Part shown: positions 1 through 64,000 of the stretch, in pieces
How the letters are laid out: the number at the start of each line of letters is the position of its first letter
Numbering within the stretch: the first letter of the stretch is position 1
Assembly (NCBI GenBank): GCA_964552775.1
Contig: CAZKIH010000011.1
Coordinates: 15,206 to 79,205 of the forward strand
DNA: 64,000 nt
DNA from: an uncultured Ignavibacteria bacterium
GTDB taxonomy: Bacteria; Zixibacteria; MSB-5A5; CAIYYT01
Direction: 5' to 3'
Notes under the pieces: model-generated
Told to the model about the DNA's origin: nothing
The model's input: the letters and a program-made list of their open reading frames with translations, nothing else
Database searches by the model: none
Made by a program: the position numbers and the translations under genes

Positions 1-8890: not shown

Positions 8891-9478
8891 ATGTCTGAAC
8901 AAGATATCAAGATTACCGCTCAACTCTTTCCAGACCCTGATGTTTGCATCTTTCGCGTCGACCGTCCGGTATTTCCGGGCGGAGCGTTTGATTGCAAGAA
9001 CAAGGACATGGCTGCCGGCTCGCCGCTATTGGAAGCGCTCTTCGCGCTGAAGGGAATACGCGAAGTGTTCATTACCGGCGATAGCATAACGATCAGCAAA
9101 GACTCCGATGAAGAGTGGCAGGTACTTGGTCGGGAAGTCGGTCGAACTATTCGCGAACTGATCAAGTCTGGACAACCGCTGATGGCTGAGGATCTCAAAC
9201 AACCGGTACCGTCTGACGATGAGATCAAGAAAATCGTCGACGAAATGATTGAGAATGAGATTAACCCTGCCATTGCCTCGCACGGCGGCTTCGTTGAATG
9301 CGTTGCTGTCAAAAATGCTCAAGTGATGTTGAGGCTTGCAGGCGGATGTCAAGGTTGTGCGTCTTCATCAATGACATTGCGATACGGGATCGAACGATCT
9401 ATTCGCGATCGTATTCCTGGAGTGGGTGAAGTCGTTGATGTTACCGATCACTCTGCCGGAGTGAATCCATACTATTAG
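8891..9478 (+). CDS. nfuA: Nfu/NifU-like Fe-S cluster assembly protein (Nfu_N plus NifU C-terminal domain)
   Basis: C-terminal HGGFVECVAV...LAGGCQGCASSSMTLRYGIE carries the NifU CxxC motif. Confidence 0.75.
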   Translation: MSEQDIKITAQLFPDPDVCIFRVDRPVFPGGAFDCKNKDMAAGSPLLEALFALKGIREVFITGDSITISKDSDEEWQVLGREVGRTIRELIKSGQPLMAEDLKQPVPSDDEIKKIVDEMIENEINPAIASHGGFVECVAVKNAQVMLRLAGGCQGCASSSMTLRYGIERSIRDRIPGVGEVVDVTDHSAGVNPYY

Positions 9479-9518
9479 GTCGCCATAGAAAATTGAGCCT
9501 CCTCTTCATGAGGAAGAC

Positions 9519-9554
9519 AACGGACGGACTACAAAGTCTGTCCGTTGCTTTTTG
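9519..9554 (+). terminator. Rho-independent terminator after nfu
   Basis: AACGGACGGAC / GTCTGTCCGTT stem (1 mismatch), 6-nt loop, followed by GCTTTTTG. Confidence 0.6.
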
Positions 9555-9800
9555 AGATGTGTCACATTGGAATGAAGCCTGTCGCAACCCGACATTGGGC
9601 TTAAGCTTAATGGAATGGTAGATTGCGACTGAATTCATATAGATGAGAGTGAATTAGATGTCGGTGTAAACTGACTGTCCTTCAACACCTTTCTGATTTG
9701 TATAATTTTCTTAAGATTCTCTTGACTTGTGAGTCGCCCAAAAGATATATTCAGACTCGGAAGTCGCTGGTAGATAATGTGTTAACAATCTGTTAACATC

Positions 9801-10030
9801 TTGTGGATAACAACAAGGACATCTCAGCATTGCGTAGGAGCTCTTCGTAGTTCACTACTGGTTCGGTACCCAAATCGCCGATGTCCACCAAAGAATCATT
9901 AAGGGCTGCGACGGGGCTAATGTTGTATTCGGGCGTAACTCAGAATTTCTAAGGAAATATTTCGGATGACCAACCTCCTCACCGATTCTCGCGTCGGTCG
10001 CGAGCATGAACAATCTTTTTCTTATTCACA
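9801..10030. promoter_or_regulatory. dnaA promoter region with DnaA boxes
   Basis: Perfect TTATCCACA (reverse-complement TGTGGATAA) at 9802-9810. TTATTCACA at 10021-10029. Duplicated GTTAACA motif at 9781-9799. Confidence 0.55.
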
Positions 10031-10045
10031 GTTTACGGGGTAACC

Positions 10046-11419
10046 ATGCAGGAACAAATCAATGCTCTATGGGACAGGTGTCTCTCCAGCTTGTCCAAGC
10101 GCGTGAACAAGCCCTCATTCTTCACGTGGCTCAAGCCAATTCGAGTGGAATTCGTCGACGGCAATTGCTTCAACATACTCGTTCCAAATAATTTCGCGGC
10201 TCATTGGATTTCCGAGCGATATCGCCAGGCAATTAGTGAAGCGCTGGCCGAAGTCTCTGAACAGTCGTGGAATTTCGATTTCAAGATCCAGAAAGCCCCG
10301 GTGCAGGTTGAGATGTTTCCGGGCGAACCGGAGGAGGACCAACCGGCGATCATCGTCAGTGGCAATGGAAGCGGACACAACGGCCACCCAGCCCCAAAGC
10401 TGAATCCACGCTACTTATTTGAGAGCTTTGTCGTTGGTGATTCAAATCAATTCGCCTATGCTGCCTGTGAGGCTGTCTCTGAAGCCCCCGGAGAAAACCG
10501 TTATAACCCTCTCTTCATTTACGGCGGTGTCGGTCTCGGCAAGACTCACTTGGTGCAGGCGATCGGAAATGCCGTCTGCCAATCCAGTCCAAAGCTCCGC
10601 GTCATGTATGTTTCCAGCGAAAACTTCACGAACGAGTTCATTCGTTCCTTGGCCACCAAATCCGTTCACGAGTTTGCCAATCGCTATCGCACGGCTGACC
10701 TCCTTCTGTTGGATGACATTCAGTTCTTCACTGGCAAAGAATCAACCCAAGAGCAGTTCTTTCACACCTTCAATGCCCTGCATCAGGAAGGCAAGCAAAT
10801 CGTCCTGACCGCAGATCGTCCCCCGAAGGACATCCTTGGTCTCGAGGAAAGATTATTGTCGCGATTCAGCTGGGGACTGGTAGCCGATATTCAACCTCCG
10901 TCACTCGAAACCCGGGTAGCAATTCTGCAGAAGAAAGCCGAGAGTGATGGTGTCACCGTTCCCAATGACGTACTCACCTATATTGCCGATTCGATCACAT
11001 CAAATGTCCGTGAGCTTGAAGGCGCTTTGGTAAGACTCGTCGCCTATGCCTCCCTGCGCAAAAAAGAATTAACGATGTTGTTAGCCCAGGACGTCCTCAA
11101 AGACTCCATTCGCTCAAAGTCGAAGCCGGTGACCATTGAACAAATCCAGAAGGAAGTAGCGTCCTATTTCAAGATTTCTGAAGAGATGTTGAAGTCAAAA
11201 AAGAAGACTCAGGAAATTGTTACGGCACGTCAGGTGGCCATGTATCTTTGCAGAACACTAACAAGTTCATCTCTCAAACTGATTGGCATCAACTTTGGAA
11301 ATCGCGATCATTCGACTGTTATCCATGCCTGCCAACAAGTGCAGGACAATATGAAATCCTCAATGGATTTCAAATTGCAGATTGATCAACTCATCAACTT
11401 GACATGTAGTCACAAGTAG
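10046..11419 (+). CDS. dnaA: Chromosomal replication initiator DnaA
   Basis: AAA+ Walker A GGVGLGKTHL, LLLDDIQF, and the C-terminal DnaA-box-binding domain (ARQVAMYLCR...). Confidence 0.97.
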   Translation: MQEQINALWDRCLSSLSKRVNKPSFFTWLKPIRVEFVDGNCFNILVPNNFAAHWISERYRQAISEALAEVSEQSWNFDFKIQKAPVQVEMFPGEPEEDQPAIIVSGNGSGHNGHPAPKLNPRYLFESFVVGDSNQFAYAACEAVSEAPGENRYNPLFIYGGVGLGKTHLVQAIGNAVCQSSPKLRVMYVSSENFTNEFIRSLATKSVHEFANRYRTADLLLLDDIQFFTGKESTQEQFFHTFNALHQEGKQIVLTADRPPKDILGLEERLLSRFSWGLVADIQPPSLETRVAILQKKAESDGVTVPNDVLTYIADSITSNVRELEGALVRLVAYASLRKKELTMLLAQDVLKDSIRSKSKPVTIEQIQKEVASYFKISEEMLKSKKKTQEIVTARQVAMYLCRTLTSSSLKLIGINFGNRDHSTVIHACQQVQDNMKSSMDFKLQIDQLINLTCSHK

Positions 11420-11654
11420 GTGTATAACACTGTGGAAAAAATGACGGAAAAGAATTACTTCACAATCAATCCAAGTTTTCCATGTACACCAGTGTTGTTG
11501 TCAACACCACAGCAAACTCGCATGTTGTTCCATGACAAGAATATCCCTTTACAAAAAAACTTCTCCACACTACTATTATGACTATTATTCTTAGATTAAC
11601 TTAAGTTTATAACAAGAGTGCGGCGGCAATTGTGAATACTGAGGAAGCAACAAA
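11420..11654. promoter_or_regulatory. dnaA-dnaN intergenic region: candidate oriC / DNA unwinding element
   Basis: DnaA-box-like 9-mers TGTGGAAAA (11431-39), TTTTCCATG (11476-84), TTCTCCACA (11561-69). AT-rich tract 11541-11610. Confidence 0.4.
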
Positions 11655-12764
11655 ATGAAATTCACTTTAACAACTGACAAAATCCAATCAGCTCTAAGCG
11701 CGGTAATGAGTGCTGTACCGACTAAATCAACTTTGCCTATCCTTGGTAATATTCTTATGGAAGCTGATGGCAAATCTTTGAGCCTATCTGCAACTGATTT
11801 GGAGATTTCAATCACGACGTCGTTGGAAGTTAAGGCTGCCAAAAAGGGATCAGTTGCCATTCCGGCTAAGACATTTGCCGATATTATCAACGCACTTCCT
11901 CAGACTGAAATCGAAATTGAATCAGTTAATAACCGCATTGAAATGCGCTTTGGCACCGGTGATTACAAAATCTCCGGAATGTCCGCCGATGAATTTCCCA
12001 AACTTCCCGAATACGATGCTAAAAAAGAAATCCGCATTCCCGCTGATGTCGTCCGCAACTTGATTGCCAAGACCGCCTATTCGGTCTCAACCGATGAGAC
12101 TCGCCCAGCACTCAATGGCATTCTTTGGCAGACCAATGGGGAGCGGATGCGCATGGTGGCCACCGATGGTCATCGTTTGTCGCGCGCCGAGGCCGACAAC
12201 ACCAAATTGCAGGGTTTGCATGGCGATGTTATCGTCCCACCCAGAGCATTCAATCTGATCAACAAACTGGCAAGTGAGAGTGTTAGCGAGGTCGGCGTTG
12301 TATTTGGTGAAAACACCCTTGTGTTCATCTGTGGTAATAACACGATCAGCACGCGCATCATCGAAGGTCCGTACCCGAACACCGATCAGGTGATTCCTCG
12401 CAACAACGACAAGAATTTGATTGTCCCCAAAACGCTGCTGATGGAAACCCTCCGCCGCGTATCGATTCTCTCCAATTCACTGACCCGCCAGGTCAAGTTT
12501 ACCATCACGAACAATACCCTCGAACTCTCGGCAACCAATGTTGATCTTGGTGGTGAAGCTGTCGAGAAGATCCCTTGTCAGTATGATTCCGATGACTTGG
12601 AAATCGGCTACAATGCCCAGTATGTCCTCGATATCCTCAAACAGCTCGACGGCGACGAAGTGCGTTTCGCACTGTCGTCCTCAACCGCAGCCGCAGTTGT
12701 AACCTCCCTCGACGACGGCGCTGATTATCTCTGCCTGGTCATGCCACTCAGACTAGCGGACTAA
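11655..12764 (+). CDS. dnaN: DNA polymerase III beta sliding clamp DnaN
   Basis: 369 aa; canonical three-domain clamp sequence (MKFTLTTDKIQSALS..., ...LCLVMPLRL). Confidence 0.95.
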   Translation: MKFTLTTDKIQSALSAVMSAVPTKSTLPILGNILMEADGKSLSLSATDLEISITTSLEVKAAKKGSVAIPAKTFADIINALPQTEIEIESVNNRIEMRFGTGDYKISGMSADEFPKLPEYDAKKEIRIPADVVRNLIAKTAYSVSTDETRPALNGILWQTNGERMRMVATDGHRLSRAEADNTKLQGLHGDVIVPPRAFNLINKLASESVSEVGVVFGENTLVFICGNNTISTRIIEGPYPNTDQVIPRNNDKNLIVPKTLLMETLRRVSILSNSLTRQVKFTITNNTLELSATNVDLGGEAVEKIPCQYDSDDLEIGYNAQYVLDILKQLDGDEVRFALSSSTAAAVVTSLDDGADYLCLVMPLRLAD

Positions 12765-12823
12765 TGGGTGTGACGAATTCAGTCGCTCGTAGACGCTCGC
12801 TGAATGGCGAACTTAGTTGATTA

Positions 12824-13609
12824 GTAGGTCAGACATTCCTGTCTGACCAGCGACCGAAGGTCGCTCAGGGTTTGAGATGAATGATTCCCCTAGATTGAAG
12901 ATCGCGACCCGCCATTTGCCTCACTGGGAGTTGGAGGGATCCTTCTATTACATAACCTTCAGAGTCAAGCAGGGGACTCTGCATGATACGGAGGCATCTG
13001 TCCTAAGGAAACGTCTGCTTGAGGGGCACGGGAAGCACTGTCAGCTTATCGCATTCGTAATCATGCCCAATCATGTTCATCTCGTGCTGTCTCCTCGTCA
13101 GGGAATGACGCTTAGTCGGATACTCAAAGGAATAAAGGGAAAGTCCGCTCGCGAGATAAATACACTGCGAAAGACATCCGGTCCAGTATGGCAAGCCGAG
13201 TCATTTGATAGAATTATTCGGGACGAAACAGAGCTGACAGAAAAACTAAACTACATGCTCAATAATCCAGTAAGAGCGAGACTAACTGCAAATTCTTGGG
13301 AATATGAAGGTTGGTATTTCAATACCGACATTGCGGCTTCGCCGCAATGACAGGCAAGAATGTCTGTCCCACCAATACTGTTTCGCCGCGCTTTAGTAGG
13401 TCAGACATTCCTGTCTGACCAGCGACCGAAGGTCGCTCGAACATATTCAGCTTAGCGGGGTTTTGCGGGAAAGTGAGGAGTGGTACTTTAACTTTGATCT
13501 TGCGGCTTCGCCGCAATGACAGACAAGAATGTCTGTCCCACCAACGCACTGCAACGGACCTTCACAGTAGGTCAGACATTCCTGTCTGACCAGCGACCGA
13601 AGGTCGCTG
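12824..13609. mobile_element. RAYT/REP unit: REP-A, RAYT gene, then two tandem copies of (RAYT 3'-tail remnant + REP-A)
   Basis: Identical 42-nt REP-A GTAGGTCAGACATTCCTGTCTGACCAGCGACCGAAGGTCGCT at 12824-12865, 13396-13437 and 13568-13609. Duplicated tail TTGCGGCTTCGCCGCAATGACAG(G/A)CAAGAATGTCTGTCCCACCAA at 13335-13377 and 13501-13545. Confidence 0.8.
12877..13350 (+). CDS. REP-associated tyrosine transposase (RAYT, IS200/IS605-like Y1 transposase)
   Basis: HuH motif IMPNHVHLVL; catalytic Tyr region EKLNYMLNNPV. Flanked by REP hairpins. Confidence 0.85.
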   Translation: MNDSPRLKIATRHLPHWELEGSFYYITFRVKQGTLHDTEASVLRKRLLEGHGKHCQLIAFVIMPNHVHLVLSPRQGMTLSRILKGIKGKSAREINTLRKTSGPVWQAESFDRIIRDETELTEKLNYMLNNPVRARLTANSWEYEGWYFNTDIAASPQ

Positions 13610-13646
13610 AATGATCATAATTCCGAATAATACACGAGGGCGCCCC

Positions 13647-14555
13647 CTACGTTACCGCCACCGCCAGAACCAACGAGTTGTATTTCAAATCAATTGAGTC
13701 GTGTCCAGAGGTAATCACCGCCGGCACCTTGCCGCCGGTGACAATAAGACCCGCTTCGCTCTTCGTGTACATTGTGAGTGCTTTGTAAATACCATAGCTG
13801 GTCGCCAGGTTCGGACCGATCAGAATCTCGGCCTTGCCGGCGACTTCGCCTTTAGCGCCTTTTTCTTTGGCCGCGCTTTCCATCAACGCCACATCCATCG
13901 ATAGGGGACCGTCGACAAGACAATTCTTAATTTGGCCCTTGTCAACCATCTTGGAAATAACAGCCTCGACAATCGTCACCGGCATCTGTGGATAAATCAC
14001 TTCGACCGCAGCAAGCAACGCAACCTTGGGCAATGGGTTGTCCAGCTTGCGAGCAAGTGCCACGGCATTGTTAAGGATGTCAACCAGGTCCATCATTTCA
14101 GGATCAGGATTCACTATCGGATCAGAGAGTATTAACAGCCGATCCATTTGAGCGCTCTTGCAGACAAGATGCCCCGACACGAGATTCTTGGCAACGCGGA
14201 ATCCCAGCTTGCGCTCGAATAGTAACGACAGGAAATCTTTGGCACCAAATACACCCTTGCAGATTCCGCCAACCTTGCCGTCGCGAATCAGTTCGAGCGC
14301 TTGATACGCTGAATAGTTCGGCTCCGGCGAACGCACCAGTTCCCAACCGAGCACGTCAACACCGACCTCCTTGGAGGCTTTTGCGATCGCCGCCTCGTCG
14401 CCGATCATCACCGGCTTAACCAGACGATTCTTCATGGCACGATCAATCGCCTGAATCAGCTTCGGTTCGTGCGGCTCAACAAACGCGATCAATAGAGGAT
14501 CAACAGCCTTTTCGCGAGCCAGTTTTTCGATGTCAGAGAAATTCTTCAACATCAC
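13647..14555 (-). CDS. ptb: Phosphate butyryl/acetyltransferase (PTA_PTB family)
   Basis: 302 aa PTA_PTB-family fold. 4-nt overlap with the upstream paralog. Confidence 0.75.
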   Translation of the reverse strand: MMLKNFSDIEKLAREKAVDPLLIAFVEPHEPKLIQAIDRAMKNRLVKPVMIGDEAAIAKASKEVGVDVLGWELVRSPEPNYSAYQALELIRDGKVGGICKGVFGAKDFLSLLFERKLGFRVAKNLVSGHLVCKSAQMDRLLILSDPIVNPDPEMMDLVDILNNAVALARKLDNPLPKVALLAAVEVIYPQMPVTIVEAVISKMVDKGQIKNCLVDGPLSMDVALMESAAKEKGAKGEVAGKAEILIGPNLATSYGIYKALTMYTKSEAGLIVTGGKVPAVITSGHDSIDLKYNSLVLAVAVT

Positions 14556-15550
14556 TTAGCCCTCTTGAGATAATGCGAGAATAGGCAGGCAATCGAAATA
14601 GAGGCCAACTTATTCCGAGCCGTGTCAGTTCGCGAAACCAGACTCACCGGCACACGGGCACCGACAATGACTCCGGCAAATGCCGCCGGTGCCAGCAATA
14701 TCAGCGTCTTGGAAACGACATTGCACTCCTCAATAGAATCGACCAAAAAGATGTCGGCTTCGCCCGCGACGTAATTTGTGATACCGCGCCGCAGCGCAAC
14801 TTCTCGTGAAGTCGCCGCATCGAAAGTAATCGGACCATATACTTCACAGTCCGGAATCAATCCATCCTTGTTCATCGCCGTCAATTGCGCAGCCTCGGTC
14901 GTGGCAGAAAGTCGTGGATGGATATAATCCACCGGCGCCGACACCGCGACCTTGGGCTTCTCATATCCGAGGCAATGGAATAGCTTGACGGAGTTGTTGA
15001 TGATCTGGACCTTCTGATCAAACGTCGGCTTGACGACCATGCCACCATCGGTGATCCCGAGCAGTTTGTGATATCCCGGAAATCCAAGCACGGCTACATG
15101 ATTTAGAGTGTCCGCCGAACGCAGCGTGAATTCTCGTGAAAGAACGGTCTTGAGGAGTGCAGAAGTGGAAAGAAAGCCCTTCTGAATCAGATCCGCCTTG
15201 CCCTTGTCAGCGGCCTCGGCAGCCAGATGAGCCGACTCGCTTGGTTCCTTGGTATTTACGATCGTGAATCCCGCAAAATCGATCTTGTGCTTGTCGCCGA
15301 TTTCGCGGAGTTTTGCCTCAGCACCAAAGAGCGTGAAGCGGGCAAAACCGAGTTTGGCTGCTTCCGCGCACGCCTTGAGAACATCATCATCTTCCGCCGC
15401 GGCGACGGCAACCTTGAAAGGGCCGTACTTGTTGCCGAGAATTCCGGCGGCGTCAATTATGCCATCAGCAGAAGTGATCGTTTGGTAGTCCAAAGACATC
15501 GCGAGAATGTAGCAAGAATCATTCTTCAAGTCAACCCATCTGCGAGTCAA
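14552..15550 (-). CDS. ptb: Phosphate butyryl/acetyltransferase paralog (PTA_PTB family); start possibly at the internal Met MSLDYQ
   Basis: Second PTA_PTB-family ORF in tandem with the first. Confidence 0.7.
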   Translation of the reverse strand: MTRRWVDLKNDSCYILAMSLDYQTITSADGIIDAAGILGNKYGPFKVAVAAAEDDDVLKACAEAAKLGFARFTLFGAEAKLREIGDKHKIDFAGFTIVNTKEPSESAHLAAEAADKGKADLIQKGFLSTSALLKTVLSREFTLRSADTLNHVAVLGFPGYHKLLGITDGGMVVKPTFDQKVQIINNSVKLFHCLGYEKPKVAVSAPVDYIHPRLSATTEAAQLTAMNKDGLIPDCEVYGPITFDAATSREVALRRGITNYVAGEADIFLVDSIEECNVVSKTLILLAPAAFAGVIVGARVPVSLVSRTDTARNKLASISIACLFSHYLKRAK

Positions 15551-15700
15551 TCACAAAATCGACCGGAAATGTCAATCCAGCGCCTTGACTTGGAGTTTCT
15601 GGTCATCTATTCTGTGCATATCCCGCTGTCAGGTCCGGTTGGCACCCCGATTGCGGTCCAAGCTTGCATTGAACAATTGATATAGCCCTGGGAGGGAACT

Positions 15701-16558
15701 GTGAACTTCAAGAAAATCGGAATTGTCGGTTTCGGACAGATGGGTTCCGGCATCGCGCAAGTGACTGCTGCGGCCGGCTACAAAGTAGTTGCCCGCGAAG
15801 AAAAAGAAGAGCTGCTACAAAAGGGTCTGAAGGGGATCGAAAAGCTGCTCGACAAGGCAATCGAAAAAGGCAAAGCCACCGCGGACGACAAGTCAAAGAT
15901 TCTCGGCAACATCACTACGACAACTCGAATCGAGGACCTCGCCGATTGCGATCTGGTCATTGAAGCCGTCACGGAAAATCTAGAGGTTAAGATTCCTATC
16001 TTCCGAGCACTTGACAAGGCCTGCAAACCGGAAACGATCTTCGCATCCAATACTTCCTCGCTATCCATCACCGACATGGCCGTCGAGACCTCGCGTCGCG
16101 GCAAGTTTGTCGGTCTGCACTTCTTCAATCCGGTGCCGGTAATGAAGCTCATCGAGGTCGTCCGCACGGTGATGACCGATGATGCTTCATTCAAAGACGC
16201 AATTGCCTTCGCTGAATCGGTCGGCAAGGTTGTTGTGCGCGCCAAGGACTCATGTGGATTCGTCGTAAACCTCTTGTTGGTACCATATCTGATCGATGCC
16301 ATCCGCTGGTACGAAAATGGACTCGCCACGAAGGAAGAAATCGACAACGCCATGAAGCTCGGCTGTGCACATCCGATGGGGCCATTGGAATTGACAGATT
16401 TTATCGGACTCGATACAATCATGTACATTGGCGATATCATGTTCGAAGAATTCCGCCAACCACGCTATGCGTCGCCACCATTGCTCAAGCGCATGGTCAA
16501 GGCTGGATATCTCGGCCGTAAGTCTGGTCGCGGATTTTATGAATACGGATCAAAGTAG
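15701..16558 (+). CDS. hbd: 3-hydroxybutyryl-CoA dehydrogenase
   Basis: N-terminal Rossmann motif IGIVGFGQMGSGIA; 3-hydroxyacyl-CoA dehydrogenase C-terminal domain. Confidence 0.9.
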   Translation: MNFKKIGIVGFGQMGSGIAQVTAAAGYKVVAREEKEELLQKGLKGIEKLLDKAIEKGKATADDKSKILGNITTTTRIEDLADCDLVIEAVTENLEVKIPIFRALDKACKPETIFASNTSSLSITDMAVETSRRGKFVGLHFFNPVPVMKLIEVVRTVMTDDASFKDAIAFAESVGKVVVRAKDSCGFVVNLLLVPYLIDAIRWYENGLATKEEIDNAMKLGCAHPMGPLELTDFIGLDTIMYIGDIMFEEFRQPRYASPPLLKRMVKAGYLGRKSGRGFYEYGSK

Positions 16559-16567
16559 GGAGACGAA

Positions 16568-17350
16568 ATGGCTTACAATAACATCATCGTAGAAATACAA
16601 GGCGCCAAGGCCACGATCACCATGAACCGTCCTAAGGCGCTCAACGCACTCAATACAGAGACCTTGCTCGAAGTTAAGCAGGCCTTCACCGAGCTTGAGA
16701 CTGGCGGTCAAGTCAGGGTCGTGATCTTTACCGGTGCCGGCGAAAAAGCCTTCATCGCCGGAGCCGACATCGGCGAGCTGAAGACGCTTGATGTCGTGAC
16801 CGGAAAGAAATTCGTCGAGACTGGTCATGCGGTGCTCGCCCAAATTGAAAACTCCAGGATCATTTCAATTTGTGCCGTCAATGGATTCGCTTTGGGTGGT
16901 GGTTGTGAGTTCATGATGGCGACGGACATTCGCGTTGCGTCAGATACAGCCAGGATGGGCCAGCCGGAAGTCAACTTGGGAATCATTCCCGGATTCGGCG
17001 GCACGCAGCGGCTATCGCGTTTGGTCGGCAAAGGTCGAGCGAAAGAGCTCACGTTCAGTGCTCGCATCATCAAGGCAGACGAAGCACTTCGTATCGGACT
17101 GGTCGAGTTCATCTATCCCGCCGATCAACTGGTTGCTGAAGCAAACAAATTGGCTGATACGATTCTCTCCAAAAGCCCGCTCGGTGTCCAGTATGCGAAG
17201 GAATTGATCAATCGCGGCGGCGATATCGACCTGGCAAATGCAAATGGCCTCGAGATTCAAGCTTTCGCCGCCTTGTGCGCGACGGACGACAAGACCGAGG
17301 GCCTCGGCGCGTTTCTCGAAAAACGCGACGCCAAGTTTACAGGAAAGTAG
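16568..17350 (+). CDS. crt: Enoyl-CoA hydratase (crotonase)
   Basis: Crotonase fold with AGADI..., GGGCE..., and the GQPE oxyanion region. Confidence 0.9.
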
Positions 17351-17606
17351 GGTAGATTCGGCAGAATCTACTGCCGGTGCCCGCAGCCGCTGATTCGGCG
17401 CGAAGATAGATGAGAGGAATGGGGAATCGGGCTATAGCGCGATTCCCAATCGGGTTGTGCTACGTGAATGGGTCATGCGAGCTAACAGCTACCCTGTACG
17501 CTGGGACGTACTTCGCCCCGCATCAATTATTGCCCTGAAAACGATCTTCATCAAATAGCTGGCAAATACCGGCTCCTGAGTCCCGGTCCAGTTCAGGTGG
17601 GCTGAC

Positions 17607-19298
17607 CTACTTCACCCGCATCGCCTTCTGCTCGATCCCACCTTGATAGAGTATCAAGCTCTCTGCCTTACCGCCCGTACCCAAGACAAACTCGATCTCA
17701 GCATCGACGACCCTGAAAAAGTAGCGCGTCTCCGATTTCGGGAATATCTCGAATTGCTGCTGACCGGTTGCTTGGGCGAAGATCTGTTTACCCTTGCGTT
17801 CTATTGTAATGGAGAAGACGGGAGAGAGTTGGTACTCACCAACATAACGATCGAAGAGCGCAGGGTCAACCGCTACGGCTGCTGTCTTGGCCATGATCGC
17901 GGCTGTTCGCTCATCTGGCAATTTCCCATGACGAGAGTCAACGCCTTCCTGATGAATCACGTGTGCGACGACAACGCCTGCTTGATCGCGCAGGAATGTA
18001 ATTGTCGTGGCGTTATTCATCTCATAGAAGAACTTGTCCGTCGACTCGGGGAATATCTCCGAGCGCATTCCGCCGGACCGCTGCGAATAGAGCCTCCCAT
18101 CCTCTGAAGTAATCAGACGATACTGGTTGTTGCCAAGATCGTAGGCGCCGACGTAATCGCGATATCTGCTCGTGTCAATTGCGACCGGCGTCTTGAGTAC
18201 GGGAACGTCATAGGGCATGCCAAGGGCGATCGCCATCAGGCTATTCGCCAACCGCCGCTGATCGAGCATGTGATTGTTGGCGAGCACGACAATACACAGC
18301 TTCTCCCGCGGAATGCGTATGAACATGCTGCAAAATCCATCGATCAGCCCATCGTGCCAATTTCGCTGATATGATCCAACCGAATCAATCATCATGCCGA
18401 AGCCATAGTTGTCAAGATTTGGCGTCAACATGGCTTCCACTGATTCACGCTTAAGTATCTTTTCTCCTCGAAGTGCCTCATCCCATTTCACCAGGTCGCC
18501 GACCGTGCTGTAAAGAGCGCCGGCAGCTCCGGCTGAACCCGGGAGAGGCAACAGGGTCCGTTGCGGATTCATTTTCTCGTCAAAATGATATCCGAACGCG
18601 CGCTCATTCTTATCAACTGACATCAAATCGTAGCCAGTGTGAGTCATTCCGGCAGGAACCAGGATGTTCTCCTTAACGTAAACGTGCCAAAGCTGGCCGC
18701 TTACCTGGTTTATAATCGCTTCAAGGAGCTTGTAGTTCGAATTGCTATAGCTGCATTTCGTTCCCGGCTCGAATTCCAATGGCAAACTTGCGATTGTAAG
18801 AATTTGCTTTGCAAGGGGGGTATCTTGACCCTTCCACGCCGTGTAGGCAGGAATATCTGTGAAGTTCACAATTCCGGATGTGTGTGTAAGCAGGTGACGA
18901 ATTGTGACCTTGTTTGCGATCTCCTCTGGAAAATCCGGAAAGTACTTCACGATGGGATCATCAAGAGACAACTTTCCCTTTTCCCGAAGCAGCATTACTG
19001 CTGCAGCCGTGAATTGTTTGGTAATGGATCCTATCGCAAAGCGGGTTTCGATGTGATTCAGACGGTTCGTTTCGAAATCGGCGCGCCCGCAAGCTTGCGC
19101 ATAGACAATCCCACCGTCGCTGGCCACCATGGCGACACCGGTAAATTGCTGCAATTTCTCCGCAGCATCCAGGTACTCTTTGAATTCCTTCTCGCTTGCA
19201 GTCGCCGTGCTTGCCGGGAATGAAACCGCAAGAGCGAGCAAGATCAATAGAATTGCTGATTTCATTTTCATGTCCCTCAAGCTCATTCTGTTTGTCAA
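17607..19298 (-). CDS. Secreted serine hydrolase of the beta-lactamase/PBP family with a C-terminal extension
   Basis: Signal peptide MKMKSAILLILLALAVS; SxxK motif SITKQF; YSN-like motif. Confidence 0.75.
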   Translation of the reverse strand: MTNRMSLRDMKMKSAILLILLALAVSFPASTATASEKEFKEYLDAAEKLQQFTGVAMVASDGGIVYAQACGRADFETNRLNHIETRFAIGSITKQFTAAAVMLLREKGKLSLDDPIVKYFPDFPEEIANKVTIRHLLTHTSGIVNFTDIPAYTAWKGQDTPLAKQILTIASLPLEFEPGTKCSYSNSNYKLLEAIINQVSGQLWHVYVKENILVPAGMTHTGYDLMSVDKNERAFGYHFDEKMNPQRTLLPLPGSAGAAGALYSTVGDLVKWDEALRGEKILKRESVEAMLTPNLDNYGFGMMIDSVGSYQRNWHDGLIDGFCSMFIRIPREKLCIVVLANNHMLDQRRLANSLMAIALGMPYDVPVLKTPVAIDTSRYRDYVGAYDLGNNQYRLITSEDGRLYSQRSGGMRSEIFPESTDKFFYEMNNATTITFLRDQAGVVVAHVIHQEGVDSRHGKLPDERTAAIMAKTAAVAVDPALFDRYVGEYQLSPVFSITIERKGKQIFAQATGQQQFEIFPKSETRYFFRVVDAEIEFVLGTGGKAESLILYQGGIEQKAMRVK

Positions 19299-19455
19299 TT
19301 CATCCTCCTGAAGTCCGTCAAATCTTGCTCAACATTAGATGCAGGATACCATGCACTTGTGTCAAGCTCCAACCTCAAAATGGGGCGAGTATGATGAGCT
19401 CTGCCTGGAGAATTTTGCCTTGCCATCAGCGACTCTTTTATTGACTATTATCCGC

Positions 19456-20274
19456 ATGATTCTCGGCGATTGGTTTGTCAATCTGGGTCCAATTCTCCAG
19501 GCACTTCTCGCAACATGTTTCACCTGGGGTGTCACTGCCCTCGGTGCTGCCGGAGTCTTTCTCAGTAAAGAAATGAGCCGTCGAACTCTCGATATCATGC
19601 TCGGCTTCGCTGCCGGAGTAATGATCGCAGCCAGCTATTGGTCGCTCCTCGCTCCGGCAATAGAAATGTCCGAAAACGGTCCGGTTCCGGCATGGGTACC
19701 GGCGGCAGTAGGATTTCTGCTTGGTGCCGTGTTCCTGCGCGGCCTTGATCTCATACTTCCTCATCTACATATAACCGAGTCCGGCCAGCATGCAGAGGGA
19801 ATTAAGACTGCCTGGCATCGCAGCACTTTGCTCGTGATGGCGATTACTCTGCATAACATCCCGGAGGGTCTCGCAGTTGGCGTCGCCTTTGGTGCCGTCG
19901 CCGCCGACCTTCCTTCGGCAAATCTAGCCGGAGCCGTCGCTCTTGCCCTTGGAATAGGAATCCAGAATTTTCCCGAGGGGCTTGCCGTCTCGATGCCGCT
20001 GCGTCGCGTTGGAGTCTCACGGCTGAAGGCCTTCTGGTATGGACAGCTTTCCGGAATCGTTGAACCTATTGCCGGGATGCTTGGAGCAGCGTTAGTGGTT
20101 GCCGCCAAGCCGATCCTGCCGTATGCGCTTTCGTTTGCCGCTGGAGCGATGATATTCGTCGTGGTAGAGGAACTCGTGCCGGAATCCCAAACCTCAGGAC
20201 ATTCACATGTCGCAACCATGGGTGTAATGGTCGGATTCGCAGTGATGATGGTCCTTGACGTCGCTCTCGGATGA
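19456..20274 (+). CDS. zupT: ZIP family metal cation transporter (ZupT-like)
   Basis: [10 protein letters not shown] and [12 protein letters not shown] motifs, 8 TM helices. Start set at MILGDW, an internal Met of the 19339 ORF. Confidence 0.8.
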
Positions 20275-20326
20275 TTACTTTGTTTGCAACGCTTGCCGAG
20301 ACTAAGGTTTGCGCCTACATTGCGGC

Positions 20327-20866
20327 ATGCACCGCAGCGACATCCTGAGGAAACTCCGGAATTATTCCCCAACCGATTCGCGAGATATCAACTGTCGTGA
20401 TCGCATTATAACATTTGTCGAGCGGAACCAAAATTGCTTTGAGCGATCCTTCCAGCCCGGCCACATCACCGGATCGGCCTGGATCACCAATCATGCGCGC
20501 AATCGTTTCCTACTGACTTTTCACTCCAGACTCAATCTCTGGCTGCAACTTGGGGGTCATGCCGACGGTAACCCAGATGTGCTGGCGGTTGCTCTACGCG
20601 AGGCCCGTGAAGAATCAGGCCTCGAGATTATTCACTGTCTCTCCCCGGAAATCTTTGATCTTGATATCCATCGTATTCCCGGTCACCAAGGCGTTCCGGA
20701 ACACTATCACTATGATCTGCGTTTCCTATTCGAGGCCGATGACTCGCAGCCTCTGATCGTGAGCGATGAATCCCATGACTTACGTTGGCTGACGGGCATT
20801 GAAATACTCCAACTAACGCAGGAGGTATCGATTCTCCGCATGCTTCGTAAATCTCCGCTACGTTAA
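20327..20866 (+). CDS. NUDIX hydrolase
   Basis: Nudix box GGHADGNPDVLAVALREAREESGLEI. Confidence 0.75.
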   Translation: MHRSDILRKLRNYSPTDSRDINCRDRIITFVERNQNCFERSFQPGHITGSAWITNHARNRFLLTFHSRLNLWLQLGGHADGNPDVLAVALREAREESGLEIIHCLSPEIFDLDIHRIPGHQGVPEHYHYDLRFLFEADDSQPLIVSDESHDLRWLTGIEILQLTQEVSILRMLRKSPLR

Positions 20867-20929
20867 CACGGATTCAACCATTCGCGAGTTATTTGCCTGA
20901 CAGGCAATGGAGTTTAAGCGAGGACAACT

Positions 20930-21961
20930 ATGAGCATTAATACTGATCGAGTATTCGCCCGTTTCGGCGGCCGCTCCACGAATGCGGCCAATTCCGCAAA
21001 CGGCTCACCTGATATCGTATTCAGCGACGTCGAACTGCTCGACGCCTATTCCCGCGCCGTAACTGCAGTAGTGGAACTGGCCGGACCCGCCGTCGTGAGT
21101 ATAAACGTATCTGTTAAGTCTCCGCGTAACAACCGTGAGCAGGCCGGAACCGGCTCCGGTGTCATTATTGCCCCGGACGGTTACATCCTGACGAATAGTC
21201 ATGTCGTGCACGGCGTCAGCCGAATTAAGGTCGAAATGCTCGATGGCACCGAAACTGAGGCATCTCTGGTGGGAGATGATCCAGCCACTGACCTCGCGCT
21301 CATTCGTGCATCGGCTTCCGGTTTGCCTTTTTCTGAATTGGGAGCTTCAGACAAACTCCGGCCGGGCCAGGTGGTAATTGCCATGGGCAACCCCCTTGGC
21401 TTCCAATCTACAGTCTCTACTGGTGTGGTCAGTGCCATCGGTCGCGCCATGCGCAGCCAGAGTGGCCGGCTGATCGAGAATATCATCCAGCATACCGCGC
21501 CACTCAACCCCGGAAATTCAGGCGGCCCACTGCTCGATACCCGAGGAATAGTGGTAGGCATCAATACGGCGATTATTCGTGAAGCTCAGGGTATTGGTTT
21601 TGCCATCCCGGCAAATACGGCTGTCTCGATTGTCTCGCAACTTCTCCAGCACGGGCGAATCCGCCGCGGTTATCTTGGAATTGCAGGGCAGCAGCGCCCA
21701 CTACCTCGACGCTTGGTACGCTATTACGGTCTGACCAACGAAGTTGGGGTTGAGCTTGTCAAGGTGGAACCAGGAAGTCCGGCACGAAGCGCAGGACTAA
21801 TGAGTGGAGACATCCTCATATCCATTGACAATCGCCCGGTCATGACTGTAGATGACGTTCACCAATTGCTAACCGACTGGAATGGAGAAGCTTCGCTCCG
21901 CCTGACGGTGGTCCGCCTCAATGAGCTGCGGAGTTTTGACGTCTTACCTATTCAAAATTGA
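20930..21961 (+). CDS. Trypsin-like serine protease with PDZ domain (HtrA/DegP family), no signal peptide apparent
   Basis: Catalytic triad context HVV.../D.ALI/GNSGGPL. C-terminal PDZ domain (LGI...GVELVKVEPGSPA). Confidence 0.85.
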   Translation: MSINTDRVFARFGGRSTNAANSANGSPDIVFSDVELLDAYSRAVTAVVELAGPAVVSINVSVKSPRNNREQAGTGSGVIIAPDGYILTNSHVVHGVSRIKVEMLDGTETEASLVGDDPATDLALIRASASGLPFSELGASDKLRPGQVVIAMGNPLGFQSTVSTGVVSAIGRAMRSQSGRLIENIIQHTAPLNPGNSGGPLLDTRGIVVGINTAIIREAQGIGFAIPANTAVSIVSQLLQHGRIRRGYLGIAGQQRPLPRRLVRYYGLTNEVGVELVKVEPGSPARSAGLMSGDILISIDNRPVMTVDDVHQLLTDWNGEASLRLTVVRLNELRSFDVLPIQN

Positions 21962-22067
21962 TCTCAGCCAGTCTGCGGTGCATTTCGCGAGAGGATTATT
22001 CCCTTGACATACCATTGCCTCATAGGTAAAATGATCAGCTAATTGAGTTAATATCACTGGGAGAGGA

Positions 22068-22217
22068 ATGAAAAGAACATATCAGCCTTCGAAGCGGAAA
22101 CGGAAGAACGATCACGGCTTCCGCGAGAGAATGAAGACCAAGGACGGCCGCGCCGTCTTGTCCAGAAGACGCCGCAAAGGCAGAAAAAAACTGACGGTTT
22201 CAGACGAGAGAAAATAG
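22068..22217 (+). CDS. rpmH: 50S ribosomal protein L34
   Basis: 49-aa [52 protein letters not shown]. Absent from the ORF track because it is shorter than 60 aa. Confidence 0.9.
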
Positions 22218-22305
22218 CTTTGGTAAGGGTTGTCGTCTGTCTGATGGCACTCTTATCAGGCGGACGATTCGTTCCGGTGACAAGACCGAAAGCGAGCATC
22301 TGAGC

Positions 22306-22542
22306 ATGCATTGCTTTCCCACACCCGGTATTGCCAGTCGCTGGTGTTTCCGCATTCCTCGTCGACTCGGCAACGCACCAAGTCGCAACCGGGTTCGCAG
22401 ACTACTGCGAGAGTTTGTTCGCACGCACAAGAACCTGTGGCCCGCAAATTCTGCTGTTGTACTGACGGCGAACCTCACTGCAGTCGATCTGAGTTATCAT
22501 CGCGTTTCAGAACAGTTGGAGCGGTTGCTCGTTCATGAATAA
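22306..22542 (+). CDS. rnpA: RNase P protein component RnpA (ATG-initiated portion; true start probably upstream, non-canonical)
   Basis: RnpA core RIPRRLGNAPSRNRVRRLLREFVR. The frame is open back to 22135 with no ATG/GTG/TTG. Confidence 0.7.
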   Translation: MHCFPTPGIASRWCFRIPRRLGNAPSRNRVRRLLREFVRTHKNLWPANSAVVLTANLTAVDLSYHRVSEQLERLLVHE

Positions 22543-22756
22543 ACTGTTCGGTACCGTTTCGGCGGCACTTGTCCGCGCCTATCAGCTTGTACTATCCCCC
22601 TTTCTGCCAAGAGCTTGTCGATTCTATCCATCTTGTTCAGAATATTCACTTCAAGCCTTCAAAAAATATGGATTCATGAAAGGCACATCAATGACCTTTC
22701 GCCGAATCGGCCGTTGCCACCCGTTTCATCCGGGCGGATTCGACCCTGTGGAGTAA
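22535..22756 (+). CDS. yidD: Membrane protein insertion efficiency factor YidD
   Basis: 73 aa with the YidD signature YQLVLSPFL...CRFYPSCSEY. Overlaps the rnpA 3' end. Confidence 0.9.
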   Translation: MNKLFGTVSAALVRAYQLVLSPFLPRACRFYPSCSEYSLQAFKKYGFMKGTSMTFRRIGRCHPFHPGGFDPVE

Positions 22757-22762
22757 TCGCAA

Positions 22763-24430
22763 ATGTTTGATCGCAATACACTCATCGCCATCATCCTGAT
22801 CTTCGTCATCTTTGTCGGCTGGTCGTTCATCTACCAACCAAGTCAGGCGCCGCCACCCTCGACAGCTGACGGTATTACTCAGGCCGATTCGGTTAAGCGT
22901 GTAATCCCGGATACCGCAGACTCAACCCTTGCGATACCGGGAATGGCACAGCCGACTCTTGATACTTTGGCCGTAGCCGCCGACACGATTCCCGAGAAGG
23001 TGATCACGGTTGAGACGGATTGTTTCAAAGCTGTCTTGACCAACAAGGGCGCAGGAATCACGAAGCTCACTTTCAAGAACTATCATTACACTGAAGGCAA
23101 ACAGGTTGAGATGCTGCCCTCCGAAGCCCAACCGGTCCCGACAATCCTCTCTCCAATAAGTGGGTTTACCGATCACGCGCTCAACTACAGCACTTCCGAC
23201 AAGAGTCTGGAACTAACGAAGGGTTCTTCCAGCCAGTCGATAACTTTCACAGCACAGGTTCCTGGTCGCGGTGAAATCGTCAAGCAATTCACTTTCTATC
23301 CCGATAAATATGATTTTGACATCGTGCTCAAGATCAACGGCGTTCCTCAGCTTGGCCTCGACAAGGAATACGTATTGGCGTGGTTGCCGGGGATCCCGCC
23401 GTCAGAGAAAAATCTTACCGATGATTTCAGCCATTATAAGGCTGCTGCCTACATGGCCGGCGAATTACAAAAGCACGATTCATTCGAAAACGGAAAGCTC
23501 ATCAAAGATGTGACCGGAAGTGCCGAATGGGTCGGCTCATGCTCGAAATATTTCGCGTACGCCTTCATTCCGGATAGCCGAACCAGCAACGGAGCCTATT
23601 TCCGTGGTACTGAGAAGAGTCGCGTTGGTACCGATGGCAGCTACAATGAACGTGACATTTCTACCGGAATTCTCATGCCATCCGGTGCTAATGTCACGAT
23701 TGAGAACAAATTCAAGGTGTTTGTCGGACCTCTCGATTACAAACTGCTCAAGAATTACAACGCCAATCTCGAGGACTTTATCGACTGGGGTTGGAAAATC
23801 ATCCGGCCGTTCTCGCATGCAATCTACTGGATCACTTATCAGCTTCATAAGGTCATCCCCAACTATGGATTGGTAATTATTTTTGTCTCGATCCTGATCA
23901 AACTTGTGACTTTTCCGCTGACACGCAAATCGCTGAAGTCGATGGCGGCGATGAAGAACCTCGCTCCGAAAATGGAAGAGCTGAAGGCCAAGTATAAGAG
24001 CGATCCGCAGAAGTTGAACCAGTCGATCATGAAGCTCTACAAGGAAGAGGGTGTCAATCCATTCAGTGGTTGCCTGCTTCTGCTCCCGCAGATGCCCCTG
24101 CTTTATGGTCTCTACAATGTCTTCCGTTCGACGATCGAGTTTCGCCAGGCCTATTTCATATCGCTATGGCCGGATCTATCGCAGCCCGATCCATTCCCAT
24201 ATATCATGCCGATCATCATGACAGTGGCAATGTTCTTCCAACAAAAGATGTCTGTCACCGATCCTAAACAGAAGATGCTCGTCTACTTGATGCCGGTGAT
24301 TTTCTTCTTCTTCATGAAGGGACTTCCGGTCGGCCTGGTGCTGTATTGGACTATGTATTCTGTGCTGTCGATAGGCGAACAGCTGCTTATTAAGCGTCCT
24401 GACGCTGCGCTTAATCCTCAAGTCAAATGA
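22763..24430 (+). CDS. yidC: Membrane protein insertase YidC
   Basis: N-terminal TM, large periplasmic domain, C-terminal 5-TM core (PLTRKS..., MKLYKEEGVNP). Confidence 0.95.
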   Translation: MFDRNTLIAIILIFVIFVGWSFIYQPSQAPPPSTADGITQADSVKRVIPDTADSTLAIPGMAQPTLDTLAVAADTIPEKVITVETDCFKAVLTNKGAGITKLTFKNYHYTEGKQVEMLPSEAQPVPTILSPISGFTDHALNYSTSDKSLELTKGSSSQSITFTAQVPGRGEIVKQFTFYPDKYDFDIVLKINGVPQLGLDKEYVLAWLPGIPPSEKNLTDDFSHYKAAAYMAGELQKHDSFENGKLIKDVTGSAEWVGSCSKYFAYAFIPDSRTSNGAYFRGTEKSRVGTDGSYNERDISTGILMPSGANVTIENKFKVFVGPLDYKLLKNYNANLEDFIDWGWKIIRPFSHAIYWITYQLHKVIPNYGLVIIFVSILIKLVTFPLTRKSLKSMAAMKNLAPKMEELKAKYKSDPQKLNQSIMKLYKEEGVNPFSGCLLLLPQMPLLYGLYNVFRSTIEFRQAYFISLWPDLSQPDPFPYIMPIIMTVAMFFQQKMSVTDPKQKMLVYLMPVIFFFFMKGLPVGLVLYWTMYSVLSIGEQLLIKRPDAALNPQVK

Positions 24431-25818
24431 AGCTCCCCAACAGCGACGACACGATCGTCGCTATCTCTACACCGCCCGGATATGGCGGTATCGGCGTTGT
24501 GCGCATCTCTGGTAGTGCCGCCTTCATCGCCGCGAACCAACTGATTCACGGGGACCATGATTTCGGCTCCGTAAAATCACATACCGTCCATCACTGCTTC
24601 ATCAAAGGATCTCAAAAACGCGTGTTTACCGACGAAGTACTGGTCACGGTCTTTGTTGCACCGAATAGCTACACCGGTGAAAATGTCATAGAAATAGCAG
24701 CGCACGGCAATCCACAAATCCTGAAGCAAATTGTCGAGATGGCGTTGAATGTCGATTGCCGCCAAGCCGCTCCCGGAGAGTTTACGCTTCGCGCCTTTCA
24801 GAATGGTAGAATTGATCTGCTCCAGGCTGAATCCGTGGCTGACTTGATCGCCGCCGAGGGAACTGCATTCCAGCAGGCGGCAATGTACCAACTTTCTGGA
24901 AGACTCTCTGAGTTTATCGGAAACCTCAGAAACGAACTGGTCGAAATCGGCGCATTGTTCGAAGCCTATACTGACTTTCCCGACGAAGAAATTCCACAGC
25001 AGCAAAAAAACGAGCTGCTCCACAAGATCGACACGATCAATGGATCGTTGGTCCGTCTCAGTGAGAGCTACAGGCAAGGCGAAATCCTGCGATCAGGGCT
25101 TCAGATTCCAATCGTGGGTCCGCCAAATGCCGGTAAATCCTCCCTCTTCAATGCCATCCTCGCAGAGGAACGGTCGATCGTCACGGAGATTCCCGGCACT
25201 ACGCGCGATACAATAGCCGAGAAGGTAGAGATCGGCGGAATTGTTGTGAGATTCGTCGATACGGCCGGGATGCGTGAAACAAGTGATAATATTGAGATTG
25301 CCGGAGTCCAGCGTTCGAAGCGCGAAATAGAAACTGCCGGCATCGTCGTGGCAGTGATCGATGCCACCAAGGCCACGGTGACGGAAGTTCGGGAATTTCT
25401 CTCCAAGCTTGGCAATAGGCAGATAATTCTCGCGCTCAACAAGATTGATCTGCTGACGGAATTTCAGATAGCGGACCTCGAATCTGAACTTCAAAACGCT
25501 TCGCCGCTACTGATCTCCGCCAGGGAATTGCGGGGCATAGACAAGCTGCTTTCACGTGTGGGTGAAATGATCTCATCGACTGCAGCTCCGTTGGGCGGCG
25601 ATTACAACATCATTACTAATCAAAGACATTTGCGAGCTGTGCTCTCAGCTCTCGACTCGCTGTCAAGCGTTCGTGAGAAGCTCGACGAGAATGAGAGCTT
25701 CGAATTATTGGCGTTTGATCTCCGCCAAGCTGTTGAGTTCCTCGAAGAAATCCTCGGCAAGGTTACGAATGACGACATCCTCGCCGAGATCTTTAGCCGG
25801 TTCTGCATCGGCAAGTAA
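24427..25818 (+). CDS. mnmE: tRNA modification GTPase MnmE (TrmE)
   Basis: G-domain GPPNAGKSSLFNA, DTAGMRE. C-terminal CIGK motif. Confidence 0.95.
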   Translation: MKLPNSDDTIVAISTPPGYGGIGVVRISGSAAFIAANQLIHGDHDFGSVKSHTVHHCFIKGSQKRVFTDEVLVTVFVAPNSYTGENVIEIAAHGNPQILKQIVEMALNVDCRQAAPGEFTLRAFQNGRIDLLQAESVADLIAAEGTAFQQAAMYQLSGRLSEFIGNLRNELVEIGALFEAYTDFPDEEIPQQQKNELLHKIDTINGSLVRLSESYRQGEILRSGLQIPIVGPPNAGKSSLFNAILAEERSIVTEIPGTTRDTIAEKVEIGGIVVRFVDTAGMRETSDNIEIAGVQRSKREIETAGIVVAVIDATKATVTEVREFLSKLGNRQIILALNKIDLLTEFQIADLESELQNASPLLISARELRGIDKLLSRVGEMISSTAAPLGGDYNIITNQRHLRAVLSALDSLSSVREKLDENESFELLAFDLRQAVEFLEEILGKVTNDDILAEIFSRFCIGK

Positions 25819-25861
25819 CTCATTCCAATAATCTGAATAGAATCAGCCAGAGCTACCGCCT

Positions 25862-27745
25862 CTACAAGCACGCCGCGCACGGAGCCGCTCCGCCCGTGAA
25901 AATATAGTTGATGAGATACACGACATCGGAAATTGTGATAAGGCCGCTGCAATCAGCATCGCCTGCGACAATTGGAGTCGGTGCGGCTCCTCCTGCAAAG
26001 ATATAATTGATCAGGTAAACGGCATCGGAGATAGTCACCATCTCACTGTGGTCGGCATCTCCACAAATGAACGGCGGATCGCTAATGAGAATAGCGAGGT
26101 ATACTGTATCTGACCTTGGCGGATTGTGAGAATCAAATACAGCAATCTCAAAACCGTAATCCCCATTCTGCGTAGGAATCCCCGTGATCGAACCGATTGA
26201 TCCGCCGTTGAATTTACATCCCTGTGGCAATTCGCCGCTGAGGTGCAGCCAATTGAGCGGCGGCTCACCTCCTACGGCTTTCATCTCATAGAGATAGGGC
26301 ACACCACGCTGACCTGCTGGCGGAAAATTCTGATAGCAATGAATATTGCCATCACAGTGATCGCCGATGCCGTCACCATTTTCGTCCGGTTGAGAAGGAT
26401 TGGAGACAATCGGACAATTGTCATCCAAATCGGATGTGCCATCGCCGTCGCAATCGGGTTTCAACCTGGTCACACTGATCGTGTCTCGAAACGGAGCGCC
26501 GTTGTCTTTGACTTCCACAATGATCAGATTGGATCCGATTGACAATGTTGTGCTGCCGCTAAACAAACCATCGATTACCGGCAAGGTCGTCCCATTAAGC
26601 GTTACTTCCGTGACTGCCGGATTTCCGGAGACACCTGTAACAATCACTTCATCAGTTAACACCACAGAACCTTGTGGTGGAGAAGTAGTTACAGCATTAT
26701 CAGAATTGCAGACTCGGTTCATCACATCAGGCACAGCCGCTATGCTGGATCCAGGGATAACCATCAATTCATAGGGATGACAATAGTCCATATAGCCAAC
26801 GTATCCCGTCGGAACAGATCGGAAGTCATCGAATGCCGGGAACTCGCTGCCGATTGAGGATGGATCCATGTACAGCCATCTGTGTGCGAGCCAAATCACT
26901 GTATACATGTGCTGACTGTACCGCAACTGCCACCGCGTTTCGGCGATTGCGACCCGATTTCTTGAGAGTCCGACTTTGTATAGCATCGTCGTTAGAATGT
27001 GTGCCCTGCTCATGCAGGTTCCCCAAACAATGAACCCGTAGATATCAAACGTTGCAGCGATCGCCTCAATCGATGGGTAGCCATCGTCATAGTTCATCAT
27101 GAACGTCCATGCCGCCTGAACAGCAGGATCGCCGGGATAAGAGTTGATATAGCGGGCATTCGTCTGCAGCCATTCCCATACTAAAGAGCATTTTATCCAG
27201 ATCAACGAATCATCTTCTGTCTGCCCGGATCCGGTACCGATCGAGGCCAACAGCGAATCTATCAACTCGTTATCAGCATCAATGTTGGGGAAGTCAAAAT
27301 CTGTTACGGTTCCGTTTCCTCTACGGCTGTATCCTCCGATAAGCGAATAATTCACGAGTCCTTGATTCAAGGTCTCGACGAGGAACCCTCCCACCGGCTT
27401 GCTAAGATAGATATCAATATTTGCATTTGGAGTTTGCATGAGCATCGTGACCGACTCATAGCCCGCAGCCGATGCGAGAACCGTGTAGTCAGTCAGATCG
27501 GGAAGAACAGGGGACTCAAAGTACCCTGTCGAATCACAGAATACTGAAGTTCCATTTGGCATCAGCCCATTCCCAATAATCAACTCGGCGCACGGAATTG
27601 GGAATCCGATAGCGGCGTCGTAAACACGCCCGGTGAACTTCCCAGCAAGCGCAACGCTCGAAACAAATAGCGTTGTGTACGCCAGTAACGCCACCTTCAT
27701 CAAGAATCTCATTCTGAATATCATTGCAAATGTCTCCAACCGCAA
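25862..27745 (-). CDS. Secreted multidomain protein: CarbopepD_reg-like N-terminus, transglutaminase-like core, thrombospondin type 3 (TSP3) Ca-binding repeats, two C-terminal dockerin-like repeats
   Basis: Signal peptide MKVALLAYTTLFVSSVALA. Transglutaminase-like core GTCMSRAHILTTMLYKVGL. TSP3 repeats DCDGDGTSDLDDNCP...DENGDGIGDHCD. Dockerin-like repeats GDADHSEMVTISDAVYLINYIF and GDADCSGLITISDVVYLINYIF. Confidence 0.65.
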   Translation of the reverse strand: MRLETFAMIFRMRFLMKVALLAYTTLFVSSVALAGKFTGRVYDAAIGFPIPCAELIIGNGLMPNGTSVFCDSTGYFESPVLPDLTDYTVLASAAGYESVTMLMQTPNANIDIYLSKPVGGFLVETLNQGLVNYSLIGGYSRRGNGTVTDFDFPNIDADNELIDSLLASIGTGSGQTEDDSLIWIKCSLVWEWLQTNARYINSYPGDPAVQAAWTFMMNYDDGYPSIEAIAATFDIYGFIVWGTCMSRAHILTTMLYKVGLSRNRVAIAETRWQLRYSQHMYTVIWLAHRWLYMDPSSIGSEFPAFDDFRSVPTGYVGYMDYCHPYELMVIPGSSIAAVPDVMNRVCNSDNAVTTSPPQGSVVLTDEVIVTGVSGNPAVTEVTLNGTTLPVIDGLFSGSTTLSIGSNLIIVEVKDNGAPFRDTISVTRLKPDCDGDGTSDLDDNCPIVSNPSQPDENGDGIGDHCDGNIHCYQNFPPAGQRGVPYLYEMKAVGGEPPLNWLHLSGELPQGCKFNGGSIGSITGIPTQNGDYGFEIAVFDSHNPPRSDTVYLAILISDPPFICGDADHSEMVTISDAVYLINYIFAGGAAPTPIVAGDADCSGLITISDVVYLINYIFTGGAAPCAACL

Positions 27746-28004
27746 TCCGCCAGCCGTGGATGTATCCGCGCCAGCCAGGGTCTACTCCCTTGCCAATTTC
27801 GTGTAGTATTTAGTCCATTATAATCTACAATTTCGAATTGTCAAGGCAGTCCCGAAGCATGGTGCTCGAATTGCAGTTACTCTGAACAACCGGACTTAAG
27901 GGAGTAATTACATTGAAGTAGGACATTGCCAATAGCCCATTGGTGAGAGACTAATTGAGGTTTATGTACTTTGGAGATATGAAGTCGAATCAACGGCATC
28001 TGAG

Positions 28005-28020
28005 CGTTTCACGTGAAACG
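28005..28020. promoter_or_regulatory. parS-like centromere site CGTTTCACGTGAAACG
   Basis: Matches the central 14-mer GTTTCACGTGAAAC of the parS consensus TGTTTCACGTGAAACA. Lies in the mnmG upstream region. Confidence 0.6.
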
Positions 28021-28075
28021 GCCCAACGATCTTGCTTGATTTTGACGGCATCGCCGCGTATCATCTTCTGCTATC

Positions 28076-29938
28076 ATGAGGGATTTTGATGTAATTGTCA
28101 TTGGTGGAGGCCATGCCGGAATCGAAGCTGCCGCAGCGACTGCCCGCATGGGTGCTTCTACGGCTATAATCAGTGGTGAACTCTCCAAGATCGGTGAAAT
28201 GTCATGCAATCCGGCAATCGGCGGCGTCGGAAAAGGACAACTAGTCCGCGAAATTGATGCTCTCGGTGGACTAATGGGGCACATCACCGATCAAGCCGGA
28301 ATTCACTTCCGAACGCTGAACAAAAGCAAAGGACCTGCTGTCTGGTCTTCGCGGGCTCAATGTGATCGCAGGCTCTATCGAGAGTTCGCTCAGGAGGCAC
28401 TCGCACGACTCAACGGTCTCCATCTCATTGCCGGGATGGTTGTTGGCGTAATCGCAGAAGGTCGGGAATTCAACCGGATCGTCCTCAAGGACGGTCGAGA
28501 CATCTCAGCAAGGGCGTGTGTTCTCGCCTCAGGCACATTTCTTAATGGCCTCATTCACATCGGCGAAGAGCAGATTCCTGCCGGTCGAGTCAATGAGGCG
28601 CCGGCGCTGCATCTCTCGGAATCATTACAAGCTCTGGGCTTTCAGACAGGTAGGCTGAAAACCGGCACACCGCCACGCCTCGAGGGCGAGACGATCGACT
28701 TCAGCAAAATGGAGCCACAGCCCGGCGATGATGATTTCTACCCATTTTCGCTGAGAACACGTGAGTCTGTCAAGAATAGAGCCTTGTGCCATATAACCTA
28801 CACCTCGACGAAGACTCACGCAATTGTCGATGCCAACCTGCATCGCTCTGCAATGTTCTCTGGGAGTATCCAAGGTATCGGACCTCGTTATTGCCCGTCC
28901 ATCGAAGATAAAGTCCATCGGTTCCGTGACAAGGACCGCCATCAATTGTTTATTGAACCTGAGGGCCTTGACACTACTGAAATCTATATAAACGGACTTT
29001 CGACTTCGTTACCGTCGGATGTCCAACTCGATATTCTCCATTCTATTTCCGGCCTTGAAGATGTTGTCATGAAACGCCCCGGGTATGCTATCGAATATGA
29101 CTTCTTTCCTGCCTACCAGATAAAGCCAACGCTCGAGACACGACTAATCGACAATCTGTACTTCTGCGGACAGATCAACGGTACATCTGGATATGAAGAA
29201 GCCGCCGCACAGGGATTAATGGCAGGCATCAATGCAGTTGCTAAGCTTAGGGATAATCCCCAAATAGTATTGGACAGAGCGCAGGCCTATATCGGTGTGA
29301 TGATTGACGATTTGGTCACCCGAGTACCAATGGAGCCTTATCGAATGTTCACGTCGAGAGCTGAATACCGACTTGCACTGCGCGAGGATAACGCCGCCGA
29401 TCGATTGATCAACATTGGAAGAGGCCTCGGGCTGGTCAACAATGAAATGATGGATAGCTTCTTGTCTGGCCGGGACGCCATCGATCAGGAGAGTCGGCGC
29501 CTTCACCAGACATCAGTCCCAGCAGCCTGGGTTGATACGACCGCCAACGGCGACAAACTTCCCATGGGCATCCTGCTCAAGCGGCCAAACGTGACTTATG
29601 ATAACTTCCGGGGCATCGATGAGACTTGCGCTGGATTCCCGAAGAGACTTTCAGAAAAGCTGGAAATCTCAATCAAATACGCTGGTTACATGGAAAAACA
29701 ACAGCGCGAGATTGACCGCTTCCGGCAACTTGAGTCTCGAAAAATACCCGAGAGTTTGGATATTTCCGCGCTTTCAGGTCTGAAGAGAGAAGCGGTAGCT
29801 ACATTGGAAAAATATCACCCAGTCAATCTGGGTCAAGCCTCGCGATTAAACGGAATCACATATTCTGATATCACAGTGCTGATGATTCACTTAAAGCGCC
29901 ACTATGCTGACTCTGTTTCACGTGAAACACCCCAATGA
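28076..29938 (+). CDS. mnmG: tRNA uridine 5-carboxymethylaminomethyl modification enzyme MnmG (GidA)
   Basis: FAD motif VIVIGGGHAGIEAA; full-length GidA. Confidence 0.97.
   Translation: MRDFDVIVIGGGHAGIEAAAATARMGASTAIISGELSKIGEMSCNPAIGGVGKGQLVREIDALGGLMGHITDQAGIHFRTLNKSKGPAVWSSRAQCDRRLYREFAQEALARLNGLHLIAGMVVGVIAEGREFNRIVLKDGRDISARACVLASGTFLNGLIHIGEEQIPAGRVNEAPALHLSESLQALGFQTGRLKTGTPPRLEGETIDFSKMEPQPGDDDFYPFSLRTRESVKNRALCHITYTSTKTHAIVDANLHRSAMFSGSIQGIGPRYCPSIEDKVHRFRDKDRHQLFIEPEGLDTTEIYINGLSTSLPSDVQLDILHSISGLEDVVMKRPGYAIEYDFFPAYQIKPTLETRLIDNLYFCGQINGTSGYEEAAAQGLMAGINAVAKLRDNPQIVLDRAQAYIGVMIDDLVTRVPMEPYRMFTSRAEYRLALREDNAADRLINIGRGLGLVNNEMMDSFLSGRDAIDQESRRLHQTSVPAAWVDTTANGDKLPMGILLKRPNVTYDNFRGIDETCAGFPKRLSEKLEISIKYAGYMEKQQREIDRFRQLESRKIPESLDISALSGLKREAVATLEKYHPVNLGQASRLNGITYSDITVLMIHLKRHYADSVSRETPQ
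29914..29929. promoter_or_regulatory. Perfect parS site TGTTTCACGTGAAACA embedded in the last codons of mnmG
   Basis: Exact 16/16 match to the parS consensus. Encodes ...SVSRETP... of MnmG, 6 nt before the rsmG start. Confidence 0.7.
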
Positions 29939-30558
29939 CCCTTGAGCCGGTCTGGAAAAACCTCCTCGTCGAGTCCTTGCCATCACGCATTGCGGATCCT
30001 GAATCGTTGATCAATCGATTTCGAGGTTATCTCCTCGAAGTTAACGTGCACATCAATCTGATTGCGCGCACCGACACAAGCAGCATCATCGACGGGCTGA
30101 TCTTTGACTCCTTATCAATGCTGAGACATATCAACTACTCTGGCGGCGCATTGGTATTGGACATTGGGTCCGGCGCCGGATTCCCCTGGGTCCTCCACAA
30201 GTTGATGCGGCCTGACCTCCGCATCGTAAGTGTCGATTCGAATCGCCGCAAAATAGAATTCCAGCGGAATGTGTGCCGACTGATAGGCCTCGAAAACTGC
30301 AGATTAGTTGCCGACCGAATTGAGAGCCTTGCCCCCCTCGGTGCAGACTTCGCCATAGCAAAAGCGGTTGGTACAATCGACCAAATCAGCCATCTCGCAG
30401 CACCCCATCTCAAGCAGGGAGCTTTCCTCGTCCTTCCCAGAGGAATTTCTGAACCACACTTTCAGCCAATTCCCGGTTTCCTTCTGAAAAGCTCGTTCGA
30501 GTACCAAAGTTCGCCTAATGGCCGGTTCTCCAGCCTGGTTACTCTCGAGAAATCGTAA
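29935..30558 (+). CDS. rsmG: 16S rRNA (guanine527-N7)-methyltransferase RsmG (GidB)
   Basis: SAM-binding motif LDIGSGAGFP. Confidence 0.9.
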   Translation: MTLEPVWKNLLVESLPSRIADPESLINRFRGYLLEVNVHINLIARTDTSSIIDGLIFDSLSMLRHINYSGGALVLDIGSGAGFPWVLHKLMRPDLRIVSVDSNRRKIEFQRNVCRLIGLENCRLVADRIESLAPLGADFAIAKAVGTIDQISHLAAPHLKQGAFLVLPRGISEPHFQPIPGFLLKSSFEYQSSPNGRFSSLVTLEKS

Positions 30559-30652
30559 AGTCTATCCGTTCTTTGACAAGTTTTTATTGCGAAATGTCTG
30601 TATAATCATAAATTAGCAATCGCGAACGGACTCGTGTAATCAGGAGGGATTT

Positions 30653-31411
30653 CTGGCAAAAATATTCGCCGTGGTCAATCAGAAGGGCGGCGTCGGTAAG
30701 ACGACCACTGCCATCAATCTTTCCGCCTGTATCGCAATCGCTGAAAAGTCAACCCTACTCGTCGACCTGGATCCCCAGTCAAATGCTACTTCCGGAATGG
30801 GTGTCGACAAAAGAAATCTCGCCGTCTCCATTTATGACGTCCTGAACGACGACAAGAGTGTCGAGGAAGTCATTCTCAAGACCAACATCAAGTACCTGGA
30901 CTTAATACCGGCCAATATCAACCTGGTGGCGGCTGAGCTTGAGTTGGTTGAACGCAATGGTCGTGAGACAATCCTGCGAGATAAGTTGGCGGCAATTAAG
31001 GACTACTATGACTACATTGTGATCGATTGTCCACCATCATTAGGACTTCTAACATTGAATGCGCTGGTTGCCGCCGACCACCTCCTGATCCCCATTCAGG
31101 CCGAATACTACGCGCTCGAGGGGCTCGGTCAGCTGATCAGTACGATTGGATTGGTGCAACAAAATCTCAATCGCAATTTGACGATAGGTGGAATTCTCAT
31201 CACAATGTTCGACCCGCGCCTGAACCTTGCTCGTCAGGTCGTGGAAGAAACTCGGAATCATTTCAAGGACAAAGTCTTTGCTACGATAATCAACCGCAAT
31301 GTCCGCCTTGGCGAGGCGCCGTCTTTCGGCAAGCCGATCATCCTGTATGATATCGGTTCAACCGGAGCTGAGAACTACATCTCGCTGACGGAGGAGGTCT
31401 TACGGATATGA
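30653..31411 (+). CDS. parA: Chromosome partitioning ATPase ParA/Soj (start uncertain; likely non-ATG)
   Basis: Deviant Walker A NQKGGVGKTTTAINLSA. Strong SD AGGAGGG at 30642-30648; in-frame CTG at 30653 and GTG at 30671 are the start candidates. Confidence 0.85.
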   Translation: MAKIFAVVNQKGGVGKTTTAINLSACIAIAEKSTLLVDLDPQSNATSGMGVDKRNLAVSIYDVLNDDKSVEEVILKTNIKYLDLIPANINLVAAELELVERNGRETILRDKLAAIKDYYDYIVIDCPPSLGLLTLNALVAADHLLIPIQAEYYALEGLGQLISTIGLVQQNLNRNLTIGGILITMFDPRLNLARQVVEETRNHFKDKVFATIINRNVRLGEAPSFGKPIILYDIGSTGAENYISLTEEVLRI

Positions 31412-32292
31412 AAAAACCGGCACTCGGAAAAGGTCTGTCGGCGCTGATTCCTACCGCTCTATACGCGCCGGCGGTACCGGAGATGCATCCTGAGCCTGAA
31501 CACGGCGACAGGTTTGTGATGGTCTCGCTTGACAAGTTGATCGCCAATCCAAATCAGCCGCGCAAGTATTTCGCGGAGGAGAAATTGAGTCAGCTTGCAG
31601 ATTCCATCGCCCAAAAAGGAGTGCTGCAGCCGATCCTCGTGCGCCAGATCAACGGTAAATTCCAGATCGTCGCCGGTGAACGGCGCTTTCGTGCTGCCGA
31701 ACGACTCGGCTTGGCGGAAGTCCCGGCTCGGATCGTCGAGCACTTGGATGATCGCGACATGCTCGAGATTTCCATTGTCGAAAACCTGCAGCGCGATGAT
31801 CTCAATCCTCTGGAATTGGCGGAGGGCTATCAACGCCTCGTAACGGAATTCAGCTTGACCCAGGTCGAGCTTTCCACCCGAGTTGGTAAGGACCGCTCTT
31901 CGGTCGCCAACACGTTACGGTTGCTGAATCTCCCAAATGAAGTGAAAGCAAGAATAGCTACGGGTGAACTGAAGGAAGGTCACGCGCGCGCGATCCTCGC
32001 CTTGGAGACTGAAAAAGAGCAGTTGGAGCTTGCGCGTAAAATCATCGAAGAAGATTTGACCGTCCGGGCAATCGAAGAGATCATCTACGGCGGGCAGCGC
32101 AAGAAGCGGGGACGCAGCTTGAAACTGAAAACTCGCCCAATTGAAATTTCACAAGCCGAAACTGCGCTCAAACGCAGACTTGGTACCGCGGTGACAATTC
32201 AGCGCGGTCTGAAACGCGGGAAAATCACCATTCAATTCTATGGCGATTCCGATCTGACGCGCATCCTCGAACTCCTGGGAGTTGAACTCTAA
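31408..32292 (+). CDS. parB: Chromosome partitioning protein ParB/Spo0J
   Basis: ParB box GERRFRAAE; HTH; C-terminal dimerisation domain. Confidence 0.95.
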   Translation: MKKPALGKGLSALIPTALYAPAVPEMHPEPEHGDRFVMVSLDKLIANPNQPRKYFAEEKLSQLADSIAQKGVLQPILVRQINGKFQIVAGERRFRAAERLGLAEVPARIVEHLDDRDMLEISIVENLQRDDLNPLELAEGYQRLVTEFSLTQVELSTRVGKDRSSVANTLRLLNLPNEVKARIATGELKEGHARAILALETEKEQLELARKIIEEDLTVRAIEEIIYGGQRKKRGRSLKLKTRPIEISQAETALKRRLGTAVTIQRGLKRGKITIQFYGDSDLTRILELLGVEL

Positions 32293-33117
32293 ATGTCGAG
32301 AAGCGATCAACAGATTACGTTGATGCTGATCTTTGAGACCGGCAAGTCGCCCCTGACTCTGAAATTCTCTCGGCTGCTGTACTATACCGTGCTGGGTGTT
32401 ATTGCGCTTTTGATCATCATCTCGATTGTCGGGACCTTCACCTATGCACGCTTGCTGGTGCATTCCAGCGAGCGGGAACAACTCACACAGGAAAACGAAG
32501 AACTGCGTCGCCTGAATTCAAAAGTTGTATTATTAGAAAGTAATCTTCAGGCGTATCGAGACATGCTCAGTCAGGTCGCCACTCTGGCAGGAATTGACTT
32601 GAGCCAGTATGGGATGCAGATTCCAACCGAAGGAGGCGAAGTAGCTGGGTCGAATCAGCTCCCGCGGGAGCCGGCCCTGATCACGGACCAGGCTGATCTC
32701 AATGCAGGGCCTGTCAGCGAGCCGAAAGGCCTGCCGGTACAGGGCTTTGTCTCACGCACATTTCGGCCAACTGCGGATAACCCGAGAACACGCCATCTGG
32801 GAATCGATCTGGCAGTAAAGAAAGGAACCCGCGTTATTGCCACGGCAGACGGTGAAGTAACTTTCGCCGGATGGGATGACGCTTTTGGCTGGAAGGTTGT
32901 ATTGAAACACCCGAACAATGTCGAAACTATGTATGGACACAACGACTCGATATTAGTCGCCATTGGTCAACACGTTCGTTACGGTCAGACGATTGCACTC
33001 TCGGGCAGCACTGGAGTCAGCACTGCACCGCATGTCCATTATGAACTTCGCGTTGACGGACTACCTGTTAATCCGGAAGAATATTATGGCAAAGACAATA
33101 ATTCCAAATCTCATTAA
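32293..33117 (+). CDS. M23 family metallopeptidase with N-terminal TM anchor and coiled coil
   Basis: HLGIDLA..., GYG..., and HVHYELR zinc-ligand motifs. Confidence 0.85.
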   Translation: MSRSDQQITLMLIFETGKSPLTLKFSRLLYYTVLGVIALLIIISIVGTFTYARLLVHSSEREQLTQENEELRRLNSKVVLLESNLQAYRDMLSQVATLAGIDLSQYGMQIPTEGGEVAGSNQLPREPALITDQADLNAGPVSEPKGLPVQGFVSRTFRPTADNPRTRHLGIDLAVKKGTRVIATADGEVTFAGWDDAFGWKVVLKHPNNVETMYGHNDSILVAIGQHVRYGQTIALSGSTGVSTAPHVHYELRVDGLPVNPEEYYGKDNNSKSH

Positions 33118-33130
33118 AGGAGAAGAGACG

Positions 33131-33511
33131 ATGGCAGAAAATCTGAGCACCATCATCGGAAAGGATAGTGTTTTCACTGGAACCATGGAGGTGAAGGGCA
33201 CTCTTCGCGTCGACGGCAAATTGAAAGGCAAAATCGTATCGGATGAAACTGTCTCTATCGGATCGACGGGTGAGGTCGAGGCAGACATTGAGGCCAAGAT
33301 CGTGATCGTTTCCGGTACGGTTGTCGGAAACATCCATTCCTCGGAAAAAACCGAAATGCAGGCTAAAGCCAAGGTAGTAGGTGACTTAGTCACAAAAAGC
33401 ATCGTCATCGAGCAAGGTGCCATATTTCATGGCTCATGCCAGATGAAAGGCCTAAAAGAATTCGACCAGAAACCCGATAATAAGATGGTAGATAAGAAAC
33501 CGCAACTCTAA
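33131..33511 (+). CDS. Bactofilin (CcmA/DUF583 beta-helical cytoskeletal protein)
   Basis: Repetitive beta-helix segments (VFTGTMEVKGTLRVDGKLKGKIV...). RBS AAGGAGAAGAG before ATG 33131, an internal Met of the 32963 ORF. Confidence 0.8.
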   Translation: MAENLSTIIGKDSVFTGTMEVKGTLRVDGKLKGKIVSDETVSIGSTGEVEADIEAKIVIVSGTVVGNIHSSEKTEMQAKAKVVGDLVTKSIVIEQGAIFHGSCQMKGLKEFDQKPDNKMVDKKPQL

Positions 33512-33678
33512 TCAAGTTGTAACAGTTTGCCTGTGTGGATAACGTGAGCAACAATGTGGAAATTGTTGTAACGTATTGGAAGATAGCATAATGCGGTCTG
33601 GACTTAACGATACGATTTAAGGGTTATCCACAAGAGCTTGATTTAAGAATGTTTAGATTTCTGTAAGGCGGATTCACT
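33512..33678. promoter_or_regulatory. Intergenic DnaA-box cluster (alternative oriC candidate / DnaA-regulated promoter)
   Basis: Perfect TGTGGATAA at 33534-33542. TGTGGAAAT at 33555-33563. Perfect TTATCCACA at 33624-33632. AT-rich. Confidence 0.45.
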
Positions 33679-34383
33679 TTGGGCACATTCTTTCTCACAG
33701 CCGGGACAGTTTTGTTCTTCGTCGGTCTCGGATGTCTACTATTTGTGTTTGTCTCTATCGCTCGCCGACTGAGAGACAATATTACTACATCGGTCTACTT
33801 TAGAAGCAAGCGCTCTGCGAGGCCATGGATTCTCTCAGGTGCCGGAATTCTGTTGATCGCCATTGCTCAGTGTTTCTACTGGTTCAACAATGAAGTGGAA
33901 CGCTTCATTCCTTTTAATGCTGACACGCCCCAGGCGCAGATAAGCTTTCTTTATGAAGAATACAAACAACCTCGCCTTGTCGTCCAAGTTACTGATAGCA
34001 ACAATTTGACTACTTCACAAATGGTTCCCTTTACGGCAGACAGCGTCGCACTCGGAGTTGAGATTGTTCATTGGAAGAAAGTTTGCCAGGTGATTGGACT
34101 CAAGGACTGCTATCGCATCAACGGCATCTACTATCTGAGCGGAGCCGGCGACACGCTACTGACATTATCGCGAATCCCAAATCATGAGTTGAATGGCGGA
34201 CAGTCGGGGTTTGTCGGATTGGTGCAGGCGATCGGCTCAGCGTTTCCGGGTGAGCTGAAGTTGTACCTCTCGCAGCCGATCGTAACGGATGGCAGCTCCA
34301 GATATTTGACACAGATTGCCTGGGATGCTGTTACCACCACTCGTTTGATTGACAAACCAACCGCCGTGAATTATCCTCGTTAA
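33679..34383 (+). CDS. Hypothetical membrane-anchored protein (TTG start)
   Basis: Two N-terminal TM helices; no recognisable domain. Confidence 0.4.
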   Translation: MGTFFLTAGTVLFFVGLGCLLFVFVSIARRLRDNITTSVYFRSKRSARPWILSGAGILLIAIAQCFYWFNNEVERFIPFNADTPQAQISFLYEEYKQPRLVVQVTDSNNLTTSQMVPFTADSVALGVEIVHWKKVCQVIGLKDCYRINGIYYLSGAGDTLLTLSRIPNHELNGGQSGFVGLVQAIGSAFPGELKLYLSQPIVTDGSSRYLTQIAWDAVTTTRLIDKPTAVNYPR

Positions 34384-34522
34384 CTGAAAACAATTTGGGC
34401 ACTATGGCCGCTTATCCGTATAAGCGATTATGGCGCGTGCGACTTTCAGACCAGGCTCGTACTGTCTGTAAAACCATCATTGTCGCAGTCTTGAATCAAT
34501 ACGGCACCGGTCGGAGGAGCAG

Positions 34523-35527
34523 ATGACAGATCAGATAAGAGAGTCCGCAGACTTGCAGGCGGTAGAAAGACTAAGAGACGCCCGGGCAAGAATCAAGGCC
34601 GAGGTAGGGAAGGTCATTATTGGACAAGATCGTGTCATCGACGAGCTACTTATCGCCCTCCTTTCAAATGGCCACTGCCTGCTTGTCGGGGTGCCCGGAT
34701 TGGCGAAGACCCTGCTGATATCCACCTTGGCACGCGTTCTTGACCTGAAATTTTCACGCATCCAGTTCACTCCCGACCTTATGCCTTCTGATATCACGGG
34801 AACTGAAATCCTCGAGGAAAACAAATCAACCGGACAGCGCGATTTCAGATTCGTGAAGGGACCAGTCTTTGCAAATATCGTTCTGGCCGATGAAGTCAAC
34901 CGTACGCCACCCAAAACCCAGGCAGCGCTCTTGCAGGCAATGCAAGAGCACGAGGTCACAGCGTCTGGCCATACCTTCAAACTTGAGGAGCCATTCTTCG
35001 TTCTCGCGACTCAGAACCCGATCGAGCAAGAAGGAACCTATCCACTGCCGGAAGCTCAACTGGACCGTTTCATGTTTAACATCTTCGTAGACTATCCCTC
35101 TTATGATGAAGAGCATGCTATTGTAAAATCCACGACCGCAGTCATGCGGCATGAGTTGGGCAAAGTCATGAGCGGAGTCGATATTCAGCAGCTCCAACAG
35201 CTCGTGCGCAAGGTCCCGGTCTCGGATCACGTGATTGATTATGCCATCAAGCTTGTCCGAGCGACCCGTCGTACCGAGGCCCAGGTCCGTGACTACATCG
35301 CCAACTGGGTCACCTGGGGCGCTGGTCCCCGTGCTTCGCAGTACCTGATTCTTGGTGCCAAGACCAATGCAATACTCAACGGACGTTATACTCCTTCAAT
35401 TGAAGATGTTCAGTATGTCGCCAGACCGGTTCTTCGGCACCGGATTGTGACATCATTCAATGCCGAGGCTGACGGTGTCGATGCACTGCAGATCATTGAC
35501 AAATTGCTTGCAGACGTGAAAGAATAA
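34523..35527 (+). CDS. MoxR-family AAA+ ATPase
   Basis: Walker A VGVPGLAKTLL; Walker B/sensor VLADEVNRTPPKTQAALLQAMQE. Confidence 0.9.
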   Translation: MTDQIRESADLQAVERLRDARARIKAEVGKVIIGQDRVIDELLIALLSNGHCLLVGVPGLAKTLLISTLARVLDLKFSRIQFTPDLMPSDITGTEILEENKSTGQRDFRFVKGPVFANIVLADEVNRTPPKTQAALLQAMQEHEVTASGHTFKLEEPFFVLATQNPIEQEGTYPLPEAQLDRFMFNIFVDYPSYDEEHAIVKSTTAVMRHELGKVMSGVDIQQLQQLVRKVPVSDHVIDYAIKLVRATRRTEAQVRDYIANWVTWGAGPRASQYLILGAKTNAILNGRYTPSIEDVQYVARPVLRHRIVTSFNAEADGVDALQIIDKLLADVKE

Positions 35528-35654
35528 CGGGCACTCTACCGTCTCTCTCGGATATGTCCGGTAAGACAGAATTCGTAACGAATCTACCGAGATAACCTGA
35601 TATTCCTGAACATTCTGATCACACCCACGCAATTTATTCGTATATTCTCCCCCT

Positions 35655-36275
35655 TTGACCTTCCCTTATCTCTCTAACAAGGAGTCACTTGTGACAATCA
35701 TTCAAAAACTCCGTTTCTGGGGTACCAAAGTGTCCGCGGCAATTCTCGTGTTCGGCCTTGTCGCTGGCATTGCCTGCGGTCAAAGCGCCGGAGACAACTC
35801 CCGGACAATCGTGGAAGACTACTTCAAGGCGGCGCGCGCCGGTGATTGGAGCGCTTGTGCTCTGACCGTACATCCCACGGATCTCGGCAAATTCAAGGGA
35901 ACATTGGTTCCGCTTCTGACCAATATCAAAGATTCAGGTAATCCCGCCGACCCGCTTCTCCCATTCTTCACCGATACCAAGGACTGGGAGGGTATCTTTG
36001 CCAAGGATTCTGTCGTCTTTTTCTCAAGCACAATGAGCTGGATCTCCAGCCTGGCGCCGCAGATCGGAATGATAATGGGCGGAAATGAAGTGCAATTTGT
36101 AGGCTCAGTTGACGAAGGAAAAGAAACTCGACACTTCGTCTTCCATATGAAATTGCAGCCTGACGATACGGAATCATCCACTGACGTCATCACCGTGCGC
36201 AAATCCGACGGTAAGTGGCTGGTGATAATGGGCGGGACCATAAATCAACTTGCTGGCCTTTTCCGAAGAGGATAG
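35655..36275 (+). CDS. Hypothetical secreted protein; paralog of the ORF at 63282-63866
   Basis: Signal-peptide-like N-terminus. C-terminal region ...HFVFHMK...VITVRKSDGKWLVI... is shared with the 63282-63866 ORF. Confidence 0.5.
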   Translation: MTFPYLSNKESLVTIIQKLRFWGTKVSAAILVFGLVAGIACGQSAGDNSRTIVEDYFKAARAGDWSACALTVHPTDLGKFKGTLVPLLTNIKDSGNPADPLLPFFTDTKDWEGIFAKDSVVFFSSTMSWISSLAPQIGMIMGGNEVQFVGSVDEGKETRHFVFHMKLQPDDTESSTDVITVRKSDGKWLVIMGGTINQLAGLFRRG

Positions 36276-36380
36276 CCAGTCAGTCGTTGTTAGTGTCTTG
36301 AAACTCGGCCTGGTTCTGATTGGGGCCCTCCACCGGGACCGCTGTGCAGATTTTCGAATCGACCAGGTTGCTGCCGCTTG

Positions 36381-37649
36381 CTACCTCACTGGAGCCGGCG
36401 TAAAAAGACACCCCGGGATTTCGTGGCGGCCGCTCCAGTAATTGATCAAAGCGACAATATCGGTGATGTTGAATCGTCGATTGCAGTCGCAGTCAATTGG
36501 GTAGAATGGGCAACCGATTGGCGAGCCAAGGAAAATGATGTTCACCAGAGTGGTTGCATCGGCCAGATTGACGCGACCGTCGCTGGTAGGATCTCCAACT
36601 CGATACTGATACTCAAACATACCGATATCTTCACGTGCTCCACCCTCAGGATAGGAATTGGGAATTGCAGTCCCTGCGTCAATAAGCCTCGAATCGCAGC
36701 GTAAACTAAAATCACTCAGAGCTGCATTCGAATAGCCGGGCTCCTTCAAGATATTGGAGTAATTATCAGCTGAATCGAGGTTGAAGTTCTTGGTTTTGCT
36801 GATGTCGCCCATATCTGGTTCTCCGCAGCCGAGGAAATTCTTGGTCTGATTCTGATAGAAATTGCAGTTATTGATCTGCCAAATTCCGCCGCTGCAATAG
36901 ACGCCACCACAAACACTGGAAGTATTGTCGGTGATGCTGGAATTCGAGACGGTGACAAATGATCCTTTCATAAATATCGCCCCGCCAGAGCCATCGGCGT
37001 CATTCGAATAAATGACGTTGTGATTGATGAGCATTTCGGAGCTTTCAATCCAAATTCCACCGCCATCGAGAGCAGAATTGTGAACGATGGCATTGTTCTC
37101 GATGATCGGTTTGGAAAACCTGACAGCAATACCGGCGCCAACGAGCGCACTGTTGTTGCGAATGATATTCCACTGAATCTTTGGTCCGCTTGTGTTTGCT
37201 ACGAGAATGCCCCCACCAGCGAAAGACCCGGGAACCAACGTGCCTATGCCATTCTGGAGCGTGAATCCGCACAAAACAGCAAGAGAGTCTTCGCGTGAGA
37301 TGAATCGCGCAACCGATCCGGAATCCGAAAACGTCGAGCGGCTGCCATCAATGATGGTCTGCTTGATGATATCAATGCTCTGAGTGAGGAGAAACTGCGA
37401 TGCGACCGTTATTCGCTTGCCGCGGAAATCAATATTCTCGAAATAGGTTCCGGCTGATACCAACACCGTGTCCCGGTCAATCGCAGCACCAATCGCGGAC
37501 TGAATGGTCGCGTAACCGGAGGGCACATTTAGTATGCGTGCATTTAGCTGGGGACAAATAAACCCAACCGCCGATGCTAAGAAAAGCAAGACACGAAACA
37601 ACACTAACTTCTCCCTATCGGCCAGTAGGGTCGCGCACAATCTAACCAA
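36381..37649 (-). CDS. Secreted right-handed parallel beta-helix (pectate-lyase-like) protein with C-terminal dockerin-like repeats
   Basis: Signal peptide. Repeated PbH1-type NxxI/GGG segments. C-terminal ...TSDGRVNLADATTLVNIIF... and ...NRRFNITDIVALINYW... Confidence 0.6.
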   Translation of the reverse strand: MVRLCATLLADREKLVLFRVLLFLASAVGFICPQLNARILNVPSGYATIQSAIGAAIDRDTVLVSAGTYFENIDFRGKRITVASQFLLTQSIDIIKQTIIDGSRSTFSDSGSVARFISREDSLAVLCGFTLQNGIGTLVPGSFAGGGILVANTSGPKIQWNIIRNNSALVGAGIAVRFSKPIIENNAIVHNSALDGGGIWIESSEMLINHNVIYSNDADGSGGAIFMKGSFVTVSNSSITDNTSSVCGGVYCSGGIWQINNCNFYQNQTKNFLGCGEPDMGDISKTKNFNLDSADNYSNILKEPGYSNAALSDFSLRCDSRLIDAGTAIPNSYPEGGAREDIGMFEYQYRVGDPTSDGRVNLADATTLVNIIFLGSPIGCPFYPIDCDCNRRFNITDIVALINYWSGRHEIPGCLFTPAPVR

Positions 37650-37806
37650 ACTTCAGCTTTTTCCAAGTACTAATAGTCAGCCATCGAAGAAATTGGGACG
37701 TATTCAATGTCCAGTTCGACACCATCGATGAGTTGGTCCGATAGCGTTCTGGGAAGTAAAACCGAAGTGATTTCTCACTTCAATCAGTAATCAGCGGCAA
37801 GCCAAG

Positions 37807-38721
37807 CTACTGCTTTGGTAATCGTTGAAAGAATCTCGCTGCCAGAGCCTTTGCCTTACCTATATCAGAATACCCGGTTACGACCGCCAGCGTTTGCCTG
37901 TCTATTGCGCACAATACGGCTCCATGATCCGGGTGGGAGCCGACCAGTGATTGAATCTCGCCTTCCATAAGCCACTCATCTACTGTGCCCCTGTCACCAA
38001 TGAATTCGTCGGTCGCAGTAGTGAGTCCTATGGCCGAATTCACCATGAAATAAAGTCTCATCGTATCGTCAGCCACAACATATTGACAACCAAAGAATTC
38101 CGGGAATTCCTCATGGTCCATTTGATCGAGTGGACGAAGCGTTTCTGTGTTAGGAATTCGGCCTTCGGGAGGAAAAAGCACCAAGTGCCTTGGCCAGGAA
38201 TCTGTCGAGTCGACAATCGCCTGATACACCATGCTCGCCGTTTCAATCAGTTGGTCATCGCCAATATCGCCAATTCGTTCAAACCTTCCCAAGTGGCTCC
38301 CTTTTAGAAAACACAGCATATCGCCAGTGATGTAGCTTCGAGGCAGGTCACTAATTGTCTTTGTGGTGGAATTACGGTTCATTGCGAACATTGTAAATGC
38401 GTTGATTGGCTCCATGAATTCAATAACTTCAATTTTCAGAGACCGCGAATTGTCCGAAGATGCATAGATACCGGTAGCGAGTGTGTCCAGACCATTATTG
38501 AGGAAGATCTCAGCTTGTTGACTTAGGTGATCCCAGACTGTACTTCGGTCATAGATTTTTGCCGTGTCCCGCAGCACCAAATCGTTGAGGATATTCTGCT
38601 TAGGCAGTACTTGGCGCAAATCGCTCGACTGGGTCTTTGGCGCGGATGAGCCTGAACAACCAGCAATCGCCAAAATGAGAAATAATGAACTAAAGCAAAA
38701 AAGGTGAATACTAGACCGCAT
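37807..38721 (-). CDS. Hypothetical lipoprotein
   Basis: Lipobox LAIAGCSGSS after the signal peptide MRSSIHLFCFSSLFLI. Confidence 0.5.
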   Translation of the reverse strand: MRSSIHLFCFSSLFLILAIAGCSGSSAPKTQSSDLRQVLPKQNILNDLVLRDTAKIYDRSTVWDHLSQQAEIFLNNGLDTLATGIYASSDNSRSLKIEVIEFMEPINAFTMFAMNRNSTTKTISDLPRSYITGDMLCFLKGSHLGRFERIGDIGDDQLIETASMVYQAIVDSTDSWPRHLVLFPPEGRIPNTETLRPLDQMDHEEFPEFFGCQYVVADDTMRLYFMVNSAIGLTTATDEFIGDRGTVDEWLMEGEIQSLVGSHPDHGAVLCAIDRQTLAVVTGYSDIGKAKALAARFFQRLPKQ

Positions 38722-38764
38722 AATCTCGGGAATCCTTACTGAACCAGTTCGAGCCCAGGAATCT

Positions 38765-39646
38765 TCAACCACCGGTTAACCAGAATATCGCCATGACCGA
38801 GAGAAACCACAAGACAATATTGATCAGAATCGGCATGTCAGTAAGTAGCAGTCGCGTGGGTGAGCCGCCGCCTTCCTCCTGATGAATCAAATAGAGATAA
38901 CGGAATATTCCATAGAGAACGAAAGGTATCGTCAACTCAAGATGCTTGACGCCCAACTTCTCCTGAATCTCCGGGGACAGCGTGTAAAAAGTATAGGCGA
39001 CAACGGTCGAGGCAGTCACCACGCCGATAAGCTGATCGAGAAAATAAGGTGAGTATTTCTTGAGAGTCACACGATGACTATACGCCTGATCCTTCAGAAT
39101 CACCAGTTCGTGTCTTCGCTTGCCAAACCCAATAAACAGAGCCAAGAGAAATGTGCAGGCGATCAGCCAGGACGATGTGGGGACAGATATAGCAAAGGAG
39201 CCGGCAACGGCACGCAGGACAAACGATACCGCTATCGACATGACGTCAATGATAACGATGTCCTTGAGCAATGAAGTATAGAGAATGTTGAAGGCGACGA
39301 AAATCAAAGTGACGTTGAGAAAACTTCGCGGAAGAAGAAATGACAACCCTAATCCACATACTATGAGTCCAACTGCCAGCGCCCGGGCGGCAACTACTGA
39401 GACCGTCCCCGAAGCCAATGGGCGGCTCTTCTTAAGCGGATGGAGGCGATCCGTTTCCCGGTCGTGCAGATCATTGATCACGTAAATAGCTGATGACAGC
39501 AGGCAGTAGATTCCGAATGCCATCAGTGTGTGGAGAATGTTCTGCGTGTCTGTGAACTGGCGCGCAAAGATCAGCGCCCCGAATACGATCAGGTTTTTTA
39601 CCCACTGATCGGGTCGCAGGAGAATAAGGATTGCTCGTAGGTGCAT
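38765..39646 (-). CDS. UbiA-family prenyltransferase (decaprenyl-phosphate phosphoribosyltransferase-like / possible DGGGP-synthase-like)
   Basis: NDxxDxxxD motif NDLHDRETD; about 8 TM helices. Confidence 0.7.
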   Translation of the reverse strand: MHLRAILILLRPDQWVKNLIVFGALIFARQFTDTQNILHTLMAFGIYCLLSSAIYVINDLHDRETDRLHPLKKSRPLASGTVSVVAARALAVGLIVCGLGLSFLLPRSFLNVTLIFVAFNILYTSLLKDIVIIDVMSIAVSFVLRAVAGSFAISVPTSSWLIACTFLLALFIGFGKRRHELVILKDQAYSHRVTLKKYSPYFLDQLIGVVTASTVVAYTFYTLSPEIQEKLGVKHLELTIPFVLYGIFRYLYLIHQEEGGGSPTRLLLTDMPILINIVLWFLSVMAIFWLTGG

Positions 39647-39680
39647 CAGGCGATTTCTATCTGCATGTGAGAATGGTTTG

Positions 39681-40319
39681 TTATATCGTCTTGAACGGCA
39701 ACGCCTTGCGGATCTCAGGCAGAGCTATGTGCATGAAGTTCTCCGCCAGTTGCTGGCATTCTTCCGGTTTCTTGCCACTCTGACCGACAGTCAACCGGAT
39801 GATAACTGCATCGGTCGGCGATAACAAGAGCGAATTGCGCACAAGATCAAACTTCAGCGCATATTCGGAAGCAAGATCACCGGAGCGCGTATGAAACCAA
39901 TAGAACATCTGATCAACTCGGGATCGTTTGGTTATGGTCATTCGATTGACCTCGATTTCGCGATCTCCCAAATCAAAAGGAACATGGTCCAGTCCCGTCA
40001 GGACCCAGCCGCCGCCGGGAAGGCAATGACGAGGCGAGTGAATTTGTGAACCGTACTTCTGATCCCGAAAATAGGCAATATACAGACCGACGTAATTTCC
40101 CGCACCGTCCGTGTATCCCCGCAATAGAACATCCGTCGCCTGCAGCACAGCTGCCGTAGCCTCGCCCACAGGAAAGACCTCAGCCTTCCAGCCCGCAATC
40201 TCAAGAGGAATGTCAGCCAAGCGCGAAGGCTGGTCGGGTTCCACTGCCATATATCGAAGTACCGTTGCCATCGCTCCGAACGGCAGCAACAAGACGATTA
40301 TGACCAGAAACTTCTTCAC
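39681..40319 (-). CDS. epsI: EpsI-family exosortase-associated protein
   Basis: ~210 aa with N-terminal TM. 4-nt overlap with the upstream exosortase gene. Confidence 0.6.
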   Translation of the reverse strand: MKKFLVIIVLLLPFGAMATVLRYMAVEPDQPSRLADIPLEIAGWKAEVFPVGEATAAVLQATDVLLRGYTDGAGNYVGLYIAYFRDQKYGSQIHSPRHCLPGGGWVLTGLDHVPFDLGDREIEVNRMTITKRSRVDQMFYWFHTRSGDLASEYALKFDLVRNSLLLSPTDAVIIRLTVGQSGKKPEECQQLAENFMHIALPEIRKALPFKTI

Positions 40320-41221
40320 CTTTTCGATTCTCCGTCTTGCTCCGTCTTCTCGCCGATATGAAGCACACTACTCAAAATCAAGAGACAAACCAAACTGAAC
40401 ACAAATACTATGGTACCTGACAATTCATGAATGAAATCTTCAGCGATGGAGCGTGAAATTCCATAAGCACCCATCGCCGTTACCCAGATTCGAAAGATGT
40501 TAGCCGCCACGGCGATCGGAACTGTCGCAACAAACAAGGTAATTGCCTTCCACTTAACAGTTTGAGTCAAGTAAGCCAATAATGCGCCTAAAGCCAGCAG
40601 GGTGACCAGCGAACGAAGTCCGGAACAAGCCTCTGCCACCTCAAGGGAGTAGTTATCAAGCAGGTGGATAATATTCCCCTGGCGAAGGTGAGGCACGCCG
40701 AACAACCCAAGTAGGCCGGCAGCGACCTTTGAACCAAGCATTTGAAGCGGAAATGTTGCGCTGTAATAGATGATGTAAGGCACCGGTATCATGAAAAGCA
40801 GGAAGAAGAATGCAAACCAAATCTCCCTCGCAAATCGCGCTCCGGCAAGGTACAGTGTTATTCCAAACAACAAGCCAACTAATGAGATTCGTGCGGTGAA
40901 GTATTCCATGCCGGCCGTGCCGAGAATGAAGATGATCAGAGATGCGATCATGACCGGAATTCCCAGCTTGCTCGATTCCAGAGGGATTGTCCGCAACGCG
41001 GCTCGTTTCCTCCAAATGATCCAGGCACTTACCGGGATGATCAAAAAGCCGTGGGAATAATTGTCATCGGTGTACCAATCACCCGCTAATTGCACCAGAA
41101 TCGGCAAATACATGAGCAGAATGATGCAGCCGATTATGACAATCTGCCACATCGGTAATTCAAACGAACCGCCGGTAGCCAGTGACTTGCCGGGTGAATG
41201 GGCGATGTCGTTCTTAGGCAC
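40316..41221 (-). CDS. Exosortase (Xrt-family transpeptidase)
   Basis: W..DDNYSHGFL N-terminal motif; catalytic Cys in LEVAEACSGLRSL; conserved Arg in NIFRIWV; 8 TM helices. Confidence 0.75.
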   Translation of the reverse strand: MPKNDIAHSPGKSLATGGSFELPMWQIVIIGCIILLMYLPILVQLAGDWYTDDNYSHGFLIIPVSAWIIWRKRAALRTIPLESSKLGIPVMIASLIIFILGTAGMEYFTARISLVGLLFGITLYLAGARFAREIWFAFFFLLFMIPVPYIIYYSATFPLQMLGSKVAAGLLGLFGVPHLRQGNIIHLLDNYSLEVAEACSGLRSLVTLLALGALLAYLTQTVKWKAITLFVATVPIAVAANIFRIWVTAMGAYGISRSIAEDFIHELSGTIVFVFSLVCLLILSSVLHIGEKTEQDGESKR

Positions 41222-42164
41222 GGCTCTTCAGTGAGGCTTCACGTTTGTAAAACGCTATGGTCTTTTCTAATCCTTCTCGGAAGCCAATAGCTGGCTTGAT
41301 CCCGAGGACCCTCTCGACTTTAGATACATCAGCAAAAGAGTGCTTGATATCACCGGGGCGGGGATCGTCGTAGTGGGCAGTAATGTTCGTACCGATTAAT
41401 TCATTTAGCTGCTTCAGTAGCTCATTCAGTGTGTATTGGCCTCCGCAGGCGAGATTATATACTCCCGGAATGACCGCTTTCATCTCGCAAGCCTTGATGA
41501 TTCCATCAACCACATTGTCAATATACGTGAAATCGCGCGATTGCAGGCCGTCTCCGAATATCGTTGGCTGTTCCTTGCTCAGTAGGGCATTGATAAATTT
41601 CGGGATCACTGCCGCATAGTGACTGTTCGGATCCTGGTTGGGTCCGAAAACGTTGAAGTATCTGAATGCGACGCACGGCATCTTATAGAGATCGGAATAA
41701 ACACTGCAGTAATACTCACCCGTGATCTTGTTGACGGCGTATGGAGACATCGGAGCCGGTAGCATGTCTTCGTGTTTCGGAAGCGTTGGTGTATCACCAT
41801 AGACCGAAGAGGATGATGCGAAGAAGAACTTCTTGACTCCGTTGCGGCGAGCACATTCGAGCATGGTCAGTGTGCCGTTTATATTAGTGTGATTGGCGGT
41901 GAGAGGATTCTCAACCGATCGATTAACCGAAGGAAGCGCCGCCTGGTGAAGAACAAAATCAATCTCGCGACAACAGTCCAGTACCGTCCAGAAGTCGCAG
42001 ATATCTCCTTCGATAATATCAATCTCGGATTCAACGTCTCTCAGGTTCTGGCGTCTGCCGGTCGAAAAATTGTCCAAAACCCTGACCTTATCACCACGCT
42101 TAACGAGCGACTTGACGATGTTTGAGCCTATGAATCCAGCGCCACCTGTAACGAGATATCTCAT
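41214..42164 (-). CDS. NAD-dependent nucleotide-sugar epimerase (WbpP/TviC-like, extended SDR)
   Basis: VTGGAGFIGSN Rossmann motif; YxxxK. Confidence 0.8.
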   Translation of the reverse strand: MRYLVTGGAGFIGSNIVKSLVKRGDKVRVLDNFSTGRRQNLRDVESEIDIIEGDICDFWTVLDCCREIDFVLHQAALPSVNRSVENPLTANHTNINGTLTMLECARRNGVKKFFFASSSSVYGDTPTLPKHEDMLPAPMSPYAVNKITGEYYCSVYSDLYKMPCVAFRYFNVFGPNQDPNSHYAAVIPKFINALLSKEQPTIFGDGLQSRDFTYIDNVVDGIIKACEMKAVIPGVYNLACGGQYTLNELLKQLNELIGTNITAHYDDPRPGDIKHSFADVSKVERVLGIKPAIGFREGLEKTIAFYKREASLKSRA

Positions 42165-42287
42165 AAGAACTTATCCTCTCCAATTCCGTTCAGTATTCAT
42201 ATCGACAGCAGTCTGCATCGCCTTGATCTTGCTCGAACTCGATTCCCATACAATCGGGGCTCTTTCCAACAAACGCTATGATAGCGG

Positions 42288-43277
42288 TCAGCGGATATAC
42301 TCATTGGTCTGCCTGCCTGCCGGATGATCTCGAAACCACGAAATGGTTCGCTTCAGTCCTGCTTCTAGGCTGATTTCAGGCTTCCACCCTAATACACTTT
42401 GAGCTAGTCCATTGTTGGACAACAATCGTTCAACCTCTGATTGCTGCGGTCGCAAACGGTTCGGATCGCGCACCGGTTTCGTTTTGACACCAACCAGATT
42501 GGCGATCAAATCTACGAGCTCTCCTATTGATATCTCACGCCCGACACCAAGGTTGATTGTCTGCCCGATCGCCTGGTCAGCTTCGGCGCCGCAAATCATG
42601 CCGGTTGCCGTATCCGTGACATAAGTAAAATCGCGCGTGGGCGAGGTTGCACCAATTCGCAACTCATTTCCGACAAGCAACTGCGAAATGATAGTCGGGA
42701 TTACCGCGCGAAGCGACTGACGCGGACCGTAGGTGTTAAACGGACGGACGATGACAACAGGCAGCCCAAAGCTGCGATAGAATGAATCCGCCAACATGTC
42801 GGCTGAGATCTTAGAGGCCGAATATGGCGACTGTCCGACTTTGGGGTGGTTCTCGTCAATGGGAACGTACTGCGCCGTCCCATAGACTTCGGAAGTGGAA
42901 ACATGTACCACGCGCTTGACACCTTGATCAAGTGCCGCTGTGAGAACATTGGTCGTTCCGACAATATTCGTCTCGACATAATTGCGCGGATGAACATACG
43001 AGTACGGTATTCCGATCAGCGCAGCAAGATGAAACACGACATCGCATCCCTTGACCGCGTTTCGCACAGCATCAGAATCCTTAATGTCTCCGGCTATGAC
43101 TTCAGTCTTGCCGGTGACACTCTCGGGCATCGTGTCGATCCAGCCTCGATCCGAGCGCGAGTTGTAACGAATGAAAGCGCGGACGTTCGCGCCCTTGGCA
43201 ACCAAGGCTTCAAGTAGATGACTGCCGATGAATCCGGCTGCGCCGGTCACCAGGACAGTGCGGTCTCTCAATTTCAT
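42288..43277 (-). CDS. NAD-dependent nucleotide-sugar epimerase/4,6-dehydratase (extended SDR)
   Basis: VTGAAGFIGSH; catalytic YSASK. Confidence 0.8.
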   Translation of the reverse strand: MKLRDRTVLVTGAAGFIGSHLLEALVAKGANVRAFIRYNSRSDRGWIDTMPESVTGKTEVIAGDIKDSDAVRNAVKGCDVVFHLAALIGIPYSYVHPRNYVETNIVGTTNVLTAALDQGVKRVVHVSTSEVYGTAQYVPIDENHPKVGQSPYSASKISADMLADSFYRSFGLPVVIVRPFNTYGPRQSLRAVIPTIISQLLVGNELRIGATSPTRDFTYVTDTATGMICGAEADQAIGQTINLGVGREISIGELVDLIANLVGVKTKPVRDPNRLRPQQSEVERLLSNNGLAQSVLGWKPEISLEAGLKRTISWFRDHPAGRQTNEYIR

Positions 43278-43355
43278 GCAGGTATTATTGCGATGTTGGC
43301 AATATTAACGCAAGCGAGAATCTGAGGCTCTTCCCGCTTCACACTCCTGCTTCTC

Positions 43356-44240
43356 CTATGGACTGTACAGGATCTGCAGCTTTGCACCGGGTGTTCCGGT
43401 GAAATAGTCATACACATTCAACAAAATTGGGCCGGATGTCCCAAATTCAGCCTGATGCAGCGCCTTGATGAGAGCCAGGTCAAAACGCAGAGTGGTGTTT
43501 GTCCAACAGCGTTCATCCTGACAGTCTTTGCGGCAGTTATCATCATTGTTGTCGTGGCGCAAGTAGAGACTCGCTTGCACTGGATTTGATTCGGCGAATT
43601 CGCCGGGGGACATGTACAGAAAATAGTAATGGTTTTTGCAGCCGCCGCCGTGAGCGAGGTGGACAAACAGCGTGTCGGCAACGATTGCAACGCTGTCGAG
43701 GTCAAACGGATCGAGAGTTAATAGAGTTGGGAGTATCGAAACGGGTGTCACCGGTTCTACCAGAGCAGGTTTTGGCGATTCCTCGACAACGCGCAACGTG
43801 ATTCGCCAGGGCGGTAATGGTGACGTGGTGGATTTGTAGACTATCAACTCGTAAGGGTCCGGTCGTACAGCGTGAAGCTCGAAGTTGTAGCCGTTCCATG
43901 TTTCTGCAAGTGCGCTTGCTTCGCTGGTCCACGACAACCCGTACTTTCCCAAGACCAGATGCGCACCACCCGCTGATTCGGAGTTGACGTACAGCTCAAT
44001 CTCGACGAAGCCGGGATCGATGCAACCGAGTTCCCCGCTGCAGCGAGTGTCGTTGAGCATGCTGGACATACTGACGCTTAGGTCGGCTTCCTTGATTATT
44101 GCTGTTTGCTGCACTGCGAGTTCAAACGTAGCGCCAAGGTCGGCGTAAAAGATTTCCTGTGTGTTGGGTGGATCGGAGCATTGGAGAGAGAGCAAGCCAA
44201 GAAGCGCGATAGCTGCCACCCTGTAAGCGACTTGAATCAT
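43356..44240 (-). CDS. Hypothetical lipoprotein (start at internal Met MIQVAYR)
   Basis: Lipobox LSLQCS. The N-terminal extension of the 43356-44435 ORF overlaps the upstream gene, so the internal start is preferred. Confidence 0.45.
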   Translation of the reverse strand: MIQVAYRVAAIALLGLLSLQCSDPPNTQEIFYADLGATFELAVQQTAIIKEADLSVSMSSMLNDTRCSGELGCIDPGFVEIELYVNSESAGGAHLVLGKYGLSWTSEASALAETWNGYNFELHAVRPDPYELIVYKSTTSPLPPWRITLRVVEESPKPALVEPVTPVSILPTLLTLDPFDLDSVAIVADTLFVHLAHGGGCKNHYYFLYMSPGEFAESNPVQASLYLRHDNNDDNCRKDCQDERCWTNTTLRFDLALIKALHQAEFGTSGPILLNVYDYFTGTPGAKLQILYSP

Positions 44241-44349
44241 ATTGGACTCCTTCCGCAAGTAAAACGAACCAACGGAAGATTTGTCTATAAAGATTTCCAT
44301 GATTTCTGTGGCGGGTGGCGCCCAATTTGGGGCGCCACCGGGGGGACTC

Positions 44350-44868
44350 TTAGTGGTGGGCGTGAGCCGCGTGAACAAATGCATGGCCGCGTCCACGCTT
44401 GATGAGCCAACGATTGACCGGATAAGCGGCTGCACCGGCCAGCAGAAGCGAGGAGATCATGCTCGCCCAGAAGAGACCGGATAGTGGTCCCGCAGTCATG
44501 GCGCCGGGAATTACGAGCATAACGGCGTTATCGATGATTTCCATGATGATGATTGACACGGTATCGGATGCTAAAGCGAGAAGCAAAGCCGATCCGACTG
44601 CCAAACCGGAACGCAACAGCGGTACCAAGGTAAGGCCGTAACCGAAGAAGAAGGCGAGAGCGACAGAAAGGGCTATTGTCGACCAGGTGCCCCAGCCGAG
44701 GGACATGCCGATCAGCATCCCCAGAATTTCGCCGATCGCACAACCGGTCAGACAGTGAATGGTGGCGCTTAAGGCGAGTCGATTTAGTGATACGGGTGTT
44801 GACCGCTGATGTTCGTGGTGCATTGCGTGATTCATATAAGTACCTCCGTGTTCAGTTTCCAGCTTCAA
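44350..44868 (-). CDS. DUF4396-family integral membrane protein with His-rich termini
   Basis: HCLTGCAIGE motif; His-rich N-terminus (HAMHHEH) and C-terminus (HAFVHAAHAHH). Confidence 0.55.
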   Translation of the reverse strand: MKLETEHGGTYMNHAMHHEHQRSTPVSLNRLALSATIHCLTGCAIGEILGMLIGMSLGWGTWSTIALSVALAFFFGYGLTLVPLLRSGLAVGSALLLALASDTVSIIIMEIIDNAVMLVIPGAMTAGPLSGLFWASMISSLLLAGAAAYPVNRWLIKRGRGHAFVHAAHAHH

Positions 44869-44971
44869 GCGACCAAGATTTTTGACCGCACAAGTTGAGA
44901 CGGGGACCGGTGAAAAGGTTACAGTGCAATTCTGATATTTTGTGGAAAAATGGGATTTTCAGAAGATCGTG

Positions 44972-45511
44972 TTAATTGCGCGAACAGGTGCAGTCGAGAC
45001 AACCGTGCTTGGCGCAGGTGCGGCAGGTTTCCTCGAGACGCTCGCGCAAAGCCTGCCTGGCGCGATGGCGGCGAACCTTGAGATTGTTGATGTTGGTTCC
45101 GAGCTGTCTTGCGAGAGTCGCTGGGTCGCCATCAGCAAGATCGAGCTTTTCAATAAGTTCGGCGTATTCGGGTTTTAGCGCGGGGAGCAAATCACGGAAG
45201 CACTCACAGAGTTCGCTTTCCTCGCTTTGATCAGGTGCGGCGTGCGAGTCGAGCTGATAATCCGAAGACTCGATGTGGCGCGCCTCAACGGCGCGATGGC
45301 GATAGAAATCGATGATGGCGTTATTGAGGATAGTGTAGAACCACGAGGTGAACCGTTCGTCATCACGGATTTCGCCGGCCGATTTCAGCGCTTTGGCGAA
45401 ACTGTCCTGCAGGATATCCTCGGCGGTTTCCGGGTCGGCAACTTTCTTGCGGATGAGCGCGAGAAGTTTCTGCCGTTGAGCGAGCAAGCGGCTGATCAGA
45501 ATCTCATTCAT
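44972..45511 (-). CDS. ECF-type sigma-70 factor with C-terminal Cys-rich extension (CorE-like)
   Basis: Sigma region 2 (DILQDSFAKAL...FYRHR) and region 4 (ATLARQLGTNINNLKVRRHRARQALRE). C-terminal tail CRTCAKHGCLDCTC. Confidence 0.7.
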   Translation of the reverse strand: MNEILISRLLAQRQKLLALIRKKVADPETAEDILQDSFAKALKSAGEIRDDERFTSWFYTILNNAIIDFYRHRAVEARHIESSDYQLDSHAAPDQSEESELCECFRDLLPALKPEYAELIEKLDLADGDPATLARQLGTNINNLKVRRHRARQALRERLEETCRTCAKHGCLDCTCSRN

Positions 45512-45566
45512 TTGAAAAGGAATACGATGTTCGCACGATGAAGTTTGTTGCGGCATAGATTGCTGT

Positions 45567-45962
45567 TTACAAAGTAGTCGCAGTATCTTCACAGAAGGCG
45601 AGCACATGGCCATCGGGATCAAGACTGTAGGCGACTCGATGTCCCCAGGGCCGCAGTGCCATCGGACTTAACTCCGTAGCGCCAGTCTCAAGGGCTCGAA
45701 CGTGGTGAGACTCAGCTTCGGCGAGCATCAGGTACAATTCCGCGCGCGGCACTCCGTGGGCGGTTGCAGGGTCGGGCAGTGAGTTACCCAGAAGCCGCCT
45801 GATTCCGGTCTCTGGCATGAGGCCAAGGGTGGCGCCGTCATTCAACTTGAACTCGGTCATCCCCGGGACGAAAAGAATCGGCTCGCACGCCAGAACGCGC
45901 GAGTAGAATCTGGTACTCGCCTCCTGATCAGCCACATAAAGAATGAAGAGCGCGGGCCTCAA
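45567..45962 (-). CDS. VOC-family (glyoxalase/bleomycin-resistance-like) protein
   Basis: 131 aa, glyoxalase-like betaalphabetabetabeta module. Confidence 0.55.
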   Translation of the reverse strand: MRPALFILYVADQEASTRFYSRVLACEPILFVPGMTEFKLNDGATLGLMPETGIRRLLGNSLPDPATAHGVPRAELYLMLAEAESHHVRALETGATELSPMALRPWGHRVAYSLDPDGHVLAFCEDTATTL

Positions 45963-46438
45963 TGCTGCACCCAGTCCGGCATGGGATTATCTGGCCGTTC
46001 GTCATCCCACACCATCGAGACAACCCACCAGCGTTCACTTTCCCACAGAAGTTGGATGCTGTTGATTCCTCGCCCAATGACAGTATCGTCGATATCGCTG
46101 AGTACGGCTTCGTAGGCGCTGAAAATATGTCGGATAGATCCAAACGCTTCCTCCCGCCGGGCGATTTCTGTCTCCCGAAATCCCTTGTCCCTAAACATAT
46201 CGCTCTGGAAAACGACTTTTCCTCGTTCGACAAACTGCTCGACAGTCAATGACACCGAATCAGGGAGACTTCGTTTGGGGACCAGCAGCCTGCCGTCCGG
46301 AATAAACAACGATCGCAGCTTCTTCCAGTCGGCCGTTTCGCCCTGCTTGAAGGAGATAGAATCATAAAGTGCTTTGATGATGGCGCTGACCGATGCGACA
46401 TGTAACGGGTCAGCCTCAATAAGTGGTGTAGGTTTCAT
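45959..46438 (-). CDS. SnoaL/NTF2-like fold hypothetical protein
   Basis: 159 aa; NTF2-like pattern. Confidence 0.4.
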   Translation of the reverse strand: MKPTPLIEADPLHVASVSAIIKALYDSISFKQGETADWKKLRSLFIPDGRLLVPKRSLPDSVSLTVEQFVERGKVVFQSDMFRDKGFRETEIARREEAFGSIRHIFSAYEAVLSDIDDTVIGRGINSIQLLWESERWWVVSMVWDDERPDNPMPDWVQH

Positions 46439-46539
46439 AGGTCGAATTTACGTGATTTCAGTACGCGGTGTCAAGTTGAGGAATTGGGTAACCAACAGCT
46501 TGCTGTGCAGTAGCTTCTATAGCAGGCACCATGAGAACT

Positions 46540-46690
46540 GAGTCCGTAGGGGCGCGGTCTGCGCGCCCATAGATTGCAAGTGAGCGTCAGTTGTAGGTCA
46601 GGAGCCCCGCGCTCCTGACATCCGCTAGTGATGATCATGGTTGGCGTTGCAGTGCCTGGCACACACCCTCGTGTGCCACGTAATGTCAAA
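46540..46690. repeat. Cluster of REP-like palindromes
   Basis: GGGGCGCGgtctGCGCGCCC. GTAGGTCAGGAGCcccgcGCTCCTGAC (shares the GTAGGTCAG head with REP-A). GGCACACAccctcGTGTGCC. Confidence 0.55.
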
Positions 46691-46720
46691 TTGTCCTGTG
46701 CTCTTTCCCGATTGACTAGA

Positions 46721-47539
46721 TTATCCAAAAATATCGTTCAGATCCTTAAACGCCGCCGCCTCACTGAGGCTGTCAAACGACCCGGTTTTGAGAATTTCTG
46801 AAGCCGATCGCATCAACGCCCCCAGCGCCACGCGCGAAAGCGCCGATCCGACCGAGATCCGGCGCACACCGAGATCGGCCAGCCGTGCTACGCTCAGACC
46901 GGGCACCGGCGAAGACACCAGCACATTGACCGGCAATGGCGCGACGGCCTTGACAATTCTACTGATCGCCTCGGGGTCACGCACTCCCGGCGCATAAAGA
47001 CAATCCGCGCCGGCCTCGGCGAAAGCGACCAATCTGTCGAGCGAGACTCGCTCGGCTTCTGGGTCGCCCACCAGCCAGGCCTCGCAGCGCGCCGTCAAAA
47101 GCACTCCCGTTCCAGTAGCATCGACGGCCGCTCTCGCGGTGCGCACTCGTTCTATCGCGACAGCTCGCTCAAATAACGGCCTCGCACCGTCGCCCGTGGC
47201 GTCCTCGATCGAAAGTCCAGCGACCCCGGTCTCGACGCAGAGTTTGACGTTGCGCGCGAGTGTCTCCAAATCTTCCGCATAGCCGGACTGGAAATCAGCG
47301 TTGACCGGAAGCGGTGTTGCCTCGACAATTTCCTTGATGTGCGCAAGTACGTCGTTGAGCAACAGCGCCTGCGGTTCGTCGCTCAGCCCGCTCGTAAACG
47401 CGTACCCGGCCGAGGTCGTTGCCAGCGCCTTGAATCCGATATGGTGAAGGATTTTCGCCGAGCCGATATCCCACGGATTCGGAATCACAAAACACCCCGA
47501 GGCGTGGAGGGAGTGGAAATTGGAACTGAGATTAGGCAT
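46721..47539 (-). CDS. Isocitrate lyase/PEP mutase superfamily enzyme (methylisocitrate lyase / carboxyvinyl-carboxyphosphonate phosphorylmutase-like)
   Basis: ICL/PEPM family fold. Confidence 0.75.
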   Translation of the reverse strand: MPNLSSNFHSLHASGCFVIPNPWDIGSAKILHHIGFKALATTSAGYAFTSGLSDEPQALLLNDVLAHIKEIVEATPLPVNADFQSGYAEDLETLARNVKLCVETGVAGLSIEDATGDGARPLFERAVAIERVRTARAAVDATGTGVLLTARCEAWLVGDPEAERVSLDRLVAFAEAGADCLYAPGVRDPEAISRIVKAVAPLPVNVLVSSPVPGLSVARLADLGVRRISVGSALSRVALGALMRSASEILKTGSFDSLSEAAAFKDLNDIFG

Positions 47540-47551
47540 CTCTCGCTACTC

Positions 47552-49009
47552 CTAGTAGGATTTGAACGGAGTTCCAGTCAAGCTAAGGAACCACAGAATT
47601 ACAAGTCCCACGGAAAGAATCGACTGAATGCCAGCAACGGGCCTTACCCAACCTCTTGCTATTAAGTCAATTTCACGGCGGGTTAAGAGCCGAATCCAAC
47701 GACCAAAATTCACTTCTCGAAATCCTATATTAAATGCTGACATTGCCGAGAAAAACAGAGACCACCATATCATCCGAACAGGCATTGGCCAATTGCTGAA
47801 TGAATTGGGCCATACTGCCTTTAATTTGCCCTCCGTAGTCCTTAACGGGATTGCCGTAGGCACGGCATTTGTTCTGGGCCGCCTACTCGACCATTTCTGT
47901 CCATACCCGGATTCAATGAGATAGAGTCCCCCCGGTCCCTTTAGAAGTGTTGACACAAAGTATATACAACTTGCAAGAAACCAAAGTAAGCCAACGATAC
48001 GCCAAGGCCGCCAGAGATTGCTCCCCCACTCGCACGTGTAGTCAAATAGTAAGTACTCCCACCATGTTTGAGAACAACGCCTAATCGAACAAATGACTTT
48101 TCGCTCTGCTTTGGCCAGTCCCAATTCGTGGAACCGTCCTTGTAATGCTACCAGGCCATTCGGTCGCACCCGGTATCGCAAGCTATCTAGGCCACGCGCA
48201 AAGGCCATCGTCTCGACATTCGGCAGCGAATCGATCTCGAAAATGGCTCCTGATAATTCCACATCAAACAAGTCCGCTCGCGAAAGGTTTGCTCCCAAAA
48301 GGCTGGCTCCTCTCAAGCTGGTTGAGGGAAGAGGCACTTCAGTTTCAGTTTTGTTTCCTTTGGAGAATTGAGTAATCAAATACTGGCTGTGGGAGGCAGT
48401 GATTCCAGCTAAGTTCGAGCTATCAAGCTTGCACCCAGTGAAGTCGGTGCAATAAAGTTCAGCCTCTGAAAGGTTGGCTCCGGTCAAATCGGAGGTCCGA
48501 AATGATGTCTGCATCATACGAGAGGTAGACATCCTTGCGCCTCTGAGACTCGAGTTCTCAAACGCAAGGTACGATAGATCGACACCCGCCAACACAACAC
48601 TATCTAAGATGGCATTGTCGAAGACGAAGATTTTGGCGACCACACTATCTCTTGCGGACTTGAGTCCTCTATCTTGCTTTAAAAGTGAATCGAGTTCTGC
48701 TCTTGTACGTCGAAGAGAGTCAGGATCCTCACGAAATCGCCAACTCCATTCGGCACAATTGGCGATGGGTACCATTATGCACATTAGTGCAGTGACAAGA
48801 CAGAAGGCTCTTATATTGACACGATTCAGGATAGACTGACGCACAGTAGCACCGCTCAGCTCAAATGTAACATTTGTCGAGTTCCGCGTTGCGTCCTGAC
48901 TTTTTCGGGACTCCACTGTGAACACCGACCTACAACTCTCGACCATTTTGCCGGCGTTGGCAAAATGGTCAGCATTTTGTTTTGCATTCACCGCGGGGCG
49001 CATCGCCAT
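47552..49009 (-). CDS. Pentapeptide-repeat protein with C-terminal multi-TM domain
   Basis: Tandem A(D/N)LxxA pentapeptide repeats (ANLSEAELYCTDFTGCKLDSSNLAG...). Hydrophobic C-terminal ~150 aa. Confidence 0.65.
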   Translation of the reverse strand: MAMRPAVNAKQNADHFANAGKMVESCRSVFTVESRKSQDATRNSTNVTFELSGATVRQSILNRVNIRAFCLVTALMCIMVPIANCAEWSWRFREDPDSLRRTRAELDSLLKQDRGLKSARDSVVAKIFVFDNAILDSVVLAGVDLSYLAFENSSLRGARMSTSRMMQTSFRTSDLTGANLSEAELYCTDFTGCKLDSSNLAGITASHSQYLITQFSKGNKTETEVPLPSTSLRGASLLGANLSRADLFDVELSGAIFEIDSLPNVETMAFARGLDSLRYRVRPNGLVALQGRFHELGLAKAERKVICSIRRCSQTWWEYLLFDYTCEWGSNLWRPWRIVGLLWFLASCIYFVSTLLKGPGGLYLIESGYGQKWSSRRPRTNAVPTAIPLRTTEGKLKAVWPNSFSNWPMPVRMIWWSLFFSAMSAFNIGFREVNFGRWIRLLTRREIDLIARGWVRPVAGIQSILSVGLVILWFLSLTGTPFKSY

Positions 49010-49048
49010 GCGCCCCTACGCGAAGCTCAACGATTTGTCGGGTGACGG

Positions 49049-51523
49049 CTACACCTCTAACTCCGCCTGGTCTCCATTGTCGCCATTCCCGTTCTCATCA
49101 TCTTCAGCGATAATGCGCGCAACATCCGTGACACGGTCGCCCGGCTCGAGATTAATCAACTTGACGCCCTGCGTCGCGCGGCCAATCACTCGAATCGACT
49201 TGATGTCCTGGCGGATGACAATGCCCTTTTCGGTGATGATCATCAGCCCATCCTTGTCGACGACCTCTTTCACCGCAATCACGTTGCCGGTCTTGTCAGT
49301 CGTCTTCATGTTGATCACGCCCTTGCCGCCGCGGTTGGTGACACGGTACTCGGAAATTTCCGAGCGCTTGCCGAAACCGAATTCGGCGACGGTCAGAATC
49401 GAAGTGTCGCGCTTGACCACGACCATGCCGACAACGTAATCCTTTGTCTCGAGTTCAATCCCCTTGACACCGTACGCAGTGCGACCCATCGCGCGCACCT
49501 TGTTCTCCTCGAAGCGAATCGCCTGGCCCTCGTGGGTGGCGAGAATGATGTCGTTGTTGCCGTCGGAGATATCGACCTCGATCAGGATGTCATCATCCGG
49601 AATGTCGATCGCCTTGATACCGTCGCGCCGCGGATTCGAGAAGGCCGGCAGTTCCGTCTTCTTGATAATGCCGTTGCGCGTGGCCATGACGACGAACTTG
49701 CCCTCCTCAAAACTGCGTACCGGAACGAATGCACAGATTTTCTCGGCTTCGACCAACTCGACCATGTTGACCACCGGCTTGCCCTTGGCAAGTTTGCCGC
49801 CGACCGGAACCTCGTGAACCTTGATCCAATAGGCCTTGCCCTTGGTCGAGAAGAAGAGAATGTAGTCGTGCGTCGAGGCAATAAACAAGTGCTCGACGAA
49901 ATCCTCTTCCTTGACGTTGATCCCAATCGATCCGCGGCCGCCGCGATTCTGTTTGCGATAGGCCGAGGTCGACAGTCGCTTGATATAGCCCTGATGGCTG
50001 ATAGTGATGACCATGTCCTCTTCGGCGATCAAGTCTTCGATCGAGATTTCTTCCTCGGCATCGACGATTTCCGTGCGCCGTTCGTCGCCGTACTTCTCTT
50101 TCATCTCAACCAGTTCAGTTTTGATGATCTGCATGCGCATATCGTGACTCGCAAGCACCGACTTGAGGTACTCGATCTGCTGAATCAGGTCTCGGTATTC
50201 GTCCTCGATCTTCTGGCGTTCCAGACCGGTCAGGCGTTGCAAACGCATCTCGAGAATAGCCTGTGCCTGGATCTCCGAAAGCTTGAATCGCGACATGAGA
50301 TTTTCTTTGGCTTCCGGAACAGTCTTGGAAGCGCGAATCGTCGAGATAATCGCGTCTATATGGTCGAGCGCGATACGCAGGCCCTCAAGAATATGCGCGC
50401 GTTCCTCGGCTTTCTTAAGATCATACTTGGCGCGCCTGATAACCACTTCATGCCGATGCTTGAGGAACTCCTCGAGCATCGATCGCAGCGGCAACACCTT
50501 CGGAGCGCCGTCGACAAGCGAGATCATGATCACACCAAACGTCGACTGCATCTGCGTGTGCTTGAACAACTGGTTGAGCACGATCTGCGGTTGGATATCG
50601 CGTTTCAGTTCGATCACGATCCTCATGCCGTCGCGATCAGATTCATCGCGCAGGTCGGAAATGTCTTCGACGACTTTGTTGCGCACGAGATCGGCGATCT
50701 TTTCGATCAAATTCGACTTATTGACTTGATACGGGATCTCCGAAATGACAATCTGCTCTTTGCCGTTCTTGAGTTTTTCGACGTTGGCCTTGGCTCGAAC
50801 ATTGATGCGACCCCGTCCGGTGCGATACGCGTCGCGGATGCCATCGCGGCCGTAGATAATACCGCCGGTCGGAAAATCGGGACCGGAGACATACTTGAGA
50901 AGAAGCTCATTATCAATCGCTGGATTATCAATCACCGCCACCAACGCATCCACGATTTCACGCAGGTTGTGCGGCGGTATGTTCGTCGCCATGCCGACAG
51001 CGATACCCGAGGACCCATTGCAAAGCAAGTTCGGAAACTTGCCAGGCAGCACACGCGGTTCGCGCAAGGTTTCGTCGTAGTTGGGCATGAAATCGACGGT
51101 ATCTTTTTCGAGATCGGCCAGCATCTCCATCGCGATCGCCGTCAGACGCGCCTCGGTGTATCGCATGGCGGCGGCATCATCGCCGTCGACCGAGCCGAAG
51201 TTGCCCTGGCCGTCGACCAGCGGGTAGCGCATGTTGAAATCCTGCGCCATGCGCACCAGCGTCGGATAGACGACCTGTTCGCCGTGCGGGTGGTAGTTGC
51301 CCGAGGTGTCGCCGCAGATTTTGGCGCATTTACGATGCGGCCGGTCGGGGGCGAGATTGAGATCGTTCATGGCGATCAGGATGCGGCGGTTCGAGGGTTT
51401 GAGCCCGTCGCGCACATCGGGCAGCGCGCGCGAGGTGATGACGGACATGGAGTAGTCGAGATAGGAGGATTTCATCTCCTCCTCGAGGTAAACCGATATC
51501 AGATTTTCGCGATTGAGTACCAT
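49049..51523 (-). CDS. gyrA: DNA gyrase subunit A
   Basis: 824 aa; active-site region with the catalytic Tyr; C-terminal beta-pinwheel repeats. Confidence 0.97.
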   Translation of the reverse strand: MVLNRENLISVYLEEEMKSSYLDYSMSVITSRALPDVRDGLKPSNRRILIAMNDLNLAPDRPHRKCAKICGDTSGNYHPHGEQVVYPTLVRMAQDFNMRYPLVDGQGNFGSVDGDDAAAMRYTEARLTAIAMEMLADLEKDTVDFMPNYDETLREPRVLPGKFPNLLCNGSSGIAVGMATNIPPHNLREIVDALVAVIDNPAIDNELLLKYVSGPDFPTGGIIYGRDGIRDAYRTGRGRINVRAKANVEKLKNGKEQIVISEIPYQVNKSNLIEKIADLVRNKVVEDISDLRDESDRDGMRIVIELKRDIQPQIVLNQLFKHTQMQSTFGVIMISLVDGAPKVLPLRSMLEEFLKHRHEVVIRRAKYDLKKAEERAHILEGLRIALDHIDAIISTIRASKTVPEAKENLMSRFKLSEIQAQAILEMRLQRLTGLERQKIEDEYRDLIQQIEYLKSVLASHDMRMQIIKTELVEMKEKYGDERRTEIVDAEEEISIEDLIAEEDMVITISHQGYIKRLSTSAYRKQNRGGRGSIGINVKEEDFVEHLFIASTHDYILFFSTKGKAYWIKVHEVPVGGKLAKGKPVVNMVELVEAEKICAFVPVRSFEEGKFVVMATRNGIIKKTELPAFSNPRRDGIKAIDIPDDDILIEVDISDGNNDIILATHEGQAIRFEENKVRAMGRTAYGVKGIELETKDYVVGMVVVKRDTSILTVAEFGFGKRSEISEYRVTNRGGKGVINMKTTDKTGNVIAVKEVVDKDGLMIITEKGIVIRQDIKSIRVIGRATQGVKLINLEPGDRVTDVARIIAEDDENGNGDNGDQAELEV

Positions 51524-51689
51524 GGTTATGTCTCTATGTTAAGGTAAGGAGAATTTCATATTCATTTGATTCGTAGGTCGGGTTCGCAGCGCAGCGCCGA
51601 ACCCGACATCTGTTCGTGTGTTCTCGTTCAATTGACAAGTTTCACGTTCTGCCTGCCTTCGGCGGCTCCACTGGGAATCCGATCTATAA

Positions 51690-51756
51690 CTACTCTCCGT
51701 AATCGCCCTCGAAGATGGGAGGGAAAATTTGACCCCAATCGGGCCGATACAGTTGG
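51690..51756 (-). pseudogene. 3'-terminal fragment of a RAYT gene
   Basis: Encodes ...LYRPDWGQIFPPIFEGDYGE, matching the C-terminus (GLYRPDWGQIDPPKFEGDYGE) of the intact RAYT at 52119-52190. Confidence 0.6.
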
Positions 51757-52118
51757 TAGGTCGGGTTCGCAGCGCAGCGCCGAACCCGACATCTATTTCT
51801 CATTGAAAAGTCGTCTCTCAATTTCTGTATAGTGCTTGTTACCCTTGATTGTTGTTGGAGTGACAATCGAATGTGACATCTCGAAGCGGCAATTGTCAGA
51901 CGAAAAGATATGCCAATGTTCACTTTGTTCCGGGTCAACCAAAAGGTCTTCCAGTTGCTGCTTCAATTGTCTTGCCTCACTTACAGTCAAGTACAATTGC
52001 AGATTTCGGATGGATTGGCTTCTCTCAACATCCAACATTCTCATCGTGAATACTCCCTATTGTCGGGTTCCGTGCTTCGCTGGGAACCCGACCTACAATC
52101 TACCTCTGCGCGCTACAA

Positions 52119-52598
52119 TTACTCGCCGTAGTCGCCTTCAAATTTCGGCGGGTCAATTTGACCCCAATCGGGCCGATACAGTCCTTCGGCCACATACTTG
52201 CCAAACGACGAATGTTGCCACGCAATGGCGCTTGAAGACAACTTGTGTTTGACCGGATTGTAATGAATGTAATTCAAGTGGTTATTCATTTCGTCCTGAT
52301 CGCGGATGACGTGATCCCAGAAGCGATTGTGCCATACGCGACCATCGCGATAGTTCATACGAAATCTCGCGGCATACTTCACCTTGAATCGATGCATGAT
52401 ATTCGAGATGTTCTCATTGCCGCAGTTTAACATGACATGCAAATGATCAGGCGTCAAAACCCATGCATAGGGTATCACGGTGCTCCAGCATTCCCCAAAG
52501 AGATTGGGATTGTTGAGAAGCAATGGTTCGCGATCATAGGTCACGATTGTCAAGAAGTAATCGTGATTAGCAAGGTCGTATCGTCGCAAAGTCTTCAT
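52119..52598 (-). CDS. REP-associated tyrosine transposase (RAYT), second copy, distinct family
   Basis: HuH motif VLTPDHLHVML; NHLNYIHYNPVKH Tyr region. Confidence 0.85.
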   Translation of the reverse strand: MKTLRRYDLANHDYFLTIVTYDREPLLLNNPNLFGECWSTVIPYAWVLTPDHLHVMLNCGNENISNIMHRFKVKYAARFRMNYRDGRVWHNRFWDHVIRDQDEMNNHLNYIHYNPVKHKLSSSAIAWQHSSFGKYVAEGLYRPDWGQIDPPKFEGDYGE

Positions 52599-52672
52599 GG
52601 CTCAATCGTGTCGGGTTCTGCGCATTGCTGGGAACCCGACCTACGGGCTGATCAACCCGCAACCCCCACGTC

Positions 52673-54625
<1,953 letters not shown>

Positions 54626-54630
54626 TTATC

Positions 54631-54921
54631 TCAAGTAAAATAGATATCCGTAACGATCGTATCGCCAAGCCGCGTGTTCAGCTTGTCAATCATCTCAGCC
54701 TTGGTGTAATTGAGTTCCTGCCGCCACGCCGATGATGCCACACGCACCGTAAGTACGCCGCGCTCAATTTGAATGGCCTGCGCCTTCGCAGCGATTTTCT
54801 CACCAACCACCTCGGCAAAAACATGAACCGCTTCAAACTCGCGAATTCTGCGGTCCAAACCGAGATTCGTAAAGGTCCGTTTTAGAACTTTGCCAATGGA
54901 TTCCGCACGTCGCAACATCAA
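54631..54921 (-). CDS. DUF721-family protein (DciA-like, candidate helicase-loading factor) between recF and gyrB
   Basis: 96 aa. Position equivalent to Bacillus yaaB/remB. Confidence 0.55.
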   Translation of the reverse strand: MMLRRAESIGKVLKRTFTNLGLDRRIREFEAVHVFAEVVGEKIAAKAQAIQIERGVLTVRVASSAWRQELNYTKAEMIDKLNTRLGDTIVTDIYFT

Positions 54922-55069
54922 TTCCCACCGCTAAATAAGCTATTAATATACGATTTTATGCCCTCGACAGGCAAGATAAAACTCCCCGCAGGCGGGCTTT
55001 TTCGCCGTCACAATCGATTGTCAGGCAATGAGTTAAAAAGTAGCTACATTTTGTCGATTTTTGGTAATC

Positions 55070-56182
55070 CTAACTTTCAATTTTCAACAACCGTCCATTG
55101 ACAACAGCAATTTCAGCCTGTATTGATGCGGTCTCCCGCAATTCTGCTGGATTGGCTGTTGTGAGGAAAACCTGCCCCAATTGCGGAAGCGACTTCATCA
55201 GCGCTGCTAACCGGTTTGGGTCAAGATCGCTCGCAATTTCGTCCAATAGCAGCAACGGCGCATCGTGTAATCGCTCCGTCAAGTAGTCGTAGATCGCGAA
55301 TTTGATTGCCAGAGCCGCCGACTTGGCCTCGCCCTGCGATGCATAGCCCCGCATTGGCTCCGAATTCAGGTTGATACTGACATCGTCGCGGTGCGGTCCG
55401 GTTGAGGTTGAACCCATATAGAGATCGCGCTTGCGCGAGGATGTCAACTTCAACAGGAAATTTTGCGGCGCCGATGGATCAACAGTAATCGATGACTCGT
55501 ACCGCCACGACAACACGCTGTTGCCCGACTCGATCGTGCGATAATAACCGGCCAGCCGGTCCGTGGCGGCGCTGATCATCGCCATCCGTTTGCCGTTCAC
55601 CCGGGCTCCGACCGCGGCGAGCTGACCGTCCCAAACATCAAGCATCTCAAAGTCCGTTGGAGAATCCTCGCCGATCTCAAATTCTTTCAACAGAGAATTA
55701 CGCTGAGCGAGAATTCGATTGTATTCGAGCAGGTCATTGAGATAAGTCCTGTCGGCCTGTGATAGATAGAGGTCGAGTAATCGCCTGCGCACCGCCGGTG
55801 CGCCATAAATCAGTTCCGTATCCTCGGGAATATACGACACCGCGTGGAAATAATCGAAAAGATCGGCCACCCGGGTCAGCTTGATACCGTCAGCCTTGAT
55901 TTGCCTCTTTAGTCCGGCGCCCCAGGCTATTTCAATCGTCGTTTCACGACCATTGATCAGGCCGTCGACCTCGATTCGACACACATCCGCGGTCTTGCGC
56001 ATCAACACATCATCACTCGCCGTGCGAAATGACCGCGCCGTGCAAGCAAAGAATATCGCCTCAATAATCGAGGTCTTGCCTGAACCGTTTGGCCCGCCAA
56101 TCAAGTTGACTGATGGCTGCGGCGAAAACCCCAATTCAGAGACATTTCGAAAATTGACCAACTTGACACGCGTGAGATGCAT
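55070..56182 (-). CDS. recF: DNA replication and repair protein RecF
   Basis: Walker A GPNGSGKTS; SMC-like signature; Walker B LLLLDE. Confidence 0.95.
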   Translation of the reverse strand: MHLTRVKLVNFRNVSELGFSPQPSVNLIGGPNGSGKTSIIEAIFFACTARSFRTASDDVLMRKTADVCRIEVDGLINGRETTIEIAWGAGLKRQIKADGIKLTRVADLFDYFHAVSYIPEDTELIYGAPAVRRRLLDLYLSQADRTYLNDLLEYNRILAQRNSLLKEFEIGEDSPTDFEMLDVWDGQLAAVGARVNGKRMAMISAATDRLAGYYRTIESGNSVLSWRYESSITVDPSAPQNFLLKLTSSRKRDLYMGSTSTGPHRDDVSINLNSEPMRGYASQGEAKSAALAIKFAIYDYLTERLHDAPLLLLDEIASDLDPNRLAALMKSLPQLGQVFLTTANPAELRETASIQAEIAVVNGRLLKIES

Positions 56183-56252
56183 GACAACATGTAAAGACAG
56201 GTGATCGTGTTTGGCAATCAGTTTTGGAAACGAGCGGATGTACGCCGGTGGT

Positions 56253-56837
56253 CTACGAGGAAAGAAGAGTCTCGGTCAATTGCGCCAACAGGTGCAACGC
56301 AAAGATGTGTTCTTCCTGAATACGCATGGTTGTGGTCGAAGGTACATTGAGCGCCAGATTGCACAAGTCCGGTTCGGACAAACCGGCCTCGCCAAACAAC
56401 CCAAGCGTTACCAGCTTGCGCGCATTGGCAGCTCGGAAAGCCTCGATGATATTCCGGGATCTTCCTGAAGTCGAAATGCCAATGAACACATCCCCGGCGG
56501 TCCCGTATGCCTCCACTTGTCGGCTGAAGACGTGTTCAAACCCGTAGTCGTTGGACGCAGCCGTGAGAATCGATGTATCGGTCGTCAGCGCGATTGCCGG
56601 CAGGGCCCGTCTATCGTTGTCAGAGGTCAATCGCACTACGAACTCGGCAGCAAAATGTTGGCAATCTGCAGCGGATCCGCCGTTTCCGGCAATAAGTACC
56701 TTCCTGCCGTGATTAAGTGCGGCTGCGAGCTCGTCAGATGCCGCCAACAGCCACTCTTCGCGCTTGAGGCTGAAAGCGTTCTTGAGCGATATCGCGTCGC
56801 TCACGGCTCCCGCGATAATCTGTTTACGACTGGTCAT
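56253..56837 (-). CDS. SIS-domain protein (GmhA phosphoheptose isomerase / DiaA-like)
   Basis: LIAGNGGSAADCQHFAAE motif. The longer ORF start at 56885 would overlap the upstream gene by 62 nt; the internal Met is preferred. Confidence 0.7.
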   Translation of the reverse strand: MTSRKQIIAGAVSDAISLKNAFSLKREEWLLAASDELAAALNHGRKVLIAGNGGSAADCQHFAAEFVVRLTSDNDRRALPAIALTTDTSILTAASNDYGFEHVFSRQVEAYGTAGDVFIGISTSGRSRNIIEAFRAANARKLVTLGLFGEAGLSEPDLCNLALNVPSTTTMRIQEEHIFALHLLAQLTETLLSS

Positions 56838-57549
56838 TCGGCTTGTCTGCAAATTCCTTGGAATGCTGGTGAATCGCTTCTGCAAACTCTACGAATAGGG
56901 AAAGTGGATTGCTCTCTTCGAAGCGATTACCCACGACGACGAAACTCGCACCAGCAGCAACTTTTCGTGAGGCGTCTTCGGGGTGGCGGATCCCTCCTCC
57001 GCAGATGATCGGAAGTGACGCGTAGTCCCGGGTCGCCCTGATCATTTCTTCCGGTACCGAGTGAATCGCCCCCGAACCTGCTTCCAGATAGACCAGCTTC
57101 ATCCCCATATACTTTGCTGCCAACGCGTGAACCTTTGCAATGTCAGGCTTGTTGCGCGGAATCGGATGCGTATGCGACAAATACTCTACTGAAGTCCGAG
57201 TTCCCGATTCGATCAAGAGATAAGCCGTCGGAATCGCCTCCAGACAAAACTCCTTAACTAACGGAGCTCCTTTGACCTGCTCGCCTACGAGGAATTCTGG
57301 ATTACGGCCGGACAACAACGATGTGAATAGAATCGCATCGGCAAATCGACAGACCTGGCTTGCCCCTCCCGGGAAAATGATCAGCGGAATCGTCACCCGT
57401 TGCTTGATCTCCCGCAGCACCTCTTCCATCCGCGTCGTCAGTACCAGCGAGCCTCCCACGAGAAGTGCGTCCGCACCGCCTTGCTCGGCATATTGGGCGT
57501 TATCGATCAACCTCGATTTCGGATGCTCATTGGGATCAATCAGCGTCAA
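56824..57549 (-). CDS. Geranylgeranylglyceryl phosphate synthase family (GGGPS/PcrB TIM-barrel prenyltransferase)
   Basis: TLIDP...GGADALLVGGS...GGGIR motifs. TTG start at 57549; the frame is open upstream to another TTG at 57648. Confidence 0.7.
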   Translation of the reverse strand: MTLIDPNEHPKSRLIDNAQYAEQGGADALLVGGSLVLTTRMEEVLREIKQRVTIPLIIFPGGASQVCRFADAILFTSLLSGRNPEFLVGEQVKGAPLVKEFCLEAIPTAYLLIESGTRTSVEYLSHTHPIPRNKPDIAKVHALAAKYMGMKLVYLEAGSGAIHSVPEEMIRATRDYASLPIICGGGIRHPEDASRKVAAGASFVVVGNRFEESNPLSLFVEFAEAIHQHSKEFADKPNDQS

Positions 57550-57706
57550 AAATCCGGCGCCTCGGGTTCGTGCGATATCGCTAAGATGGTCAAATGTCTT
57601 TGTCAGTTGTTCCTCGCAAATTGCATCCTGGTCATCTCTCTCTCAATCAGCTCGTCTCCACTCAGCGTGTGGCGAGATTCAGTCGGAGCTCGATTTGCAA
57701 ACTAAG

Positions 57707-57752
57707 TCATTCCGGCGAAAGCCGGAATCCAGCTTCGTTTCCAACATGCAAA
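57707..57752. repeat. 46-nt hairpin repeat GTCATTCCGGCGAAAGCCGGAATCCAGCTTCGTTTCCAACAT (copy 1), followed by a REP-B-like element at 57823-57856
   Basis: Near-identical second copy at 60583-60628. Contains the palindrome TTCCGGCGAAAGCCGGAA. Confidence 0.7.
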
Positions 57753-57861
57753 TCTCGTCGATTCACAGTTGGATGGTCCATTAACACGCCCTCAGCAGGC
57801 GGATTTTATGGGCGCAGTCAATAGCTCGGGAACGCAGCGCAGCGACGAACCCGACACTTTG

Positions 57862-60495
57862 CTATCTTATCGCCTTCTCGATCAGCGGCATTATCGTCGC
57901 TCGAATCTTCGCTTCATCCAGCGTTAGCGTCGTTGCACCCTGCACGAAATACTCACGTCCACCGCCGCGTCCGCCGAGAGCTGTATTCACATCTTTAATA
58001 ATCTCACGCGGCTGAATACCCATCTTGATCGCCGCATCCGAGGCCGTAATCGCGTACTGTCCGCTCAGATTATAGAAAACACCACTCGCGGCAAAACTCA
58101 GCGACTTAGTAAAGTCGGCATAAGTGTTGAGCTGTTCCTTCGTTTCAAACGTGTGCAACAACACCTTCACACCCTTGACATCAACGGCTTTGTTCGCAAA
58201 CAGGCTCTCGATCTCCCCCGACGCCGACTCCGCCTGTGTCTTTTCCAGTTCCTTCTTGAGCTTCTTACTTTCCTCAAGAAGTTCCTCCACCCGCGAGACG
58301 ATCTTGTCTTCCGGCTGCTTCAGAATCTGCCCTGCAGTGTCAAGCTTGGCTTTGACGCCGCGCAAGTACTCAAAGGCACCAGCACCGGTCAGAGCCTCAA
58401 TACGCCGAATCCCCGCCGCAATCGCCGTCTCTGCCGTGATAATGAACAACCCGATTTCACCGGTAGCCTGCACATGCGTTCCGCCGCACAGTTCCTTGGA
58501 GTAGCCCTCGACCTCGACCATTCGGACGCGATCGCCATATTTCTCGCCGAACAGTGCCATAGCGCCTTGCGCCTTGGCTTCATTTATGTCGAAGATATCC
58601 CACTTCACCTTGCGATTAGCGAGAATCTCTGCATTGACTTGCCGCTCGACCTCTTGAATCTCCTCTTCGCTCATAGCCTTGAAATGCGAGAAGTCGAATC
58701 GCAGTCGTTGCGGATCAACCAGCGATCCCTTCTGCTGAACATGCTCTCCCAGCACCGTGCGCAGTGCCTTGTGCAACAGATGTGTTGCCGTATGGTTGCG
58801 CTGAGTATGCTTCTGACGAACACCGTCAACCCGCGCAATGACATCGGCACCGATGACCTGGTCAGCCGGCACACCAATCGATTCAACGACATGTACGACA
58901 TAGTCGCCAACCTTCTGGGTGTCGGTGACTGCGAGCTTATTTCCGTTGATCATCAGAGTTCCGGTGTCGCCAATCTGGCCGCCTGATTCTGCATAAAACG
59001 GAGTATTATCCAGAATCACCTGGAGTTGTTTCTCTGCAGTGTTCGCACTCAGAGCGCGAGCCTTGACCTCAAAGCTGTCATTGTAACCAACATACCGAGT
59101 AGGCGCAACATTGCGCTCCGGGACAACGATGGCCGGCCCAAACCCGCCCGACTCCTTCGACCGCTGCTTTTGTAGCTGCAGCGCCGTATCGAAACCCTTC
59201 ATATCCAGCGCCAGCCCCTGCTCCCGCGCCATCACCTCAGTCATATCGACCGGAAATCCAAACGTATCGTATAATCTGAAAACTTCCTCACCGGGAATGG
59301 TCCTCTGCGATTTGCCCTTGAGCCGCTCCACAATCTTGTCAAAGATCTCAATGCCGCGATCCAGCGTCTCGCCAAAACTCTCCTCTTCCGACTTGATCAC
59401 CAGCGCAACATGTTCGGCCTGTGATTTGACCTCAGGAAATTGGTGTCCCATTGTGTCAACCAGCACCGAAGTCAGCTTGTAGATAAACGGATCATGCTTG
59501 CCGAGCAGACGTCCATGACGCGCACCCCTGCGCAAAATGCGCCTGAGAACATAGCCGCGGCCGTCATTCGACGGTACGCCTCCATCAGCGATGGCAAACG
59601 TCAGAGCGCGCACATGATCGGCGACGACCCGATGCGACAGGCCACGCTTGTCCTGGTGATACTCCTTGCCGGTCAGATCAACTATGGCGCTCAGAAGTGG
59701 GCTGAACACATCTGTATCGTAATTGGAATTTACTCTCTGCATCAACATCGTCATGCGCTCAAGACCTGCTCCGGTGTCGACCGAGGGCTTCGGTAAAGGC
59801 GTCAACTTGCCGGCAGCGTCGCGGTCATATTGCATGAATACCAGATTCCAGAATTCCATATATCGATCGCAATCGCAGTTGACCGTGCAAGTCGGCTTCC
59901 CGCATGAGTATTCCTTACCGCGGTCAAAATGCAGTTCCGAGCACGGGCCGCACGGACCGGTTTCGCCCATCGACCAGAAATTATCCTTTTCGCCAAAGCG
60001 CATGACCCGACCGTTAGCCAGTTCCGGCGCAATCCGCTCCCACAGGGCAAAAGCCTCATCATCATCCTTGTAGACAGTGGCATACAACCGATCCGCTGAT
60101 AGCCCCAGATCTTTGCGCACAAAGTCCCAGGCGAACTTGATGGCGTCTTCCTTGAAATAATCTCCAAAGGAGAAGTTGCCCAGCATCTCAAAGAAAGTAT
60201 GATGGCGCGCCGTTTCGCCGACATTTTCAAGATCGTTATGTTTGCCGCCCGCCCGGATGCACTTCTGCGAGGTCGTTGCGCGCTTGTAGTCGACCTTGCG
60301 TTGTCCCAGAAAGACATCCTTAAACTGGTTCATGCCGGCATTGGTGAACAGCAAGGTCGGGTCATCCTGTGGAATCAGCGACGAACTCGGCAGACGCTTA
60401 TGACTCTTCGATTCGAAGTATGATAAATAGGCTTCTCTGATTTCGGACGCTTTCAAGATTTCTCCTGCTTCATATGCGTATACATTTTTTACCAC
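57862..60495 (-). CDS. alaS: Alanine--tRNA ligase
   Basis: 877 aa; class II motifs; editing domain with the HxxxH...CGGTH zinc motif. Confidence 0.97.
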   Translation of the reverse strand: MVKNVYAYEAGEILKASEIREAYLSYFESKSHKRLPSSSLIPQDDPTLLFTNAGMNQFKDVFLGQRKVDYKRATTSQKCIRAGGKHNDLENVGETARHHTFFEMLGNFSFGDYFKEDAIKFAWDFVRKDLGLSADRLYATVYKDDDEAFALWERIAPELANGRVMRFGEKDNFWSMGETGPCGPCSELHFDRGKEYSCGKPTCTVNCDCDRYMEFWNLVFMQYDRDAAGKLTPLPKPSVDTGAGLERMTMLMQRVNSNYDTDVFSPLLSAIVDLTGKEYHQDKRGLSHRVVADHVRALTFAIADGGVPSNDGRGYVLRRILRRGARHGRLLGKHDPFIYKLTSVLVDTMGHQFPEVKSQAEHVALVIKSEEESFGETLDRGIEIFDKIVERLKGKSQRTIPGEEVFRLYDTFGFPVDMTEVMAREQGLALDMKGFDTALQLQKQRSKESGGFGPAIVVPERNVAPTRYVGYNDSFEVKARALSANTAEKQLQVILDNTPFYAESGGQIGDTGTLMINGNKLAVTDTQKVGDYVVHVVESIGVPADQVIGADVIARVDGVRQKHTQRNHTATHLLHKALRTVLGEHVQQKGSLVDPQRLRFDFSHFKAMSEEEIQEVERQVNAEILANRKVKWDIFDINEAKAQGAMALFGEKYGDRVRMVEVEGYSKELCGGTHVQATGEIGLFIITAETAIAAGIRRIEALTGAGAFEYLRGVKAKLDTAGQILKQPEDKIVSRVEELLEESKKLKKELEKTQAESASGEIESLFANKAVDVKGVKVLLHTFETKEQLNTYADFTKSLSFAASGVFYNLSGQYAITASDAAIKMGIQPREIIKDVNTALGGRGGGREYFVQGATTLTLDEAKIRATIMPLIEKAIR

Positions 60496-60582
60496 TCTTC
60501 ACTTCGCTCAGGCGGGCTACCGGATTCTTGTCTCCAATTTCATCGGAGCCCAGACCGAACCCCGATCCAAAATCGAGTGAGT

Positions 60583-60797
60583 CATTCCCGCGAAAGCGGG
60601 AATCCAGCTTCGTTTCCAACATTCGATCCACACCATTGCGCAGTCGAATGATCTTTGAAAATGCGTTCAGAACGCGAATGTGACGGGCGCGGGAACCGCT
60701 ACCCTACACGACAATCAACGAATACTGGATATCTGTGCTATGTCGGGCTTCTCCCACGTCACGCCTGCGGCGTTCCTCGCTCGGAATCCGACCTACG
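60583..60797. repeat. Hairpin repeat copy 2 plus a REP-B-like palindrome (GTCGGGCTTCTCC...GGAATCCGACCTAC)
   Basis: Same composite arrangement as on the other side of alaS. Confidence 0.65.
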
Positions 60798-60841
60798 GAA
60801 TTCCCACGTTGCACGACACTCCGGGCGATCTACCAGCTGCC

Positions 60842-61480
60842 TCACGATTTCATGTCCTTTACGAATCGCTGAAAAGCCGATTCCACCGCATCGGGCGAGA
60901 ACCCACGATAGCTAAGAAAGTTATAGATTTTACGGCGGATTTCAAGTGATTCCATACCCTTGAAGCGGTTCCTGCGGGCAATCACGACCTGGTAAGCCGC
61001 CTCGGATTCATCCTCGGAGGTTATACTGCTCTGCACAGTCTGACCCGCTGTCTCGCGGTCGATGCCCTTCTGGTACAATTCCATCAACAAGCGACGCTTG
61101 CCGCGCGGCGCCAATTGCTGGCGGTTACGCACCCAGGCTTCGGCAAACTCCTGGTCGTTCAAATACTTCTTCTCCAGCAACCAGCTTATCGTGCTTGCGA
61201 TTTGTGCGCCATCGAAGCTCTTTCGCTCAAGATACTTCTGCATTTCCGAGATCGAGCGGCTGCGTCGTGCCAGATACCGCAACGCCGCGTCACGCACTTT
61301 GTTCAATCCCAGCGCGTCACGAATCTCGTCTTGCCGCGACGGCGCCAGATCATCCCCGACCTGAAGGTGCAGCGCCGCCAACATCTCCTCCGAACAGCCC
61401 GCGAAGAATTTGTTGTCAATGAAAATTGACCAGCGCGAGGAGTTCTTCTTCTGCGGTTCGAGCTTGGTAATTCGCGGCAT
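60842..61480 (-). CDS. recX: Recombination regulator RecX
   Basis: Three-helix-repeat RecX family; adjacent to alaS as in many bacteria. Confidence 0.75.
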   Translation of the reverse strand: MPRITKLEPQKKNSSRWSIFIDNKFFAGCSEEMLAALHLQVGDDLAPSRQDEIRDALGLNKVRDAALRYLARRSRSISEMQKYLERKSFDGAQIASTISWLLEKKYLNDQEFAEAWVRNRQQLAPRGKRRLLMELYQKGIDRETAGQTVQSSITSEDESEAAYQVVIARRNRFKGMESLEIRRKIYNFLSYRGFSPDAVESAFQRFVKDMKS

Positions 61481-61606
61481 GTATCAAATGTAGACGACGG
61501 GTGCGGGTAAGGCAAGCGCCTATGAATCGTTCTGACACGAAAAAAGTCGCCGAATGCGATCACCCGGCGAATGCTGTTGGGCCAGAATCTCTCCTGAAAT
61601 TAGCGC

Positions 61607-62590
61607 TTACCAATCAAGGATAATCGCGAACATCAACGGCGCAACAATCGAAGCGTCCGATTCAATGATGTACTTCGGCGTGTCTACTGAAAGTTTTCCC
61701 CAGGTGATCTTCTCATTGGGCACAGCACCGGAATAAGAACCGTAACTGGTTGTCGAATCAGATATCTGGCAGAAATAACCCCAGACCGGAACATCCTCAC
61801 GCTGCAGGTCCTGATGCAGCATCGGCACAACGCAGATCGGAAAATCGCCCGCAATTCCTCCACCGATCTGGTAAAATCCGATCGAGGACTTTCTCGAAGT
61901 CTCCGTGTACCACTCGGCGAGGAACGTCATGTACTCGATTCCGGTCTTAACCGTATGGACATTCTTGACGTCACCCGAGATCACATGACCGGCGTACATA
62001 TTTCCCATCGTCGAATCTTCCCAGCCCGGAACCACCATCGGCAGGTTCTTCTCCGCCGCTGCGACCATCCACGAGTCTTTGGGATCGATCTGATAGTATT
62101 GCTTAAGCACACCCGATTTGATTATGCGGTACATGAATTCATGCGGGAAGAACCGCTCGCGGGCTTTGTCAGCGCGAGTCCACTCGTCAACCAGTGCCTT
62201 TTCCAGCCGCCGCATCGCCTCCATTTCAGGTATACAGGTATCCGTCACGCGATTCATGTGGCGATTGAGCAGGGCAGCCTCGTCTGCAGGCGTCAAATCC
62301 CGATAATGTGGAACGCGCTCGTAGTAATCATGCGCCACCAGGTTGAATAAGTCCTCTTCGAGATTGGCGCCAGTGCAGCTAATAATATGCACCTGGTCGC
62401 GACGAATCATCTCCGCCAGGGAAATTCCCAACTCGGCAGTGCTCATTGCCCCTGCGAGCGAATGCAGCATCTTGCCACCCTTCTCGATATGGCGCTTGTA
62501 CGCGATTGAAGCGTCAATCAGGGCAGCAGAGTTGAAATGCCGATAGTGGTGTTTGAGAAACTTCGTGATTTCACCGTTGCTCATTGACAA
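61607..62590 (-). CDS. Deoxyhypusine synthase-like protein (DHS/homospermidine-synthase family)
   Basis: DHS fold with NAD-binding motifs (CTGANLEED..., GGGIAGDF). Confidence 0.8.
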   Translation of the reverse strand: MSMSNGEITKFLKHHYRHFNSAALIDASIAYKRHIEKGGKMLHSLAGAMSTAELGISLAEMIRRDQVHIISCTGANLEEDLFNLVAHDYYERVPHYRDLTPADEAALLNRHMNRVTDTCIPEMEAMRRLEKALVDEWTRADKARERFFPHEFMYRIIKSGVLKQYYQIDPKDSWMVAAAEKNLPMVVPGWEDSTMGNMYAGHVISGDVKNVHTVKTGIEYMTFLAEWYTETSRKSSIGFYQIGGGIAGDFPICVVPMLHQDLQREDVPVWGYFCQISDSTTSYGSYSGAVPNEKITWGKLSVDTPKYIIESDASIVAPLMFAIILDW

Positions 62591-62594
62591 TCAC

Positions 62595-63176
62595 CTAATC
62601 TTCGTCTTCGCTGTCCACGGGCTCGTCATCAAGGATCAACATTGCCGCCGTGATCACCGTCGTCCACATCCCGGTTTTGTCGCCTTCCGCAGATTGCGTA
62701 ATGTTGCGTGAGTAGACGACCTCGCCCTTGAGCTTCCACTGCTCTTTATTTTGGTCCCACGACTTGTCGAGATCAATTTCCAGGCCCATCGTGGTAGCCA
62801 GCATCTGCACAGCCAAATCCTCGGCGTAATCGCCTGCAACCTTCTGGGTTTGGCCGAATCCGTGGTGTTCCGACAGGTATCCGAATTTCGCCTTGTCTTT
62901 GGGCATGGCAATACCAATTGATGACGACACCAACCGGTTCGGCTCGTTCGTCGCATCACGGCTCATGACGCAAAATCCGATCTGTCCTGGTTTGAAGTAC
63001 TTCAGGCCGACGCGACGCGAAATCAGCTTACAGTGCGGCGGAAAGATCGAGGAAACATTTACGAGATTGAGATAGGCAATGCCGGCATCACGGAGAGCCA
63101 GCTCGAAAGAAGCGAGCTTTTCTTTGTGTCTGCCCACGCCTTTCGTCAGAAAGAGCTTTTTCGGTACGAAGTTCAA
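62595..63176 (-). CDS. Pyruvoyl-dependent arginine decarboxylase
   Basis: ~190 aa PvlArgDC family, including the serine self-cleavage region. Confidence 0.7.
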   Translation of the reverse strand: MNFVPKKLFLTKGVGRHKEKLASFELALRDAGIAYLNLVNVSSIFPPHCKLISRRVGLKYFKPGQIGFCVMSRDATNEPNRLVSSSIGIAMPKDKAKFGYLSEHHGFGQTQKVAGDYAEDLAVQMLATTMGLEIDLDKSWDQNKEQWKLKGEVVYSRNITQSAEGDKTGMWTTVITAAMLILDDEPVDSEDED

Positions 63177-63281
63177 CGCTTACTCCTTGAAAAAGATGAA
63201 CCTCTTGCACTAAGCACGCAACAACGCGGGAAAATACGCAATTTGCGTATCGATGCAATGCCAAATTCGATTTGAGAATCC

Positions 63282-63866
63282 CTATTTAATTGAGCGTCTC
63301 ATCAGCGACGCCATCTGTTCCATCGACCTCTTGATCACCACGTACCATTTGCCGTTTGTCTTGCGCAGCGTGATCACCTCGATGTTGCTGATGCGTTCCT
63401 TTTGCATCGGAACATTGACGCGGCAGACAAAATGCATCATCTCACTGCCCTCGTTAACCGAGCCAAGCACAGTGTCACTGCCGTTGGCTGCCATCTCCCG
63501 CATTACCGGGTACAGATCGAAGATGGTCGCGAAGATTCCGGCGAAATAGTTGACTGAATCGGCGGAGGCGATTTCAGCAGAAGTCCTCTTGCCGAAACTC
63601 GATGGTCGAAAGATGGTAGTGTCGATGGGGCCAGGGATCACGTCAAGAATCGAACGAAACAGCTTCTTGAATTCCGAAAGCTCTGCGGGCGACACACATG
63701 TTGCCACCACTTTCCAGTCCAGGCGGCGTTGCGCCGTGACATACCTGTCTACTACCGCACGTGGTGCGTCAGCCTGAGCCATGGCAATTGAGGCAATAGG
63801 TGCGATAATCACTGCTGCCATGATCAATGCTACACTGCGATTGACGAAAAATGACTTCACAAACAT
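63282..63866 (-). CDS. Hypothetical secreted protein; paralog of the ORF at 35655-36275
   Basis: Signal peptide. Shared C-terminal block MHFVCRVN...VITLRKTNGKWYVVI. Confidence 0.5.
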   Translation of the reverse strand: MFVKSFFVNRSVALIMAAVIIAPIASIAMAQADAPRAVVDRYVTAQRRLDWKVVATCVSPAELSEFKKLFRSILDVIPGPIDTTIFRPSSFGKRTSAEIASADSVNYFAGIFATIFDLYPVMREMAANGSDTVLGSVNEGSEMMHFVCRVNVPMQKERISNIEVITLRKTNGKWYVVIKRSMEQMASLMRRSIK

Positions 63867-64000
63867 CGAATGACCTTTCAGGAAATGATCTCTTGGGGCG
63901 GCAATTCTCTGCAGTCCCTATGCTGGAAAACCAATATGCCCTACGGCACTGGATTATACTCGACGAGTTCCTATGACTACTATTCTCAACACTATGCCAG

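What the first reader, a model, noticed from the sequence alone, without database searches (positions are those of the whole stretch)
9780..11654. dnaA flanked by DnaA boxes; AT-rich dnaA-dnaN spacer as oriC candidate
A perfect TTATCCACA box sits 235 nt upstream of dnaA (9802-9810) and a TTATTCACA box adjacent to its start. The 235-nt dnaA-dnaN spacer holds three degenerate boxes and a ~70-nt AT-rich stretch typical of a DNA unwinding element.
Basis: partly seen in the sequence, partly recalled or inferred. Interest (0 to 1): 0.5.

Follow-up and report, generated by a model that had tools for sequence, protein, structure and literature searches.

The report
Conserved origin module without a skew switch
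The gap between dnaA and dnaN carries a textbook, phylum-wide conserved replication-origin unwinding module, but in this genome and its closest relatives the strand-composition signature of replication does not switch there, so it may no longer be where replication starts.

Summary

The spacer has the anatomy of a 'basal unwinding system' (BUS) oriC: a rightward DnaA box TTCTCCACA, directly followed by DnaA-trios (CTA CTA TTA TGA CTA TTA TTC TTA), an AT-rich stretch, and a leftward box next to the dnaN ribosome-binding site. The organism is a Zixibacterium. A box-end plus three or more xTA trios occurs in 46 of 73 related spacers (0.9 expected), always about 88 nt before dnaN. In 56 distant relatives the third-codon GC skew flips from negative to positive exactly between dnaA and dnaN.

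Strand bias is uniform across the window (r = -0.07 on both sides). In the nearest relatives it is uniform with the opposite sign, at every stretch sampled from -39 to +58 kb around dnaA.

The perfect upstream box belongs to a conserved three-site array just downstream of the dnaA promoter, which fits autoregulation. The TTATTCACA box is not conserved.

Verdict: an ancestral oriC module of a known kind. Its activity as the origin in this lineage is unconfirmed and probably lost or minor.

The parts
9518..9547 (+). Intrinsic terminator of the upstream nfuA-like gene. It marks the left limit of the dnaA control region.
   Evidence: 13-bp stem followed by a T run. The hairpin is conserved in L087 and L089.
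9722..9751 (+). dnaA promoter-like site, TTGACT-18-TATATT.
   Evidence: Best sigma-70-type match in the region, 10 of 12 positions. Both hexamers are invariant in 7 relatives.
9780..9810 (-). Three sites at 11-bp phasing, just downstream of the promoter: TGTTAACAA (9780-88), TGTTAACAT (9791-99) and the perfect box TGTGGATAA (9802-10). Probable DnaA operator for dnaA autoregulation.
   Evidence: 11-nt direct repeat. The whole array is invariant in 7 relatives, where the third site is TGTGGAAAA. Binding and regulation are inferred.
10022..10030 (+). TTATTCACA, a 1-mismatch box in the dnaA leader and small upstream ORF. Probably a chance match.
   Evidence: Present in the window but replaced by TACTACACA or CTTTACACA in relatives.
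10046..11419 (+). dnaA, the replication initiator.
   Evidence: Pfam match. Aligns end to end with B. subtilis DnaA of the BUS cryo-EM structure 8BTG, E 4e-136. Walker A/B, arginine finger R264, and ssDNA/trio contacts E183, N187, I190, K222 and E223 are conserved. R202, E228 and N196 are not.
11431..11439 (-). Distal DnaA box TTTTCCACA (1 mismatch) at the start of the spacer.
   Evidence: Conserved as CTGTGGAAAA in the closest relatives.
11498..11506 (+). Degenerate box TTGTCAACA (2 mismatches). Relatives have TT(A/G)TCCACA at this position.
11548..11576 (+). Promoter-like TTTACA-17-TACTAT overlapping the proximal box and the first trios. Possible dnaN promoter.
   Evidence: 9 of 12 positions. 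TTTACA and TACTATTA are invariant in 11 sequences with 67-100% DnaA identity.
11561..11569 (+). Proximal, rightward-facing DnaA box TTCTCCACA of the unwinding module.
   Evidence: It is the only site in the 64-kb window where a box (at most 2 mismatches) is followed within 4 nt by three or more xTA triplets. An orthologous box lies 78-112 nt before dnaN in 67 of 73 relatives.
11570..11593 (-). DnaA-trio array. Top strand: CTA CTA TTA TGA CTA TTA TTC TTA. Bottom strand 3'-GAT GAT AAT ACT GAT AAT AAG AAT-5'. Seven of 8 triplets have the central A, and 6 of 8 match 3'-[G/A]AT-5'.
   Evidence: Definition of trios from PMC8287927 and PMC7561715. The C. difficile oriC2 trio CACCTACTACTATTACTACTATGA is nearly the same string. 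Phylum-wide enrichment shown.
11569..11618 (.). AT-rich, least stable duplex. Candidate DNA unwinding element.
   Evidence: Lowest nearest-neighbour stability of any 50-mer in the window. Lies within the most AT-rich 60-mer.
11631..11639 (-). Leftward-facing box GTATTCACA (2 mismatches), 15 nt before the dnaN ATG, closing the AT-rich stretch.
   Evidence: AATTGTGAA is conserved in the closest relatives. Distant relatives have TGTGGA(A/T)A-type boxes at the same place.
11655..12764 (+). dnaN, the beta sliding clamp.
   Evidence: Pfam match to all three domains.

Best explanation
The dnaA-dnaN spacer is the Zixibacterial chromosomal origin module of the basal-unwinding-system (BUS) type.

Proposed ancestral mechanism: DnaA docks on the rightward box TTCTCCACA, helped by weaker boxes upstream. 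It extends as an ATP-bound filament onto the adjoining trinucleotide repeats of the bottom strand. This opens the very unstable AT-rich stretch that follows. A leftward box sits at the far side, next to dnaN.

In most of the phylum this element marks where the two replication forks diverge. In the lineage of this window the module is intact and under strong constraint, but forks apparently pass through it in one direction. It is therefore most likely no longer the main start site.

The main origin would lie outside the window, to its right under the usual G-rich-leading-strand rule. The retained module probably serves as the DnaA-controlled promoter/operator region of dnaN, possibly also as a silent or minor origin.

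The perfect box upstream of dnaA is a separate device. It belongs to a three-site, helically phased array just downstream of the dnaA promoter, which fits autoregulation of dnaA.

Shown: anatomy, conservation, the phylum-level skew switch, and the absence of a switch here. Inferred: DnaA binding, unwinding, promoter use, and the location of the real origin.
For: Anatomy: box, trios and the least stable duplex are contiguous at 11561-11618, and this combination is unique in the window.

Conservation: the pattern [C/A]ACA, 0-4 nt, then three or more xTA occurs on the dnaA strand in 46 of 73 spacers. Shuffles give 0.9 (maximum 4) and the other strand gives 7. The median distance to the dnaN ATG is 88 nt, IQR 86-90. 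Distant relatives have a tandem box pair with a GC-rich gap.

Initiator: DnaA keeps the arginine finger and the adenine-contacting N187.

Ancestral origin: in 56 distant loci the GC3 skew is -0.058 left and +0.055 right of the spacer, with 50 of 56 positive differences (p 2e-9). dnaN minus dnaA is +0.110. Loci with canonical dnaA-dnaN-recF show a step of +0.130, positive in 39 of 41.

Not the fork-divergence point here: in the window, a uniform bias r = -0.074 beats a coding-only model by 27 log-likelihood units, and the free fit gives -0.064 left and -0.076 right. Syntenic relatives give L089 +0.24 / +0.33 and L087 +0.08 / +0.06 for left / right, and L095 a uniform +0.27. In the NODE_3 relative the bias is positive in both gene orientations at every stretch sampled between -39 kb and +58 kb; about 35 kb to the right of the dnaA start was not sampled.

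Orthologues have opposite GC3 skew in different lineages (dnaA -0.16 against +0.21, dnaN -0.27 against +0.14) while third positions are near saturation (41-50% identity). These are therefore long-standing states.

The subclade has also split dnaN from recF-gyrB (0 of 11 adjacent against 41 of 56). Its upstream box cluster is reduced (1.0 against 2.77 boxes).

Promoter reading: TTTACA-17-TACTAT is invariant across 11 sequences.
Against: An intact oriC with 3-4 good boxes, as in the close relatives, would be expected to fire wherever it sits.

No alternative origin was found. The only other box cluster in the window (33.5 kb) also shows no skew switch, and no BUS-like site occurs in any fetched relative locus outside the spacer.

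Conservation of the whole trio and AT-rich segment is more than a promoter needs.

The window covers only 10 kb to the left of dnaA, and its 106.7-kb source contig could not be retrieved.

Several relatives have almost no strand bias (L083, L090), so skew amplitude varies within the clade.
Confidence: 0.5

Rival explanations
1. The spacer is the active, bidirectional chromosomal origin of this organism. The uniform strand bias would be produced by something other than fork direction.
For: A complete BUS anatomy that is unique in the window. Conservation across the phylum and within the subclade. The full set of origin-proximal genes lies in the window: dnaA, dnaN, rpmH-yidC-mnmE, gidAB, parAB, recF, dciA, gyrBA. 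The skew switches at this element in most of the phylum. An oriC is cis-acting and should fire where it sits.
Against: Strand bias has the same sign on both sides of the spacer in the window and in at least five syntenic relatives. It affects genes of both orientations, so it is not codon usage. Inversions cannot produce this pattern while keeping dnaA-spacer-dnaN intact. Skew is a valid reporter in this same phylum.
Confidence: 0.3
2. Replication does start in the spacer but is effectively unidirectional, with one fork arrested next to the origin. The direction would differ between lineages.
For: This would reconcile an intact origin module with uniform strand bias over roughly 60-100 kb.
Against: I know of no precedent for bacterial chromosomes. 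The module has the same orientation relative to dnaA in lineages with opposite bias, so the direction would have to be set by an unknown external barrier. No such element was seen.
Confidence: 0.07
3. The element is only a DnaA-repressed dnaN promoter with an AT-rich leader, and was never an origin. The resemblance to trios comes from AT-rich -10-like sequence.
For: TTTACA-17-TACTAT is invariant in the clade, with a box between the two hexamers.
Against: Distant relatives lack a properly spaced -35 element yet keep 4-9 in-phase xTA triplets, a tandem box pair and a GC-rich gap. The strand and position specificity is far above chance. The skew switches exactly here in 56 genomes.
Confidence: 0.05
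4. The real origin in the window is the intergenic region 33512-33678, downstream of parB-M23-bactofilin, which holds two perfect DnaA boxes.
For: It is the highest-scoring box cluster in the window and lies next to the gidAB-parAB genes.
Against: It has no trios, no strongly AT-rich element and no promoter-like site. An origin-type switch at 33.6 kb fits far worse than uniform bias. In relatives the bias has the same sign at dnaA and at alaS, on either side of this region.
Confidence: 0.03

Closest known systems
Bacillus subtilis oriC incC region: basal unwinding system with DnaA-boxes 6/7, DnaA-trios and an AT-rich element, between dnaA and dnaN
   Same: Same location in the dnaA-dnaN spacer. 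Co-oriented box(es) face a run of trinucleotide repeats with a central A on the DnaA-bound strand, followed by an unstable AT-rich stretch. Further boxes lie upstream in the spacer and upstream of dnaA. DnaA aligns end to end with the protein of structure 8BTG.
   Different: In this window only one proximal box survives, and it abuts the trios with no GC-rich gap. Distant Zixibacteria have a tandem pair offset by 8 bp and a 0-4 nt GC gap. A leftward box flanks the far side of the AT-rich stretch. The DnaA residues that read the trio G in B. subtilis (R202, E228) are A and Q here. No skew switch occurs at the element in this lineage.
Clostridioides difficile oriC2 (dnaA-dnaN spacer) of a bipartite origin
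   Same: The trio string is nearly identical: CACCTACTACTATTACTACTATGA there, CACACTACTATTATGACTATTATT here. In both it lies upstream of the unwound AT-rich region, and DnaA-box clusters lie on both sides of dnaA.
   Different: Unwinding at C. difficile oriC2 was shown with P1 nuclease, while nothing is shown here. The upstream cluster in this window is reduced to a promoter-proximal three-site array.
Escherichia coli-type arrangement, in which the dnaA-dnaN-recF-gyrB genes lie tens of kb from oriC (from my own knowledge, not tested here)
   Same: dnaA and dnaN would be replicated passively by a fork coming from an origin elsewhere, as the strand bias suggests here.
   Different: As I recall it, E. 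coli has no origin-like spacer between dnaA and dnaN. Here a complete module is retained.
DnaA-autoregulated dnaA promoters (E. coli, B. subtilis; general knowledge)
   Same: A sigma-70-type promoter followed by DnaA box(es), here in a phased array.
   Different: Two of the three sites are TGTTAACA palindromes with 3 mismatches to the consensus. Whether DnaA binds them is unknown.

Membership tests
BUS-type oriC (Richardson 2016/2019; Pelliciari 2021) | A DnaA box (at most 2 mismatches) within 16 bp of the trios and co-oriented with them | tested here: met
   TTCTCCACA at 11561-69 (1 mismatch) abuts the trios. Criteria taken from PMC8287927.
BUS-type oriC (Richardson 2016/2019; Pelliciari 2021) | At least three consecutive DnaA-trios, 3'-NAN-5' and preferably 3'-GAT-5' | tested here: met
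   Bottom strand reads GAT GAT AAT, then ACT, then GAT AAT AAG AAT. Enriched and positioned across 73 spacers.
BUS-type oriC (Richardson 2016/2019; Pelliciari 2021) | A tandem pair of proximal boxes (the most frequent form, not obligatory) | tested here: not met
   The position of the upstream partner reads AAAAAAACT in the window. The pair is present in distant relatives. Single-box modules are accepted by the published definition.
BUS-type oriC (Richardson 2016/2019; Pelliciari 2021) | [quoted passage not shown] | tested here: met
   Least stable 50-mer and most AT-rich 60-mer of the window.
BUS-type oriC (Richardson 2016/2019; Pelliciari 2021) | ATP-DnaA-dependent strand separation that requires both box and trios | not testable with these tools
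   Needs purified DnaA and a strand-separation assay. Only conservation of R264, N187, I190 and K222/E223 could be checked.
Functional chromosomal origin (Ori-Finder/DoriC-type criteria) | Strand-composition (GC-skew) switch at the site | tested here: not met
   Uniform bias in the window and in syntenic relatives. The feature is met in 56 distant relatives.
Functional chromosomal origin (Ori-Finder/DoriC-type criteria) | A cluster of at least 3 DnaA boxes (at most 1 mismatch) close together | tested here: inconclusive
   The spacer of the window has two boxes with at most 1 mismatch plus three with 2 mismatches. Close relatives have 3-4.
Functional chromosomal origin (Ori-Finder/DoriC-type criteria) | Adjacency to dnaA or other origin marker genes | tested here: met
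   Lies between dnaA and dnaN. gidAB, parAB, rpmH-yidC, recF and gyrBA are all within 45 kb.
Bipartite origin (B. subtilis, H. pylori, C. difficile type) | A second DnaA-box cluster upstream of dnaA | tested here: inconclusive
   Distant Zixibacteria average 2.77 boxes in the 600 nt upstream of dnaA, against 0.17 in a coding control. The subclade averages 1.0. The window has one conserved box within a promoter-proximal array.
DnaA-autoregulated dnaA promoter | A promoter with DnaA box(es) overlapping it or just downstream | tested here: met
   TTGACT-18-TATATT at 9722-51, with the three-site array at 9780-9810, all invariant in 7 relatives. Regulation itself was not tested.

The most novel reading that the evidence does not exclude
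A subclade of Zixibacteria keeps a complete, strongly constrained DnaA-box/DnaA-trio/AT-rich origin module between dnaA and dnaN, yet it has been replicated through in one direction for a long evolutionary time. In lineages with identical gene order, the strand bias is uniform and of opposite sign at every stretch sampled over about 60-100 kb. This would be a natural case of an ancestral oriC that is dormant, demoted or exapted as a dnaN control region after the working origin moved. Less likely, it would be an origin that fires unidirectionally.
Probability: 0.5. Interest if true: 0.6.

Novelty: new member of a known kind. Interest (0 to 1): 0.4.

Why it matters
As an origin in the dnaA-dnaN spacer the element is ordinary. 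It extends the box/trio/AT-rich unwinding module to an uncultured phylum (Zixibacteria, FCB group) and gives a clean comparative validation: the skew switch maps between dnaA and dnaN in 56 genomes.

The less ordinary part is the mismatch in this lineage. If a fully conserved origin module really sits inside a unidirectionally replicated region, it offers a natural test of two questions. What keeps an origin silent? What happens to an ancestral oriC after origin relocation?

It is also a warning against calling oriC in metagenome-assembled genomes from dnaA adjacency and DnaA boxes alone.

Tried and rejected
1. Retrieving the source contig. A 100%-identical YdjM-like protein sits on a 106,711-nt NCBI contig, but only 1-3 kb Logan contigs could be fetched. 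The skew beyond the window could therefore not be read.

2. Walking outward in relatives to find the skew switch. The bias stayed uniform out to -39 kb and +58 kb in the NODE_3 relative, and no switch was found.

3. Codon usage as the cause of the uniform skew. Rejected, because genes on opposite strands have opposite coding-strand skews.

4. A recent inversion as the cause. Rejected, because orthologues have re-equilibrated, and an inversion that flips only one flank would break the dnaA-spacer-dnaN order.

5. The 33.5-kb box cluster as the origin. It has no trios, no unstable element and no switch. A metagenome scan for ParB loci to test its conservation returned only one short close relative.

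6. Rfam. Nothing reached gathering score in the window. A sub-threshold AsdA hit inside dnaA reflects coding conservation. No tRNA or rRNA genes were available to use as orientation markers.

7. A literature search for a described Zixibacterial origin found nothing.

8. The anchored position matrix of the proximal box is partly circular, because sites were chosen by similarity to the consensus. The regex test without that prior is the one to rely on.
Full report
**What is there.** The window comes from a member of Candidatus Zixiibacteriota. The DnaA protein finds 505 relatives in genome contigs, nearly all labelled Zixibacteria or mislabelled FCB-group MAGs, and the best shares 94% amino-acid identity. 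dnaA (10046-11419) and dnaN (11655-12764) are confirmed by Pfam.

Boxes with at most one mismatch are about twice as frequent in the window as in shuffles: 20 against 10.45, with 0 of 100 shuffles reaching 20. Four of them fall inside the 1.9 kb of the finding. The AT-rich stretch is real and extreme. 11553-11612 is the most AT-rich 60-mer of the 64 kb, and 11569-11618 is the least stable 50-bp duplex, more than 4 sd below the mean.

**Anatomy of the spacer.** The rightward-facing box TTCTCCACA (11561-69) is followed without a gap by CTA CTA TTA TGA CTA TTA TTC TTA (11570-93). On the bottom strand this reads 3'-GAT GAT AAT ACT GAT AAT AAG AAT-5'. That is a run of DnaA-trios as defined for the basal unwinding system (BUS): a box within 16 bp of at least three 3'-NAN-5' repeats, preferably 3'-GAT-5', followed by an unstable AT-rich element (PMC8287927, PMC6669920, PMC10721633).

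The string is almost the same as the trio reported for C. difficile oriC2, 5'-CACCTACTACTATTACTACTATGA-3' (PMC7561715). The AT-rich element follows. A leftward-facing 2-mismatch box (11631-39) sits 15 nt before the dnaN ATG. In the whole window, on both strands, this is the only place where a box with at most 2 mismatches is followed within 4 nt by three or more xTA triplets. The expectation is 0.21.

**Conservation.** dnaA-dnaN synteny with a 186-343-nt spacer holds in all relatives that include both genes. A test that uses no DnaA-box consensus looked for [C/A]ACA, 0-4 nt, then three or more xTA triplets.
- It matches 46 of 73 spacers on the dnaA strand, against 0.9 in dinucleotide shuffles (maximum 4) and 7 on the other strand.
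- The match lies at a fixed distance from the dnaN ATG: median 88 nt, IQR 86-90.

Distant relatives show the full canonical layout: two tandem boxes offset by 8 bp, a 0-4-nt GC-rich gap, 4-9 in-phase trios (mostly TTA/CTA), a TATATA-rich stretch, and a leftward TGTGGAnA box before the dnaN ribosome-binding site. Among genomes whose third codon positions are near saturation (41-71% identity), the segment from CAAGAATATC through the trios is almost invariant.

The window's DnaA aligns end to end with the B. subtilis protein of the BUS cryo-EM structure (8BTG, E 4e-136). It keeps Walker A/B, the arginine finger (R264), and the ssDNA/trio contacts E183, N187, I190 and K222/E223. The two residues that read the trio guanine (R202, E228) are A and Q.

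**The upstream region.** The perfect box at 9802-9810 is the third of three sites spaced 11 bp apart: TGTTAACAA, TGTTAACAT, TGTGGATAA. They lie 30-60 nt downstream of the best promoter-like site of the region, TTGACT-18-TATATT at 9722-51. Promoter and array are invariant in seven relatives, where the third site is TGTGGAAAA. This is the layout of an autoregulated dnaA promoter rather than an unwinding region.

The TTATTCACA box next to the ATG is not conserved. Distant Zixibacteria carry on average 2.77 boxes with at most one mismatch in the 600 nt upstream of dnaA, against 0.17 in a coding control. The phylum therefore looks bipartite, like B. subtilis or C. difficile. The subclade of the window averages only 1.0.

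**The skew test: phylum level.** I measured G/C skew at third codon positions on the dnaA-sense strand, gene by gene. In 56 loci with DnaA less than 65% identical to the window:
- The left side averages -0.058 and the right side +0.055. The paired difference is +0.113, positive in 50 of 56 (p 2e-9). Gene orientation is the same on both sides, 76% and 80% plus-strand.
- dnaA resembles the left flank and dnaN the right flank. The difference is +0.110, positive in 46 of 56.
- Loci with the canonical dnaA-dnaN-recF order show +0.130, positive in 39 of 41.

In most Zixibacteria the forks therefore diverge between dnaA and dnaN. This validates both the module and the method.

**The skew test: this genome and its subclade.** In the window the cumulative GC skew falls from start to end with no minimum at 11.5 kb. 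A binomial fit over 55 genes prefers one uniform strand bias (r = -0.074, coding bias -0.069) over a coding-only model by 27 log-likelihood units. With separate left and right levels, it returns -0.064 and -0.076. An origin-type switch at 11.5 kb or at 33.6 kb fits much worse.

The nearest relatives have the same gene order: T6SS genes, kinase, FHA, ydjM, mrp, nfu, dnaA, dnaN, pta, pta and so on. Their bias is also uniform, but positive.
- L089 gives +0.24 left and +0.33 right. L087 gives +0.08 and +0.06.
- L095 gives +0.27.
- L002, L003 and L022 are alike.

Genes on opposite strands have opposite coding-strand skews, so this is a strand effect and not codon usage. The same orthologues differ by about 0.4 between lineages: dnaA -0.16 against +0.21, and dnaN -0.27 against +0.14.

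The alaS-recF-dciA-gyrB-gyrA group lies 36-50 kb to the right of dnaN on the opposite strand, both in the window and in relatives on the same contigs. It carries the same polarity as the dnaA region in each lineage. Walking left in the NODE_3 relative, the positive bias persisted to -39 kb. Together with the alaS locus this spans -39 to +58 kb, of which about 35 kb was not sampled.

Within the subclade, dnaN minus dnaA is -0.12, positive in 1 of 11, and none of the 11 genomes keeps recF next to dnaN.

**Interpretation.** Inversions that include an origin preserve the polarity around it. Inversions that exclude it cannot flip one flank while leaving dnaA-spacer-dnaN intact. The orthologues have also re-equilibrated. 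The simplest reading is that in this subclade forks have long passed through the spacer in one direction: leftward in the window's lineage and rightward in the L089/L004 lineages. The working origin would then lie outside the region I could see.

Against this, an intact module should fire. Close relatives have 3-4 good boxes. I also found no alternative origin. The 33.5-kb cluster of two perfect boxes has no trios, no unstable element, no promoter-like site and no switch.

The strict conservation of TTTACA-17-TACTAT over the box and first trios suggests one reason for retention: use as a DnaA-controlled dnaN promoter.

My probabilities are:
- about 0.5 that the module is an ancestral oriC no longer serving as the main origin here;
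- about 0.3 that it is still the active origin and the skew misleads for a reason I cannot name;
- about 0.07 for unidirectional firing;
- the remainder on the minor rivals.

That the element is an oriC-type BUS module by anatomy and ancestry I hold at about 0.85.

**Comparison and novelty.** By the sequence features that define it (box, trios, AT-rich element) the element is a member of the BUS-type oriC class. The biochemical feature is untestable here. The functional-origin criterion of a skew switch was tested and not met in this genome, although it is met in the phylum.

It is a new member of a known kind in an uncultured phylum, with three local peculiarities: a single proximal box abutting the trios, a flanking leftward box at the dnaN ribosome-binding site, and DnaA lacking the G-reading residues.

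The mismatch with strand composition is the only part a specialist would find surprising. It rests on MAG contigs and indirect inference. It can be settled cheaply by whole-contig skew and read-coverage profiles.

Noticed in passing
window 33512-33678: The intergenic region after parB-M23 peptidase-bactofilin holds two perfect TTATCCACA boxes in opposite orientation (33534-42 minus strand, 33624-32 plus strand) plus ATTTCCACA (33555-63). It is the top DnaA-box cluster of the window. It has no trios, no promoter-like site and no skew switch. Possibly a DnaA-titrating or regulatory site ahead of a membrane-protein/MoxR operon.
   Followed up: partly
window 12765-13350; L095 16779-18074: Directly after dnaN lie several GC-rich hairpins and an IS200-type Y1 transposase-like gene (12877-13350). 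A close relative has a different transposase (Transposase_mut) at the same junction. The 3' flank of dnaN looks like an insertion hotspot.
   Followed up: partly
window 9760-10045: dnaA appears to have a leader of about 290 nt. It contains conserved blocks, a perfect hairpin CTCGCG-N5-CGCGAG, and a conserved 25-codon ORF (9966-10043, ending ...QFTG) whose stop lies 2 nt before the dnaA ATG. This may be a leader peptide or an RNA structure controlling dnaA translation.
   Followed up: partly
window 22068-32292 and 49049-60495: The canonical origin gene set is rearranged. rpmH-rnpA-yidD-yidC-mnmE and gidA-gidB-parA-parB lie on the plus strand, downstream of dnaN. recF, dciA (54631-54921), gyrB, gyrA and alaS lie on the minus strand, convergent with dnaA-dnaN. 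In relative L090 alaS lies on the other side of dnaA. The presence of DciA implies a DciA-type helicase operator rather than DnaC/DnaI.
   Followed up: partly
whole window compared with L002, L003, L085, L089, L095, L097-L103: Lineages with identical gene order have strand bias of opposite sign and very different size at third codon positions: -0.07 here, +0.05 to +0.08 in L087, and +0.24 to +0.30 in several others. Other relatives (L083, L090) show almost none.
   Followed up: yes
window 433-6573: A type VI secretion gene set (TssC, TssB/VipA, and ClpV split into two ORFs of 357 and 473 aa in the window and all relatives), followed by a Ser/Thr kinase and an FHA protein, lies directly upstream of the ydjM-mrp-nfu-dnaA group.
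   Followed up: no
window 10520-10583 (minus strand): A sub-threshold Rfam match to AsdA, the Salmonella antisense RNA of dnaA mRNA (30 bits against a gathering score of 52). It lies over the Walker A coding region and most likely reflects conserved dnaA coding sequence, not an RNA gene.
   Followed up: no
window 9780-9799, and the upstream tandem-box position in L026, L033, L073: The palindrome TGTTAACA recurs where a DnaA box is expected: twice in the dnaA operator array, and as the upstream partner of the tandem pair in several distant origins. It may be a phylum-specific low-affinity DnaA site.
   Followed up: partly

What the first reader, a model, noticed from the sequence alone, without database searches (positions are those of the whole stretch)
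12765..13646. RAYT with REP hairpins and tandemly duplicated 3' tail immediately downstream of dnaN
A Y1/HuH transposase of the REP-associated class is bracketed by three identical 42-nt REP-A double hairpins (GGTCAGACA-ttcc-TGTCTGACC and AGCGACC-gaa-GGTCGCT). The last 45 nt of the gene, together with the TTGCGGCttcGCCGCAA hairpin, are duplicated along with the REP. This suggests local REP/tail amplification, and it sits at the dnaN-side breakpoint of the dnaA-dnaN/recF-gyrB synteny.
Basis: seen in the sequence. Interest (0 to 1): 0.55.

Follow-up and report, generated by a model that had tools for sequence, protein, structure and literature searches.

The report
REP-associated transposase with decayed second copy
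This is an ordinary REP-associated tyrosine transposase gene with its hairpin repeats, sitting in an insertion hot spot after dnaN in a Zixibacteria genome; the "duplicated tail" is the leftover 3' end of a second, diverged transposase copy rather than a fresh amplification.

Summary
ORF 12877-13350 is a RAYT/TnpA_REP: it passes the curated HMM cutoff, and its predicted fold best matches E. coli TnpA_REP (4ER8). Three identical GTAG-footed double hairpins (REP-A) lie at 12824, 13396 and 13567. The second unit (13396-13542) is a REPIN/MITE-like shell holding about 20 relic RAYT codons. The relic differs from RAYT1 mainly at synonymous sites (p~4e-4). It is therefore the remnant of a once-functional second copy, not a recent amplification. 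A second RAYT (52119-52598, between gyrB and gyrA) has its own REP family and the same kind of relic. In the genus JADJGC01 (Zixibacteria) the dnaN|ptb junction occurs empty (12 nt), or holds an M48 peptidase, a HEC-01-like defence pair, or a REPIN array with an IS256-disrupted RAYT. The dnaN/recF split therefore predates RAYT1. REP-A in its 42-nt form was found nowhere else. Its first hairpin belongs to a REP family spread across many phyla that accompanies this RAYT clade. Verdict: a new member of a known kind, of modest interest.

The parts
11655..12764 (+). dnaN (DNA polymerase III beta), left flank of the insertion site
   Evidence: TIGR00663 at 324.9 bits.
12824..12865 (+). REP-A1. It has a GTAG foot (12824-12827), hairpin 1 GGTCAGACA-ttcc-TGTCTGACC (12827-12848) and hairpin 2 AGCGACC-gaa-GGTCGCT (12849-12865). 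It is the left end of the RAYT1 unit.
12877..13350 (+). RAYT1, a REP-associated tyrosine transposase (157 aa). Motifs: N65-H-V-H68, W105-Q106, D111, R112, R115 and Y126-MLNNP131.
13331..13375 (-). A*1, an inverted and diverged REP-A. Read on the - strand it is GTGG foot + GACAGACA-ttct-TGCCTGTC + TTGCGGC-gaa-GCCGCAA. Its inner hairpin overlaps the last 6 codons and the stop codon of RAYT1. It is the right end of the RAYT1 unit.
   Evidence: (I2-I4).
13396..13437 (+). REP-A2, identical to REP-A1. It is the left end of the second, gutted unit.
13439..13519 (+). Relic of the 3' end of a second RAYT gene. In frame it reads EHIQLSGVLRESEEWYFNFDLAASPQ*. Homology to RAYT1 is clear from 13467 onward. 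There is no start codon, and a stop lies in frame upstream inside REP-A2.
13500..13544 (-). A*2, the second inverted REP-A-like double hairpin (44/45 identical to A*1).
13567..13608 (+). REP-A3, a solo copy 38 nt before the stop of the convergent ptb gene.
13647..14555 (-). Phosphate butyryl/acetyl-transferase-like gene (PTA_PTB), right flank of the insertion site.
   Evidence: Relatives show the same flank.
52119..52598 (-). RAYT2, a second RAYT of a different subclass (DHLH / YIHYNP / SS tail), lying between gyrB and gyrA.
   Evidence: NCBIfam REP_Tyr_transpos 97.1 bits against a cutoff of 80. 4ER8 at E 1.4e-14. 32% identical to RAYT1 over 82 aligned residues.
51573..52644 (.). REP-B family (GTAGGTCGGGTTC...GAACCCGAC). 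Copies lie at 52610-52644 and 52062-52096 (- orientation) and at 51756-51790 and 51573-51607 (+ orientation). The region encloses RAYT2, an 83-aa ORF (51793-52044, -) and the RAYT2 relic.
51690..51753 (-). Relic of a RAYT2-like 3' end (LYRPDWGQIFPPIFEGDYGE*), followed by a degenerate REP-B. It is absent from the orthologous loci of relatives.
   Evidence: (D6).

Best explanation
The locus is a REPtron: a class-2 HUH/Y1 single-strand DNA endonuclease/transposase gene (RAYT1) framed by its cognate hairpin repeats. It occupies a recurrent insertion hot spot between the convergent genes dnaN and ptb in a Zixibacteria (genus JADJGC01) genome.

Anatomy (shown). The order is [GTAG-hp1-hp2] RAYT1 [hp2'-hp1'-CCAC], a spacer, [GTAG-hp1-hp2] a roughly 20-codon RAYT relic [hp2'-hp1'-CCAC], a spacer, then [GTAG-hp1-hp2]. 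This amounts to one intact unit, one internally gutted unit with the same inverted double-hairpin ends (REPIN/MITE-like, 148 bp), and one solo left end.

Mechanism (inferred from the E. coli TnpA_REP and IS200/IS605 paradigm). RAYT1 would bind the folded hairpins on single-stranded DNA. It would read the GT[AG]G foot through the W105/Q106/D111/R112/R115 cluster. It would then cut and rejoin through Y126, with H66/H68 holding the metal.

History (inferred). The whole unit was duplicated in tandem, most simply by unequal recombination between the directly repeated REP-A copies 572 nt apart. Both genes then evolved for a long time under purifying selection while the hairpins stayed fixed. A deletion running from the 3' edge of REP-A2 then removed all but the last ~20 codons of copy 2. 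The same sequence of events happened independently at the RAYT2 locus.
For: Family membership:
- RAYT1 passes the curated HMM cutoff.
- The AlphaFold model (pLDDT 88.8) best matches TnpA_REP bound to a REP hairpin (4ER8, TM 0.73). IS200, IS608 and ISDra2 TnpA reach TM about 0.5.
- H66, H68, W105, D111, R115, Y126 and N130 are invariant in 17 homologues, and R112 is conserved in at least 90% of them.
- The W/Q/D/R/R spacing (offsets 0, 1, 6, 7, 10) equals that of the E. coli GTAG-contact residues W94/Q95/E100/H101/R104.

Hairpins:
- They fold far better than shuffled sequence.
- A* is the inverse of REP-A. Hairpin 1 is 83% identical. Hairpin 2 has the same size and loop but a fully different, still complementary stem (direct reading).

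Cognate pairing:
- 72 of 80 metagenomic loci of this RAYT clade have a GT[AG]G-footed perfect hairpin within 400 nt.
- 51 of those 80 have the xCAGRCA..TGYCTG stem.

Relics:
- Both show synonymous-biased divergence: 5 synonymous vs 4 non-synonymous codons at locus 1, and 7 vs 2 at locus 2. Each gives p about 4e-4.
- The C-terminal AASPQ* encoded by hp2' is shared only by RAYT1 and the relic.

Intermediate stage seen elsewhere:
- L211 has two intact tandem RAYTs 73% identical in protein, each with its own REPs.
- L219 has a 12-aa tail relic plus an inverted REP upstream of an intact RAYT.

Hot spot:
- Five occupancy states of the dnaN|ptb junction occur in the genus.
- One of them is a RAYT 55-57% identical to RAYT1, with REPIN arrays (L138).
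Against: - REP-A in its 42-nt form occurs only at this locus in the 64-kb window.
- It is absent from JGI metagenomes.
- It is absent from the 137 external hairpin-1 hits inspected.
- Dispersal of the cognate REP in this genome, a defining property of REP/RAYT systems, is therefore not shown.
- No activity data exist.
- The order of events (duplication, then divergence, then deletion) is inferred from one end state. The unalignable spacers between A* and REP-A fit equally well with two elements that arrived separately.
- The sequence comes from a metagenome-assembled contig, and read support for the tandem structure was not checked.
Confidence: 0.72

Rival explanations
1. The tail plus REP was recently amplified in place, by RAYT activity or by replication slippage between hairpins, and the second copy has simply been decaying since.
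For: Hairpin blocks are 98-100% identical between the copies. Tandem REP or REPIN arrays flank RAYTs in relatives: L138 has 5 copies at about 94 nt and 3 more downstream, L090 has 4 at 54 nt, and L111 has 3 at 101 nt.
Against: The coding part of the copy is only about 61% identical. Its differences are biased to synonymous sites (p = 4e-4 at each of the two loci), which is not expected for a dead duplicate. The A*-to-REP-A spacers are unalignable.
Confidence: 0.1
2. The second unit (REP-A2, relic, A*2; 148 bp) is a non-autonomous mobile element, a REPIN or MITE still carrying a scrap of its parent transposase. It transposed next to RAYT1, which is attracted to REP sites, rather than being formed there by deletion.
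For: - It has the same inverted double-hairpin ends as the intact unit, with feet outward. That is the geometry of the REPIN doublets in L123 and L138.
- The sequence outside the units (the spacers) is unrelated, as expected for separate insertions.
- REPINs in relatives accumulate at this very intergenic site.
Against: No second copy of the unit or of its relic exists in the window. No copy was found in any fetched locus, and the REP-A junction pattern gave 0 hits in JGI metagenomes. The RAYT2 relic has a different geometry: tail + direct REP + inverted REP.
Confidence: 0.15
3. This is an assembly artefact. Two strain alleles of the REPtron were threaded in series through the shared REP repeats during metagenome assembly.
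For: The source is a MAG contig (one search shows one NCBI contig of 106,711 bp). The relics look like allelic variants evolving under purifying selection. Both RAYT loci of the same contig show the feature, while none of 8 comparator loci does. Assemblies of relatives often break at these REPs.
Against: The junctions (REP-A2 directly followed by codon ~135 of a RAYT; inverted REP-B directly followed by a mid-gene RAYT2 codon) share no long k-mer with the intact genes, so each must exist in some real molecule. 39% nucleotide divergence in the tail, next to identical hairpins, is far beyond strain-level variation. Similar relic or tandem states occur in unrelated assemblies (L211, L219).
Confidence: 0.05
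4. The hairpins serve mainly the host, for example as bidirectional terminators or mRNA stabilisers between the convergent dnaN and ptb genes, and the RAYT is incidental.
For: REPs generally sit downstream of convergent or co-directional genes and are thought to be transcribed (Di Nocera 2013, PMC3733652). REP-A3 lies 38 nt from the ptb stop.
Against: No intrinsic-terminator-like site was found and there is no Rfam match. A relative has the same gene pair with a 12-nt spacer and no hairpin. The hairpins carry the GT[AG]G foot and co-occur with this RAYT clade in 72 of 80 loci.
Confidence: 0.05

Closest known systems
E. coli TnpA_REP (RAYT, yafM) and its REPtron (Nunvar 2010 PMC2817692; Messing 2012 PMC3479197, PDB 4ER8)
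   Same: It has the HUH/Y1 core, the Y-x3-NP tyrosine motif and the W-Q...R cluster at the positions that contact GTAG. The predicted fold best matches 4ER8 (TM 0.73). The gene is framed by hairpins with a 5' GT[AG]G foot in inverted orientation.
   Different: Only 18% sequence identity to 4ER8. The REPs here are double hairpins (a 9-bp stem plus a 7-bp stem). The 3' REP overlaps the stop codon. No dispersed REP population is shown in this genome. The phylum is different (Zixibacteria).
TnpA_Y1 subclasses 2.4 and 2.7 of Quentin et al. 2018 (PMC6006769); 2.4 = RAYT Group 4 of Bertels et al. 2017 (PMC5581495)
   Same: - The motifs NHVH / WQ / Y-M-L-N-N-P fit 2.4 (NH[IFV]H, WQ, YIxNNP) and 2.7 ([ND]HVH, WQ, YI[LR][NQ]NP).
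- The REPs are long, canonical and GT[AG]G-footed.
- The distribution is patchy and multi-phylum, including Caldilineae.
- Flanking-repeat abundance is low.
[quoted passage not shown]
   Different: I could not run their subclass HMMs, so 2.4 versus 2.7 is unresolved. D111/R112 in place of E100/H101 is reported for 2.5 and 2.7. Zixibacteria were not in their sample as far as I could read.
REPINs (Bertels & Rainey 2011, PMC3116915) and MITE/PATE-type deletion derivatives of IS200/IS605
   Same: The second unit is two inverted REPs around a short spacer, next to the RAYT. True REPIN doublets with 19-22 nt spacers sit at the same site in relatives (L123, L138).
   Different: The spacer contains a recognisable RAYT 3' end, and only one copy of the unit is known.
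IS200/IS605 TnpA
   Same: Same superfamily and fold, with subterminal hairpins at both ends of the gene.
   Different: - The tyrosine motif is Y-x3-NP, not Y-x3-Q.
- The NCBIfam IS200 model scores 28.1 against a cutoff of 55.
- There is no tnpB.
- There are no identical copies: the 90% cluster is a singleton and the nearest protein is 57% identical.

Membership tests
RAYT / TnpA_REP (class 2 TnpA_Y1) | HUH motif and a single catalytic Tyr in a Y-x3-NP motif | tested here: met
   N65-H66-V67-H68 and Y126-M-L-N-N130-P131 are read directly from the sequence. H66, H68, Y126 and N130 are invariant in 17 homologues. Class 2 signature as in Quentin 2018.
RAYT / TnpA_REP (class 2 TnpA_Y1) | Scores above the curated family model cutoff | tested here: met
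   NF047646 REP_Tyr_transpos: RAYT1 90.2 bits and RAYT2 97.1 bits, cutoff 80.
RAYT / TnpA_REP (class 2 TnpA_Y1) | TnpA_REP fold | tested here: met
   Model pLDDT 88.8. The top PDB match is 4ER8 (E 5.4e-9, TM 0.73/0.70), ahead of IS200/IS608/ISDra2.
RAYT / TnpA_REP (class 2 TnpA_Y1) | Residues that read the GTAG guide (E. coli W94, Q95, E100, H101, R104) | tested here: met
   W105, Q106, D111, R112 and R115 have identical spacing. W, D111 and R115 are invariant and R112 is conserved in at least 90% of the clade. This rests on sequence pattern only, not on a structural superposition.
RAYT / TnpA_REP (class 2 TnpA_Y1) | Gene flanked by hairpins with a 5' GT[AG]G foot (REPtron arrangement) | tested here: met
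   REP-A1 lies upstream (GTAG) and A*1 downstream, inverted (GTGG). 72 of 80 clade loci elsewhere show such hairpins.
RAYT / TnpA_REP (class 2 TnpA_Y1) | Cognate REP family dispersed in many copies through the same genome | tested here: inconclusive
   There are 0 copies outside the locus in 64 kb. There were 0 hits in JGI metagenomes for the 42-nt form. Hairpin 1 alone is dispersed in other genomes, e.g. 22 stretches in Chloroflexota bin_187 and 5 in Zixibacteria RBG_16_43_9.
RAYT / TnpA_REP (class 2 TnpA_Y1) | Low copy number and largely vertical inheritance | tested here: inconclusive
   There is no second RAYT1 copy in the window. A RAYT sits at the same dnaN|ptb site in L138 but is only 55-57% identical. 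Other genus members lack it. RAYT2, by contrast, is conserved after gyrB in relatives.
RAYT / TnpA_REP (class 2 TnpA_Y1) | Cleaves and rejoins single-stranded REP DNA | not testable with these tools
   Needs biochemistry.
IS200/IS605 transposase (class 1) | Y-x3-Q tyrosine motif, family HMM above cutoff, multiple near-identical copies | tested here: not met
   The tyrosine motif is YMLNNP. NF033573 scores 28.1 against a cutoff of 55. The cluster is a singleton with the nearest protein at 57%.
REPIN | Two inverted REPs with a short spacer, present as a replicating population | tested here: inconclusive
   The geometry is met by 13396-13542, but only one copy is known.

The most novel reading that the evidence does not exclude
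The second unit would be a REPIN caught at birth: a RAYT element gutted by an internal deletion that kept both hairpin ends and about 20 codons of the transposase. That would be direct sequence evidence for the proposed origin of REPINs from the ends of an IS200-like ancestor. The fact that both RAYTs of this genome carry such relics would point to a lineage in which REPtrons are still turning over. More broadly, this RAYT clade and its CAGACA-stem REP travel together across many phyla. They repeatedly sit in frame, transposase included, inside host genes (Type ISP/IIG restriction-modification enzymes, RecG). As far as I could find, that has been described for REPs but not for the RAYT gene itself.
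Probability: 0.2. Interest if true: 0.55.

Novelty: new member of a known kind. Interest (0 to 1): 0.3.

Why it matters
As it stands the finding adds a Zixibacteria example to a well-described class (RAYT/REPtron), so its direct value is annotation.

Three side results could matter more:
- Two independent RAYT loci in one genome each retain a selection-shaped relic of a second copy. This bears on how REPtrons duplicate, diverge and decay, and on how REPINs arise.
- The convergent dnaN|ptb junction next to the replication genes is a multi-state insertion hot spot in the genus JADJGC01.
- Relatives of RAYT1 are embedded in frame in restriction-modification and RecG genes in several phyla.

Tried and rejected
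- Exact look-up of RAYT1's contig failed twice, so neither the genome nor a genome-wide REP-A count could be obtained.
None came from the source genome (no megablast match), and none carried the second hairpin.
- The JGI metagenome scan for the junction of hairpins 1 and 2 gave 0 hits.
- Rfam gave no match at E<=1. There were no terminator-like sites, and the single promoter-like site was at chance level.
- I looked for a REP at the recF-side "breakpoint" (56183-56260) and found none. That spacer is about 80 nt and abuts a SIS-domain gene (direct reading).
- I looked for remnants of the M48 peptidase gene that occupies the site in relatives and found none in the window.
- A loose GT[AG]G-hairpin census was uninformative (20 hits against about 15 in shuffles). 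The strict version (perfect stem of at least 9 bp) gave 9 against 0.11 expected.
- A search for tail relics in 8 comparator loci found none. Among 80 metagenomic loci, most "hits" were REP-encoded peptides, not relics. The real cases are L211 (a tandem pair) and L218/L219.
- Literature search for the hairpin sequence itself returned only unrelated primer matches.
- I first treated L121-L125 as strain-level relatives because DnaN is 96% identical. Nucleotide identity is only about 77%, so they are genus-level.

Full report
**1. What is in the sequence**

Between the stop of dnaN (12764) and the stop of a convergent PTA_PTB gene (13647) lie 882 bp. They hold one ORF, 12877-13350 (+, 157 aa).
- The ORF matches Pfam Y1_Tnp.
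- It scores 90.2 bits on NCBIfam REP_Tyr_transpos (cutoff 80). The IS200 model stays below its cutoff at 28.1 against 55.
None is expected by chance, and none occurs elsewhere in the 64-kb window.
- As single-stranded DNA it folds into the two adjacent hairpins described (z = -8.2).

**2.

The "tail" block (13331-13375, repeated at 13500-13544 with one mismatch) is itself a REP-A in inverted orientation.
- Read on the minus strand it is GTGG + GACAGACA-ttct-TG(C/T)CTGTC + A + TTGCGGC-gaa-GCCGCAA.
- REP-A reads GTAG + GTCAGACA-ttcc-TGTCTGAC + C + AGCGACC-gaa-GGTCGCT.
- The foot and first hairpin are 83% identical.
- The second hairpin has the same length and loop but a completely different, still self-complementary stem (direct reading).

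RAYT1 therefore has inverted double-hairpin ends with the GT[AG]G feet outward, which is the REPtron layout. The next unit, REP-A2 + 62 nt + A*2 (13396-13542), has the same ends around a short interior. REP-A3 is a solo left end.

**3. The protein**

- A 17-sequence alignment shows H66, H68, W105, E108, D111, R115, Y126 and N130 invariant.
- The motifs NHVH / WQ / YMLNNP fit class 2 of Quentin et al. 2018, closest to subclasses 2.4 and 2.7. Subclass 2.4 is Group 4 of Bertels et al. 2017, which is common in Caldilineae and scattered over 17 classes.
- W105, Q106, D111, R112 and R115 have the same spacing as the E. coli GTAG-contact residues.
- An AlphaFold model (pLDDT 88.8) matches TnpA_REP bound to its REP (4ER8) best, with TM 0.73. 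IS200-type transposases reach about 0.5.

Membership in the RAYT family is supported by sequence, motifs, fold and flanks. The one defining feature I could not show is a dispersed cognate REP population in this genome.

**4. The REP family elsewhere**

- The hits come from Chloroflexota (22 stretches in one MAG), Caldilinea, Zixibacteria, Ignavibacteria, Bacteroidota, Planctomycetota, Latescibacterota, Acidobacteriota and others.
- The hairpin is usually paired with an inverted GAACAGACA..TGTCTGTTCTACC partner.
- None of the external copies has REP-A's second hairpin, and JGI metagenomes hold no copy of the junction of hairpins 1 and 2.

The association also holds in the other direction. Among 80 metagenomic loci encoding RAYT1 relatives (43-59% identity), 72 have a GT[AG]G-footed perfect hairpin within 400 nt. 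Of the 80, 51 have the xCAGRCA..TGYCTG stem. The pairing of this RAYT clade with this REP type is thus general. The 42-nt double-hairpin version is, so far, private to this locus.

**5. The duplicated tail**

- The relic reads in frame ...LSGVLRESEEWYFNFDLAASPQ*, against RAYT1's ...ARLTANSWEYEGWYFNTDIAASPQ*.
- In the 11 codons before the conserved hairpin there are 13 nucleotide differences. Five codons change synonymously and four non-synonymously. Random placement of 13 substitutions gives at least 5 synonymous codons with p = 4e-4.
- The relic therefore spent most of its divergence as a working gene.
- The AASPQ* end, encoded by the inner hairpin, is shared only by RAYT1 and the relic among all homologues. 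The parent was thus a close paralogue.
- The spacers between A* and the next REP-A do not align.
- The relic starts within a few nucleotides of the 3' edge of REP-A2.

The simplest history has three steps:
1. Tandem duplication of the unit between directly repeated REP-A copies (572-nt period).
2. Long divergence with the hairpins held constant.
3. A deletion from the REP-A2 edge into copy 2.

I infer this history; it is not shown. An intermediate stage exists elsewhere. L211 carries two intact tandem RAYTs 73% identical, each with its own REPs. L219 has a 12-aa tail relic plus an inverted REP upstream of an intact RAYT.

**6. A second locus with the same feature**

RAYT2 (52119-52598, -) lies between gyrB and gyrA.
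- It scores 97.1 bits on the same NCBIfam model, matches 4ER8 at E 1.4e-14, and has DHLH/YIHYNP motifs of subclass 2.2 type.
- It has its own REP-B family (GTAGGTCGGGTTC...GAACCCGAC; four good copies at the locus and two degenerate ones near alaS).
- It also has a 3' relic (51690-51753) with 7 synonymous and 2 non-synonymous codon changes (p = 4e-4).
- Relatives at about 89% nucleotide identity keep RAYT2 after gyrB but lack the relic and one inverted REP-B.
- None of 8 comparator loci has such a relic.

Two relics in one contig is unusual. I cannot exclude an assembly contribution, but the junctions have no shared long k-mer that would produce them.

**7. The synteny claim**

The window holds dnaA-dnaN at 10-12.8 kb. 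recF-dciA(DUF721)-gyrB-RAYT2-gyrA lies at 49-56 kb on the other strand, so the canonical cluster is indeed split at the dnaN 3' end. The organism belongs to Zixibacteria, genus-level group JADJGC01.

In that group the dnaN|ptb junction is found in five states:
- Empty, with a 12-nt spacer (L136, L137).
- With an M48 peptidase and one to four REPs of the same superfamily (L121-L123, L125).
- With a HEC-01-like AbiL/AriA ATPase pair (L124, L126).
- With arrays of REPIN doublets and a RAYT 55-57% identical to RAYT1. That RAYT is split by an IS256-family element with an 8-bp target duplication (L138).
- With RAYT1, in the window.

The split from recF is therefore older than, and independent of, RAYT1. 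The site is an insertion hot spot, and a RAYT has lived there in at least two lineages.

**8. Verdict**

This is a RAYT/REPtron of a known class in a new phylum. It has a gutted second unit, not a fresh amplification. I rate it a new member of a known kind, with interest 0.3. The most novel defensible reading is that the second unit is a proto-REPIN and that this clade embeds itself in frame in host genes. That reading rests on single-copy evidence here and on side observations in other loci.

Noticed in passing
window 51570-52645: A second REPtron lies here: RAYT2 (52119-52598, -) between gyrB and gyrA, with its own REP-B hairpins in both orientations. It has a 3' relic of a RAYT2-like gene (51690-51753). 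An 83-aa ORF of unknown function (51793-52044, -) is enclosed by an inverted REP-B pair. In relatives that ORF carries a 130-nt internal deletion.
   Followed up: yes
L015:2365-7293, L141:211-4056, L142:61-4053, L144:202-1800, L090, L113, L213:1444-3951, L143:97-1554: Relatives of RAYT1, together with their REPs, lie in frame with no stop codons inside long host ORFs. Six cases are Type ISP/IIG-like restriction-modification enzymes; Pfam confirmed N6_Mtase + Eco57I + Type_ISP_C in L015, L141 and L142 and Type_ISP_C in L144, while L090 and L113 are assigned from sequence motifs and were not scanned. The insertions sit at at least two different positions. One is in a RecG helicase between the DEAD and Helicase_C domains, and one is fused to the C-terminus of ThiE. 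In-frame REP insertions are known (Rickettsia RPEs; Di Nocera 2013). I found no description of the RAYT gene itself being embedded.
   Followed up: partly
L121-L126, L135-L139 (dnaN downstream region in genus JADJGC01): The convergent dnaN|ptb junction is a multi-state hot spot. It is found empty (12 nt), or holding an M48 peptidase, a HEC-01-like defence pair (AbiL/AriA-type ATPase plus a ~190-aa partner), a REPIN array with an IS256-disrupted RAYT, or RAYT1.
   Followed up: yes
window 57705-57815 and 60580-60690: A 111-nt repeat (74% identity) flanks alaS on both sides. It contains the hairpin TCATTCC(G/C)GCGAAAGC(C/G)GGAATCCAG. This is a different small palindromic element, unrelated to the GTAG REPs. 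Degenerate REP-B copies sit next to it (57818-57862, 60761-60800).
   Followed up: no
window 17347-17371, 46593-46619, 48995-49019: Three further single GTAG-footed perfect hairpins with unrelated stems lie in intergenic positions at gene ends. In all there are 9 GT[AG]G-footed perfect hairpins with stems of at least 9 bp in 64 kb, against 0.11 expected; 17347-17371 has an 8-bp stem and is additional to that count.
   Followed up: partly
window 10046-12764 and 49049-56182: The canonical dnaA-dnaN-recF-gyrB-gyrA cluster is split. recF-dciA-gyrB-(RAYT2)-gyrA is inverted and lies 36-43 kb from dnaN, preceded by a SIS-domain (GmhA/DiaA-like) gene at about 56260-56835 (-). The layout is consistent with an old inversion. 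GC skew in the window shows no clear switch.
   Followed up: partly
L138:6990-8440: An IS256-family transposase gene (Transposase_mut, 431 aa) is inserted inside the RAYT of a relative, after the WQAES motif, with an 8-bp target duplication CCGAGTCT.
   Followed up: yes
L090 about 4060-4100: A REP (GGGACAGACAAGAATGTCTGTCCTAC) is inserted in frame inside a RAYT gene between the HUH and Tyr motifs. This is the feature Quentin et al. 2018 describe as unique to subclass 2.4.
   Followed up: no

What the first reader, a model, noticed from the sequence alone, without database searches (positions are those of the whole stretch)
28005..29929. Two parS sites bracketing mnmG, one coded inside the mnmG stop-proximal codons
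A perfect TGTTTCACGTGAAACA at 29914-29929 lies inside mnmG (codons SVSRETP), 6 nt from the rsmG start. A 14/16 copy lies at 28005-28020 in the mnmG promoter region. Both are ~1-2 kb upstream of parAB, consistent with ParB loading sites.
Basis: partly seen in the sequence, partly recalled or inferred. Interest (0 to 1): 0.5.

Follow-up and report, generated by a model that had tools for sequence, protein, structure and literature searches.

The report
Two chromosome-partition parS sites flanking mnmG
The two 16-base palindromes on either side of the mnmG gene are very probably real docking sites (parS) for the chromosome-partitioning protein ParB encoded next door in an uncultured Zixibacteria genome; this is an ordinary, well-understood kind of element, though its position is unusually well conserved.

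Summary
Observation confirmed. A perfect TGTTTCACGTGAAACA lies at 29914-29929, inside the last codons of mnmG (S-V-S-R-E-T-P-Q-stop), with 5 nt between it and the rsmG ATG. CGTTTCACGTGAAACG (14/16, inner 14 bp intact) lies at 28005-28020, with 55 nt between it and the mnmG ATG. These are the only matches with up to 3 mismatches in 64 kb (P of two sites at up to 2 mismatches about 1e-4).

The window is the origin region of a candidate-division Zixibacteria MAG: dnaA-dnaN, then yidC-mnmE-mnmG-rsmG-parA-parB. ParB is canonical: GERRFRA CTP box, HTH with parS-type specificity residues, and best PDB matches to Myxococcus, Thermus and Caulobacter ParB.

In 9 of 9 other syntenic Zixibacteria loci (ParB identity 89-51%) a 0-1 mismatch site sits at the mnmG/rsmG junction. 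It is invariant while the neighbouring codons and the stop position drift, and in three lineages it is intergenic. Selection therefore acts on the DNA, not on the MnmG tail. Seven of the nine, plus the window, also have a site upstream of mnmG.

Interpretation supported: these are ParB loading sites (centromere). This is a new member of a known kind, of low interest. The mild curiosity is that mnmG-flanking parS recurs across several phyla, often abutting start codons.

The parts
28005..28020 (.). Upstream parS (CGTTTCACGTGAAACG). It matches 14/16 of the consensus, the inner 14 bp are identical, and it is a perfect palindrome. It lies in the mnmG upstream spacer.
   Evidence: The identical 16-mer is at the same offset in L163 and a 3-mismatch version in L162. 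Sites with 0-2 mismatches occur in the same spacer in L165, L167, L168, L170 and L171. C at the outer position is tolerated in validated Caulobacter sites (review table).
29914..29929 (.). Junction parS (perfect TGTTTCACGTGAAACA). It encodes V-S-R-E-T of the non-conserved MnmG C-terminal tail and ends 5 nt before the rsmG ATG.
   Evidence: A 0-1 mismatch site is present at the mnmG/rsmG junction in 9/9 syntenic Zixibacteria loci. It forms an island of 15 invariant columns in an alignment with 60% mean identity. The last Pfam MnmG domain ends at residue 603 of 620.
28036..28064 (+). Promoter-like element TTGATT-17-TATCAT between the upstream parS and the mnmG ATG (putative).
   Evidence: Consensus scan. 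TTGATTTTG...TAT(C/T)AT is conserved in L162, L163, L165 and L167. No experimental support.
28076..29938 (+). mnmG (gidA), tRNA uridine 5-carboxymethylaminomethyl modification enzyme.
   Evidence: Pfam GIDA E 2e-158, plus GIDA_C_1st and SAM_GIDA_C.
29935..30558 (+). rsmG (gidB), 16S rRNA m7G methyltransferase. Its start overlaps the mnmG stop (ATGA).
   Evidence: Pfam GidB E 1e-27; sequence.
30653..31411 (+). parA (Walker-type partition ATPase). The ORF list gives GTG 30671, but the conserved N-terminus AKIFAVVNQKGGVGKTT and a GGAGG at 30644-30648 suggest a start at CTG 30653.
   Evidence: Pfam AAA_31 E 4e-66 and CbiA; sequence.
31408..32292 (+). parB, the protein expected to bind both sites. 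It has the LGKGLSALI N-terminal motif, the GERRFRA CTP box, an HTH and a C-terminal dimerisation domain.
   Evidence: Pfam ParB_N, HTH_ParB, ParB_C; translation; PDB 7BNK, 1VZ0, 6T1F, 6SDK, 4UMK at E 4e-53 to 4e-44; NCBIfam parB_part 181 bits against a cut-off of 58.

Best explanation
Both palindromes are chromosomal parS centromere sites of this Zixibacteria genome. The steps below are inferred from the established ParABS mechanism; none was tested here. Dimers of the ParB encoded 1.5 kb downstream recognise the GTTTCACGTGAAAC core through their helix-turn-helix. They bind CTP at the GERRFRA N-terminal domain, close into clamps, leave parS and slide onto flanking DNA. This builds one partition complex over the mnmG-rsmG-parAB region, because the two sites are only 1.9 kb apart. 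ParA-ATP on the nucleoid then moves this origin-proximal complex into the daughter cells, and the complex probably also recruits SMC. The junction site is 'coded' in mnmG only because the MnmG reading frame runs on through an unconstrained C-terminal tail. The DNA site dictates the residues V-S-R-E-T, not the reverse.
For: The sequence evidence is shown directly, as follows.

(1) Exact and near-exact consensus sites occur only here in 64 kb, with P about 1e-4 for two sites at up to 2 mismatches.

(2) A canonical parA-parB pair is adjacent.

(3) Aligned to the Caulobacter ParB of the parS co-crystal 6T1F, ParB has R, T, N, G at the four specificity positions (GKDRSSVANTLRLLN...EGHAR). The parS type is R173/G201 and the Noc type is Q173/R201 (PMC7383237). 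Both sites keep the discriminating bases G1 and A6.

(4) dnaA and dnaN are 16-18 kb away, and the gene order is the classic yidC-mnmE-mnmG-rsmG-parAB origin-region order.

(5) Across the window plus 10 Zixibacteria loci (about 270 kb in all), all 19 sites with up to 3 mismatches lie between the mnmE stop and the parA start.

(6) The junction site is invariant while the preceding codons vary (HYADS, HYAGT, HAETS, HAADG, LPPAP, HDTRS). The stop also moves: VSRETPQ*, VSRETN*, VSRETS*, VSRET*. In L168, L170 and L171 mnmG ends 33-186 nt before the site, which is then intergenic. Only 1 of 1152 possible codon strings for VSRET is ever used.

(7) Hyphomonas neptunium uses exactly two TGTTTCACGTGAAACA sites (review table in PMC7022226).
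Against: There is no direct evidence of ParB binding, since the organism is uncultured. Only 64 kb of the genome could be scanned, so the total number and distribution of parS sites is unknown. The replication origin itself was not mapped, because GC skew in the window shows no inflection. The upstream site is less constant than the junction site: it is absent in L164 and L166, and its distance from mnmG varies. One more distant ParB locus (L169, 48% identity, not syntenic) has no site within 20 kb.
Confidence: 0.87

Rival explanations
1. The sites act mainly as operators. ParB bound at, or spreading from, the two sites that bracket the first gene of an mnmG-rsmG-parA-parB transcription unit feeds back on transcription of its own operon, as in plasmid par operons. 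Centromere function would be secondary. This reading is not exclusive of the best explanation.
For: The upstream site lies 15 nt upstream of a conserved -35-like TTGATT. The junction site sits between mnmG and rsmG-parAB. In a broad sample, parS sites hug the mnmG start codon (17 of 44 end 0-17 nt before it). ParB spreading is known to modulate neighbouring genes in S. pneumoniae (PMC4488948 abstract).
Against: In V. cholerae the gidAB and parAB1 promoters are not regulated by ParA1/ParB1 (PMC4010829). parA has its own AT-rich upstream spacer with TTGACA and TATAAT hexamers, though their 22-nt spacing is non-canonical. The position of the upstream site relative to the promoter-like element is not fixed among Zixibacteria (55 to 246 nt from the ATG). 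No expression data exist.
Confidence: 0.1
2. The junction 16-mer is conserved because MnmG needs a C-terminal ...VSRET peptide, so the constraint is protein-level and the palindrome is incidental.
For: Wherever mnmG reads through the site the frame is always V-S-R-E-T. This holds for the window, L162-L167, L012, L017, L058 and L083.
Against: In L168, L170, L171, L001, L101, L141 and L158 the site lies outside the ORF. The tail lies beyond the last Pfam domain, which ends at residue 603. All synonymous positions are invariant while the adjacent codons change. An equivalent palindrome sits in non-coding DNA upstream of mnmG. One of the two other frames is impossible because it reads TGA.
Confidence: 0.01
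3. The sites are chance palindromes, or sites for an unrelated CACGTG-binding regulator or a Noc-like paralogue.
For: CACGTG cores are bound by several regulator families. NCBIfam's Noc model gives the top raw score for this ParB (228 bits).
Against: Chance is excluded. The Noc score is below its cut-off of 315, and the specificity residues are the parS type R...G, not Q...R. The NBS consensus differs at the two discriminating bases. The full 14-16 bp, not just CACGTG, is invariant.
Confidence: 0.01
4. The element works as RNA: a hairpin just 5' of the rsmG start codon that tunes translational coupling between mnmG and rsmG.
For: The site ends 0-11 nt before the rsmG start in most of the Zixibacteria loci (in L171 the called rsmG start GTG lies inside the site). 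In L166, L167 and L168 its last A is the A of the ATG. A 6-bp hairpin is predicted.
Against: The fold is no better than shuffles (z = -1.04, with 31 of 200 shuffles folding as well). There is no Rfam match. No compensatory variation is possible or seen, because the sequence is invariant rather than covarying. The upstream copy in the window lies upstream of the putative promoter.
Confidence: 0.01

Closest known systems
Bacillus subtilis Spo0J(ParB)/parS (Lin & Grossman 1998, from memory; ParB structure 6SDK matched)
   Same: It has the same 16-bp palindrome family (tGTTNCACGTGAAACa) and origin-proximal sites, and at least one site is embedded in a coding sequence. ParB has the same domain organisation.
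   Different: In B. subtilis the classic intragenic site lies inside spo0J itself, and about 8-10 sites are spread over the origin-proximal region. Here the sites bracket mnmG, and only two are seen in 64 kb.
Caulobacter crescentus ParB-parS (co-crystal 6T1F; PMC7383237, PMC7053999, PMC8367383)
   Same: ParB is 43% identical, with E 1e-49 to 6T1F. The DNA-contact residues are the same (G-K-x-R, N, G-H-A-R). The operon context is gidAB-parAB. T/C variation at the outer base is tolerated.
   Different: Caulobacter has 5-7 sites clustered around parAB. Position 184 is N here instead of A, but this position varies among ParBs.
Hyphomonas neptunium ParABS (PMC6650430; table in PMC7022226)
   Same: It has exactly two sites with the sequence TGTTTCACGTGAAACA.
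   Different: It is an alphaproteobacterium, and the positions of its sites relative to mnmG were not checked.
Myxococcus xanthus ParB (7BNK, 7BNR, 7O0N) with the bactofilin-organised ParABS system
   Same: It is the best structural-database match for this ParB (E 4e-53). In both organisms par genes and bactofilin genes are linked (from memory for Myxococcus; here).
   Different: Myxococcus has many parS sites (about 24, from memory) and the adaptor PadC. Here an M23 peptidase plus bactofilin pair follows parB directly.

Membership tests
Chromosomal ParABS partition system (parS centromere) | A 16-bp palindrome matching tGTTNCACGTGAAACa | tested here: met
   16/16 at 29914-29929. 14/16 with the inner 14 intact at 28005-28020.
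Chromosomal ParABS partition system (parS centromere) | Occurrence far above chance and clustered, not scattered | tested here: met
   Two sites against 0.015 expected at up to 2 mismatches, P = 1.1e-4. All 19 sites in about 270 kb of Zixibacteria loci lie between mnmE and parA. Only 64 kb of this genome was available.
Chromosomal ParABS partition system (parS centromere) | A cognate ParB with an N-terminal CTP-binding domain (GERRxRA), an HTH DNA-binding domain and a C-terminal dimerisation domain | tested here: met
   Pfam ParB_N, HTH_ParB and ParB_C; GERRFRA and ENLQR in the translation; PDB matches; NCBIfam parB_part above its cut-off.
Chromosomal ParABS partition system (parS centromere) | ParB specificity residues of the parS type (R173 and G201, Caulobacter numbering) | tested here: met
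   The alignment to 6T1F gives R, T, N, G at positions 173/179/184/201. The rule is taken from PMC7383237.
Chromosomal ParABS partition system (parS centromere) | A partner ParA with the deviant Walker A motif KGGxGK[ST], encoded next to parB | tested here: met
   NQKGGVGKTT at the N-terminus; Pfam AAA_31/CbiA; parA overlaps parB by 4 nt.
Chromosomal ParABS partition system (parS centromere) | Origin-proximal location | tested here: inconclusive
   dnaA (10046-11419) and dnaN lie 16-18 kb away, and the gene order is the classic origin-region order. But oriC was not mapped, GC skew shows no inflection, and DnaA boxes are few.
Chromosomal ParABS partition system (parS centromere) | Sites conserved as DNA at orthologous positions in relatives | tested here: met
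   A junction site is present in 9/9 syntenic relatives, and an upstream site in 7/9. There are 15 invariant columns, and the site is independent of the stop-codon position.
Chromosomal ParABS partition system (parS centromere) | Specific ParB binding and CTP-dependent spreading from the sites; requirement for segregation | not testable with these tools
   This needs EMSA/BLI, ChIP-seq or genetics, and the organism is an uncultured MAG.
Noc / NBS nucleoid-occlusion system | An NBS palindrome (A at position 1, C at position 6 of the half-site) and Noc specificity residues Q173/K179/K184/R201 | tested here: not met
   The sites have G1 and A6. The protein has R/T/N/G. The NCBIfam Noc score of 228 is below the cut-off of 315.

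The most novel reading that the evidence does not exclude
The pair of parS sites flanking mnmG is not just 'near parAB'. It may be an ancient, positionally fixed module. Sites immediately 5' of the mnmG and rsmG start codons recur in Zixibacteria, Calditrichota, KSB1, Ignavibacteria, Rhodothermota, Bacteroidota and Beta- and Alphaproteobacteria. They recur even in Bacteroidota loci where no parB lies within 6 kb. That would imply a functional coupling between ParB loading and transcription or translation initiation of the mnmG-rsmG unit. Examples would be ParB-clamp feedback on this operon, or transcription-assisted ParB spreading. The alternative is mere inheritance of an ancestral gene order.
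Probability: 0.12. Interest if true: 0.45.

Novelty: new member of a known kind. Interest (0 to 1): 0.2.

Why it matters
The sites pinpoint the centromere, and so the origin-proximal domain, of a chromosome from an uncultured candidate phylum (Zixibacteria). That helps to orient and annotate such MAGs. The junction site is also a clean example of a DNA-binding site dictating the C-terminal residues (VSRET) of a housekeeping enzyme: the site stays fixed while the stop codon drifts around it. Beyond that it is textbook ParABS biology. The cross-phylum recurrence of parS at the mnmG and rsmG start codons is a modest lead for comparative work. It does not challenge current models.

Tried and rejected
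(1) I looked for close relatives with MnmG peptide-pattern scans of genome and metagenome contigs. Both scans were saturated by universally conserved MnmG peptides and returned only relatives of about 50% identity. They served as a broad cross-phylum sample but not for orthologous comparison. Close relatives came instead from a ParB protein search plus contig look-ups.

(2) The exact-protein look-up for the window's own ParB returned only a 1.2-kb Logan contig. The rest of the 106.7-kb source contig and the genome could therefore not be scanned for further sites.

(3) Livny et al. 2007, the standard survey of parS distribution, is not held. Searches of the held literature for parS with gidA or mnmG found no description of mnmG-bracketing sites.

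(4) RNA-level explanations were tested and rejected: no Rfam match, and the hairpin is no more stable than shuffles.

(5) A half-site scan (GTTTCACG) found only three copies outside the two full sites, unremarkable against shuffles.

(6) The 7/10 similarity of the 3' flanks of the two sites might suggest a duplication. It is not shared by L163 and is treated as chance.

(7) GC skew did not locate the origin.

Full report
OBSERVATION

The perfect 16-mer TGTTTCACGTGAAACA is at 29914-29929. The variant CGTTTCACGTGAAACG is at 28005-28020. It differs only at the two outermost bases and is still a perfect palindrome. No other match with up to 3 mismatches exists on either strand of the 64-kb window. 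From the window's base composition, 0.015 sites with up to 2 mismatches are expected, so two have P = 1.1e-4, and a perfect site alone has P = 1.3e-5.

The ORF 28076-29938 is mnmG (Pfam GIDA, E 2e-158). The rsmG ATG at 29935 overlaps the mnmG stop, so 5 nt separate the site from the ATG. The upstream site ends 55 nt before the mnmG ATG, in the 330-bp divergent spacer.

One correction: the sites lie 0.72 and 2.65 kb upstream of parA, not 1-2 kb.

CONTEXT

The window carries these genes:
- dnaA (10046-11419) and dnaN (11655-12764)
- yidC (22763-24430) and mnmE (24427-25818)
- a divergent secreted dockerin-like gene (25862-27745, minus strand)
- mnmG, rsmG, parA (30653/30671-31411) and parB (31408-32292)
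- an M23 peptidase, a bactofilin, a 234-aa gene with no family match, and a MoxR ATPase

This is the classic bacterial origin-region gene order. A ParB search found the identical protein on a 106.7-kb NCBI contig. It also found a graded series of relatives, several of them named candidate division Zixibacteria / Zixiibacteriota.

THE BINDING PROTEIN

ParB has the ParB_N, HTH_ParB and ParB_C domains. It also has the N-terminal LGKGLSALI motif and the GERRFRA and ENLQR boxes.

Its best matches among solved structures are all ParB proteins:
- Myxococcus ParB (7BNK, E 4e-53)
- Thermus Spo0J (1VZ0)
- Caulobacter ParB from the parS co-crystal (6T1F, E 1e-49)
- B. subtilis ParB (6SDK)
- H. pylori ParB-parS (4UMK)

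Jalal et al. (PMC7383237) showed that four positions separate parS-binding ParB (R173, T179, A184, G201) from NBS-binding Noc (Q, K, K, R). In the 6T1F alignment this ParB has R, T, N, G at those positions. Both sites keep the two discriminating bases.

NCBIfam scores the protein above the ParB cut-off and below the Noc cut-off. ParA has the KGGVGKT deviant Walker A motif.

CONSERVATION IN RELATIVES

Ten ParB-anchored 20-kb loci were fetched. Nine keep the mnmG-rsmG-parA-parB order, with ParB identity of 89, 86, 80, 74, 72, 69, 54, 51 and 51%.

All nine have a 0-1 mismatch site at the mnmG/rsmG junction. Together with the window, eight of ten loci also have a site with up to 3 mismatches in the spacer upstream of mnmG. 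All 19 sites with up to 3 mismatches in these loci and the window (about 270 kb) lie between the mnmE stop and the parA start. The tenth fetched locus (L169, 48% identity, not syntenic) has no site at all.

An alignment of 106 nt around the junction has 60% mean column identity. It contains an island of 15 consecutive invariant columns, GTTTCACGTGAAACA.

The residues before VSRET differ between lineages (HYADS, HYAGT, HYAGN, HAETS, HAADG, LPPAP, HDTRS). The stop codon wanders too:
- VSRETPQ* in the window
- VSRETN* in L162 and L163
- VSRETS* in L164 and L165
- VSRET* in L166 and L167, where the last A of the site is the A of the rsmG ATG

In L168, L170 and L171 mnmG ends 33-186 nt before the site, which is then intergenic. 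Only one of the 1152 possible codon strings for VSRET is ever used. The tail also lies beyond the last MnmG Pfam domain, which ends at residue 603 of 620.

Selection therefore acts on the DNA sequence, and the protein tail is a by-product.

The upstream alignment shows the same kind of island, GTT(T/C)CACGTGAAAC. In the closest relatives it is followed by a conserved TTGATTTTG...TAT(C/T)AT promoter-like element.

BROADER SAMPLE

The two MnmG-pattern scans returned 160 loci from many phyla, at about 46-52% MnmG identity. In these loci the density of parS sites (up to 2 mismatches) is:
- 0.63 per kb in the 300 nt upstream of mnmG (29 of 153 loci)
- 0.51 per kb around the mnmG stop (8 of 156 loci)
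- 0.012 per kb elsewhere

Both positions are occupied in Ignavibacteria (L001), Calditrichota (L012) and KSB1 (L017). Salinivenus (L058) has the 3'-end site. Upstream sites occur in six of nine Bacteroidota loci, in four Betaproteobacteria loci and in an alphaproteobacterium. Most Gammaproteobacteria have none.

Seventeen of 44 upstream sites end 0-17 nt before the mnmG start codon. The bracketing of mnmG is therefore a widespread and probably ancient arrangement, not a peculiarity of this genome.

MECHANISM

This section is inferred from established ParABS knowledge (PMC7053999, PMC8367383, PMC7022226). ParB dimers nucleate at the two sites. They bind CTP, close into clamps and slide onto neighbouring DNA. 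With 1.9 kb between the sites they should form a single partition complex covering mnmG-rsmG-parAB. ParA-ATP then segregates this complex, and SMC loading is likely. The outer-base variation of the upstream site (C...G) is within what validated systems tolerate (Caulobacter t/c at position 1). Nothing in this section was tested here.

RIVALS

- Chance is excluded.
- A protein-level constraint on the MnmG tail is excluded by the intergenic cases and by the synonymous invariance.
- An RNA hairpin affecting rsmG translation is not supported: z = -1.04, no Rfam hit, and the sequence is invariant rather than covarying.
- A Noc-like or other binder is contradicted by the specificity residues and model scores.
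- An additional operator role, with ParB feeding back on the mnmG-rsmG(-parAB) unit, cannot be excluded. It is the only rival with appreciable probability (about 0.1). The one relevant precedent found is negative: the V. cholerae gidAB and parAB1 promoters are not regulated by ParAB1.

COMPARISON AND NOVELTY

The element is a standard chromosomal parS pair, closest to these systems:
- Hyphomonas neptunium, which has two identical TGTTTCACGTGAAACA sites
- Caulobacter, with its gidAB-parAB context
- B. subtilis, which also has a site embedded in a coding sequence (from memory)

All sequence-testable membership criteria are met. Origin proximity is supported by gene content, but oriC itself was not mapped. 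Binding and function are untestable here.

I therefore do not claim that the positional conservation is new to the field.

VERDICT

This is a new member of a known kind, in a candidate phylum with no experimental system. Interest is 0.2.

Noticed in passing
window 32293-34383; L162-L171 downstream of parB: parB is followed directly, on the same strand, by an M23 peptidase (32293-33117), a bactofilin (within 32963-33511) and a 234-aa protein with no Pfam or NCBIfam match (33679-34383). The parAB-M23-bactofilin order is kept in all eleven Zixibacteria loci, including L169, which lacks mnmG-rsmG upstream. M23-bactofilin pairing is a known conserved module (LmdC-BacA; cited in PMC13393453). Its operon-like fusion to parAB recalls the Myxococcus bactofilin-ParABS link.
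   Followed up: partly
window 33534-33542 (-) and 33624-33632 (+): Two perfect DnaA boxes (TTATCCACA), 90 bp apart, lie in the 167-bp, 38% GC spacer after the bactofilin gene. The same pair with the same 90-bp spacing occurs in L162, L163, L164 and L166, and at least one box in L165, L167, L168 and L169. The window has only four perfect boxes in all. This could be a DnaA-regulated promoter or part of oriC, 3.6 kb from the junction parS.
   Followed up: partly
loci L001-L161 (broad MnmG sample): parS sites are about 50-fold enriched right upstream of mnmG and at its stop codon across several phyla. This includes Bacteroidota loci where no parB lies within 6 kb. Seventeen of 44 upstream sites end 0-17 nt before the mnmG start codon, for example TGTTTCACGTGAAACAATG in L010.
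   Followed up: partly
window 29914-29929 and homologous junctions in L012, L017, L058, L083, L162-L167: Whenever mnmG reads through the junction site, the frame is V-S-R-E-T. The F-H-V-K frame is never seen, and the third frame would stop at the central TGA. In L166, L167 and L168 the last A of the site is the A of the rsmG ATG. In L171 the gene caller starts rsmG at the GTG inside the site.
   Followed up: partly
window 30640-30675: The parA ORF as listed starts at GTG 30671. The conserved N-terminus (AKIFAVVNQKGGVGKTT) and a GGAGG at 30644-30648 suggest a rare CTG start at 30653. Gene calls for parA in the relatives are also inconsistent (204-304 aa).
   Followed up: no
window 27817-27844 (-): A perfect sigma-70 consensus, TTGACA-16-TATAAT, on the minus strand serves the divergent dockerin/CarboxypepD_reg-like gene 25862-27745. 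This gene is inserted between mnmE and mnmG. It is variable or absent in relatives, where the upstream parS then sits 4-5 nt after the mnmE stop (L165, L167).
   Followed up: partly
window 28006-28029 vs 29915-29938: The two parS copies also share 7 of 10 bases in their 3' flank (GGCCCAACGA / ACCCCAATGA). This is probably chance, since it is not seen in L163.
   Followed up: partly
window 1-64000: Cumulative GC skew falls monotonically across the whole window, with no inflection near dnaA or parAB. All genes from 36.4 to 64 kb are on the minus strand. The replication origin is therefore not evident from skew.
   Followed up: no
L169 (ParB 48% identical, JGI Ga0315545_1000004): This is a parA-parB-M23-bactofilin locus without mnmG-rsmG upstream. 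It has no parS-like site (up to 3 mismatches) within 20 kb. Its centromere must lie elsewhere or differ in sequence.
   Followed up: no

What the first reader, a model, noticed from the sequence alone, without database searches (positions are those of the whole stretch)
33512..33678. Second, stronger DnaA-box cluster downstream of parAB-M23-bactofilin
Two perfect 9-mers (TGTGGATAA and TTATCCACA, in inverted orientation) plus TGTGGAAAT lie within 100 nt of AT-rich DNA, 23 kb from dnaA. Either oriC is here, uncoupled from dnaA, or this is a DnaA-regulated promoter for the downstream membrane-protein/MoxR genes.
Basis: seen in the sequence. Interest (0 to 1): 0.55.

Follow-up and report, generated by a model that had tools for sequence, protein, structure and literature searches.

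The report
Conserved non-origin DnaA-box module
The three DnaA-binding sites are real and are kept, with the same spacing, just after the chromosome-partition genes across the uncultivated phylum Zixibacteria, but they do not mark the replication origin; they are most likely a regulatory landing pad for the replication initiator.

Summary
Two perfect DnaA boxes (33534-42 on the minus strand, 33624-32 on the plus strand) and one weak box (33555-63) fill the 167-bp gap between a bactofilin gene and a membrane-protein/MoxR operon. This is far more than chance gives.

The module is deeply conserved. All 15 related genomes keep both perfect boxes exactly 90 bp apart, in a gapless alignment. Five of five independently sampled, distant Zixibacteria lineages carry the same layout: box, 21 bp, weak box, then an inverted perfect box at +90/91. 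In every case it sits right after the mnmG-rsmG-parA-parB(-M23)(-bactofilin) array, while the downstream gene varies.

It is not oriC. There is no AT-rich unwinding element and no DnaA-trios. GC skew does not change sign at the module. In six relatives with strong strand skew the same strand stays G-rich on both sides, whereas the same test flips at 14 of 18 dnaA-dnaN box clusters from other phyla.

It is not specifically a MoxR promoter either. No sigma-70-type promoter is detectable, and the partner gene is not conserved.

Best reading: a DnaA-binding regulatory element outside the origin, of the same kind as the B. subtilis DnaA-box clusters, Pseudomonas oriCII, and datA/DARS. Its exact role, transcriptional barrier or operator versus control of DnaA itself, is unresolved.

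The parts
33534..33542 (-). DnaA box 1, perfect TTATCCACA (reads TGTGGATAA on the + strand)
   Evidence: It is perfect in 13 of the 14 related genome loci that hold this position (TGTGGAAAA in L013; contig L012 starts downstream of it). In distant lineages it is TGTGGATAA, TGTTGATAA, or the degenerate TGTTTATAA.
33555..33563 (-). DnaA box 2, a weak site (TGTGGAAAT on the + strand, 2 mismatches), 21 bp from box 1 in the same orientation
   Evidence: TGTGGA is invariant in the 15-sequence family alignment while the last three bases vary. The 21-bp offset is kept in all nine lineages, and seven of them keep TGTGGA (A6).
33624..33632 (+). DnaA box 3, perfect TTATCCACA, inverted relative to boxes 1 and 2, 90 bp from box 1
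   Evidence: It is perfect in every related locus examined, at +90 or +91 from box 1.
33564..33623 (.). 60-bp spacer of fixed length. Invariant positions are A33570, T33577, A33585, T33592, TTAA 33604-07, TTA 33617-19 and G33623; apart from G33623, which abuts box 3, all are A or T. A33570, A33585 and T33592 are also invariant across nine deep lineages.
   Evidence: Gapless alignments A3 and A6. No RNA structure or covariation was found.
33636..33659 (+). Conserved GCTTGA (33636-41), TG (33650-51) and TTA (33653-55), with TAGATT at 33654-59. A TTGA motif followed 13-14 nt later by TA recurs after box 3 in all lineages. It could be a weak fourth box (TGTTGAnnn type) or a non-canonical promoter element.
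   Evidence: Alignments and the sequences. The sigma-70 scan finds nothing here, and the motif occurs only once in the window.
33665..33681 (+). Shine-Dalgarno-like AAGGCGG and the TTG start codon of the 234-aa membrane protein
   Evidence: Read from the sequence. The region is conserved in A3.
28076..33511 (+). Upstream co-directional array: mnmG (28076-29938), rsmG (29935-30558), parA (30671-31411), parB (31408-32292), M23 peptidase (32293-33117), bactofilin (33131-33511). The module always follows the last gene of this array.
   Evidence: Pfam results. Synteny.
33679..36275 (+). Downstream genes in this genome: a 234-aa membrane protein with no known family (33679-34383), a MoxR AAA+ ATPase (34523-35527), and a 206-aa ORF with no known family (35655-36275)
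   Evidence: Distant homologues of the membrane protein follow the module in L054, L069 and L146, but not in L147-L150, L113 or L026.
29914..29929 (.). Perfect parS palindrome TGTTTCACGTGAAACA, with a second near-perfect site at 28005-28020. This places the module 3.6 kb from the partition site.

Best explanation
This is a DnaA-binding module outside the replication origin, conserved across Zixibacteria at the 3' end of the chromosome-partition operon (mnmG-rsmG-parA-parB, with or without M23 and bactofilin).

Proposed mechanism (inferred):
- DnaA occupies the two high-affinity boxes (1 and 3) most of the time.
- The weak box 2, two helical turns from box 1, is filled cooperatively when active DnaA is abundant.
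- The fixed 60-bp spacer, whose invariant positions are almost all A/T, lets the two oppositely oriented DnaA assemblies form one defined complex, probably on bent DNA.
- That complex works as a DnaA-dependent barrier or operator between the partition operon and whatever lies downstream. In this genome that is the membrane-protein/MoxR operon, whose start codon is 46 nt after box 3.
- By the same binding, it also acts as a high-affinity reservoir or regulator of DnaA in the par/dnaA region of the chromosome.

What is shown: the sites, their conservation, their geometry, their genomic position, the absence of origin features, and a DnaA protein whose DNA-reading helix is conserved.

What is inferred: actual DnaA occupancy, cooperativity, bending, and the effect on transcription or on DnaA activity.
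For: - The boxes are real and non-random.
- Both perfect boxes are kept with exact spacing where the contig covers them in 15 related genomes, although the flanking membrane protein falls to 43% identity. The one exception is L013, where box 1 reads TGTGGAAAA; L012 begins downstream of box 1. The alignment is gapless.
- The same 21/90-91 layout is found in 5 of 5 evaluable ParB loci from distant Zixibacteria that were not selected by DNA pattern. It is also found in the pattern hits L054, L069, L112, L113 and L026.
- In the nine-lineage alignment, three spacer positions outside the boxes are invariant too.
- Position and orientation relative to the par array are constant, while the downstream gene and its distance vary.
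- The DnaA of this genome keeps the recognition motif RDH(S/T)TV(I/L)HA and the R/Q positions of E. coli domain IV.
- Origin features are absent: there is no skew inflection (control), no DnaA-trios and no strongly AT-rich stretch.
- It is not an RNA.
- There are precedents for DnaA-box clusters outside the origin that regulate transcription or DnaA. In B. subtilis, eight intergenic DnaA sites lie mostly near oriC, act as repressors or roadblocks, and one sits at the 3' ends of convergent genes (PMC2533591). Pseudomonas oriCII lies at gidAB-parAB (PMC13438810). E. coli has datA and DARS (PMC10380432).
Against: - There is no direct evidence of DnaA binding, or of any effect on transcription or on DnaA.
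- There are only 2-3 boxes, fewer than the 4-10 in the B. subtilis clusters.
- No canonical promoter or terminator is present in the gap, so the transcriptional role is unanchored.
- In L146, boxes 1 and 2 are degenerate at 2 mismatches each.
- In L026 the module sits upstream of MoxR with no par operon nearby, so the link to the par array is not absolute.
- The location of the true origin is unknown, so 'origin-proximal reservoir' cannot be verified.
Confidence: 0.6

Rival explanations
1. The module is the chromosomal replication origin (oriC), or the DnaA-assembly half of it, uncoupled from dnaA.
For: - It is the strongest and best-conserved DnaA-box cluster in the window.
- The arrangement TGTGGATAA ... 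TTATCCACA, with outer boxes inverted, resembles the outer boxes of known origins. The 21/90 geometry is also the commonest among dnaA-dnaN box clusters of other phyla.
- It lies beside gidAB-parAB and parS, which is a typical origin neighbourhood.
- In some lineages it sits in a 0.5-1.4 kb non-coding region.
- The dnaA-dnaN gap shows no skew flip either.
Against: - GC skew at four-fold sites is +0.2 to +0.5 on both sides of the module in L001-L006, for genes of both orientations. It is about -0.1 on both sides in the window, and shows no minus-to-plus flip in L142 or L146-L148.
- The same test detects 14 of 18 control origins.
- There are no DnaA-trios (at most 1 of 8) and no AT-rich unwinding stretch.
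- In this genome only 22 nt and 46 nt separate the outer boxes from coding sequence.
- The whole par array would be transcribed head-on into the origin.
Confidence: 0.05
2. It is a classical DnaA-controlled promoter/operator dedicated to the downstream membrane-protein/MoxR operon. DnaA at box 3 represses or activates RNA polymerase.
For: - Box 3 sits 46 nt before the start codon. The distance from box 3 to the start codon is fixed, within 1 nt, across 15 genomes, with conserved motifs in between.
- A TAnnnT hexamer lies 21 nt after box 3, which would place DnaA near the -35 position.
- A membrane protein of the same family follows the module in three deep lineages.
- In L026 and L082, box clusters lie directly upstream of MoxR.
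- DnaA is a known transcription factor (PMC8203912 abstract; PMC2533591).
Against: - No sigma-70-type promoter is detected, although the dnaA and dnaN promoters of this clade are canonical.
- In L147-L150 and L113 the module is intact while the next gene is unrelated and 73 nt to 1.2 kb away.
- In L069 and L146, MoxR lies about 7 kb away.
Confidence: 0.2
3. It is a dedicated regulator of DnaA itself, a functional analogue of datA or DARS. The geometry-locked complex, possibly with a DNA-bending protein on the spacer, changes the nucleotide state of DnaA or sequesters it. Any effect on neighbouring genes is incidental.
For: - Strict conservation of spacing, and of spacer positions outside the boxes, over deep divergence is what datA and DARS require. 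There, spacing between the boxes and the IHF site is essential (PMC10380432).
- The module is independent of the downstream gene.
- It combines strong and weak boxes.
- It lies in the dnaA/par neighbourhood.
Against: - The geometry differs from both models. In datA, boxes 2 and 3 are in the same orientation and 162 bp apart. In DARS, the head-to-head boxes I and II are the essential feature.
- No IHF consensus is found in the spacer (own inspection of A3).
- Orientation relative to transcription is always the same, which pure titration would not need.
- No functional data exist.
Confidence: 0.15

Closest known systems
Pseudomonas oriCII (the DnaA-box cluster at the gidAB-parAB operon)
   Same: It is a second, origin-like cluster of DnaA boxes beside the gidAB-parAB genes. 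It is conserved across whole families, is not the chromosomal origin, is bound by DnaA, and links replication initiation to the segregation genes (PMC13438810).
   Different: oriCII lies upstream of gidA and overlaps its 5' end. It has 5-9 boxes and activates the operon promoter, and it can drive plasmid replication. The Zixibacteria module lies at the 3' end of the array and has 3 boxes in a fixed 21/90 geometry. No promoter has been identified for it, and its replication activity is untested.
Bacillus subtilis DnaA-box clusters outside oriC (for example upstream of thdF-gidA-gidB-noc, and gcp-ydiF)
   Same: These are intergenic clusters of consensus boxes outside the origin, mostly origin-proximal. 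DnaA acts there as a repressor or roadblock and is titrated. One cluster (gcp-ydiF) sits at the 3' ends of genes and is conserved with no clear transcriptional role (PMC2533591).
   Different: The B. subtilis clusters have 4-10 boxes with variable spacing. Here there are only 2 strong boxes and 1-2 weak ones, but the spacing is invariant and some spacer bases are conserved across a phylum.
E. coli datA and DARS1/DARS2
   Same: These are short non-coding loci with about three essential DnaA boxes. Their function depends on exact spacing and on DNA bending, and they regulate DnaA rather than genes (PMC10380432).
   Different: Box orientation and distances do not match (for datA). No IHF or Fis sites are recognisable here. 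Neither ATP hydrolysis nor ADP release has been tested.
The DnaA-assembly region of bacterial oriC
   Same: The outer boxes are inverted and tandem boxes sit two helical turns apart. The same 21/90 pattern is common in dnaA-dnaN origins of other phyla.
   Different: It lacks an unwinding element, DnaA-trios and a skew switch.

Membership tests
Chromosomal replication origin (oriC) | Cluster of DnaA boxes | tested here: met
   Two perfect boxes and one weak box lie within 99 bp.
Chromosomal replication origin (oriC) | Adjacent AT-rich DNA unwinding element | tested here: not met
   The richest 40-bp stretch is 70% AT, against 82% in the dnaA-dnaN gap. The outer boxes are 22 and 46 nt from coding sequence.
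Chromosomal replication origin (oriC) | DnaA-trio repeats next to a box (basal unwinding system) | tested here: not met
   At most 1 of 8 trios lies next to either perfect box, whereas the box at 11561 in the dnaA-dnaN gap has 6 of 8. The trio definition is taken from my own knowledge of Richardson et al. 2016.
Chromosomal replication origin (oriC) | GC-skew sign change (negative to positive) at the site | tested here: not met
   Both flanks have the same sign in the window, L001-L006 and L142. For L146-L148 the result rests on four-fold-site skew of genes in the same orientation, because raw skew in L147 and L148 runs plus to minus, the reverse of an origin. L007-L010 have too little skew to decide, and L007 and L010 show a small raw minus-to-plus change. 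The control flips in 14 of 18 loci.
Chromosomal replication origin (oriC) | Supports initiation or autonomous replication | not testable with these tools
   This needs marker-frequency data or a plasmid replication assay.
Non-origin DnaA-box cluster (B. subtilis type) | Several consensus or near-consensus boxes in a short intergenic stretch outside oriC | tested here: met
   although the site has fewer boxes (2-3) than the 4-10 in the B. subtilis clusters.
Non-origin DnaA-box cluster (B. subtilis type) | Stable DnaA binding in vivo or in vitro | not testable with these tools
   The only indirect support is the conserved DNA-reading motif of this DnaA and purifying selection on the boxes.
DnaA-regulated promoter | A promoter whose core elements overlap or adjoin the boxes | tested here: inconclusive
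   There is no sigma-70 consensus match. Conserved GCTTGA and TG.TTA motifs, and a TAnnnT hexamer 21 nt after box 3, are present.
DnaA-regulated promoter | Box cluster stays with the regulated gene in evolution | tested here: not met
   The downstream gene differs among lineages, while the upstream par array is constant in all but L026.
datA (DnaA-ATP hydrolysis locus) | Boxes 7, 2 and 3 with an IHF site between boxes 2 and 3 at defined spacing | tested here: not met
   In E. coli datA, boxes 2 and 3 are in the same orientation and 162 bp apart. Here the third box is inverted and 69 bp from box 2, and no IHF consensus is present.
DARS (DnaA-reactivating sequence) | Head-to-head boxes I and II, plus box III | tested here: not met
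   Boxes 1 and 2 are head-to-tail and 21 bp apart. The inverted box is 69 bp away.
Structured non-coding RNA | Conserved secondary structure with covariation, or a match to an Rfam family | tested here: not met
   There is no Rfam hit in the gap. The only consensus pairing is box 1 with box 3, with no compensatory changes.

The most novel reading that the evidence does not exclude
Zixibacteria carry a phylum-wide, geometry-locked three-box DnaA complex at the end of the partition operon. It would be an autonomous cell-cycle element: a functional counterpart of datA/DARS, or a device that couples DnaA status to the ParABS/bactofilin segregation machinery. It would have its own, so far undescribed architecture and an unidentified partner protein on the conserved spacer. 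Coupled to this reading, the origin of this clade would lie away from both dnaA and this module.
Probability: 0.2. Interest if true: 0.65.

Novelty: new member of a known kind. Interest (0 to 1): 0.42.

Why it matters
DnaA-box clusters outside the origin control when bacteria start replication and which genes respond to it. They have been studied experimentally in only a few cultivated model species.

This module is a clean, deeply conserved example in an uncultivated phylum. Its spacing is invariant, it is only 99 bp long, and it has a fixed place next to the segregation genes. That makes it a compact test object for how DnaA assemblies outside origins are built and what they do.

It is also a caution for origin prediction: here the strongest DnaA-box cluster is not the origin.

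Tried and rejected
- **RNA element: rejected.** The Rfam search with E-values found nothing in the gap. RNAalifold found only the trivial pairing of box 1 with box 3, with no covariation.
- **Sigma-70 promoter or intrinsic terminator in the gap:** none found. Manual tries with sigma-54, sigma-32 and Bacteroidetes-type -33/-7 spacings did not fit.
- **A genome-wide promoter motif CTTGA...TGnTTA:** it occurs only here.
- **Match to datA geometry: rejected.** I fetched E. coli MG1655 datA, and the box orientation and spacing differ.
- **Function of the downstream 234-aa membrane protein: nothing learned.**
  - No Pfam or NCBIfam family matches it.
  - The AlphaFold model (pLDDT 75) shows two membrane helices plus a beta domain.
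- **Geometry as proof of homology: rejected.** The 21/90 layout is also the commonest among dnaA-dnaN clusters of other phyla. Homology instead rests on synteny and on the shared invariant spacer positions.
- **Locating the true origin: failed.**
  - Only ±10 kb around chosen genes can be fetched, so whole-contig skew could not be computed.
  - The dnaA-dnaN gap looks origin-like by sequence but shows no skew flip in relatives.
- **L151:** not evaluable, because the contig ends before the expected position.

Full report
**The observation.** The range 33512-33678 is the complete 167-bp gap between the stop codon of a bactofilin gene (33131-33511) and the TTG start of a 234-aa membrane protein (33679-34383). 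A MoxR ATPase (34523-35527) follows. Upstream lie mnmG, rsmG, parA, parB and an M23 peptidase, all on the plus strand.

The gap contains three boxes:
- TGTGGATAA at 33534-42, a perfect box on the minus strand;
- TGTGGAAAT at 33555-63, with two mismatches, in the same orientation and 21 bp on;
- TTATCCACA at 33624-32, perfect, inverted, and 90 bp from the first.

The whole 64-kb window has only four perfect 9-mers, against 0.30 expected, and no shuffle in 100 reached four. This is the top-scoring box cluster in the window. dnaA lies at 10046-11419 and dnaN at 11655-12764. Only the 'AT-rich' remark is weak: the gap is 62% AT overall, and its richest 40-bp stretch is 70%.

**Organism and close relatives.** The membrane protein has only 18 relatives in the protein collection, one of them labelled Candidatus Zixiibacteriota. 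A scan of species-representative genomes returned 15 loci whose membrane protein is 43-77% identical. All that extend far enough have the same gene order from mnmG to MoxR.

Box 3 is perfect in all 15, at -54/-55 from the start codon. Box 1 is perfect at -144/-145, exactly 90 bp upstream, in 13 of the 14 loci that reach that far; it reads TGTGGAAAA in L013, and contig L012 begins downstream of it. The alignment from box 1 to the ribosome-binding site has essentially no gaps. Box 3 and the TGTGGA core of box 2 are invariant, and box 1 varies at one base in one locus. The other invariant positions in the spacer are all A or T, apart from G33623, which abuts box 3. Further conserved blocks (GCTTGA, TG.TTA) follow box 3. 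The pattern is conserved blocks separated by variable sequence of fixed length.

**Not an RNA.** Rfam finds nothing in the gap. The consensus fold only pairs box 1 with box 3 and has no compensatory changes.

**Deep conservation.** An exact-pattern scan of metagenome contigs mostly returned dnaA-dnaN gaps of many phyla. The bare 21/90 geometry is therefore common wherever DnaA assembles. The scan also returned the same layout in five informative settings:
- behind parA-parB-M23 (L054, L069);
- behind M23-bactofilin (L113);
- between bactofilin and the membrane protein (L112);
- directly in front of a MoxR gene with unrelated upstream genes (L026).

The ParB of L054 is closest to proteins labelled Zixibacteria and is only 46% identical to the window's ParB.

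To avoid selecting by the DNA pattern, I fetched ParB loci from six further Zixibacteria lineages. One contig ends too early to evaluate. The other five (L146-L150) all carry the module immediately after the last gene of the par array:
- box 1 as TGTTGATAA (degenerate in L146);
- box 2 as TGTGGAnnn 21 bp on (also degenerate, TGCGAATAA, in L146);
- a perfect box 3 at +90 or +91.

A nine-lineage alignment is again almost gapless, and three spacer positions (window 33570, 33585, 33592) are invariant besides the boxes.

The downstream gene is not conserved. It is a distant homologue of the membrane protein followed by a sensor histidine kinase (L054, L069, L146), dockerin-domain proteins about 0.5 kb away (L147, L148), a sensor histidine kinase (L149), a GIY-YIG ORF 1.2 kb away (L150), HflX (L113) or MoxR (L026). 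The constant partner is the 3' end of the partition operon, and the orientation relative to it never changes.

**Is it the origin?** I measured GC skew at four-fold degenerate sites and expressed it on the locus plus strand, so that genes of both orientations can be compared.
- In L001-L006 the values are +0.2 to +0.5 for almost every gene on both sides of the module, whatever the gene's orientation (bactofilin is the one exception). Raw skew is +0.11 to +0.14 on the left and +0.09 to +0.13 on the right. These genomes have strong replication-type asymmetry and no inflection at the module.
- In the window the strand term is about -0.13 on the left and -0.12 on the right.
- L142 and L146-L148 also show no minus-to-plus change.
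- L007-L010 have too little skew to decide.
- As a control, 14 of 18 dnaA-dnaN box clusters from other phyla, taken from the same pattern scan, change from negative to positive within a few kb.

The module also lacks DnaA-trios (at most 1 of 8 next to either perfect box) and lacks a strongly AT-rich stretch. The entire par array would be transcribed head-on into it. I therefore put the oriC reading at about 5%.

**The dnaA region.** The dnaA-dnaN gap has several imperfect boxes. One of them, TTCTCCACA at 11561, is followed at once by CTA CTA TTA TGA CTA TTA TTC TTA (6 of 8 trio matches) and by the most AT-rich 40 bp of the three gaps compared. This block is conserved in relatives. It can equally be read as a near-consensus promoter, TTTACA-N17-TACTAT, with the box in the spacer.

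The region upstream of dnaA has a conserved TTGAC-N18-TATATT promoter, two TGTTAACA palindromes and one box. By sequence, then, the dnaA-dnaN gap is the better origin candidate in the window. Yet skew does not flip there in L140, L141 or L016. The sign of the strand term over the syntenic block is also opposite in the window (about -0.1) and in L001-L006/L140 (about +0.3). The simplest reading is that the origin lies outside this block of more than 40 kb, and that the block is inverted relative to it in one lineage. I could not test this, because only ±10 kb around chosen genes can be fetched. The distance and orientation between dnaA and the module also vary: 22 kb on the same strand in the window, 43 kb in L008's contig, and 16 kb on the opposite strand in L010's contig.

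**Is it a MoxR promoter?** In this genome, box 3 ends 46 nt before the start codon and this interval is conserved. A TAnnnT hexamer lies 21 nt after box 3, which would put DnaA over the -35 position. However, the consensus scan finds no promoter or terminator, although the dnaA and dnaN promoters of the clade are canonical. The phylum-wide comparison also shows that the module persists where the downstream gene is unrelated and far away. A local transcriptional effect, as an operator or as a roadblock to read-through from the par array, remains plausible. It is not the conserved reason for the module.

**What it most likely is.** The DnaA of this genome keeps the DNA-reading helix of E. coli domain IV, including D433, H434 and H439, with T435 replaced by S. 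The standard box consensus should therefore apply.

The features observed are:
- two strong sites and one persistently weak site two helical turns from a strong one;
- an inverted arrangement across a spacer of invariant length, with conserved A/T positions;
- a fixed place and orientation at the end of the partition operon, 3.6 kb from a perfect parS.

Together these point to a defined DnaA-DNA complex outside the origin.

Known elements of this kind are the B. subtilis DnaA-box clusters, Pseudomonas oriCII, and E. coli datA and DARS:
- The B. subtilis clusters are mostly near oriC, act as repressors or roadblocks and as titration sites, and one sits at the 3' ends of genes with an unknown role.
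- Pseudomonas oriCII is an origin-like cluster at gidAB-parAB that is not the origin and that regulates the operon through DnaA.
- E. coli datA and DARS are three-box loci whose spacing is essential.

The module matches none of these in detail. It has fewer boxes than the Bacillus clusters. It sits at the opposite end of the gid-par array from oriCII. Its orientation and distances differ from datA and from DARS. I therefore file it as a new member of the general class of non-origin DnaA-binding elements, with the mechanism inferred rather than shown.

**Verdict.** Its headline interpretation, oriC, is wrong, and its second interpretation is only locally plausible. Interest is moderate. Elements of this class are well known, but a 99-bp module with locked geometry, conserved across an uncultivated phylum and tied to the segregation operon, is a neat and testable case. 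The unresolved position of the origin in this clade adds a second question.

Noticed in passing
window 11420-11654 (dnaA-dnaN gap), especially 11549-11615: The box TTCTCCACA (11561-69) is followed immediately by CTA CTA TTA TGA CTA TTA TTC TTA, which matches 6 of 8 DnaA-trio-like triplets, and by an 82% AT stretch. The block is conserved in relatives. It also reads as a near-consensus promoter, TTTACA-N17-TACTAT, with the box in the spacer. By sequence it looks like an origin unwinding module, yet GC skew does not flip here in relatives L140, L141 and L016.
   Followed up: partly
whole window compared with L001-L006, L140 and L142: The strand-specific GC skew at four-fold sites over the same syntenic block has opposite sign in this genome (about -0.1) and in its close relatives (+0.1 to +0.35). 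This suggests that the block is inverted relative to the origin in one lineage, and that the origin lies outside the block, away from dnaA.
   Followed up: partly
window 29914-29929 and 28005-28020: A perfect parS palindrome, TGTTTCACGTGAAACA, lies at the 3' end of mnmG. A near-perfect one, CGTTTCACGTGAAACG, lies just upstream of mnmG.
   Followed up: no
window 9720-9815 (upstream of dnaA): This stretch holds a conserved TTGAC-N18-TATATT promoter, followed by two TGTTAACA palindromes and a DnaA box (TGTGGATAAC at 9802). The layout looks autoregulatory, with a site for a second, unknown factor. It is conserved in L016, L018 and L019.
   Followed up: partly
window 12877-13350: An IS200-like (Y1 transposase) ORF lies directly after dnaN. 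It is absent at this position in the syntenic loci L016 and L140.
   Followed up: no
window 13987-13995: The fourth perfect DnaA box of the window lies inside a phosphate acetyl/butyryl transferase gene. It is not conserved in relatives and is probably a chance occurrence.
   Followed up: yes
window 433-6130, and L016/L140 1-6600: A type VI secretion gene set (TssC, VipA, ClpV-like ATPases), a Ser/Thr kinase and an FHA protein lie on the minus strand just upstream of the dnaA region. The arrangement is syntenic in relatives.
   Followed up: no
L147 12076-12804 and L148 12165-12883: In distant Zixibacteria, a non-coding stretch of about 720 nt separates M23 from bactofilin. It contains repeated units such as ...GATTTATGGTGAGC(G/A)(G/A)AGTCGAACCATGGTGA... 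Their nature is unknown.
   Followed up: no
L082 2850-3030: A contig with 40% GC carries a dense symmetric array of at least eight DnaA boxes, four or more TGTGGATAA facing four TTATCCACA/TTATACACA. It lies between a divergent short-chain dehydrogenase gene and a MoxR-DUF58 operon. I did not examine whether it is an origin.
   Followed up: no
window 33636-33659 and the equivalent positions in L054, L069 and L146-L150: A TTGA motif followed 13-14 nt later by TA recurs after box 3 in all lineages, 4 nt after the box in the window's family and 17 nt after it in the others. The spacing is too short for a sigma-70 promoter. It may be a weak fourth box of the TGTTGAnnn type.
   Followed up: partly
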